Position numbers and translations under genes: made by a program. A DNA stretch of 55,093 nt from an uncultured Clostridia bacterium. GTDB lineage: Bacteria; Bacillota; Clostridia; TANB77; CAG-508. The first letter of the stretch is position 1; each line of letters starts with the position of its first letter. The notes below the pieces were generated by a model. That model saw only the letters and a list, made by a program, of their open reading frames with translations, searched no databases and had not been told where the DNA came from. Below are positions 1 to 55,093 of the stretch, piece after piece. The DNA lies in the NCBI GenBank assembly GCA_947625665.1, contig CANQPF010000002.1:1-55093 (forward strand), written 5' to 3'.

Positions 1-1840
1 TCATCTTTCTTTATTGTGAACCATGCTCCTGCTAAGTCGCCATATTGTTCTAATCCTTTACCATTATCATCAGCTGCGTATTTCCTTATTGTTATCATTT
101 TAAATTCGTCTATTCCTTCAGAAGATATTTTTTGATTATGGAAATGTAATTCTGGAAGATTAGTTCCATCTGCTCCTTTTATGTTTCCATCATTTCCTAC
201 TATAAATTCTTGTGGATTAGTTTTATCCTTTTCGTATCCATCTGGTGCAATTTCCTCTGTTACTGTGTATGTTCCTGGTTCTAATCCTGTTAATGTTATT
301 CCGCGTCCTTTATTTTCTATTCCACCGCTAGCATCTCCTGTTGAGAATTTTGCTAAATTTACATTGTCTACATAACCATTAAATTTATATGTACCTTCTG
401 TTCCTGTTCCCGTACCATCAGCATATAAATATTGGTTTGTATCTTTTTTCTTTACTGAGAACCAAGCTCCTGCTAACTCTCCAGATTCTTGTATAACATT
501 ATTATTTGAATCTGATGCAAATTTTCTTATAGTTATTGTGTTAGTAGGCTCTCCATTTGGCTGTTCAGATGAACCAGATTTTTGATTATGGAAATGCAAT
601 TCTGGTAGTGCCTTTCCTGTATTATCTACTGTTTCACCTTTGTCATTTACTCTAAAGTACTGTGGATTAGTGTTGTCTAAGTTATATCCATTTGGTGCTT
701 TAATTTCTGTTACTGTATAGTCTCCTGCTGGCAAACCTTTTACAGTTATTCCACGTCCTTTATTTTCTACTCCGTTTGCTTCTTCTCCTGTTGTAAACTC
801 TGCATTGTTTTTATTTGCTACGAATCCTTTATATTGATATACTCCCTCTGTACCTGTTCCTACATCCATAGAGCTTACATATTCATTTTGTCCTCTTTGA
901 ATGATGAAACGTGCTCCTGCTAGTTCACCAGATTCTTGTATAACATTATTATTTGAATCTGCTGCAAATTTTCTTATTGTTATTGTTTGTTTTTCTGTTA
1001 TTTTCTTATTATGGAAATGTAATTCTGGTAATGCATTTCCATCTTCATTTACTACATTTCCTCCATTATCTATTACAAATTTTTGTGGGTTTGTAGTGCC
1101 TAATTCATATCCAGTTGGTGCTGTTACTTCTGTTACTGTATATGTTCCTGGTTCTAATCCTGTTATGCTTATTCCATGTCCCTTATTTTCTACTCCGTCT
1201 TTAGCATCTCCTGTTGTGAATTTTGCTAAATTCATATCATTTACAAAGCCTTTGAATTGATATACTCCTTCTTTATCTGTTCCTACTCCATTAGCACTAA
1301 CATATTCATTTTGTCCTCTTTGAACTACGAACTCTGCTCCTGCTAATTCTCCAGATTCTTGTATAACTTGATCATTTAACTCTGCTGCAAATTTTCTTAT
1401 TGTTATTGCTTTTGTATTTGTTACTTTTTCATTATGGAAATGTAATTCTGGTAAGGCTTTTCCTGTATTATCTACTGTTTCACCTTTATTATTTACCCTA
1501 AAGTCTTGTGGATTACTATTGTCTAGTTTATATCCAGTTGGTGCCTTGACTTCTATTACTTTATAGTTTCCTTCTGGTAATCCTATTACAGTTATTCCTC
1601 TTCCTTTATTTTCTATTCCGTTTGTTTCTTCTCCTGTTGTAAACTCTGCATTATTTTTATTGCTTACAAATCCATTAAATTGATATACTCCTTCTTTGTC
1701 TGTTCCTACATCCATTGAGCTTACATATTCTTTATCTCCTCTTTGAATGATGAAACGTGCTCCTGCTAATTCTCCAGATTCTTGTATAACATTATCGCTT
1801 GAATCTGTTGCAAATTTCTTTATTGTTATTTTTCCTGCTT
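1..1840 (-). repeat. In-frame tandem coding repeats, one stalk domain per unit, with periods of 450, 423 and 423 bp
   Basis: The anchor string attatggaaatg recurs at 135, 585, 1008 and 1431. Long near-identical stretches recur as well, for example ctcctgctaa(c/t)tc(t/a)ccagattcttgtataacattattatttgaatct at about 470 and about 915. Confidence 0.85.
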
Positions 1841-2882
1841 CTTTATATTCATGGTTTATTGATAATATTTTTTCGCTTTGTTTAACTTTCCAATCTTCAC
1901 CTTTTTTGAATACTATTTGATCTTGATGTTTTACTGCTCTTTGTGTTGGATCTAAAACATTTGCAAATAAGTATGCTTCTGCTCCCTTTTCAGGAAGTTC
2001 TATTCCACCTTCAGTTTGTAATTTAACTTCTTTAATTCCGCTAGTTACTAAACCTTTATTATTTGGATCATTTTTATCAATTAATATAAAGAATTGTGCT
2101 CCGTTTTTTATGTTGTCATCTCCAAGCCCATGTACAGCATATACAAATTGTTTACCATCATACTTATATATTCTATAAGCAAATTTTTGTCCATTATTTG
2201 CATAAACTTCAAAGCTTTTTACGTTTCCAGTATATGTTGTTGTTAAAGGTCCTATCTTTATATAGCTTCCATTCTCTATAGAGAATGCTTCTTGAACTAT
2301 TGCTGAACCTCCAACAGCTTCTAGAGTTGGCTCTTTGTAATTTATTATATTTGCTACATTCTGCTTAATTTGAGCTACTTGTTCTGAAATTTCACTATCT
2401 TTTATGTCTTCATTGTCTGCTTGTATATTTGTTAATTGATGTTTTTTTAATAATTCTGTTGCATATTTCCAAACTGCTTTCTGCATAGGTGCTGCTTGTT
2501 GTTCAGAAATATATATTTCATTTGCACTTTCACCTGCTCTTGCTTCTACTCCTGAAACCTGTTGAGCTTGCTGCGCTATCCAAGCTAGGGCGACTGATGC
2601 TTCATCATAATCATATTTTTGTCCATCTATTGTGTAACCGTCTTTTTTAAATTCAATTTTATTTGTTAATTTTAATGGATCACCATTTCGGAAGGCATGA
2701 GCTTTATTTAGACAATATGTTGTAAATCCGTTTTCATATCCTTGTAAATGAATTCCTGAGTTACTGTCTACTACAATGCTACTCATTGTCGAATCTGCAA
2801 ACGAATTAATTAGTAAGCTTGATAGAACTAAAGTCATCACAGCTATTATTAATTTTATTGTTTCTTTTACTTTGTTTTTCAT
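1..2882 (-). CDS. B-type surface adhesin of module 3, 3'-truncated by the window edge. It has a signal peptide, a putative thioester-like head, and at least 5 tandem SpaA/Cna-B-type stalk domains.
   Basis: The gene is absent from the ORF track because no stop lies in the window. My minus-strand translation from ATG 2882..2880 (SD GGAAAGGGGGTAGGAG just upstream) stays open to position 3. It reads MKNKVKETIKLIIAVMTLVLSSLLINSFA..GFTTYCLNKAH..APMQKAVWKY..SYIKIGPL.. This is followed by repeated units ITIRKFAADSNNNVIQESGELAGARF..GLPAGDYTVTEIKAPNGY..LPELHFHN. Confidence 0.85.
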   Translation of the reverse strand, partial: MKNKVKETIKLIIAVMTLVLSSLLINSFADSTMSSIVVDSNSGIHLQGYENGFTTYCLNKAHAFRNGDPLKLTNKIEFKKDGYTIDGQKYDYDEASVALAWIAQQAQQVSGVEARAGESANEIYISEQQAAPMQKAVWKYATELLKKHQLTNIQADNEDIKDSEISEQVAQIKQNVANIINYKEPTLEAVGGSAIVQEAFSIENGSYIKIGPLTTTYTGNVKSFEVYANNGQKFAYRIYKYDGKQFVYAVHGLGDDNIKNGAQFFILIDKNDPNNKGLVTSGIKEVKLQTEGGIELPEKGAEAYLFANVLDPTQRAVKHQDQIVFKKGEDWKVKQSEKILSINHEYKEAGKITIKKFATDSSDNVIQESGELAGARFIIQRGDKEYVSSMDVGTDKEGVYQFNGFVSNKNNAEFTTGEETNGIENKGRGITVIGLPEGNYKVIEVKAPTGYKLDNSNPQDFRVNNKGETVDNTGKALPELHFHNEKVTNTKAITIRKFAAELNDQVIQESGELAGAEFVVQRGQNEYVSANGVGTDKEGVYQFKGFVNDMNLAKFTTGDAKDGVENKGHGISITGLEPGTYTVTEVTAPTGYELGTTNPQKFVIDNGGNVVNEDGNALPELHFHNKKITEKQTITIRKFAADSNNNVIQESGELAGARFIIQRGQNEYVSSMDVGTGTEGVYQYKGFVANKNNAEFTTGEEANGVENKGRGITVKGLPAGDYTVTEIKAPNGYNLDNTNPQYFRVNDKGETVDNTGKALPELHFHNQKSGSSEQPNGEPTNTITIRKFASDSNNNVIQESGELAGAWFSVKKKDTNQYLYADGTGTGTEGTYKFNGYVDNVNLAKFSTGDASGGIENKGRGITLTGLEPGTYTVTEEIAPDGYEKDKTNPQEFIVGNDGNIKGADGTNLPELHFHNQKISSEGIDEFKMITIRKYAADDNGKGLEQYGDLAGAWFTIKKD

Positions 2883-2900
2883 CAACTCCTACCCCCTTTC

Positions 2901-5900
2901 CTATAATCCTTTAAAGATATCTTCATTTACTTCTACTGTTTCTTTTTTTATGAAGAATACCCCTATTCCTATCATTGACACTATTATAAGTATTAATGTT
3001 GTATAAACAGTTGCTGCACCTGTCTTAACACTTATTATTGTATCTGCTGTTCCATAATCGTCTTCTGATTGTTCACCATTTCCTGGTGCTGAGTCTATAT
3101 CTATTGTTCCGTTTTTACTATATGACTCTGTAATTTCTGCATTGTTTGTTATTATTCCTGTATTACTATCTGTCATTGTCTTTGTTAATATTAATTTTAA
3201 TGTTTTTGTTTCACCTGGTTGTATCTCTTGGTTATCTAAGATGTTTGTTCTTACAACAGATCCTGATTGATACCAATCTTTATTCATTTCTGAAGCAAAT
3301 GTTAAGTCTGTTGGCATTTCATCTTCTATTGTCTTAGCATAACCTGCTGATTCTCCAGTATTTGATACTTCAATGTTGTATTCTATAACAACTGTTGAAC
3401 CATTCATTTTCTTTGAATCTAATTCAACTTTAGCTAAACTTTCTTTACCAAAGTTATATGTCTTAACTCCATCTTGATTATTTACTGTTACTTTAGATAC
3501 ATATTTATCTAACTCTAAGTCAAATTTTGGTGTTTCCTCTAATCCTAAGTTTACATTTGTTACTTGACTATTTTCATTTACTGATATGATATCTGTTACA
3601 GCATAATTTTTATCTTTATCTTCTCCTTCAACATCTAATTTTCTTGATATTGCTTTTGAAGAATCATTCTTATCTGCTCCTTCTTTCTCATAATCAGATA
3701 TCTTGTATTGTTTTGCATCATAATCAAATACTACAACATAGTCTCCTGTATCTATACCTTCAAACTTATACTCACCTGTATCATCTGTATAAGATTCTAA
3801 TTCTTTTCCATTTTCATCTTTTACAAATTCATTAGTTTCTACATCTAATAATCTTACTCTTGTATTAGGTATTGTATTTTCAAAATCATCTTTAGAAGCA
3901 TTTGCATTTATATCTCTCCATGCTAATCCTGCTATTGCTATCTTAGCTGTACCATCTGTTACAGTTGCATTCATTTTATTTTTAATTTCTTTTGCTGTTT
4001 TAATTACTTTTCCATATTCTTCTAATGAAGCTTCTGCTTTTACTTCTATATCTTGTGTTAAGTTTTCTTGTTGATTAACTTTTGCTTCTATAACTATTGT
4101 TTTTGTCTCACCTTTATCTAAAGTTATTGATGTATCAATATTATTTCCATTAGGTTTAATTGTTTCATTTTTAGAATTTGCTACTCCTATATTTGTTATT
4201 GTAAATTGATTTGGTATCGTTGCTTTTACTCTTAAACCTTGTGAAGCAAAATCATTATTATTTTTTACTTCTATATTATATAAAACAATATCTTCTGGAT
4301 TTACATATCTATTTTCTGTTTCTGAAGCCATTTTAAATTCATATTCTTTAGTTTCTTTTAATTTTACTGTTGTAATTGTTGCATGATATGTTGCTCCTCC
4401 ACATTTCACTGATCCTGCCATAACTACTTCTTTATTTGAATTAGCTTTTACCTTAAATGTTCCAGTTACTACTTTTGTTTCTCCTGGTTTTAATGATGTT
4501 ATAGTTAATGTAGATTTATTTTCTGTTTCAAAATCTCCATATAAAGCATTATTTAAAAGTTCTAACTCTTGTGGTGTATTCCAATTTACTTCTAGATTTT
4601 TTAATTCGTTGTTTGACATATTTTTTACTATCATATTAGCTTTAAATGTTGAATCTTTTCTATATTCTATTGATTCGTCATCATCATGTGCTATAAAAAC
4701 TGTCATTTCTTGAGTTTGACCAACTATTGCTTTTAATTCATTTGAAACTACTTCATATTCATTAAATAAAACTTTTGCAACTGCTGTTATTTCAGTTCCT
4801 TCTTGTGCTTGTTCATCTGGCGTTGCATATACATTTACTGTTTTTGTTTCTTTAGCTTTTAATGTTCCAACATCTATTGATATTGTTTTGTCATCTATTA
4901 CAGTATAATTTGCATTTTCTTTATTTACTAATTTTGCTCCTGTTGGTGCATCAACTGTAACTTTGACATTTTCTACATCTTCTTCACCTTCATTGTTAAC
5001 TTCAACATTATATTTTATTATTTCGTTCTTTTTAACTTGTGTTCCGTTTTGAATTTCTTGATCTCCAATTTCTCCTGTTAATGTTGCGCTAACCTTAGGT
5101 GCACTAGGTGTTTTTAATTCTATTGTTGTTGCCTTTACTTCATGCTCTCCAGCTATTTGATTATCACTATATTTTACCGTATATCCTTGTCTCATTTGAT
5201 TATCATAATCTAAGTTTTCTGGTATTGCTAATTTATAAGATGTCTTTACACCTTCTCCTATTGCCATATTTGATATTTGTACTAAATATTTCTTTACTGC
5301 TCCTGCATTTCCTACTGTTGGTTGCCATCTATTGTTTGCATCTTCTATATCATCTGTTGCTTGAGCATTTTCAGTATAATATATTCTTACTTTATTCATA
5401 TCAATGTTTTCTACTGCTAACTCTGATGCTAAGCTAGAAGCTATTGTATTTTCATATTTTTCTTTTCCGTCTTCTATTGTTCCTTTTGTTCCAACTGTTC
5501 CCATTATTTTTACATTACTTATTTCTGTTGGATTATTATTTACTATCTCTGATTCTATTGTAAGAAGTTGTTGGTTTGTTTTTTCTTTTATACTTTTAGT
5601 TACTCCCTTTTCCTCACCATAAGTTGCTATTTCTAATTCTGGTATATTATTTGTTGTTACCATTGCTTTTGGAGAAACTATTTGAACTTTTACTTCTGTT
5701 GTTCCTTGTGGTTCATTCTTATTATATCTTGTTGCATTTTCATTTGTGTATGTCATTGTTATTACTGAATCTTTTGTTATAGCTTTTTTCTTTAATTTTA
5801 AATCAGTATTAATATTTACTACTGTTCCTTTTACTCCAGAACCTTTATGCTCTGTTTGCTCTCCTTCTAGGTCAACATATATTACCATTTTTCCGTTTTC

Positions 5901-7727
5901 TTGTGCTACTCTTTGTGATTTTACTTTAAACTCGTCTCCATATACTGTACTAACTTCTTTTATTTCAGCACTTTCAACATCTTCTGGAAATTCTATACGT
6001 ATTGAAGGATTTTTATAAACATCATATCTTGCTTGATTAGAAACCAATGTTGCTTTTAATGTAACATTTTCTTTATCTTGTGCTGTTGATAATGAAGTTT
6101 TGTCTAATTCTAATGTAACTTCTGTCTTTGGATCAAGTAGATTTAAATCAGCTGAACTTTCTGAATCACTTAGATCTGTCTTTAGTTTTGGCGTTACATT
6201 CATAGATAAAATATGTTTTACATATTCTTTACTTAAATTTGATGCACCATTAAGCTCTTTAACATTAGAAATAGTTAATTTACCTTCTGTCTGAGGAGGT
6301 GTTGTTTCAAATTTTAAGTTTTTTACACCTTTGTCATATTCTACTCTTATTTGGCCTCTATTATCTGCTTCTGTATCTTTAGTTATTTCCTTTATAACTT
6401 CATCGTTTTCGTTTTTAATTGTTATTTTTCCTTGTTCACCTAATAATTTTACTAATTCGTCTTTATTTATATTTGTACTTTTATAAGTGATTATTTCTGG
6501 ATTAAATACCCCAGCACCTTCTGTAAAAAATGAATATGCTCCTGGCTCTAATACCATATTTCCAATATCATCTTTATAAGATACAGTTATTTCATTTTTT
6601 TCTGTAAAACTTACAGTTTTATCTTCATTTGTTAATAAATAACCTTTATATATGCCTCCACTTAATTTAGTATCTACTGAAACAATTTGTCCGTTTTGTT
6701 TTAATTCTACTGTTGCTTTATCCTCTTTTACAACATTTTCTTTTGATGTATATAATGTAGAAATTGTTCTAGTGTTTAACGTAGCTGTTTGATTCTCTTC
6801 TATTGAACAATCATTATATTTATAAACTAATGTATATTCTTTGACATTATCTTTTTCTTTCCATGATATTTTGTTATCATCATTATTATAAGTTACAACA
6901 ACTGTTCCTTTACTTTTATCATATTTTACATTTGAATCATCAGTACGTTCACCATCAATAAGAACTTTTACTTCTTCTGGATATGTTTCTTTTATTTTTG
7001 GAGCTTCTACTTGAACTACTTCAGTTTTTCTAGGTACTAAGTTATTTCTTATTTCTGTTTTTATTTTTTGTTGTAATATTGTTCCTGTTACGTTACCTTT
7101 TTTTTCAATATAGAAATATTTCTCTATTTCTTGCGAAATATCTCCATCCGGTGTAGAAATCCATATAGGTTTTACTTTAACACTTCCTTCAAGTTCCTTT
7201 TCTTTTTGTCTAGTGTTTTTATAGCTACCTGTTAATTTGATTTCGACTTCTTTACTAAAATAGTCACTACTAAAATCTTCTGCTTTTTTGAACTTAATTG
7301 GAATTTCAATTAATGCTGTATTATTAGAAGATATATTTGCAAGTTCTATTTCATTTGTATCTGCATTGATATTTTTAACATATCTATTTTCTTTAAAACT
7401 GTCTTTGTCAATAACAAAATTTGGATCTTCTATCTTTATTGTTGCTTTTGGTACAGAAAATTTATCTTTTACTTGAACCTTCAAATACAAAATTTCTCTG
7501 TCTAATATATTAACTTCTTTTGAGTGCTGTATTCCATTATCGCCAAAATATGCATCAAATTCTATATTCTCTCCTTTCTGTATAGTCATTTGGTTCTCTA
7601 GCTCATCACTAACAGCCATTACTATATTTGTTCCTGCTACTGCACAATGTGCAAATAATATGCAAAAAACAATTAGCATGGCTATAAGTTTGTTCGCTAA
7701 AGATTTTCTTTGCTTGATTTTTTCCAT
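2901..7727 (-). CDS. A-type giant surface protein of module 3 (1608 aa). It has a signal peptide, multiple DUF11-like Ig repeats, an SdrD-B/Cna-B-like domain, and a C-terminal SVKTG + TM + charged-tail sorting signal.
   Basis: The N-terminus MEKIKQRKSLANKLIAMLIVFCILFAHCAVAG looks like a signal peptide. A DUF11-like motif is GEIIKYNVEVNNEGEEDVENVKVTVDAPTGAKLV. An SdrD-B-like stretch is RVRLLDVETNEFVKDENGKELESYTDDTGEYKFEGIDTGDYVVVFDYD. The C-terminus reads DIDSAPGNGEQSEDDYGTADTIISVKTGAATVYTTLILIIVSMIGIGVFFIKKE. Confidence 0.88.
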   Translation of the reverse strand: MEKIKQRKSLANKLIAMLIVFCILFAHCAVAGTNIVMAVSDELENQMTIQKGENIEFDAYFGDNGIQHSKEVNILDREILYLKVQVKDKFSVPKATIKIEDPNFVIDKDSFKENRYVKNINADTNEIELANISSNNTALIEIPIKFKKAEDFSSDYFSKEVEIKLTGSYKNTRQKEKELEGSVKVKPIWISTPDGDISQEIEKYFYIEKKGNVTGTILQQKIKTEIRNNLVPRKTEVVQVEAPKIKETYPEEVKVLIDGERTDDSNVKYDKSKGTVVVTYNNDDNKISWKEKDNVKEYTLVYKYNDCSIEENQTATLNTRTISTLYTSKENVVKEDKATVELKQNGQIVSVDTKLSGGIYKGYLLTNEDKTVSFTEKNEITVSYKDDIGNMVLEPGAYSFFTEGAGVFNPEIITYKSTNINKDELVKLLGEQGKITIKNENDEVIKEITKDTEADNRGQIRVEYDKGVKNLKFETTPPQTEGKLTISNVKELNGASNLSKEYVKHILSMNVTPKLKTDLSDSESSADLNLLDPKTEVTLELDKTSLSTAQDKENVTLKATLVSNQARYDVYKNPSIRIEFPEDVESAEIKEVSTVYGDEFKVKSQRVAQENGKMVIYVDLEGEQTEHKGSGVKGTVVNINTDLKLKKKAITKDSVITMTYTNENATRYNKNEPQGTTEVKVQIVSPKAMVTTNNIPELEIATYGEEKGVTKSIKEKTNQQLLTIESEIVNNNPTEISNVKIMGTVGTKGTIEDGKEKYENTIASSLASELAVENIDMNKVRIYYTENAQATDDIEDANNRWQPTVGNAGAVKKYLVQISNMAIGEGVKTSYKLAIPENLDYDNQMRQGYTVKYSDNQIAGEHEVKATTIELKTPSAPKVSATLTGEIGDQEIQNGTQVKKNEIIKYNVEVNNEGEEDVENVKVTVDAPTGAKLVNKENANYTVIDDKTISIDVGTLKAKETKTVNVYATPDEQAQEGTEITAVAKVLFNEYEVVSNELKAIVGQTQEMTVFIAHDDDESIEYRKDSTFKANMIVKNMSNNELKNLEVNWNTPQELELLNNALYGDFETENKSTLTITSLKPGETKVVTGTFKVKANSNKEVVMAGSVKCGGATYHATITTVKLKETKEYEFKMASETENRYVNPEDIVLYNIEVKNNNDFASQGLRVKATIPNQFTITNIGVANSKNETIKPNGNNIDTSITLDKGETKTIVIEAKVNQQENLTQDIEVKAEASLEEYGKVIKTAKEIKNKMNATVTDGTAKIAIAGLAWRDINANASKDDFENTIPNTRVRLLDVETNEFVKDENGKELESYTDDTGEYKFEGIDTGDYVVVFDYDAKQYKISDYEKEGADKNDSSKAISRKLDVEGEDKDKNYAVTDIISVNENSQVTNVNLGLEETPKFDLELDKYVSKVTVNNQDGVKTYNFGKESLAKVELDSKKMNGSTVVIEYNIEVSNTGESAGYAKTIEDEMPTDLTFASEMNKDWYQSGSVVRTNILDNQEIQPGETKTLKLILTKTMTDSNTGIITNNAEITESYSKNGTIDIDSAPGNGEQSEDDYGTADTIISVKTGAATVYTTLILIIVSMIGIGVFFIKKETVEVNEDIFKGL

Positions 7728-7769
7728 AGTAATCCCTCACATTCTTCTTACAAAATTTCACTTATTCAT

Positions 7770-7798
7770 ATATTAGACTTTTTTTTTATCAATATCAA
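7770..7798 (-). promoter_or_regulatory. Predicted sigma-A promoter of module 3: TTGATA, 17-nt spacer, TAATAT
   Basis: On the minus strand the sequence reads TTGATA-TTGATAAAAAAAAAGTC-TAATAT, about 40 nt upstream of ATG 7727. The same hexamers and spacing recur upstream of module 2. Confidence 0.45.
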
Positions 7799-7954
7799 TA
7801 CTCTCATTTCGACCATTTCTGCGATGTAACAATTTTGTTTCTAGGGAAGGTCGTTTTAGCTTTTTTGATTTACTTTTGTTAAAAATTATTTACATTATTA
7901 TTACACTTTCTACTTTTTTAGACGTTTTTCGCTGAAAGATCGAATTTCCGTAGG

Positions 7955-7988
7955 TTTTTCCACTGTAATATTCATTTTTGTGGAAAAA
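7955..7988. promoter_or_regulatory. Conserved palindrome TTTTTCCAC-N16-GTGGAAAAA about 160 bp upstream of the predicted promoter; a candidate regulator-binding site
   Basis: It is a perfect 9-bp inverted repeat. An equivalent element sits at the same distance from the promoter at 23473..23505. Confidence 0.4.
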
Positions 7989-8132
7989 TATTTTTTTCAA
8001 AAATTTCTTGACAAGTAAAATTTTTTGTAATTTTTTTATATGTTATGTTCCCCATTTTTTCGCGTTTTTTTACTCTTTTACACATTAGATTTTCTTAAAA
8101 TTATTGCTTAATAGAAACTCTAAAGTGTAATT

Positions 8133-8174
8133 AAAAAGGGCAACCATTTTTATTATTATGGTTAAACCCTTTTT
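8133..8174 (-). terminator. Rho-independent terminator after the module 2 B-type gene
   Basis: On the minus strand the hairpin is GGGTTTAACCAT-loop-ATGGTTGCCC followed by TTTTTAATT, about 30 nt after the stop at 8204. Confidence 0.5.
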
Positions 8175-8203
8175 ATTTATTTATAAGAAGATGTTTGCTA
8201 TAT

Positions 8204-17501: not shown

Positions 17502-18168
17502 CCGCTACGAAACTGTTTGGAGCTGCAAAGAGACCAGTTTGCCCCATATTGCCCGGATTTGGTGGATTATTCTCGATAAACTCGTAATCCACAAAAGCGT
17601 CTAGTAAGCCTTGTAGTGTGATTCCAGGGTGTCCAGGAGCCTCCATGCTACCCAAAGGAGCTTCGCTCGCACCAGCTCCACTGAATGTTGCCCCTCCAAA
17701 GTGTGCCCCGGAAAATTGATTTAAGATAGGGCATATTTTAGACCAAACTAACTTCTGTGAATCAGAGTATGTTGTATATCCATGTTCCGCATCCCATATA
17801 GCCTTTTGTGCTTGTCCAAAAGTTACACCATTTAAAGTAACCCAAAGTGCAGTCCTATAGGTAGCATCATATTTAGACCTCCATTTTTCCTGCCCATCCT
17901 GGCCATAAAGGATTACGAAATCTGGTTCAAATCGTAGCTCTCCATAAAATTTATAAGGCGTGCCAGTACTTATACCTTTACCATGGTTTCCACAAAAAAC
18001 TTCTCCTACTCCATCTAATGAATAGTTTCCTGTGGCATTTGCTCTGAAGGTATAGTTTCCCTGTGGTGCAGGTATTGATGAGGCATATGCTTTTGCAATG
18101 AAGTAAAATGCTACAATTATTAACAATGAAATTATTATCTTTACTATATTTTTAATTTTTCGTTTCAC
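17428..18168 (-). CDS. N-terminal segment (246 codons) of the split module 2 B-type adhesin, carrying the signal peptide and the putative thioester-like head
   Basis: The start is GTG 18168 with SD AGGAGG 8 nt upstream. The signal peptide is MKRKIKNIVKIIISLLIIVAFYFIAKAYA. The head motifs are GEVFCGNHG and FGQAQKAIWDAEHG. Confidence 0.8.
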   Translation of the reverse strand: MKRKIKNIVKIIISLLIIVAFYFIAKAYASSIPAPQGNYTFRANATGNYSLDGVGEVFCGNHGKGISTGTPYKFYGELRFEPDFVILYGQDGQEKWRSKYDATYRTALWVTLNGVTFGQAQKAIWDAEHGYTTYSDSQKLVWSKICPILNQFSGAHFGGATFSGAGASEAPLGSMEAPGHPGITLQGLLDAFVDYEFIENNPPNPGNMGQTGLFAAPNSFVAVEQHWERSRRWPQVYKNRTVGLQP

Positions 18169-18187
18169 CTATCTTACCTCCTTTCCT

Positions 18188-21100
18188 CTAAATTTTTCTC
18201 CTTATTTTATTTGTGTTTAATACTTTTTTTCTAATAAAATATATTCCTAGTCCTGTAATAACTACTACCACTAGAGCTAATGAAGTATATACAACTCCTG
18301 AACCTGTTTTTACACTAACTATTAAATCAGCTCCACTATAGTCATTTTCATTTTTATCTCCATTTCCTGGTACTGAGTTAATATCTTCAGTTCCTTCCTC
18401 ATTATATGCTTCAATTATCTCTGCTGTATTTCCCATAATTCCAGTATTGTCATCAGTCATTCTCTTTGTTAGTATAAGTGGTACTATCTCGCTATCACCT
18501 GGTGCTATTGCTAAGTCTTGTAGACTATTTGTCCTTAATGTAGCTCCTGTTTGATACCAATCATAGTTCATTTCTGAACTAAATACTAAATCTTGTGGTA
18601 AATAATCTTCTATTGTTTTTACATATCCTGAAACTTCACCAACATTTCTTACTTCAAGATAATATTCTATTATTATATCTGCATCTTCCATCTTCTTTCT
18701 GTCTAATTCAACTTTTGCTAATGTTTCTTTATCATAATTGTATTCTTTAATATCTCCATCACTTGTTAATACATATATTGAATTTATGTATTTCTTTAAT
18801 TCAAAATCGAATTTTCCTGTAGTTACTAAACCTATATTTATATCAGATATATTATCGTTTTCTTCAACTTTTAATACATCTGTTATTCCATAAATTTTTT
18901 CTTCTCCGTCTAAGTCTAGTCCTTTTGAAATGGCTTTAGAATTTTTACTTGGATCTACTCCTGCTTTTTGATATGCTGTTACTTTATACATAGCTGTATC
19001 ATATTCAAATACTGCTATATATTCCCCTGCAGGTATGTCTTCAAGTACATATTTACCTGTGCTATCTGTTGTTCCTTGTATTTCATTTCCTTCTTCATCT
19101 GTTGCAAATTCATTCGTTTCAACGTCTAATAATTTTACATCCATATTTTCAACTGTATTTTCATAACTATCTTTAGCTCCGTTTAAATCTCCATCTACCC
19201 AAGCATATCCTGATATTGTTGTTTGTTCTTCTGGTTCTTGATATGGATAATCTTGTTCATCTCCTGAATCTGTTCCTGGATTTCCTCCTGGATTTTCAGT
19301 TGGTGTTATTCCTGGATTTCCAGATGGTGCTATCGTTGGATTTCCTCCTGGATTTCCACTTGGTGCTACTGTTGGATTTCCTCCTGGATTTTCAGTTGGA
19401 GCTGTTGTCGGATTTTCTCCTGGATCTTCAGTTGGTGCTGCCGTTGGAGGAGTTGTAGGTGTAGGTGCTTTTAACGTGTACGTTATTTCTGAAGTTTCAT
19501 TTAATCTTACTCCATCTTTTTCTAATATAGCTTTGTTTTTCATTTGTATATCGTTAGTTATATTGTAATCATTGGTTATCATTGTTTTTAATATTATTTT
19601 CTTTGTTTCATCTGCTTCAAAATTCGTTCTAGTTGAAAATTTATTTCCTGATATTTCTAAATCTGTTGTTTCTCCTGCTTCATTTGTTTGAGTAGCACCT
19701 AAAAGTATCATTCCGTATGGTAGCTCATCTTTTATTAGGATATCATTTTTTTGAATTTCACTTTCATTTTTTACTTCTATTGTAAAATTTATTTTTTGTC
19801 CTGGATTGACATTTCCACTTTCTACATCTGAAGTTAACTTTATGCTTAATCCTTTATCTTGTTCAACCTTAATTTTTGCTCCATTTGCTCTATATATATT
19901 ATTGTTATATTCTAATTGGCTATTAACTGATAAACTTTTTATTTCATTAGTTCCATTTATTTTAAATCTTCCAAATATTAATATATTTTGATTTGGTCCT
20001 ATTTCATCTATTGTATATGTATTTTCGCTTATTCTATTATTATCGTTCATTTTCCACATATATAAAAGTTCTATTTGTTCTGGAAGATTCCATGCAACTT
20101 TAACATTTTTTATTGTTTCTTGTGTAGTATTTGTTACCATTATATTCATTGTTGTTTCTTCACCTACTAATGCATAAGAACTCATAAGTTGTTCAAATTG
20201 TGTTCTTATTTCAATACCATCATTTTCTTCTCCTACTGTTAAATCTATTTGATTTGATTGAGCTTGTGTATTATTATAGTTAACAATTACTTGTTCACTT
20301 ATTTTTGAAGTAGATACTGCATCATGTAAAACTTTTACTTTTATTTTTTGATCTACTTTCTCTCCTACTTTAATTTCGGGGATTTGTATTTGAACTGTTC
20401 TATCTTCTAATTCTTTGTACATTCCAAATGTACCATTATACTCATCTGCTAATAATACTGTTCCATCTGGTACATTTGCTGTCATCTGTACTCCTGTTAA
20501 GTCTTCATCTCCTGTATTTTTAAGTTCTACATTATATTCAATTACTTCTCCTCTTTTTACTTCTGTCTCATTTGATAAATTATCTTGTCCGACAGTAGCT
20601 GTTAAGTTTGCTGATAATTCTGGACCTTGTGCTGTTTTTAATGCTATAGTTGTTGCTTTAACTTCTTGTATTTTGTTTGTTTGATTATCATTATATGTTA
20701 CTGAATATCCTTGATACATTGATTGTTTATATTGTAAATTTGCTGGTACTTCTATGTTATATCCTACTTTTATTTCTTGGCCTACATCCATTTTTGATGT
20801 TTGTATTAAATATTTTTTTATAGCTCCTGGATTTCCTATTTCTGATTGCCATCTATTGTTTACATCTTCAACATCGTCTGTTGCTGATTCATTCTCTGAA
20901 TAATATATTCTTACTTCATTTGGATCTATTCCTTCTACTACTAGAGGTGATCTTAGTACTGCGTCTATATTATTTTCGTATTCATCTCCTCCAATTTTTG
21001 CTGTTCCTTTTGTTCCGAAAGTTCCTAATATTTTTACATCTTGTATCTCTGTTGAATTATTATTTGTAACACTTGATTGAATTGGCAAAACTTTTGCTTC

Positions 21101-23245
21101 TGCATTTATTGGAATTGATTTTTTTATTCCTTCATCTTCTCCTTTTGTTGTTATTCCTAGAGCCTCTATATCATTTGTTGTTATTAAACTTTTTGGTGAT
21201 ACTATATCTATACTTGTTTCTTCTGTTCCATTAGCTTGCCCATCTTTATATTGGTTTGCTTTTGCATTTGTATATGTCATTTTTATCGTATCTTGTTTGC
21301 TTATTGCTTTATCATTTAATTTTAAGTTTGCATTAATATCTATTACAGTTCCTTCTGTTCCCGCTTCTTTATGTCCTTTTTGCTCTCCTTCTAAGTCTAT
21401 TCTTACTGCTTGTTTTCCATCTATTATTCCTTGAGATGACCTTATTTGAGCAAATTCATCTCCAAATATTTTGTTTATACTGTTTACTTTTACTTCTTGT
21501 ACATCTACTGGGAATTCAATTATTATTGAAGGGTTCATGTATAAATCTTGTTCTTGTGAATTTGATTTTAATGTAGCCTTTATTTCTACATCTTCATTTT
21601 CTTGAGTTGTTGATAAACTGTTTGTACCCACTTCAAGCTTAGCTTCCGTAGTTGATTCTTTCAATTCCATATTTGCTGTTGTTGATTCTTTTGTCATGTT
21701 AGTTGTAACTTCTGGACTTGCAACTAATTGTTTAATTAATTTTATTACTCTTCTTGATTGATTTGTTACTCCATTTACTAATTTTGTATTTAATACTGTT
21801 ATTTTACCTTCTACTTGTGGTTTTGTTGTTTCAATTGAAATTCCTTTTTGTCCATCTTCGTATTTTACTCTTATTATTCCTTCTTCATCTGCTTCAGTAT
21901 CTTTTGTTACTTCTGCTATAACATTTCCTTCTGCGTCTTTTATAGTAACTTTTCCTTCTTCTCCTAACACATTTATTAATTCTTCTTTGTTAAATTTAGT
22001 TTGTTTATACATGATGTTTTCTGCTGGAATTAATCCTGCTCCTTGTTCATTTATATATATGTTGTTATTTGTTTGTAATGCTATATTATCTATTCCCTCA
22101 ACATAAGATACTGTTATATCATTCTTTTCTATATAATCTATACTTTTATCTTCATTTTCATATAAATACCCTTTATATATATTTCCTGCTAATTCTGTAT
22201 TTACTGTAACCATATTTCCTATTGGGGCTACTGTTAATTCTTGAGAGTCTTCTTTTACTATGTTATCTTTTACTGTATATAGTGAACTTGCAACCATTGT
22301 TTTTAAACTTATAGGTGTTTCTGTCAATTCTGCTGTATCTGAATATCTATATACTACAGTATATGTTCTTTTATTTTCTTTTGCTTCTTCTTCCCATTTT
22401 ATCTCTTCATCTGTATTTGTATATTCAAATCTAAGTATACCTTGATTATTATACCTTACATTTTCATTGTTTACGCGCTCGCCATTAATAAGCACTACTA
22501 TTGATTCAGGTTTTTTATCATGAAGCATTGGAATTTGTGTTTGAACTACTTCTGATTTTACTGGAACTGTATTGTTAGCTACTTCTGCTTCTATTTCTTG
22601 TTCTAACAAAGTTCCTTTTTCACCTAAACTAAAGTATTTGCTTATTGATTGTTTTATATTAACATCTTCATTAGCTGTCCATATTGGTTTGATTTTTACC
22701 ATTCCTTCAACGTCTTTTTCTTCTTGGTCTTCGTTTAAATATTTTCCATTTATTTTGATTTCTATCTCTTTATCAAAATAACCGCTGTCTATTTTTTCCT
22801 GTCTCTTGAAGTTAATTGGTAATTCAATCAATGCTGTATTATTAGAAGATATGTTTTTTATTTCTATTTCATTTGTTTTTGTATTAACTTTTCCTAAATA
22901 TTTATTTTTCTTTAATTCATCTTTGTTAATACTAAAATTAGGATCTTCTATTTTTATTGTTGCATTTGATAACGAATACTTGTCTTTTACTGCAATTTGT
23001 AAATTTAAAGTTTGCAGTTCGTTTATATTCAGTTCTTTCTCATGCAGTATATTGTCACTTGCAAAAAACGCATCAAACTTGATGTTTTCCCCTTTCGTTA
23101 TCGTTTCTTGATTTTCTAATGCTTCTTCCATAGCAATAACTACATTGCTCCCTGCTACTACGCTATGTGCAAACAAAATACAGAAAACAACTAATATTGC
23201 TATTAGTTTTCTTGCTAAAAGTCTAGTTTGTTCACTTCTCTCCAT
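18188..23245 (-). CDS. A-type giant surface protein of module 2 (1685 aa): DUF11-like repeats, Pro/Gly linker, SdrD-B-like domain and an SVKTG sorting signal
   Basis: The N-terminus MERSEQTRLLARKLIAILVVFCILFAHSVVAG..KGENIKFDAFF..ATIKIEDPNFSINKD aligns with the 1608-aa paralog. An SdrD-B-like stretch is DVKLLDVETNEFATDEEGNEIQGTTDSTGKYVLEDIPAGEYIAVFEYD. The C-terminus is DINSVPGNGDKNENDYSGADLIVSVKTGSGVVYTSLALVVVVITGLGIYFIRKK. Confidence 0.88.
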   Translation of the reverse strand: MERSEQTRLLARKLIAILVVFCILFAHSVVAGSNVVIAMEEALENQETITKGENIKFDAFFASDNILHEKELNINELQTLNLQIAVKDKYSLSNATIKIEDPNFSINKDELKKNKYLGKVNTKTNEIEIKNISSNNTALIELPINFKRQEKIDSGYFDKEIEIKINGKYLNEDQEEKDVEGMVKIKPIWTANEDVNIKQSISKYFSLGEKGTLLEQEIEAEVANNTVPVKSEVVQTQIPMLHDKKPESIVVLINGERVNNENVRYNNQGILRFEYTNTDEEIKWEEEAKENKRTYTVVYRYSDTAELTETPISLKTMVASSLYTVKDNIVKEDSQELTVAPIGNMVTVNTELAGNIYKGYLYENEDKSIDYIEKNDITVSYVEGIDNIALQTNNNIYINEQGAGLIPAENIMYKQTKFNKEELINVLGEEGKVTIKDAEGNVIAEVTKDTEADEEGIIRVKYEDGQKGISIETTKPQVEGKITVLNTKLVNGVTNQSRRVIKLIKQLVASPEVTTNMTKESTTANMELKESTTEAKLEVGTNSLSTTQENEDVEIKATLKSNSQEQDLYMNPSIIIEFPVDVQEVKVNSINKIFGDEFAQIRSSQGIIDGKQAVRIDLEGEQKGHKEAGTEGTVIDINANLKLNDKAISKQDTIKMTYTNAKANQYKDGQANGTEETSIDIVSPKSLITTNDIEALGITTKGEDEGIKKSIPINAEAKVLPIQSSVTNNNSTEIQDVKILGTFGTKGTAKIGGDEYENNIDAVLRSPLVVEGIDPNEVRIYYSENESATDDVEDVNNRWQSEIGNPGAIKKYLIQTSKMDVGQEIKVGYNIEVPANLQYKQSMYQGYSVTYNDNQTNKIQEVKATTIALKTAQGPELSANLTATVGQDNLSNETEVKRGEVIEYNVELKNTGDEDLTGVQMTANVPDGTVLLADEYNGTFGMYKELEDRTVQIQIPEIKVGEKVDQKIKVKVLHDAVSTSKISEQVIVNYNNTQAQSNQIDLTVGEENDGIEIRTQFEQLMSSYALVGEETTMNIMVTNTTQETIKNVKVAWNLPEQIELLYMWKMNDNNRISENTYTIDEIGPNQNILIFGRFKINGTNEIKSLSVNSQLEYNNNIYRANGAKIKVEQDKGLSIKLTSDVESGNVNPGQKINFTIEVKNESEIQKNDILIKDELPYGMILLGATQTNEAGETTDLEISGNKFSTRTNFEADETKKIILKTMITNDYNITNDIQMKNKAILEKDGVRLNETSEITYTLKAPTPTTPPTAAPTEDPGENPTTAPTENPGGNPTVAPSGNPGGNPTIAPSGNPGITPTENPGGNPGTDSGDEQDYPYQEPEEQTTISGYAWVDGDLNGAKDSYENTVENMDVKLLDVETNEFATDEEGNEIQGTTDSTGKYVLEDIPAGEYIAVFEYDTAMYKVTAYQKAGVDPSKNSKAISKGLDLDGEEKIYGITDVLKVEENDNISDINIGLVTTGKFDFELKKYINSIYVLTSDGDIKEYNYDKETLAKVELDRKKMEDADIIIEYYLEVRNVGEVSGYVKTIEDYLPQDLVFSSEMNYDWYQTGATLRTNSLQDLAIAPGDSEIVPLILTKRMTDDNTGIMGNTAEIIEAYNEEGTEDINSVPGNGDKNENDYSGADLIVSVKTGSGVVYTSLALVVVVITGLGIYFIRKKVLNTNKIRRKI
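19278..19445 (-). repeat. Imperfect in-frame 36-bp (12-aa) tandem repeats encoding the Pro/Gly linker APxxNPGGNPTx
   Basis: Units starting with ggatt begin at 19278, 19314 (a 24-nt partial unit), 19338, 19374 and 19410. The protein reads APTENPGGNPTVAPSGNPGGNPTIAPSGNPGITPTENPGGNPGT. Confidence 0.8.
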
Positions 23246-23287
23246 AGTAATCCCTCACATTCTTCTTATAAAAATTCATCTAATAAT

Positions 23288-23316
23288 ATATTAATTCGTT
23301 TTTTTTTTAATATCAA
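23288..23316 (-). promoter_or_regulatory. Predicted sigma-A promoter of module 2: TTGATA, 17-nt spacer, TAATAT
   Basis: The minus strand reads TTGATA-TTAAAAAAAAAACGAAT-TAATAT, with the same hexamers, spacing and distance to the ATG as at 7770..7798. Confidence 0.45.
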
Positions 23317-23472
23317 TATGTGAATTTTCTCTCTTTATCTAGTGTTAAGCTTTCATTACTAGGGAAGGTTATTTTAGCTTTTTTATTTTTCTTTTATTAA
23401 AATTTGTTTATATTCTTATTACATTTTTCGCATTTTTAGACATTTTTCTCCCAAATCTTTATTTTCCGTAAG

Positions 23473-23505
23473 TTTTTCCACTGTCATATTTATTTTTGTG
23501 GAAAA
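23473..23505. promoter_or_regulatory. Second copy of the conserved palindrome: TTTTTCCAC-N16-GTGGAAAA
   Basis: The arms, the 16-nt spacer and the offset of about 157 bp from the -35 hexamer match the copy at 7955..7988. Confidence 0.4.
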
Positions 23506-23507
23506 CT

Positions 23508-23545
23508 AAAAAAGTTCCTAAGCGTTTTGCTTAAGAACTTTTTTA
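23508..23545 (-). terminator. Rho-independent terminator after the module 1 B-type gene
   Basis: The minus strand reads AAAAAAGTTCTTAAGC-AAAAC-GCTTAGGAACTTTTTT. The stem has one mismatch and a T-run, and the element lies just after the stop at 23559. Confidence 0.6.
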
Positions 23546-23558
23546 ATTTTTAGGTATC

Positions 23559-26500
23559 TTATTTAGTTAAAACTTTTTTCTTAATAATTACAATTCCTGT
23601 AGCTAGTATTGTTAATGATAATATTACTGTTCCTATGATCATTATATATGTTATTCCATTTCCACCTGTAGGTGGTGTAATCGTTGTTGTTTCTGCCATT
23701 GTACTATCTGATTCAACATTTGATGCTAGTTTTACATCTCCAGTATTTTCATCAAATATTTCTTGTAGTGATAATGCTGGTATGTAGTTTCCTGGTGTTG
23801 AGATTACATCTCTTCCTCCATGAGCTTTATATACATGTGTAACTTCTGCTTCATTAGATAATTCAATGTCTCCATCTGGGTCTAATATCTTAGAAACTAC
23901 TAGTGATGCTTCTTTTGTTTGTAATGGTTCTAAGTCTTGTTTTAATATGTCAGATTCTAATATTGATACTTTCTTTACTCCGTTACTATCTTTTACTTCT
24001 TGTGAGAACATTTCAAATGTCTCTGAAGTTACTGGATCTGTAAATGTATGGTTGTTTATAAGTGTATCTGCTTCTACTGGTGTCCATCCATTGTTTAGGT
24101 TAGTTTGAGATTCTCTCTCATATCCCCAATCTGAATCTAGATAGTCTATTACTTGTTCTGCACTAAGTGTTCTAACTTTAGCTGAACTTGATGGCGTACC
24201 ATAGTTATAGAATTCAACATCTTCATAATCTAACTCACTCTTGTTTTCTACTTTGAATTTATATTCAACCTCTAATGTACTTCTTTGAGCTATTTCTTTA
24301 TCGATTTCTATTTTTAATTTACCATTGTCTGATTTACCTGTTGGTGCTAAGTATACGAAACTATCTTGTACACCTTCTACATTTCCGCTTTCATCAATTG
24401 TTGCATCTACTAAAGGTTGATTGTTCTTTAAGATTAATTTAATTCTACTTACACGTTTTCCTAATTCTAGATCTTGTCTTGCTCTTTCAATTATTCCAAA
24501 GTCTACATGTGGCACTTCATAAGCTAACATGACATCTTTTGTTGTACCTTCATTTATTTCTGTTTCTGTAACATTTAAATCTGTAAATTCAACTGTTATA
24601 TCCATTGGTGCTGAAGTTGATACCATATCGATTAATTGTGTTTTGTCTGTTCTATTTGTGTTTTCATAAACTTGATGTATTAATCTATTATCAATTTGTT
24701 GTCTTATTTCTTGGCTATCTTGTGCATCTGTATATCTTGGATCTTGAGTTAAATCTTCTTTATATTCTTTGTACCATTGAAGATTGTTCATTTTTCTTTC
24801 CCATTCATCTTTAGGTTGAGTTGTTCCTTTGAAGTCTTCTGCTGAATATTTCATTGCTTTTTCAACATCTTCATCGCTTAGACTTTCAGCTGTTTTTCTG
24901 TTTTCTAGATCAGCATAGTATGTTTTTCCTCCCCAGATGAATTGGATTAAATATTTTCCTGGTACAAATCCTTCTAGCTTATATGTTCCTGCATCTTCTC
25001 CAGTTCCTGCAACTGACATTGCTGTTATTTCTCTATAATCATTTGGATCTATAGGATCCGTTTTTTCAGAGTTTTGTGAATAATCTTTTGCAAGTATTGG
25101 ATTTCCTGATGAGTCTAGTTTTGGTTTTCCTGTTGGAGTACCATTTTCATCTACTTCTGCTTCTACTAACCTTACTCCGATTCCTGCTATTCCAGGTTCT
25201 GTAGCTGCATTATATTTTCCGTCTCCTAATCTTGATTTTCCAGGAGCTGTTGCGTCATCTGCAAATTCTGTTCCTTCTGGTAAATCTTCAAATACATTTC
25301 CTGTTGTGTATCTATTTCCTCCTGCATATTGTAGGATGAATCCTGGTGCTATATCTGTATCATCTTCATAAGTATTTACATCGTCTGGTGTAGCATTTGC
25401 TGGAGCTGAGTCTTTGTCAATTCCTGCATATACGTTTCCGTCTTTATCGAATGATGTATATGAAGATACTTCTGCTACGTTCTCTAATGGACCTTGAGGA
25501 TCTTCTTCATTTTCATTCATTACTAATATTCTTTGTACTGTTTCTCTATCCATTAAAAATTGTACGTATATTTCCATAGTATTGTATTCTTCTGGTATTT
25601 CTTCTACTTCTCCAGTAGTTTCATTTTTCTGCTTACTTGCTTTTCCAGGTTCTATTATTGTATCTGGTGTAGCTATTTTTACTAAGTTATATTTTTCATT
25701 ATAAGTTCCGTCTTCATATTGTAATACTGAATCGTCTGTAATCATACCTTTTTCGTCTATTTGTGAACCTACTTTATATACTTTTCCGTATTTAGCATCA
25801 TAGTAATCTAGTATGCCATTTATTCTTGCTCCTAAAGTTGTAGATTGGTTTACAAAGCTTATTTTGTATGTTACTGCTACATCTAATTCATTATCTTTAT
25901 TTTGATTTTCATCTATAAATGTTGCATCTGATTTATAGATTGGTCTCTTATATGTTTGTGATAATTCACTTTGGAATCTAACTCCTATGTTAAATCCTTC
26001 TGTATATTTAGTATATTCTTCAGTAGGTTTTAATCTATAATTATATGTGTGGTTATATCCATTTATTCCAACTATTGCATTTTGTACATCTTTTATTAAT
26101 GCTATATCTGGTTGTTCTCTCTTATACAAACCTAAGTTTATATATTTGACTTCTTCTACATATCCGTATGAGAAATGACTATAAATATCATATCCTGCAT
26201 TTTCAGTATTTGCTGTTATTGGAGTTTCTAGGTTTGTGTAATCTAAGAATGATTTGTTTACATCTTCTCCTTCACCTCTTGTATATTTAAGATTATATGT
26301 AACATTTCCGTCTTTTCCCTTTGTTACTCCTGTATTTTCTGTTGGATTATCTCCTTCTACTGAATTAAATCTTTCATTAAATTCTTTCCTTACGTCTTCT
26401 CCTTCTTCAGCTTTTGATCCATTATCTAAGTCTATATGTTTTATTACATTTGTATATACTAATCCATTATATTCAAATTCTATATAGTAGTCTTCTAATT

Positions 26501-34576: not shown

Positions 34577-36715
34577 TTACATAAGCTGTTGTGTATATGG
34601 CTTAGCTTGTATACTTTCTTCTACTGTTTGTATGTTCATTCCAAAGTATTCTGACATTATCTCTCTAACAGCTTCAGCTGTATAGTTTCCATGTCCACCA
34701 TTTTCTACTATTACTACTACTGCAATTTCTGGATCGTCGAATGGTGCAAATCCAACAAACCATGCATTTACATCTGTTGTATTTGTTTCTGCTGAACCTG
34801 TTTTTCCTCCAACTGGTATTGCAAAGTCCATAAATACATTACTTGCTGTACCCCCAGAGTCTGATGTAACTGAACGCATTCCTTCTAGTACTGCACCTAC
34901 ATGATTCGGATCGATTTGTAAATCTTCTGGAGTCGTGTCTCCAACATTTAATTTGTTATTTACGAATTTTTCTATTTCTTCTCTTGGTACTTCTGTACCA
35001 TTTGCATTTTGTACTGATTTTACTATTGTTGCATCTATGTGTTTTCCTCTATTTGCTAACATACTTATATATTTTGCCATTTGTACAGGTGTAAATTCAT
35101 TATATCCCTGTCCTATTACTGCATTTAGTGTATCTCCCGGATTCCAGTTATATCCAAGACTTGCTGCTGATTCTTTACTTGCTAAAACTCCACTATTTTC
35201 TCCTGGTAATTCTATTCCTGTCTTACCTCCTAGTCCAAAATATCTTGCATATTTTGCTAGGTTATCTATTCCCATTCTATCTCCTGTTTCATAGAAGAAA
35301 TAGTTACATGATTTTTCTATAGCTCCTACTACATCCAATGAACCATGTCCTCTTCCATAGTCTGTAAAGTACCAACAGTTCATTCTTATTCCATATTTAC
35401 TGTATACACCTGTATCATTTATTCTCGAACTAGGAGTTATTACTTCGCTTTCTAGTCCTGCTATTGCTGATATCATTTTAAATGTTGAACCTGGTGAATA
35501 AGAACTTTGTGAAGCTTTATTATATAATGGGTGTAATTCGTTGTTTACATATTCATTCCATTGTTGTGAGCTAATTCCATTTACTATTAGTGATGGATCA
35601 TAATCTGGATAACTTGCCATTGCAAGTATTTCTCCTGTTTTTACATCCATTACTACACAAGCTCCACCTTTTGCATTATAATATTTTCCAAATCCACCTG
35701 CTCTAATCTTTTCAATATTTGCAGCTAGAGCTCTTTCTGTTATTGCTTGTAAGTTCGAATCTATTGTTAAAACTATATTTGCACCTGATATTGCTTCTTC
35801 TGTAACATATTCAGCTGTCGTTGTTCCATCTACTGCCATATCTATTTGTTTTATTCCATTTTTTCCTTTTAAATATTCTTCAAATACTGATTCAATCCCT
35901 GTTTTTCCAATTAAGTCGTCATTCAAATATGTATCTTTTTTCTCTTGATATTCCTCTTGACTTATTGCTGAAGCATATCCTAAGATATGTGATGCTAAAG
36001 TTCCTGAAGTATATACTCTTACTGGTTTGACATTTATGTTGATTCCTGGGAATTTTTCACTACTTTCATTAAATTCTGCTACCGCTTCTCTTGGAATATT
36101 ATCTGCTAATTTTATTGATTTTGTACTACTATATCCCTTTTGGCTGATTTCATATCTTATTGCAATTATTTTTCTTACATCATTTATATTTTCTTGTGTA
36201 ATTTCATATTTATTTTTGAAATAATAAAATGCTTGTTCTGCTGTTGTCCCTTCTTCTAACTTATTATCATCTAGCCATTTTGCTAATTCTTCTCCTTCTA
36301 TTGTATATTGCATTGTATTTATATCTATTGGGAATGAGTCTGGGTATTGTATTTGATATTTTTCCAATACTGAAATGATATTATATATTGTATTGTTCAA
36401 TGTATTTGTATCACTTTTTGTTTTGTATAGCTCAAGTTCAAACACCATATCTGATGTTACTAATGTATTTCCTGTTTTGTCTAATATTTGCCCTCTAGCC
36501 GCTCGCAGAGTGCTTTCTCTTGATAGCCTTGTATTCGATTGTTCCCTGTATTCTGCACCATTTACTATTTGCAAGTTGAACAATTGAACCAATAAGACTA
36601 TTCCTATTATATAGACAAAAACCGTTAATACATTAAATCTCAGGTTTATACTATTCTTATCTATTATTTTTTTAATTTTCCTTCTGGTGAAAATTTTAAC
36701 CATGTTTATAATCAT
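34577..36715 (-). CDS. mrdA: Penicillin-binding protein 2 (elongasome class B transpeptidase)
   Basis: There is an N-terminal TM segment. The transpeptidase motifs are SPGSTFK (SxxK), KSCNYFF (SxN) and GGKTGSAE (KTG). The gene sits in an mreBCD context. The start may be the second ATG at 36703, given SD spacing. Confidence 0.88.
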   Translation of the reverse strand: MIINMVKIFTRRKIKKIIDKNSINLRFNVLTVFVYIIGIVLLVQLFNLQIVNGAEYREQSNTRLSRESTLRAARGQILDKTGNTLVTSDMVFELELYKTKSDTNTLNNTIYNIISVLEKYQIQYPDSFPIDINTMQYTIEGEELAKWLDDNKLEEGTTAEQAFYYFKNKYEITQENINDVRKIIAIRYEISQKGYSSTKSIKLADNIPREAVAEFNESSEKFPGININVKPVRVYTSGTLASHILGYASAISQEEYQEKKDTYLNDDLIGKTGIESVFEEYLKGKNGIKQIDMAVDGTTTAEYVTEEAISGANIVLTIDSNLQAITERALAANIEKIRAGGFGKYYNAKGGACVVMDVKTGEILAMASYPDYDPSLIVNGISSQQWNEYVNNELHPLYNKASQSSYSPGSTFKMISAIAGLESEVITPSSRINDTGVYSKYGIRMNCWYFTDYGRGHGSLDVVGAIEKSCNYFFYETGDRMGIDNLAKYARYFGLGGKTGIELPGENSGVLASKESAASLGYNWNPGDTLNAVIGQGYNEFTPVQMAKYISMLANRGKHIDATIVKSVQNANGTEVPREEIEKFVNNKLNVGDTTPEDLQIDPNHVGAVLEGMRSVTSDSGGTASNVFMDFAIPVGGKTGSAETNTTDVNAWFVGFAPFDDPEIAVVVIVENGGHGNYTAEAVREIMSEYFGMNIQTVEESIQAKPYTQQLM

Positions 36716-36738
36716 TCCTCTCTTAGCACGTATTATGC

Positions 36739-37272
36739 TTAGAAATATCTTGTTAGAATTTTGTTTCCTTTATATTCATTTTCTATATAATATCCAAATG
36801 ACTGTATTAGTGGGTATAATATAATTGATAAAATTATGTTGTATACAGTTTCAATTAATACTATTTTTATAAACGCTAGTACGTCTATATTTGAATTTAA
36901 GAATATATAATTTAAGAAATATATTGCAGTTTCTGCTAAAATTGTTGTTGCTGCCACTATAACCATTATTGTCATTCTATTATCTTTTGAAAAGTTTTTG
37001 TCGAATATTTCTGCAAGTAATCCTATTAATCCAAAGATTATCGCTGTTATTCCTATTTTTTGACTTGTTAATAAGTCAATTATTAATCCTATTGAAATTC
37101 CATAGATTGTTCCTAAGTTTCTACTTGTAAATAGTCCTATAAATAGGACTAATATGATATATAAATTTGGCATTACACCCGCTATTTTAAACCAGCTGAA
37201 AAAGTTCAGTTGTAAGATATATATTAAAAATATCAATATTATTAAGATAATATTTATCATTATTTTTTTCAA
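36739..37272 (-). CDS. mreD: Rod shape-determining protein MreD
   Basis: The product is a polytopic small membrane protein directly after mreC. The track's GTG 37281 overlaps the SD AAGGAG, so I favour TTG 37272, 8 nt after the SD. Confidence 0.75.
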   Translation of the reverse strand: MKKIMINIILIILIFLIYILQLNFFSWFKIAGVMPNLYIILVLFIGLFTSRNLGTIYGISIGLIIDLLTSQKIGITAIIFGLIGLLAEIFDKNFSKDNRMTIMVIVAATTILAETAIYFLNYIFLNSNIDVLAFIKIVLIETVYNIILSIILYPLIQSFGYYIENEYKGNKILTRYF

Positions 37273-37286
37273 CTGATTCACTCCTT

Positions 37287-38105
37287 TTAATTATTTGTTA
37301 CAACTAAAACACTTGCTAGTTTATCAAAGTCAACGGCTGTTTGTACTACTGCATATCTATCTGTCATGTTTTGAGTTGATACTACTTTTTTTACTGTTCC
37401 TATATGAATACCTTTTGGATATATTCCTCCAATTCCAGATGTTTCTACACTATCTCCTTGTATTATATTTGCATCTGTTGGTATATACATAGCTTTTAGT
37501 TCTGTGTCTGTATCTAAGTTTCCTTTGCATACTATGCTATCTTTGGTTGTACTCATCATTGCACTTACTGAGCTTGCTGAATCTACTATTGTCTGTACTT
37601 TTGCTGTATTGTCGGTAACTGAAACTACATGTCCAACTAATCCTTCAGCTCCTATTACAGTCATATCTTTTTCTACACCATCATTTTTACCTACACTAAT
37701 TACTATTGTTTTTGCATAATTAGTAATATCTCTATTTACTACATATCCTGATATTGTTTTGTATTCACCATATTTTTCTGTCAAATTTAAATATTCTTTT
37801 AGTTGTTCATTTTCTGTTTTTATATTTTCTAGCTCTCTTACCGTTTGTTCTAATTCATTATTCTTACTTTGTAATTCTTCGTTTTGTTTTTTTAATGTAT
37901 TTATATCTGCAAAAAATGTTTCATTACCACTTATTTTATTCTTTAAAAATGTTAATCCATTTTGAACTGGAACAACTATCTTATCAGCTATATTTTCAAA
38001 GAACGATGCTTCTCCATTTTCATTATTTGAAAATATAACTATAACGATTAAAACTACTATGGTTATAAATACACCTAATGCACCTGATTTCTTATTCTTA
38101 TACAT
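37287..38105 (-). CDS. mreC: Rod shape-determining protein MreC
   Basis: It has an N-terminal TM segment, a coiled coil (LKKQNEELQSKNNELEQTVRELENIKTENEQLKEYL) and a beta-rich C-terminus (GIGGIYPKGIHIGTV). ATG 38105 lies 7 nt after SD GGGAG, and I prefer it to the TTG at 38111 in the ORF track. Confidence 0.85.
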   Translation of the reverse strand: MYKNKKSGALGVFITIVVLIVIVIFSNNENGEASFFENIADKIVVPVQNGLTFLKNKISGNETFFADINTLKKQNEELQSKNNELEQTVRELENIKTENEQLKEYLNLTEKYGEYKTISGYVVNRDITNYAKTIVISVGKNDGVEKDMTVIGAEGLVGHVVSVTDNTAKVQTIVDSASSVSAMMSTTKDSIVCKGNLDTDTELKAMYIPTDANIIQGDSVETSGIGGIYPKGIHIGTVKKVVSTQNMTDRYAVVQTAVDFDKLASVLVVTNN

Positions 38106-38119
38106 CGACAAACTCCCTA

Positions 38120-39158
<1,039 letters not shown>

Positions 39159-39199
39159 TCAACTACACGTCCTTTCTTGAATTTTAATTGTTAACTTAA

Positions 39200-39838
39200 C
39201 TACTTTGCTAGTTCTGAAAATATACTTGTATACTGCATATTTCCTATTACCAAATGATCTAATAATTCAATACTAAAAACTTGTGATGCCTTGTACAATG
39301 TTTTTGTGAATTCTATATCTGCATTACTAGGACTTGAATTACCACTAGGATGATTATGTACTAATATTATTTTTGGTGCTTGCATTTTTATAGGTTCACT
39401 TAAAATAGTTTTAATATCTAGATTAACAAAATTACTTCCTCCTAATGCAATATCTTTTATTTTCATTATTTCGTTTCTTGAATTTAATATAACTATCTTT
39501 ACTATTTCTCTTTTTTCATGTTGCATCTGAGTTAATAGTATTTTTGCTAAATCATAAGGTTTTTTTATTGTGATTTTTCGGTAATCTAGGGGTTTTGACA
39601 TTCTAGATGCCATTTCGCATACTGCCTTTATTTGTATTGCTTTTACCCTTCCTATTCCTTTTATCTGTTTTAGTTCTTCTATTGTTAGCTCTTTCAAGAA
39701 TTCTAACCCTTGCGTTTGTGTATTATTATTTTTTGCTAGTATTTTTTGCGCGATTTGGATTGACGTTTCATCTTTTGTTCCACTTTTTATTATTATTGCT
39801 AGTAATTCCGCTTCTGATAGTGATTTTTCACCATACAT
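39200..39838 (-). CDS. radC: RadC-family JAB-domain protein. The canonical-start ORF is listed here; the conserved N-terminus continues upstream to 39889 without an ATG, GTG or TTG.
   Basis: The JAB motif is ILVHNHPSGNSSPSNADIEFTKTL and an HhH-like stretch is LKQIKGIGRVKAIQIKAV. The upstream in-frame sequence encodes IKIKQLPESERPYEKLE. Confidence 0.85.
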   Translation of the reverse strand: MYGEKSLSEAELLAIIIKSGTKDETSIQIAQKILAKNNNTQTQGLEFLKELTIEELKQIKGIGRVKAIQIKAVCEMASRMSKPLDYRKITIKKPYDLAKILLTQMQHEKREIVKIVILNSRNEIMKIKDIALGGSNFVNLDIKTILSEPIKMQAPKIILVHNHPSGNSSPSNADIEFTKTLYKASQVFSIELLDHLVIGNMQYTSIFSELAK

Positions 39839-39930
39839 TTCTAGTTTTTCGTATGGTCTTTCTGACTCAGGTAATTGTTTGATTTTTATAGTATTTCCTT
39901 CTTTCTTGTTATATTACCCCTGATTTTTAA

Positions 39931-40191
39931 TTATACAAATTTTCTATAAATTATTATTGCTATAGTCATTCCTATAATACTTGCTATATTAATGTTAAAC
40001 ATTAGTCCAAATGTAATTGTTACTACATTTAGATTTAAAGTAACTGGATTTTCTAATCCGAATCGTTGACCAAATGACATCCAGTTTAACCAATCTACAT
40101 GAGATGCAAGCTGACCTAACAATCCTCCTATAACTAATCCTGATAAAATAAATATAATTAGTATCCAAAAACTTTTATCTCTTGTTGCCAT
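39931..40191 (-). CDS. Small membrane protein, DUF4321-like
   Basis: The 86-aa product has two hydrophobic segments and sits upstream of radC-mreB, as is common in Clostridia. The family assignment is from memory only. Confidence 0.6.
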   Translation of the reverse strand: MATRDKSFWILIIFILSGLVIGGLLGQLASHVDWLNWMSFGQRFGLENPVTLNLNVVTITFGLMFNINIASIIGMTIAIIIYRKFV

Positions 40192-40433
40192 CTTTTGTTC
40201 CTCCTATTTTCCTTTTCCTGTATAATTTTTTAAGTTTATTAGTATTTCATTTTCCTTACGGAAATTTATTTTTTACCACGATTGTATTATATCTTGAAAT
40301 GTTATTTTTTTCAAGTAATTCTATTTATTTTTTATATTTATTATGTTATATTATTGTATAGTTACCAAAAATTATATCTTTAAATATAATATAATTAGTA
40401 GTATAATAATTATAGAGCATAAGGAGGAATTCA

Positions 40434-41081
40434 ATGAAGATAGAAAAACTAACTGAAAATAAGATTCGTGTTCTTTTAAAAAACGAAGATATAAAGGATA
40501 AAAATATAGATTTAAGTACTATTATGAATAAAGCACTTGAATCTCAAAGTTTCTTTTTAGAAATGCTTGACCAGGCTGAAGCTGAAGTGGGATTTAATAC
40601 AGATGGATGTAGGTTGTTAATTGAAGCTTATTCATCACCTGATAATGATTTCATTTTTACAATCACTAAGTATTTTGATGAGTTTCAAAATTCTGTTGAT
40701 AAAAATCCTATTCCATCTTATGTAAACAGAAAGCGTGTTGTTCCAAAAAGAAAAAAAGTTGATTTACGTGCCAATTGTTTTATTTACTCTTTTACCGATT
40801 TTGAAGCTTTTTGCGAGTTATGCACCTGTTTAAATAACTCTAATTATTCTATTAGGGGCTTAGCACGTTCAATTTGTTTATATGAATATAAAAATACATA
40901 TTATTTAGTAATTAAAGATTTTTATAATGATAAAGCTTGTCCTAAAGCAATCTTTTCTATTATATCTGAGTTTGGTAGACATATTAGTGTTTCTCCTAGC
41001 TTCGAAAACAAACTTTTTGAATATGGAAAAATTGTTATTAAGCATAATGCTTTAAATACGGGAATTAAATATTTTGCATAA
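40434..41081 (+). CDS. mecA: Adaptor protein MecA
   Basis: The SD is AAGGAGGA. The N-terminus MKIEKLTENKIRVLLKNEDIKDKNIDL is typical of MecA (MxIERIxxxTIKxxLxxxDL). Confidence 0.75.
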   Translation: MKIEKLTENKIRVLLKNEDIKDKNIDLSTIMNKALESQSFFLEMLDQAEAEVGFNTDGCRLLIEAYSSPDNDFIFTITKYFDEFQNSVDKNPIPSYVNRKRVVPKRKKVDLRANCFIYSFTDFEAFCELCTCLNNSNYSIRGLARSICLYEYKNTYYLVIKDFYNDKACPKAIFSIISEFGRHISVSPSFENKLFEYGKIVIKHNALNTGIKYFA

Positions 41082-41107
41082 TATAAAATTGATCGAGTAG
41101 AGTAGAA

Positions 41108-41137
41108 AAAAGAGAAGCTTAAATGCTTCTCTTTTTG
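41108..41137. terminator. Hairpin terminator between the convergent mecA and M23 peptidase genes
   Basis: The sequence is AAAGAGAAGC-TTAAAT-GCTTCTCTTTTT. Confidence 0.65.
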
Positions 41138-41195
41138 GGTGCTTTGGAGTTTTTGTCTAGCACCTTTTATAAAGTTTGGTTGTCTGACTATTTTA

Positions 41196-42200
41196 TTAAT
41201 ACACGTAGTTTTGAGGATTATATGGTGTTCCATTAATTCTTACTTCTAAGTGTAAGTGTGGTCCTGTTGAGTTTCCCGTTGATCCTACTGCTGCTACTGT
41301 TTCTCCTTGAGCTACGCTCTGTCCTACGGAAGCATATAGTTTGCTACAATGACAATAATATGTTTGAACTCCATTTCCATGGTTTATAGCTAACATGTTT
41401 CCGAATGAACCTTTATAACCTGCAAAACTTACTGTTCCTGCTGCTGCAGCTTTTATTGGTGTTCCTGAAGCAGCTGATATATCAAGTCCTGTATGAGTTG
41501 AACTTCTTACTCTACTTGATACTCCAAATCTTGATGTTATTGTTCCTGATATTGGTTTTATTAGAGATATTCCTAAGCTTGCCGCTCCTTTTCCTAAACT
41601 TGTTGATGTATTTACTGTTCCTCCGGTCTTAGGTTTTGCTTTTGCAATCTGAACCGGATCTGGTTTTGGAGCTTCTTTATATAAGCTAGCTACTGCTGTA
41701 TCTGTATCTGCAAATTCTTGTTTATCTGTTTCATATTTTTCTACTATTGATATTTCATTTATATTATTACTGTCTTTTTCTTTTAGTTGATTAACTATTG
41801 ATTCGGCTTCTTCAAAATCTTTTACAAATGTCTTTTCTTCATTGTTTTCTGCTATTGCATAGTAACGATAATATGTTACACCTTCATTTTTTATGTCTTC
41901 GAAAATTTCGTCATCATTTGTTACTATGTTCTTTTTTAATAAACATAATTTGTATTCCGGTAAATTGTTTACTTGCACAAATGCTGTATTTTCTTCCTCA
42001 CCATTATTTATATAATCGTTTATTTTTGCTTGGAGTTCACTTTTATTTTCTGTGTATCCAACATGTTCTCCATTTATTGAAACACTATATGTTGGTTTAT
42101 AAAAAAAAGCAACTGCACCAACTATAATCAAAATTGATATTGCTGTTAGAATTATTAATTTTATAGTTTTCTTCAAATGTACAGTCAGTTTTTTAAACAT
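41196..42200 (-). CDS. M23 family metallopeptidase with an N-terminal membrane anchor
   Basis: The M23 motifs are HTGLDISAASGTPIKAAAAGTV and GSTGNSTGPHLHLEVRINGTPYNP. The SD is GAAGGAG. Confidence 0.88.
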   Translation of the reverse strand: MFKKLTVHLKKTIKLIILTAISILIIVGAVAFFYKPTYSVSINGEHVGYTENKSELQAKINDYINNGEEENTAFVQVNNLPEYKLCLLKKNIVTNDDEIFEDIKNEGVTYYRYYAIAENNEEKTFVKDFEEAESIVNQLKEKDSNNINEISIVEKYETDKQEFADTDTAVASLYKEAPKPDPVQIAKAKPKTGGTVNTSTSLGKGAASLGISLIKPISGTITSRFGVSSRVRSSTHTGLDISAASGTPIKAAAAGTVSFAGYKGSFGNMLAINHGNGVQTYYCHCSKLYASVGQSVAQGETVAAVGSTGNSTGPHLHLEVRINGTPYNPQNYVY

Positions 42201-42431
42201 TTTTTTCTCCTTCGCAAAAATTATAATATTTCTTTTATATTACAATGTAATAATATTGTAATATTTAGTTTTTTGCAAGGCAGTATTTGGCTCATTTGGA
42301 CTGTTTTCGATGGTTTTTCTTCATTTTTCTCTTGTTTACTTTCATTTTCTTCTTTTTTCTTTGATTTTCATTTTATTTTTTTGAAAACAGCATGTTTATA
42401 GCACTTCTTAACTTTTACCATTATTACGAAT

Positions 42432-44693
42432 TTATAAAATTTCTAGATTGGCATATTTTGCCATCAATCTTTTATGTCCGGCTTTTTCAAAATTAATATC
42501 TACTTTTAAATCTTCTCCTTCTGGTTCTACGCTATTTATTACACCTTCACCAAATTTCTTATGATATACTTTTAATCCTGCTTTGTACTGAGACAAGTCT
42601 ACATTTGTTTTTTTATTGTTTAATGAATTTAAGAAACTATCAGCAGTTCTAAATGCAAACCCTGCGGAAACAGGTTGTTTGCTTGATATTGGGTGTGATT
42701 TTACGTTTGATTTATAATTTGAACCATATTTATAATTTGTATCATCAATTGACATTTTAGTTTTTTCTTGTAATGCTTGCTCATATCCATCTAATAATTC
42801 TGGTGGCATTTCTTTTACAAATCTTGACACTATGTTGTAACTTGTTGAACCAAATATTGTTCTTTGTTTTGCAAACGTTATAAATAAATTTTCTTTAGCT
42901 CTTGTTACTCCAACATAGCATAAACGTCTTTCTTCTTCCATTTCTTTTGGTTCTGATATTGATTTATATCCTGGGAAAATTCCTTCTTCCATTCCTACTA
43001 AGAATATTGCTGGAAATTCTAGTCCTTTTGCACTATGTAATGTCATCAATGTTACGGAATCTTCAGTTTCTTCCATATTGTCTATGTCACTTGAAAGAGT
43101 AATTCCCTCTAAAAATTCACTTAAAGTTGCATCTGCAGATTCTTCTTCAAATTCTATTGCAACTGTTAAAAATTCATCTAAGTTTTCTAGTCTATTTTCA
43201 GCTTCTATTGTTTTTTCTGCTTCTAAAGCTGATATATATCCTGTTTTTTTCAATGTTGTTTTTATCAACTCTGAAATTGGAAGTTCTGTTTTTCTTAATT
43301 CTTCTATTTGATTTATAAAATCTCTTGATTTCATGAATACTCTATTTAAGCCATATTGATCTGCATCTTTTAAAATTTCATACATTGATAATCCTTGTTC
43401 ATTTGCTATCTGCTCTATTTGATCTAAACTTGTTTTACCAATTCCTCTTTTAGGTTCGTTTACTATTCTTCTAAAGCTTAAGTTATCAGCTGGATTTTGA
43501 ATTAACCTTAGATACGCTATTGTATCTTTTATTTCTTTTCTTTCATAAAATTTTAGTCCACCTACAATTTTATATGGTATATTTTCTCTTCTTAATATAT
43601 CTTCTATTGCTCTTGATTGAGTATTCATTCTGTAAAGAATCGCAAAGTCTGAATATTTATAGTATTCTTCTCTGCGCAAATGTCCAATTTCACTCACTAC
43701 GTAAGATGCCTCATCATATTCATTATCTGCTAAATATACTTTTGGCAAGTTGCCATCTTCATTTTGTGTCCATAGTGATTTCTTATATTTTACTTCATTG
43801 TTACTTATTACTGAGTTTGCTACTTTCAAGATGTTTCCTGTACATCTATAATTTTGTTCAAGTTTGATAACTTTCGTACTTGGGAAATCTTTTTCAAAAT
43901 TTAAAATATTGCTGATGTCGGCACCTCTAAAAGAATATATTCCTTGGTCATTATCGCCCACTACTGTTATATTTCCGTGGTTTGCTGCTAACATGCTTAT
44001 CAACGTGAATTGTGCTTTGTTGGTATCTTGGTATTCGTCTACTAATACATATTTAAATTTATTTGAGTAATAGTCTAAAACATCGTCATTTTGCATAAAT
44101 ATTTTTATTGTATAATTTATGATATCATCGAAATCTATGGCATTATTTTCTTTTAATCTTTTTTGATATAGCTCATAAACTGTTGCTATTTTTTCTTTAC
44201 GATAGTCATTTGCCATTTTTGTATATTGTTTTGGCTCTAGCATTGCATTCTTTGCATTACTTATTTCTGATAACACACTTCTATCTGTAAATAATTTATC
44301 ATCTATCTGTAGATCTTTTAAACAGTTTTTTACTAATGTTCTTTGGTCTGATGTATCAAAGATTATAAATGATGTATCAAATCCAATTCTATCTATAAAT
44401 CTTCTTAAGATTCTAACACATATTGAATGAAAGGTTCCTACCCACATGTCTCTTATTCCTTCACCTATTAGTGCTTCTATTCTATCTTTCATTTCGTTTG
44501 CTGCTTTATTTGTAAATGTTATTGCTAATATGTCCCATGGATGTAAACCTTTTTCTTCTATTAAATATGCTATTTTATGTGTTAATACTTTTGTTTTACC
44601 ACTTCCTGCTCCTGCTATTACAAGACATGGGCCTTGAGTAGTTATTACTGCTTCATATTGTTTATCGTTTAGTCCTTTTAATATTTCTTGCAT
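42432..44693 (-). CDS. pcrA: ATP-dependent DNA helicase PcrA (UvrD family)
   Basis: The Walker A motif is AGAGSGKT. Other helicase motifs are ILAITFTNKAANEM, LVDEYQDTN, VGDNDQGIYSFRGA and LMTLHSAKGLEF. Confidence 0.92.
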   Translation of the reverse strand: MQEILKGLNDKQYEAVITTQGPCLVIAGAGSGKTKVLTHKIAYLIEEKGLHPWDILAITFTNKAANEMKDRIEALIGEGIRDMWVGTFHSICVRILRRFIDRIGFDTSFIIFDTSDQRTLVKNCLKDLQIDDKLFTDRSVLSEISNAKNAMLEPKQYTKMANDYRKEKIATVYELYQKRLKENNAIDFDDIINYTIKIFMQNDDVLDYYSNKFKYVLVDEYQDTNKAQFTLISMLAANHGNITVVGDNDQGIYSFRGADISNILNFEKDFPSTKVIKLEQNYRCTGNILKVANSVISNNEVKYKKSLWTQNEDGNLPKVYLADNEYDEASYVVSEIGHLRREEYYKYSDFAILYRMNTQSRAIEDILRRENIPYKIVGGLKFYERKEIKDTIAYLRLIQNPADNLSFRRIVNEPKRGIGKTSLDQIEQIANEQGLSMYEILKDADQYGLNRVFMKSRDFINQIEELRKTELPISELIKTTLKKTGYISALEAEKTIEAENRLENLDEFLTVAIEFEEESADATLSEFLEGITLSSDIDNMEETEDSVTLMTLHSAKGLEFPAIFLVGMEEGIFPGYKSISEPKEMEEERRLCYVGVTRAKENLFITFAKQRTIFGSTSYNIVSRFVKEMPPELLDGYEQALQEKTKMSIDDTNYKYGSNYKSNVKSHPISSKQPVSAGFAFRTADSFLNSLNNKKTNVDLSQYKAGLKVYHKKFGEGVINSVEPEGEDLKVDINFEKAGHKRLMAKYANLEIL

Positions 44694-44790
44694 TTGTTTT
44701 TCCTCCGATGATTATTATATATTTTTTAATTTCATAAGTCAATTGATTTTTTATATAAAGCTTAAAGCTTTGAAATGCCTATTATACATA

Positions 44791-44819
44791 GAAAAAGCAG
44801 GCACTTTATTGTGCCTGCT
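44791..44819 (-). terminator. Rho-independent terminator of the small basic protein gene
   Basis: The minus strand reads GCAGGCAC-AATAAA-GTGCCTGC followed by TTTTTC. Confidence 0.65.
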
Positions 44820-44852
44820 CCAAAGATAAAGCTTTGTAGAGACGGGTTAAGG

Positions 44853-45005
44853 CTATCTTCTTGTGATATAGCCTTTGTTACTTTGGTTTCCCTTAACTTT
44901 TTTCCTAGCTTTCTTCTTGCTAGTAAAGGATTTAGGATCCTTACCTATGAGGGAAACATACTCTCTTTTTACCATTCTCCGTAACTTCTTCTTTGCTTTG
45001 GACAT
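44853..45005 (-). CDS. Hypothetical small, highly basic protein (50 aa)
   Basis: ATG 45005 is preceded by a strong SD, AGGAGGAT. The product is MSKAKKKLRRMVKREYVSLIGKDPKSFTSKKKARKKVKGNQSNKGYITRR, and the gene has its own terminator. Confidence 0.6.
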   Translation of the reverse strand: MSKAKKKLRRMVKREYVSLIGKDPKSFTSKKKARKKVKGNQSNKGYITRR

Positions 45006-45191
45006 ATCATCCTCCTGTAATTTTCTTACCGATATTTTATCGGTTTGTATTTGCACAGCTTTTTAGCTTGTGTCTATATATCTATTTTACCATAAAAAGT
45101 TAAAGAAGTCAACTTTTATGTAGACTGCTTTTGGCTTGAATTTATATTTTTTGTTTATTATAATTATCAAAATACTTTATATCATATTAAT

Positions 45192-45218
45192 AGAAAATGA
45201 GCGGGAACATTCCCGCTC
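45192..45218 (-). terminator. Rho-independent terminator of the second small basic protein gene
   Basis: The minus strand reads GAGCGGGAA-TG-TTCCCGCTC followed by ATTTTCT. Confidence 0.6.
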
Positions 45219-45228
45219 TAAAGCCTTC

Positions 45229-45420
45229 CTATGAAAACTTTCTTTTGCCGATGATTGCTTTATTCTGATAGTTTACTTCGGCCTTTGAACAACTAGCCCT
45301 ATTGTTAGGATTGTTGTTATATTTGAAACAACCACGTTGTTTTGGACCTTTTTTTCTTCTATCAACACCGACGCCTCGTTTCTTGCCATTCCGCCTACCA
45401 CGAGACCATTTTTTACTCAT
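45229..45420 (-). CDS. Hypothetical small basic protein (63 aa)
   Basis: The product begins MSKKWSRGRRNGKKRGVGVDRRKKGPKQRG. and is followed by its own GC-rich terminator hairpin. I recognised no family. Confidence 0.5.
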   Translation of the reverse strand: MSKKWSRGRRNGKKRGVGVDRRKKGPKQRGCFKYNNNPNNRASCSKAEVNYQNKAIIGKRKFS

Positions 45421-45539
45421 TCGAAGGCTCCTTTCTAGAAATTTATATACGTAAATTTCCTGTATTTCTAAAAGTTACCTTATTTGGTTAATTTTAGATG
45501 TTTTTAGTTTAACATAATTATATTGTAATGTCAATCTTT

Positions 45540-45782
45540 TTATTGAAGTTCTGTTTTTACTGTATTGATCTCTGTTGTAGTTGCTTTTTGGGCTGGTTGA
45601 TAATATCCTTTTGTTTGTGCTATCTTAAATAACTCATATTGAAAGCTTTCTCCATTGTTTCTCATTTGTTGTATAGTTTGTCTTAAATTCATATTTTCAG
45701 CTTCTAATATAACTCCTTGATATGTTTTTATATCACCTTTTGTACTTTCAAGAATATCGTTTACCATTGTTTTTTCGTCCAT
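45540..45782 (-). CDS. Spore coat protein F-like (Coat_F domain) protein
   Basis: ATG 45782 follows SD GAGGAAAGGAG. The product reads MDEKTMVNDILESTKGDIKTYQGVILEAENMNLRQTIQQMRNNGESFQYELFKIAQTKGYY. The track's longer 132-aa form overlaps the upstream gene and is unlikely. Confidence 0.65.
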   Translation of the reverse strand: MDEKTMVNDILESTKGDIKTYQGVILEAENMNLRQTIQQMRNNGESFQYELFKIAQTKGYYQPAQKATTTEINTVKTELQ

Positions 45783-45844
45783 AAGTTTTCTCCTTTCCTC
45801 TATATTTTCATGTTTTTTTACAATGCCTTTATTTTGTAAATACA

Positions 45845-46042
45845 CTAGTTGTTTAAAAATGTCATCAATTTTTGTTTCGTGTTTAATGCATCTTGTGCTG
45901 ATTTTGTAAATAATTGTTTTATTTGCGGATCTACACAATTTTGAGCATAATCATTTAATTTTTGATAAGATGTTTCGTGTGCTCCTATTAAATGTCTTAA
46001 GTTTTGTAATTCCACTTGATTTAAATCTGCCACAATAATCAT
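45845..46042 (-). CDS. Spore coat protein F-like small protein
   Basis: The product contains LNQVELQNLRHLIGAHETSYQKLNDYAQNCVDPQIKQLFTKSAQDALNTKQKLMTFL. The start may be GTG 46033, because ATG 46042 abuts the SD. Confidence 0.6.
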   Translation of the reverse strand: MIIVADLNQVELQNLRHLIGAHETSYQKLNDYAQNCVDPQIKQLFTKSAQDALNTKQKLMTFLNN

Positions 46043-46111
46043 TCCTTTCTTTTTAATTTCTTGTTATATTATTTCCTTTTTTTGAAATTTTATACAAAAT
46101 TAACAGATCTG

Positions 46112-46140
46112 TTGATTTTTTCATAATTTTATGGTATAAT
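46112..46140 (+). promoter_or_regulatory. Sigma-A promoter with an extended -10 box for the deaminase-LOG gene
   Basis: TTGATT is followed by a 17-nt spacer and TATAAT, with TGG directly upstream of the -10 (TGnTATAAT). It lies about 60 nt before ATG 46203. Confidence 0.6.
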
Positions 46141-46202
46141 GGTTTTTAATATATTTTACTAAAATTGTGGCTTAAAAGACTACAAAAATAAAGGAGGGAA
46201 GA

Positions 46203-48713
46203 ATGAAGAACTTAGAATTTTTCGGTAAATTTTTTCTAGACAAAGAAAAAGATATAATTGTAAATTTATATAAATCAAACCCTGATGAGCTTACATATAT
46301 TTTGGAAACACCATATCATAATACTGGAAATTTGATTACTAACTTAGCGAAAGTTTGTGGCGTTTCTACTGTTAAGAATGAGTTTGATATGAAGATTATA
46401 AAAGGCACTTTACCAGCTTGTATTAATGGCGATAATAAAGAGGTCTTTATTTTTCGTCTCGGTGGTATAAAAATTGCTAATATTTACTCTGACGGTAGAA
46501 TTGAGATTAAAGCTAAGATACCTGCAATTACAAAAACGTTAATGTCTCAAACAAAGGATTATGATTTTCCAGCTAATAAAACTATTGTTAAATCATATAT
46601 TTTCAAGAAATCTAAATTTAGAACAGACTTACATACTCACCAAAATGCAAATTTAACTGCTAATTGCTTGATTGCTTTAGGTCTTAGTCACCAAGTTAGA
46701 TATCCTCTTTATTACATTAAAAAACTTAAGTTAAAAATGTCTCCTTCACAAGAGGAAAAAATTTATAAGCAAAGGATTTTAGTAAAAAAACAATTTGCTA
46801 ATTGTGGTTTAGAAGGTAAATACTTAACAAGGAAAATTGACGATAATACTTTTATAAATTTTGCAGACTTTATTTTTAATAATTTAGAGAATGCTGAAGA
46901 AAATATAAATAAAATTAGAATCAGTTTATCAATATTAAAAGATGGTCAGGCGGTTTTTACAAATTTAGAAAAATTATATCTATATCGCTATGTTTTTGCT
47001 AAAGGTGTTGAAAGTTCAGATAAAATTGAGATTACTCCAGAAATGGTTAAAAGCTTGACTGATAGAAGTATTAGAATAAAATTAAAGAAGATGTTAGATG
47101 ATAAATCTGAGAATAGTGTTTATAAAAATAATACTTTAAGACAAGATAAATTACTTTGGATTGCAAGAGCTTATAAACGTCAAGGTATTTATTATACTGA
47201 AATTGCTAACACAGATTTATGTAAGAAAGGGTTACCTGCAATTGAGTTTCTAGAAGAAGTTCATGAAATTATGCCTGAAATCGAAAAAGAAACTGGTGTT
47301 AAAATTAGATTTTTAGCTGCTATTCGTAGAATTCCTTTAACTATTTTAAATTCTCCTCAAGATAATTACAGTTATTTAAGAGAGAATTTGGATGTAATTA
47401 AAACTGTTGCTAAAAGTCCTTATGTTGTAGGTAGCGATTTCATTGGTGAAGAAATCAATGATATTAGTGAATTAAAACCTGTTATAAAAGAACTTGTTGA
47501 ATATGTTAATAATGAAGATAAAGATTTTGTTATTCGTATTCATGCTGGTGAAAATGATAGTTTACGTGATAATGTAGCAAAATCTATTGAATGTATAAAA
47601 GATAGTTTACAACCTGGTCAAAAAATGCCAAACTTCCGCCTTGGACATGGATTATATACAGCTGATTTAGCATCTAAAGAAGGTAAAGAGCTTATGAAGG
47701 TTATGAAAGAGACTGGTGCTGTTCTTGAATTTCAGTTAACTTCTAATGTTCGTTTAAATAATTTAAGTAACTTAAATAATCACCCTTTAAAAACTTATTT
47801 AAAAAATGATGTTAATTGCGTTCAAGGTACTGATGGTTGTGGTTTTTATGGTATTGATACAATTGATGAACAGCTTGCTCTTCAAAATTTGCTTGGATTA
47901 AATGATGATGATTTTATGAAGATGAGAGCGGTTGAAGATAGAATTATCAATAATAGTAATAAAGTATTTGAGCGTAAGTCAAAAGCTTTTAAAAAGCTTA
48001 TTGGAAAAAATACTATGAGAGAAGTTTTACTTAATCTTGAGAATAAAATAATGTCTGAAAGTTCTAAAAATCCTATTAAATTACGCCTAAATAATGACCT
48101 TGATACAGCAGTTGCTTTAAAAGAAAAAATTAAAGATTTGCCTACCGATAAAGTTCCAATTATTATTGCTGGTGGTAGCTTTAACGCTAAAGGTAGAGAA
48201 ACAGCTTTAACTGAAGATGGTAAGAATTTCTTAAAACAACTTCTTTCTAGAATTGATAGTGAAAAAGCATATTTTGTTGTTGGTCATAAAATGAATGGCT
48301 ATGAGAAAGCAGTTTTAGATATGGCTCATAAATTAAATAAAAATTTTGAAGTTAATGCAATTGTACCTAAAACTGTTAGTAAAGATGTTGAGTATAGATT
48401 ACAAAATGAATCAGTTGATGGTATTTGTATATCTCCTGAAACTGAGGATTTTGGTATTTATAAAAGTTTTAATTATGAAATATTTGAACGTAGAAGTTCA
48501 GTCGTTATCGCTTTTGATGGTAATTCACCTGTCTCTAATTTAGTTCAAGAAGCTAAAAATGGCAAAGGCAAGGCTAGAATCTATGTTAATGAAGAAATTC
48601 CTACTTTAAAAGAAAAGGCTTCTTCTTTACATGGATATGTTGTTCCTTTCAATTTAGATGATGATATTACAGATAGAATTTTAGAAGAAAATCCAGAGAT
48701 TGTTGCTAACTAA
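46203..48713 (+). CDS. 836-aa fusion protein: unknown N-terminal domain (about aa 1-140), an adenosine/AMP-deaminase-family metallo-hydrolase domain (about aa 140-600), and a degenerate LOG/SLOG-like Rossmann domain (about aa 648-800)
   Basis: The deaminase motifs appear in order: DLHTHQ (aa 142-147), VVGSDFIGEE (408-417), IHAGEN (446-451), LGHG (480-483), QLTSNV (511-516) and QGTDG (541-545). The LOG-like layout is VPIIIAGGS, YFVVGHKMNGYEKAVLDMA, FEVNAIVPKTV and FERRSSVVIAFDGNSPVSNLVQEA. Confidence 0.7.
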   Translation: MKNLEFFGKFFLDKEKDIIVNLYKSNPDELTYILETPYHNTGNLITNLAKVCGVSTVKNEFDMKIIKGTLPACINGDNKEVFIFRLGGIKIANIYSDGRIEIKAKIPAITKTLMSQTKDYDFPANKTIVKSYIFKKSKFRTDLHTHQNANLTANCLIALGLSHQVRYPLYYIKKLKLKMSPSQEEKIYKQRILVKKQFANCGLEGKYLTRKIDDNTFINFADFIFNNLENAEENINKIRISLSILKDGQAVFTNLEKLYLYRYVFAKGVESSDKIEITPEMVKSLTDRSIRIKLKKMLDDKSENSVYKNNTLRQDKLLWIARAYKRQGIYYTEIANTDLCKKGLPAIEFLEEVHEIMPEIEKETGVKIRFLAAIRRIPLTILNSPQDNYSYLRENLDVIKTVAKSPYVVGSDFIGEEINDISELKPVIKELVEYVNNEDKDFVIRIHAGENDSLRDNVAKSIECIKDSLQPGQKMPNFRLGHGLYTADLASKEGKELMKVMKETGAVLEFQLTSNVRLNNLSNLNNHPLKTYLKNDVNCVQGTDGCGFYGIDTIDEQLALQNLLGLNDDDFMKMRAVEDRIINNSNKVFERKSKAFKKLIGKNTMREVLLNLENKIMSESSKNPIKLRLNNDLDTAVALKEKIKDLPTDKVPIIIAGGSFNAKGRETALTEDGKNFLKQLLSRIDSEKAYFVVGHKMNGYEKAVLDMAHKLNKNFEVNAIVPKTVSKDVEYRLQNESVDGICISPETEDFGIYKSFNYEIFERRSSVVIAFDGNSPVSNLVQEAKNGKGKARIYVNEEIPTLKEKASSLHGYVVPFNLDDDITDRILEENPEIVAN

Positions 48714-48730
48714 ACAACATTAATTCAACA

Positions 48731-48783
48731 AAAAGAGGGCATCTTGTGAACTATTTTTAGTTCATAGAGCTCCTCTTTTTTTG
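48731..48783. terminator. Bidirectional hairpin terminator between convergent genes
   Basis: The structure is AAGAGG..TGAACTA-TTTT-TAGTTCA..CCTCTTTTTTT. Confidence 0.6.
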
Positions 48784-48796
48784 TTAAACATTTTTT

Positions 48797-50428
48797 CTAT
48801 AAATCAGTATCGAAAATTTTATCTATTACTTTTCCTATTAGATCAGTCGATTCGGATTTTTTATTGCTAAAGTCCATGTCCCACATTACTTCTAAATAAT
48901 TTTTGCAAACATAATAAATGTTTTCAATAACTTCATCTGTTAAAATTTGTGTATCCGAACTTCTAATTACGTCTAGTTGTCTTTTTACAGGTATTGGTGT
49001 TCCAAATGCTACTGCATACGTATAATAATCTTCCCATAATTCTATATATTCTATGTTTTCGTCTTTCATTAATGAGTATTTCTTTATTTTATTTTCAAGT
49101 TCTTTTATATTGTAGTAATCATTCAAAATTGCATAGTCGTGTTTTATCATGTGATCATCTGTTGACAGTATCAAAAGTGTTACGCCAAGGAGTAACAGGT
49201 CATACATAATGTATAATTCTTTTCCAAATGATGCGTATATTATCATCATTAGCATTGTTGCAAATATAATTGAAATAGCTTTTGCTATTAATTTTCTTCC
49301 CGTGAGTCCTTCCGTTACTTCAGAAAGTGCTTTGAAAAGATTTCTTAATACTCCTATAATTGCTATTGATAAAACATATATAATTGGAATTATTACTACT
49401 ACAAAAATACCTATAAACATTGCATATATTGCTTCTTGTGTTGTTATTTTTATGTTTAGTCCATTTTTCATTATGTGGTTTATTATTAATATTATGCTTA
49501 TTACCAACAATACATTATTTACTAGCCTTAACCATATTGGCACTGCATTATAGTTTGCTCCCATTGAATTTAATTTTTCTTTTGTTCCTGCACTTATACT
49601 TTTTATCTTTTCGTATGATTCTGATGAATCTGCTAAATCTTTCATTCTTTTGACTATATCTATCTCGAATTCGCCGTTTTCTCCTCTTCTTATATAATTA
49701 TGCTTAATTACTCCATTTTCAAAGTTGGCTTTTTCTTCGAATATCCATCTGTATATTACTAGTTCTGTCATATCCATTTGATAAGTGCTTTCTTTGTTTT
49801 CAGAAATATAGTATTTATAATTTATTTTTTCGTTTTCTCCTTGAGATTCTATATTTATATTCAGCTTTTTCTTGTTTACTAAGTTCAGTATTACTGCTAA
49901 TATATCTCGTAACATTACATCTCTATTTTGTGCTATACATGCTGCAATAAGTGGATTGTATTTTTTAAATATTTCTTCATCTCCCATTGGTTTATAATCT
50001 ATAATAGTTTCTTTTTCAAATAGGAATAACAGAGTTATCCAATACACTAGCAGGACTACTGATACAATTATTATTAATGCGTTGTTAGTATTGTATTCTT
50101 CCTTTGATATATTGGTGTTTCCGTCAAAGATGTCTTTTACAAAATTATCATGTAAATATTTCCCTATAGTTGTTTTTGTAACACTTCCATCTAAGTTAAC
50201 TATTGATACTTCTTCACCTAGTATTTGCGTTTCTTTTTTTACTGTTGACGCTAGTTTATGTTTTTCTATATTGGTTGGCATGCTATAGATTAAATATCCC
50301 ACTAATCCTATTGTTACAAGCATTTCTAAAATTTTTAATCCTCTATCACGCTTTCGATTAAATACTGCATCATTACCTACTAACAGAGCAATTATTAAGA
50401 TTATTAACGATATAAAAAAGTATTCCAT
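48797..50428 (-). CDS. Polytopic membrane protein, possibly DUF2207-like
   Basis: It has several hydrophobic segments. The C-terminal segment WEDYYTYAVAFGTPIPV resembles the DUF2207 tail; this is from memory and is weak evidence. Confidence 0.6.
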   Translation of the reverse strand: MEYFFISLIILIIALLVGNDAVFNRKRDRGLKILEMLVTIGLVGYLIYSMPTNIEKHKLASTVKKETQILGEEVSIVNLDGSVTKTTIGKYLHDNFVKDIFDGNTNISKEEYNTNNALIIIVSVVLLVYWITLLFLFEKETIIDYKPMGDEEIFKKYNPLIAACIAQNRDVMLRDILAVILNLVNKKKLNINIESQGENEKINYKYYISENKESTYQMDMTELVIYRWIFEEKANFENGVIKHNYIRRGENGEFEIDIVKRMKDLADSSESYEKIKSISAGTKEKLNSMGANYNAVPIWLRLVNNVLLVISIILIINHIMKNGLNIKITTQEAIYAMFIGIFVVVIIPIIYVLSIAIIGVLRNLFKALSEVTEGLTGRKLIAKAISIIFATMLMMIIYASFGKELYIMYDLLLLGVTLLILSTDDHMIKHDYAILNDYYNIKELENKIKKYSLMKDENIEYIELWEDYYTYAVAFGTPIPVKRQLDVIRSSDTQILTDEVIENIYYVCKNYLEVMWDMDFSNKKSESTDLIGKVIDKIFDTDL

Positions 50429-50586
50429 ATTTTCCCCTTTGTATTTTTTTGTAATTTTATCAAAAAAAGAATTTTTTGTAAATTAATTTATTGTTTATTT
50501 ACACTATTTTTTATTTTATTTTCGTTTACTTATATTTTAAGTTGTGATAAAATTATTTTAAATTATTTTGATTTTAAGGAGGAATT

Positions 50587-51030
50587 ATGGAAGAAGAATT
50601 CGCAAATAAAAAACTTCTTGTTATGGAATATGATAGTAGTGTCCAAATGGATACTTTGGAGGAACTTCTTACTGTATATTTTAATGAATTTTACATAGAT
50701 AAACCTGAACGTGAAAAGATTTCTTTAAGATATTCATGTATATATCCTTATGCTTTATCAGCCCAAAAAAGAGTTTTCGTATCTTTAGAAGAAGAAATGG
50801 TTGATGGTATGATACAAAAAGTATCTGATCCAGATCTTGAAGAAGGTTTATTTATTAATAATGACGTTAATTTCTTTTTGTCTATGTGTAAGATTGATCA
50901 ACTTAGAATTTGTGAACGAATAGATTCTAATATTTTTACTGCAAGGCTTAATAAGCAAAATTTACAAGAAGATTATATAATTGTAAATGATTACGCAAGT
51001 GCTCTTTTAAAAGCTAACCTTCTAAGTTAA
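50587..51030 (+). CDS. Hypothetical cytoplasmic protein (147 aa)
   Basis: The SD is AAGGAGGA and the frame is open. I recognised no family. Confidence 0.6.
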   Translation: MEEEFANKKLLVMEYDSSVQMDTLEELLTVYFNEFYIDKPEREKISLRYSCIYPYALSAQKRVFVSLEEEMVDGMIQKVSDPDLEEGLFINNDVNFFLSMCKIDQLRICERIDSNIFTARLNKQNLQEDYIIVNDYASALLKANLLS

Positions 51031-51051
51031 TTTTTAGAATATAAAACAAAA

Positions 51052-51142
51052 AAAAAGCTAATTTTAATGTGAAGTGGTAAGATGAAAGCAGACTTTTTGT
51101 GTCTACTTTTGTTAACAAGTTCACATTAAGATTAGCTTTTTT
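51052..51142. terminator. Long inverted repeat (22-nt arms, one mismatch) acting as a bidirectional terminator
   Basis: AAAAAGCTAATTTTAATGTGAA, about 46 nt of spacer, then TTCACATTAAGATTAGCTTTTT. It is flanked by A and T runs and lies between convergent genes. Confidence 0.55.
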
Positions 51143-51145
51143 GTC

Positions 51146-52201
51146 TTAATATAAATAGTCCGCTGTTGTACTATCTTCGTCTTCGTCATCACTATAATAT
51201 TGTTCATCTTCGTTTTCATCATAAACTGATGTCGTATTTGTATTAACATCTTCATCTTCATCAGATGTATTATTATTTGAACTTTCACTTTGTGCTTCTG
51301 GTGTTGGCGTTTCTACTGGGGCTTCTGGAATTGGTGCTGCAACTAGTGCTTCATATATACATATTGCATGGAATACAGCTCTTTTTCTTCCTGATGTATC
51401 ACATGTTGATAGTGTTATCATCTTTTTATCTGATCTCGGTTCTATATCATACGTTGTTGTCGTTTTTTGCTTTACTGTGTTTATAAAGTTTTCATAGGAT
51501 TTTAATTCATTTAGTCCTGGTATTATGCTTTGAACATTTGGTTTTTCAGTATAACTTGAGAATACTTGATATTTCATTTTTCTTTGTTCTGTTATTATTG
51601 TTATTTCTATTTGACCTGGTTGAGTACCATCTTTTATAGCATCATACAGAGGCGCAAACATTTTTCCTGTTGTTAAATTATGTCCAAATATTACAGTATT
51701 ATTATCTGTAAAGTTTTTATTATTTTGATAATCCATAAATATACTACCACAAGTGCTATCTTCCTTGTTTAAATCTTTTTTCAAATAATATTCATTATCT
51801 GTTGTTTGTAATACCGGATAATCAATTCCTAATGATTCTATTCTTATCCATGCTACTACATCTGGGTTTGTTTCTTTAAGCTTTGCAAAGTCTACGTCGA
51901 TTTTTACATTTTCATCGTCACTTTGTTTTATTACTTCATCAATTAATTTTTCATGTTCTTTTCCTTCTTTTATATTACTATATGCCCATTGCCCTATTTT
52001 GTATGCTGTTATTATAAATATAATAACGAATATTATTAAGAATATGTTTACTAATTTACTTTTTGTTCTTGATGTACTGTATGGACTAGTATTTTTAGGT
52101 ACATGTGTCGCATATTTATGTGATTTTGTATCTTTAGTAGAAGCTTTCTTTGGAGGTTCTTGTGTTTGTATTTGACTTTTCTTTACTCGTGTATATCTCA
52201 T
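51146..52201 (-). CDS. srtB: Class B sortase with an extended basic N-terminal tail and a Pro-rich/acidic C-terminal tail
   Basis: SrtB-type motifs are NPDVVAWIRIESLGIDYPVLQTTDNEYYLKKD, VIFGHNL and TLSTCDTSGRKRAVFHA. The SD is GGGGAGG. Confidence 0.85.
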   Translation of the reverse strand: MRYTRVKKSQIQTQEPPKKASTKDTKSHKYATHVPKNTSPYSTSRTKSKLVNIFLIIFVIIFIITAYKIGQWAYSNIKEGKEHEKLIDEVIKQSDDENVKIDVDFAKLKETNPDVVAWIRIESLGIDYPVLQTTDNEYYLKKDLNKEDSTCGSIFMDYQNNKNFTDNNTVIFGHNLTTGKMFAPLYDAIKDGTQPGQIEITIITEQRKMKYQVFSSYTEKPNVQSIIPGLNELKSYENFINTVKQKTTTTYDIEPRSDKKMITLSTCDTSGRKRAVFHAICIYEALVAAPIPEAPVETPTPEAQSESSNNNTSDEDEDVNTNTTSVYDENEDEQYYSDDEDEDSTTADYLY

Positions 52202-52467
52202 TTTTTCCTCCCCTTTCTTCTTTTACTTTTATGTGTATAGAATATCACATTTCTTTTTATTTGTACACTTTTTATTATAACAAAAATATATAAATTTTCA
52301 AATAGTAAACATAGTGCAATCAAATTTTTTATGCAAAACATAATATACATAAAGTTAAATAATGTTGATTTTTTATGTAAAATATGGTATAATAATATTA
52401 GATTTTGACCCAAGTGGTTAATTTCAGATTGCCTAATTATATTATACAAAATGACGGAGGTACTAAA

Positions 52468-52998
52468 ATGGCAACAGAAAATATCAAAATTGAAAGCTTA
52501 CTTGAAAATGCAATCCCAATGGTCTCTAAGATTTATAATTTACATATCAGAGTTCTCGCCAAAGACGAACTAGTCTATAATTGGTTAGAAGACACTGAAT
52601 ATCAAGGTAAAGCCGGAGAGATTGTCTTAAAAGGTACTAAAGGCGAAGAATGGATTATTCCAGAGAAAAAACTCGCCAAATATGAGTACACTAATGGATC
52701 ACCCATCACTTATAAATCTTTAACAGCTGAATATCAGCCTATTAAAACTGTAGAATCTGATGCAGTAACATGGCTTATTCAGATTCCAAAAGATATAAAA
52801 GGCGAAGTCGTTACGGAGCGCGGAGACGTCCTTAATGTAAATAGAGATTTCAATCGCAAAGGACAAAAAGTCCCACATGCTGATGGTGACTCGGTTGCCG
52901 TAGCAGACGATGGTGGAAAACCTAACCTTGATTGGGGACCCTGGGTTGTTAATGGAGAAGTAGTTAAAAACACTTACTCTCCAAAATCTGCCAAGTAG
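52468..52998 (+). CDS. Hypothetical protein (176 aa)
   Basis: I prefer ATG 52468, which follows SD GACGGAGG, to the track start at 52405. I recognised no family. Confidence 0.6.
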   Translation: MATENIKIESLLENAIPMVSKIYNLHIRVLAKDELVYNWLEDTEYQGKAGEIVLKGTKGEEWIIPEKKLAKYEYTNGSPITYKSLTAEYQPIKTVESDAVTWLIQIPKDIKGEVVTERGDVLNVNRDFNRKGQKVPHADGDSVAVADDGGKPNLDWGPWVVNGEVVKNTYSPKSAK

Positions 52999-53038
52999 TT
53001 TTCGGTAATGGTATGGTGCTAATTAGCACTAATTGAAG

Positions 53039-53085
53039 ACCTGAGTTTATTCGTTTCACACGTATAGACTCAGGTATCTTTTTGT
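53039..53085 (+). terminator. Rho-independent terminator
   Basis: ACCTGAGT, a 21-nt loop, ACTCAGGT, then ATCTTTTTG. Confidence 0.5.
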
Positions 53086-53130
53086 TTATACCTTTATACT
53101 CTTGTACTTCAGAGTATTGGAAAAATATTG

Positions 53131-53631
53131 TTATAGTGAATTTGTTATTTTTAGTAATTCTTGTAATGTTTCTTCTATTGAAAGTTCCCCTTCTTCTATT
53201 GTAATATCTGCATATTTTTCGTACAATGGTATTCTTTCGTTATATAAATCTTTTAATGTTTGGCTGTTTTTTAATACTACTCCTCTTCCTTCTATATCTT
53301 CTATTCTTTTATTGATTGTTTCATAGTCTTGTTTTAAGTATATTATTTTCCCTAAATTTTTCAAGTTTTTCATTGCTGCTTTTCCATATATTATACTTCC
53401 ACCTGTTGCAATAACACTTTTTTCTGCTTTGATTTTACTGCCTATTTGGTTTTCAATTTGTATTATTTTATTTATTCCTTTTTCTTTAATGATTTGTGGT
53501 ATTGGCTTTTTAAATTTTTCTTGTATTAATATATCTGTATCTATAAAATTACATTTTAGTTTTTCTGCAAGCTTAGTACCTATAGTGCTTTTTCCTACTC
53601 CTGGCATTCCTATTAAAATAATATTGTTCAT
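53131..53631 (-). CDS. aroK: Shikimate kinase
   Basis: The P-loop is IILIGMPGVGKSTIG. The size of 166 aa and the GGSIIYG segment are typical of AroK. Confidence 0.85.
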   Translation of the reverse strand: MNNIILIGMPGVGKSTIGTKLAEKLKCNFIDTDILIQEKFKKPIPQIIKEKGINKIIQIENQIGSKIKAEKSVIATGGSIIYGKAAMKNLKNLGKIIYLKQDYETINKRIEDIEGRGVVLKNSQTLKDLYNERIPLYEKYADITIEEGELSIEETLQELLKITNSL

Positions 53632-53812
53632 CTAATTTCTTCCTTTACTATTCTTTATTTTATATTTTTTTATTCCACACAACTTTTAATTTTCATTTAA
53701 AATTTAACATGATTTTCATATTTTTGCAATGTTTTTATTTGAAATAATATTCACACTCCAATACGTTTTTATGATATACTTTAGTTAGAGCAATTTGTAG
53801 AGGAGAATAAAA

Positions 53813-54862
53813 ATGACCATTGAAGAAGAATTATTTAGAAAAACAAAGATTAATTTTGATAAAATATCTGCATACGGATTTAAAAAAGATAAGTCTTTAT
53901 ATAGATATTCAAAAAATATTATGAATAATACTTTTAGAGTGGATATTGAAATAAATGCTGATGGAATAATTAAAGGTAAAGTTTATGATTTAGCTTTTGG
54001 AGATGAATATACTAATTTTCGTATAGAAGATAGTACAGGCTCTTTTGTAGGACAAGTTAGAGATGAATTTAAAAATTTATTAAAAGATATTAGAAGTAAT
54101 TGTTTTACCAGAGAATCTTTTATATATGAGCAATCAAACAGAATAACAAAAGCCATAAAGGAAAAGTATGGAGATGATCCAGAATTTGAATGGAAAAAGT
54201 TCCCTGGATATGCTACTTTTAAAAATAGTAATAGCAAAAAGTGGTATGGCATAATAATGAATCTTGATAAAAGTAAATTAGATGAAAAATCTACTGGCGA
54301 AGTAGAAATAATTGATATAAAATTAGATCCAAATGAAATAGAATATTTACTAAAACAGGATGGTTTTTATCCTGCATATCATATGAATAAGAAAAATTGG
54401 ATTACAGCTATACTAAATAATACCATATCAGATAAAAAAATAATGGATTTGATTGAGAAAAGTTATTCATATACTGTTACAAATAAAAATCGTGCTAAAA
54501 ATGAGTGGATAGTTCCTGCAAATCCAAAGTATTTTAATATAGAGAAAGCCTTAAAAGAAAATAATACAATAATGTGGAAACAAAATACAGATATTAAAAT
54601 AAATGATATTGTTTATATATATGTTGGCAGTCCTTATTCATCAATTATGTATAAATTTAAAGTGGTAGAAGTAAATATTCCTTATGAATATAAAGATGAA
54701 AATTTAAAAATGCAAAGAGTTATGAAAATAGATTTATTAACAAGATATGATAAAGGAGAGTTGACATTTAAAAAATTAAAAGATTTTGGAGTAAATGCAA
54801 TTAGAAGTCAAAGATATATGCCAGTAGAATTAAGTGAATATATAAATAAAAGTAAAAGATAA
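53813..54862 (+). CDS. Fusion of a MmcQ/YjbR-family domain with a C-terminal PUA/EVE-like domain
   Basis: The YjbR-like stretch is WYGIIMNLD..PAYHMNKKNWITAILNN. The C-terminal stretch is WIVPANPKYFNIEKALKENNTIMWKQNTDIKINDIVYIYVGSPYSSIMYKFKVVEV. Both assignments are from memory of the family signatures. Confidence 0.6.
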   Translation: MTIEEELFRKTKINFDKISAYGFKKDKSLYRYSKNIMNNTFRVDIEINADGIIKGKVYDLAFGDEYTNFRIEDSTGSFVGQVRDEFKNLLKDIRSNCFTRESFIYEQSNRITKAIKEKYGDDPEFEWKKFPGYATFKNSNSKKWYGIIMNLDKSKLDEKSTGEVEIIDIKLDPNEIEYLLKQDGFYPAYHMNKKNWITAILNNTISDKKIMDLIEKSYSYTVTNKNRAKNEWIVPANPKYFNIEKALKENNTIMWKQNTDIKINDIVYIYVGSPYSSIMYKFKVVEVNIPYEYKDENLKMQRVMKIDLLTRYDKGELTFKKLKDFGVNAIRSQRYMPVELSEYINKSKR

Positions 54863-54908
54863 CCTAAATTTTCTACTGCACCCCTATTGCACACTAAAAT
54901 AAGAAAAT

Positions 54909-55093: not shown

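Follow-up and report, generated by a model that had tools for sequence, protein, structure and literature searches.

The window analyzed in this study, a stretch of 55,093 nucleotides from an uncultured Clostridia bacterium, carries on its forward strand an open reading frame (46203..48713) for a protein of 836 amino acids, which we call ADA-SLOG. A first-pass annotation of this DNA, prepared from the sequence alone, had described the gene as monocistronic, and this holds: the reading frame is real, the gene on its 5′ side is divergent and the gene on its 3′ side is convergent. The same annotation credited the gene with a strong promoter. The promoter-like site exists, but its strength is not demonstrated because such matches are no more common in this AT-rich stretch (30 found) than in shuffled sequences (24.5 ± 4.4 expected). 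The proposed terminator 3′ of the gene fared better. The hairpin at this location folds with -25.2 kcal/mol (z = -6.65), which was equaled by none of 200 shuffled sequences, and a U-run follows it. This hairpin escaped a simple terminator scan. An Rfam scan of the whole window and of the 5′ region of the gene revealed no riboswitch and no other RNA family, and none of the RNA sequencing runs searched for the locus contains it.

Table 1. Features of the ADA-SLOG gene and its flanks, in window coordinates (aa, amino acid positions of the protein).
Feature	Position	Strand	Basis
Promoter-like site: TTGATT, 17-nt spacer, (TG)TATAAT	46112..46140	+	10/12 matches, extended -10 TG; candidate only
Shine-Dalgarno AGGAGG, 5 nt before ATG	46192..46197	+	Direct reading of sequence
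CDS of the three-domain protein, stop codon included	46203..48713	+	Full-length homologs at 61-82% identity
N-terminal alpha/beta domain, aa 1-138, family-specific	46203..46616	+	AF2 model
Adenosine/AMP-deaminase-family (beta/alpha)8 barrel, aa about 139-600	46617..48002	+	Pfam PF00962, Foldseek
Catalytic H144/H146	46632..46640	+	Invariant across relatives
Expanded, mostly helical segment from barrel strand 1 to Pfam profile position 78, aa about 165-320	46695..47162	+	Pfam match starts at aa 321
Catalytic H447-A-G-E450	47541..47552	+	Invariant across relatives
Catalytic G-H482-G	47643..47651	+	Invariant across relatives
Catalytic T-D544-G	47829..47837	+	Invariant across relatives
Helical linker, aa about 601-647	48003..48143	+	AF2 model secondary structure
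C-terminal SLOG/LOG-fold Rossmann-like domain, aa 648-836	48144..48710	+	Foldseek of AF2 model
Hairpin between A- and U-runs, between convergent genes; likely bidirectional intrinsic terminator	48726..48783	.	RNA fold

On one side of the gene, the neighborhood in the window reads MinC-PBP2-MreBCD-RadC-MecA-M23-PcrA, and on the other side sortase-AroK. The immediate neighbors, on the opposite strand, are CotF-like and DUF2207 genes. The proximity of a Coat_F domain gene (45540..45938, opposite strand) had led to the suggestion that ADA-SLOG serves a role specific to sporulation, which we regard as highly improbable. The two genes are divergent, and a CotF neighbor is present at 0 of the 82 related loci. 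The link was rejected as incidental because this neighbor occurs only in the window.

The middle portion of the protein is recognizable from its sequence as a metallo-aminohydrolase barrel of the adenosine deaminase (ADA) type that retains the complete metal-binding and catalytic set. The Pfam A_deaminase profile (PF00962) matches with 58.1 bits (cut-off 27; E 1.1e-15), and Foldseek matches the barrel model to ADAL and ADA with E values of 7e-7 to 1e-5. The ordered ADA motifs listed in the first-pass annotation all lie where they had been placed: DLHTH at aa 142-146 (nt 46626..46640), VVGSDFIGEE at aa 408-417, HAGE at aa 447-450, LGHG at aa 480-483, QLTSN at aa 511-515 and GTDG at aa 542-545. 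The metal ligands (HxH, the His of HAGE and the Asp of TD) are present along with the catalytic Glu and His, and residues H144, H146, H447, E450, H482 and D544 are invariant both in an alignment of the clade (A1) and in an alignment of 27 sequences at 22-30% identity (A2). One part of the motif description does require correction, since GTDG is not canonical: classical ADAs read (S/T)DD in the alignment, and the second Asp of ‘SDD’ is Gly545 throughout this family.

A second departure from the classical enzymes lies next to the HxH motif, where the Asp of ‘HLDG’ is replaced by Asn148 in this protein and by Ala, Ser or Thr in the wider family. This position was aligned by searching the PDB with a profile of the HxH segment; a single-sequence search with the same segment gave no match. 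We take the ‘HLDG’ Asp to contact the ribose 5′-OH, and the ‘DD’ Asp to contact purine N7, as in the structure of mouse ADA. Because the residues at both positions are replaced family-wide, the substrate is probably not free adenosine. Replacement of the N7-binding Asp could also lower activity instead of altering specificity.

The barrel is larger than expected for a housekeeping enzyme of this type. The distance from H146 to H447 is 301 residues, in agreement with the approximately 300 residues noted previously, and exceeds that of classical ADAs by about 100 residues. The expanded segment contains an insert specific to the clade (aa about 266-313; alignment A2) and an invariant R262, and pLDDT values are low in parts of it.

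According to the AF2 model, the C-terminal domain adopts the nucleotide-binding fold of LOG and SLOG proteins and lacks the LOG catalytic motif. Foldseek matches this model, whose pLDDT values in the domain are about 60-90, to the Moco carrier protein (2iz5/2iz7) and to LOG structures (1ydh/5its/5zbl) with a probability of 1.0 and target-normalised TM-scores of 0.54-0.67. Both elements of the earlier proposal, a LOG/SLOG-like domain and a degenerate PGGxGTxxE motif, are thus upheld. Where LOG proteins have this motif, aa 771-779 read FDGNSPVSN, with Asn779 taking the place of the catalytic Glu. G657, G699 and G773 are kept family-wide, and the Gly-rich loops to which they belong are conserved along with E701, Q782 and N786. 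Of about 40 distant homologs, 10 show weak Pfam matches to LSDAT_prok or LSDAT_euk in their C-terminal region. The domain has its fold and the succession of its glycine-rich loops in common with the LOG, Moco carrier and SLOG superfamily, including the SLOG domain of ThsA and the LSDAT domain of TRPM. It belongs at the sequence level to none of the curated SLOG/LOG families, and its fusion partner is a deaminase instead of SIR2, TIR or a channel.

The LOG fold raises the prospect of a bifunctional catabolic enzyme, in which the C-terminal domain would split AMP, or a modified form of it, at the N-glycosidic bond and the barrel would deaminate the freed adenine. The wider family retains the near-LOG motif GGGxGVxxD, and the ADA family includes adenine deaminases, one of which (3rys) is matched by the barrel. 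However, the motif of the clade carries Asn for the catalytic acid, TIGR00730 and the other LOG family profiles give no match to the protein at E <= 1 (and none to the C-terminal segment in a Pfam search at E <= 10), and no Arg is conserved across the 27-sequence family alignment where LOG proteins have their catalytic Arg. A catalytically active LOG domain was rejected given the loss of PGGxGTxxE, and we consider the bifunctional enzyme very unlikely.

The N-terminal domain is predicted to be a conserved alpha/beta module for which no fold relative was found in the PDB or in BFVD. Its AF2 model, derived from an alignment of 59 sequences, has a mean pLDDT of 83 and a pTM of 0.74, and Foldseek searches of these two databases returned nothing below E 0.04. 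Matches resembling T3SS chaperones and PprA were rejected as not significant. When the N-terminal, insert and C-terminal segments were searched separately against Pfam at E <= 10, nothing credible emerged, and this terminus of the protein remains as unassigned as the first-pass annotation had left it. Distant relatives share homologous N-termini with a conserved helix of the ‘LTxFExR’ type. The clade alignment (A1) has a mean column identity of 78% over its full length. The SLOG pocket and the N-terminal domain are conserved as strongly as the catalytic core, an indication that all three domains are functional. From these Pfam, Foldseek and AF2 results, the anatomy proposed at first (an ADA middle domain with insertions, a SLOG-fold C-terminus and an unassigned N-terminus) is sound.

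These features bear on the simplest explanation for the protein, namely that it is a plain purine-salvage enzyme that deaminates adenosine or adenine, with extra domains that provide stability or oligomerisation and respond to no regulatory ligand. Homologs are annotated by their sources as ‘adenosine deaminase’ (database labels also include ‘hypothetical protein’), the best sequence relatives are the adenosine deaminases of Plasmodium and enterobacteria, and the closest relatives among solved structures are classical ADAs (E 1e-22 to 1e-20). Classical ADA (Add; PF00962, TIGR01430) shares the fold, the metal ligands and the catalytic Glu and His. It differs in its length of about 330-370 aa, in lacking the N-terminal and SLOG domains and about 100 residues that ADA-SLOG has between strand 1 and HAGE, and in its two substrate-contacting Asp residues. 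ADA-SLOG also scores well short of the cut-offs for the Add equivalogs (43.5 versus 216.55 bits for TIGR01430 and 48.2 versus 459 bits for NF006846). The strong conservation of the SLOG pocket and the N-terminal domain also speaks against a plain salvage enzyme, and we judge this explanation to be improbable, even though a guanine deaminase gene adjoins the locus in one subclade.

Larger members of the ADA family provide a second set of comparisons. Cad1 (CARF-ADA) is a type III CRISPR effector that converts ATP into ITP (PMC11645235). Like ADA-SLOG, it fuses a Rossmann-like nucleotide-sensor domain to an ADA barrel. The sensor of Cad1 is an N-terminal CARF domain, whereas that of ADA-SLOG is C-terminal and of the SLOG type, and Cad1 is an accessory gene of type III CRISPR systems whereas ADA-SLOG is a core gene without such a context. 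No CARF domain was detected by Pfam within aa 1-139, and the model of the N-terminal domain has no significant match in the PDB. A PADLOC scan, which the first-pass annotation had recommended, does return a CARF_ADA match, but a weak one (E 1.7e-5) that is explained by the shared ADA barrel; nothing beyond ADA-level similarity was seen. Foldseek likewise matches Cad1 (9c6c) with E 2e-3. RdrB of the RADAR system resembles ADA-SLOG in belonging to the ADA family, in its large size (about 800 aa) and in bearing insertions. However, there is no significant sequence match (the PADLOC RdrB profile gives none at E <= 1), and the RdrA ATPase of RADAR has no counterpart near ADA-SLOG.

In the three-component Kongming system, KomB (HAM1-like) and KomC (SIR2) always occur together (PMC13454610). 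KomA of this system is an ADA-family enzyme, as ADA-SLOG is, and serves nucleotide-based immunity, but KomB and KomC are absent near ADA-SLOG; here the two are set apart by the operon description and not by sequence. Nor are there SIR2 or TIR matches in the protein or its neighbors that would be expected for Thoeris ThsA. ADA-SLOG is therefore outside Add, Cad1, RdrB, KomA and LOG proper, with KomA judged by gene context only. Eukaryotic AMP deaminase (AMPD), which acts on the nucleotide, is allosterically regulated by nucleotides and keeps a TDD motif, is another large multi-domain member of the ADA family, but its domain architecture is independent. ADA-SLOG shows no specific affinity for AMPD at the sequence level; the only AMP deaminase match is an ADGF-type snail enzyme (E 3e-10). 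We found no description of a SLOG-ADA fusion in the literature, although an earlier mention in the paper that founded the SLOG superfamily, reportedly published in 2015, is possible.

The distribution of the gene is informative with regard to its role. At 61-82% identity, full-length homologs occur in uncultured gut Clostridia, with at least about 575 species-representative genomes carrying one; the count is a lower bound of matching stretches, and the assignment to uncultured gut Clostridia applies to all among the 80 matches listed. The homologous protein clusters number more than 5,600. Relative to its ortholog at locus L070, the protein is 64% identical, and proteins of the same syntenic block show comparable values (MreB 76%, MreC 72%, M23 peptidase 64%, RadC 62.5% and MecA 45%). 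Synteny with housekeeping genes is conserved within subclades. Across the clade the immediate neighborhood is not conserved (the best neighbor family occurs at 14 of 77 loci), and no conserved partner gene emerged from a search of 82 related loci. A scan of viral contigs with a family profile recovered no relatives, and a PHROGs search gave no match. The clade gene is single, partnerless, chromosomal and vertically inherited at a housekeeping pace. The homologs do not form a well-characterised housekeeping family, the outcome named at the outset as counting against an effector role; the protein family is uncharacterised though very widely conserved.

Some subclades do place the gene beside others that act on nucleotides. 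A gene for a GuaD-type guanine deaminase adjoins it at 14 loci, and at 12 of these lies directly upstream on the same strand. This link is confined to one subclade and may merely reflect shared ancestry. A different subclade has genes for a dCMP-deaminase-like protein and a small alarmone synthetase next to ADA-SLOG.

Distant relatives (22-30% identity) in other phyla keep the same three-domain layout; such homologs fall into about 530 representative clusters. They are scattered among Ignavibacteriales, Saccharibacteria and Alphaproteobacteria, and swap accessory domains (Nudix, Nuc_deoxyri_tr2 and PGDYG). Several carry or adjoin Nudix or nucleoside-deoxyribosyltransferase-like domains, with Nudix genes or fusions in 4 of 11 distant contexts. 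One distant homolog adjoins a TPR-S/class III cyclase gene, with a weak ADP-ribosylglycohydrolase fragment also alongside, and another is near TnpV and relaxase genes. Scattered phyla, swaps of accessory domains and a cyclase neighbor are features typical of conflict systems.

Such features are what would be expected of an anti-phage or stress effector encoded by one gene, the possibility emphasized in the first-pass annotation. Its SLOG domain would sense a nucleotide signal of infection (ADPR-type or cyclic) and trigger deamination of ATP or dATP, whereupon inosine nucleotides would build up and growth would arrest, as with Cad1 or RdrB. The joining of a sensor to an ADA barrel and the CARF_ADA and Cad1 matches are consistent with this scheme, as is the sensing of ligands by a SLOG domain in Thoeris ThsA (PMC11204291). 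However, in this clade the gene is a core gene of hundreds of species, with housekeeping divergence and synteny and no signal-making partner, and viral contigs are devoid of relatives. By sequence, classical ADAs (E 1e-22) are closer to the barrel than are Cad1 (4e-7) and RdrB (1.9, PDB 8fnw). There are no CRISPR, RdrA, KomB/KomC or ThsB genes near the gene in the window, and no cas genes among the annotated genes of the window or at the 82 related loci. The check for enrichment in defence islands proposed earlier found a housekeeping context and no defence island, and the emphasis on a conflict effector is not supported in this lineage. We consider a defence function unlikely here, though less so than the salvage enzyme. 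In this lineage, the gene looks like a core gene for a probably ligand-regulated purine-nucleotide deaminase and not like a mobile phage-defence gene. A role in purine metabolism, previously rated equal to defence, now looks the likelier of the two.

The explanation that we favor, and that we give an even chance of being correct, is that ADA-SLOG serves purine homeostasis as a deaminase that acts on a phosphorylated adenine nucleotide and is gated by a ligand, with both substrate and ligand putative. The protein would be a cytoplasmic, stand-alone enzyme of three domains, whose barrel would hydrolytically deaminate C6 of the adenine moiety of AMP, ADP, ATP or an ADP-ribose-like compound. A nucleotide-type metabolite may bind to the SLOG domain, which would gate the barrel allosterically, possibly through oligomerisation aided by the N-terminal domain. 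In gut Clostridia with small genomes, such an enzyme could control the adenylate pool and channel adenine nucleotides into inosine and then guanine nucleotides. ADA-SLOG would then be a bacterial counterpart of the large allosteric AMP deaminases of eukaryotes in logic, not in ancestry.

A more ambitious proposal, which we offer as a doubtful one, is that the ADA-SLOG family forms a new class of stand-alone nucleotide-gated adenine-nucleotide deaminases in which an ADPR-type or other SLOG-bound signal switches on deamination of ATP or ADP (or ADP-ribose). The gene would have become a fixed core gene in one whole lineage of gut Clostridia. Its product would serve there either as a built-in ‘brake’ on the adenylate pool in innate immunity or stress, or as an analogue of allosteric AMP deaminase, the first in bacteria. 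The ADA family has recently yielded immune effectors or signal makers in Cad1, RADAR and Kongming, and here its barrel is paired with another sensor fold, SLOG, and with an N-terminal domain without a known fold relative. Identification of the substrate and ligand would define either a new regulated step of purine-nucleotide metabolism or a new single-gene logic of defence, would give a function to a gene labeled ‘adenosine deaminase’ or ‘hypothetical protein’, and would provide a second case of adenine deamination under ligand control to compare with Cad1. The family in question is kept full-length in hundreds of uncultured gut species and has diverged forms across several phyla. A small gene of about 150 aa, absent from the window, accompanies some of these distant homologs.

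The only Pfam match of the ADA-SLOG protein is A_deaminase (residues 321-574, E = 1.1e-15, above the gathering score), and its NCBIfam matches are adenosine-deaminase models only, all far below their equivalog cut-offs. With a family profile searched against PDB sequences, the nearest relatives of the barrel are adenosine deaminases of Plasmodium and enterobacteria (E = 1e-22 to 1e-20); the same profile gave E = 4e-7 for Cad1 and 1.9 for RdrB. The whole protein was modelled with AlphaFold2 (mean pLDDT 67), and the barrel of this model matches ADAL and ADA structures. The protein belongs to the ADA superfamily, and all protein motifs quoted in the first-pass annotation occur at the positions it gave.

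In an alignment of 27 sequences that are only 22-30% identical, the metal ligands H144, H146, H447 and D544 are invariant, as are the catalytic residues E450 and H482. Two substrate-holding residues of classical adenosine deaminases are replaced throughout the family. Profile alignment to ADA structures reveals that the Asp of the 'HLDG' motif is Asn148 here and Ala, Ser or Thr in relatives; in '(S/T)DD', Gly545 stands in for the second Asp. In mouse ADA, these two residues contact the ribose 5′-OH and purine N7, respectively. Because the catalytic set is invariant and both substrate-holding Asp residues are replaced, we infer from sequence that the barrel is active as a deaminase, but on a substrate other than free adenosine, the simplest guess being a 5′-phosphorylated adenine nucleotide. 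The protein differs from Add both in failing the equivalog scores and in these substrate-contact residues, and we consider it improbable that the protein simply deaminates adenosine or adenine, with its extra domains as decoration.

Residues ~650-836 of the model match Moco carrier protein and LOG structures (probability 1.0, target-normalised TM-score 0.54-0.67), and for this reason the C-terminal domain is assigned a LOG/SLOG fold and the protein, at the level of predicted fold, to the SLOG superfamily. The domain had been guessed from strand order, and the proposed architecture of an ADA-family domain joined to a LOG/SLOG-fold domain proved right. The LOG motif PGGxGTxxE, already described as degenerate, reads FDGNSPVSN (residues 771-779), with an Asn, invariant within the window's clade, at the place of the catalytic acid. 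A bifunctional enzyme combining LOG nucleosidase and adenine deaminase is very improbable, given this loss of the LOG catalytic motif. The first 145 residues, modelled separately with a deeper alignment, yield a confident alpha/beta domain (pLDDT 83) with no significant structural relative in PDB or BFVD.

Other known systems also differ. Unlike Cad1, the protein has no CARF domain or CRISPR context; unlike RdrB, it has neither a profile match nor an rdrA gene; KomB and KomC genes are missing beside it, in contrast to KomA; and it lacks the SIR2 domain and ThsB gene of ThsA. By analogy, its mode of action may resemble that of Cad1, in which a sensor gates the ADA, or that of eukaryotic AMP deaminase, a large nucleotide deaminase under allosteric control; it belongs to neither family. 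SLOG domains were reportedly defined in a 2015 survey, where an earlier mention of the SLOG-ADA fusion is possible; no description was found in the literature searched. ADA-SLOG is a real, well-conserved protein family without earlier characterisation, a variation on the known pairing of an ADA barrel with a nucleotide-sensor domain, the predicted sensor here being of SLOG type.

More than 5,600 homologous clusters are present in the protein database, and the top 120 are full-length without exception, at 67-82% identity. When one genome per species was scanned, at least 575 matches were confirmed; uncultured gut Clostridia account for all of the best 80 (61-75% identity), including Clostridium sp. 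CAG:389, CAG:575 and Candidatus Scatovivens. The DNA of the window comes from a rabbit gut metagenome. Among close homologs, conservation is even across all three domains (78% mean column identity). A related locus (L070) has the MreC-MreB-RadC-MecA-M23 block in common with the window, and its ADA-SLOG protein is 64% identical, within the range of the syntenic neighbours (MreB 76%, MreC 72%, M23 peptidase 64%, RadC 62.5%, MecA 45%), so the gene diverges at an ordinary housekeeping pace.

The 82 related loci share no neighbour family throughout (the most frequent occurs in 14 of 77), and synteny is kept within subclades rather than clade-wide. One subclade carries NRPS-HtrA-M23-(GuaD)-ADA; in another, the order is small alarmone synthetase, ADA, an unknown protein of 223 aa, a dCMP-deaminase-like gene and then Der-PlsY-GpsA. 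A 153-aa gene occurs in 14 loci, in 12 of which it lies immediately upstream; its best match is guanine deaminase of Bacillus subtilis (E = 2e-39, versus 7e-20 for TadA). The window gene lies among cell-shape, division and repair genes, with no defence island or mobile-element gene around it in the window, and the viral contigs scanned hold no relative.

The first-pass annotation had emphasised a conflict effector. For this lineage, the balance tips towards a metabolic enzyme because hundreds of species carry the gene, because its divergence rate and chromosomal synteny are those of housekeeping genes, because nucleotide-metabolism genes are among its neighbours, and because partner genes and mobile or viral associations are lacking. 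With about even confidence, we propose a ligand-gated deaminase in which the SLOG domain, as an allosteric sensor, would gate the barrel; deamination of a phosphorylated adenine nucleotide would control the adenylate pool, and the product would feed IMP/GMP synthesis.

Representatives at 50% identity, searched exhaustively, yielded 764 homologous proteins, 531 of them with E <= 1e-10; many have 700-1,000 aa and ~30-36% identity. They come from Ignavibacteriales, Saccharibacteria, Alphaproteobacteria and other MAGs, where they go under the names 'hypothetical protein' or 'adenosine deaminase'. The three-domain layout is kept in the aligned sample, and the SLOG domains retain a near-LOG motif, GGGxGVxxD; 10 of ~40 members give weak matches to LSDAT (TRPM-type SLOG) in Pfam. 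C-terminal Nudix fusions recur (best, weak NCBIfam matches to ADPR-type NtrR and NadM-Nudix models), a Nuc_deoxyri_tr2 fusion is present, and Nudix genes lie a few genes away in three contexts. In one subfamily, a translationally coupled ~150-aa gene may be a partner of ADA-SLOG. These accessory features are suggestive of ADP-ribose or inosine-nucleotide chemistry and lend the wider family a conflict-system flavour; none is present in the window's clade, and other distant contexts are plainly housekeeping. A single-gene immune or stress effector would suit the conflict-like Nudix, cyclase and ADP-ribosylglycohydrolase-like features, but the housekeeping-like behaviour of the window's clade makes it rather unlikely here. 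The role is probably ordinary, in purine-nucleotide homeostasis; it is the joining of barrel and sensor that is unusual.

Several arrangements of distant homologs were also observed. The ~150-aa proteins ('MTxEYxQSLTELNTI...', no Pfam match) lie immediately 3′ of ADA-SLOG genes, overlapping or abutting, and also within ~5 kb in two close loci; the family is absent from the window. Around the Nudix-fused homolog P0248, a weak ADP-ribosylglycohydrolase-like fragment upstream and a TPR-S plus class III nucleotidyl-cyclase protein downstream (each seen once) form an arrangement of signalling or conflict type that the window's clade does not show. In an alphaproteobacterial MAG, the N-terminal domain has an ORF of its own just before the ADA-SLOG ORF, owing to a gene split or to a frameshift. 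Besides the PGDYG-domain protein beside the Ignavibacteriales homolog, two family members in another family alignment contain PGDYG matches themselves.

Features of the ADA-SLOG locus, the remaining window and homologous loci (L-prefixed)
Feature	Location	Strand	Remarks
ADA-SLOG ORF	46203..48713	+	836 codons
Shine-Dalgarno AGGAGG	5 nt before ADA-SLOG ATG
Promoter-like site	46112..46140		TTGATT, 17-nt spacer, TG-TATAAT
Hairpin between convergent genes	48726..48783		-25.2 kcal/mol, z = -6.65; A- and U-runs on flanks
Coat_F-domain gene, upstream neighbour	45540..45938	-	opposite strand to ADA-SLOG gene
Two small tandem ORFs, one with Coat_F	45540..46042	-	upstream of ADA-SLOG gene
65-aa ORF	45845..46042	-	no family match
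DUF2207-type membrane protein gene, downstream neighbour	48797..50428		convergent with ADA-SLOG gene
MreB ORF	38120..38947	-	275 aa; matches MreB profile from position 63 onward
Five very large tandem ORFs	2901..32859	-	1495-2645 aa
Sortase gene	51146..52201
~150-aa family members	L087:9465-9926, L088:7182-7640, L092:8568-9038
~150-aa family, further members	L087:5345-5797, L003:8197-9042, L007:15773-16225
ADA-SLOG-Nudix homolog P0248, region	L090:2588-7816
Separate N-domain ORF and ADA-SLOG ORF	L085:7684-10130		101 aa, just upstream of 709 aa
PGDYG-domain protein	L083:7082-7750		adjoins Ignavibacteriales homolog; 27.8 bits, cut-off 27

The window gene is monocistronic by orientation, since its upstream neighbour is on the opposite strand and its downstream neighbour is convergent. 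The promoter previously proposed exists as a site, but promoter-like matches nearby show no excess in this AT-rich stretch (30 versus 24.5 +/- 4.4 in shuffles). A simple terminator scan returned nothing 3′ of the gene; the long hairpin there fits a bidirectional terminator. No riboswitch was found at the locus in the window searched. A sporulation role, suggested earlier from the CotF neighbour, seems scarcely credible, as the Coat_F gene was found in none of the related loci; the 65-aa ORF was not found there either.

Elsewhere in the window, the MreB ORF is shorter than its 345-aa ortholog in L070, which suggests an N-terminal truncation, frameshift or assembly error. The five tandem ORFs, of which the one scanned contains SdrD_B and DUF11 repeats, suggest a cluster of giant surface adhesins.
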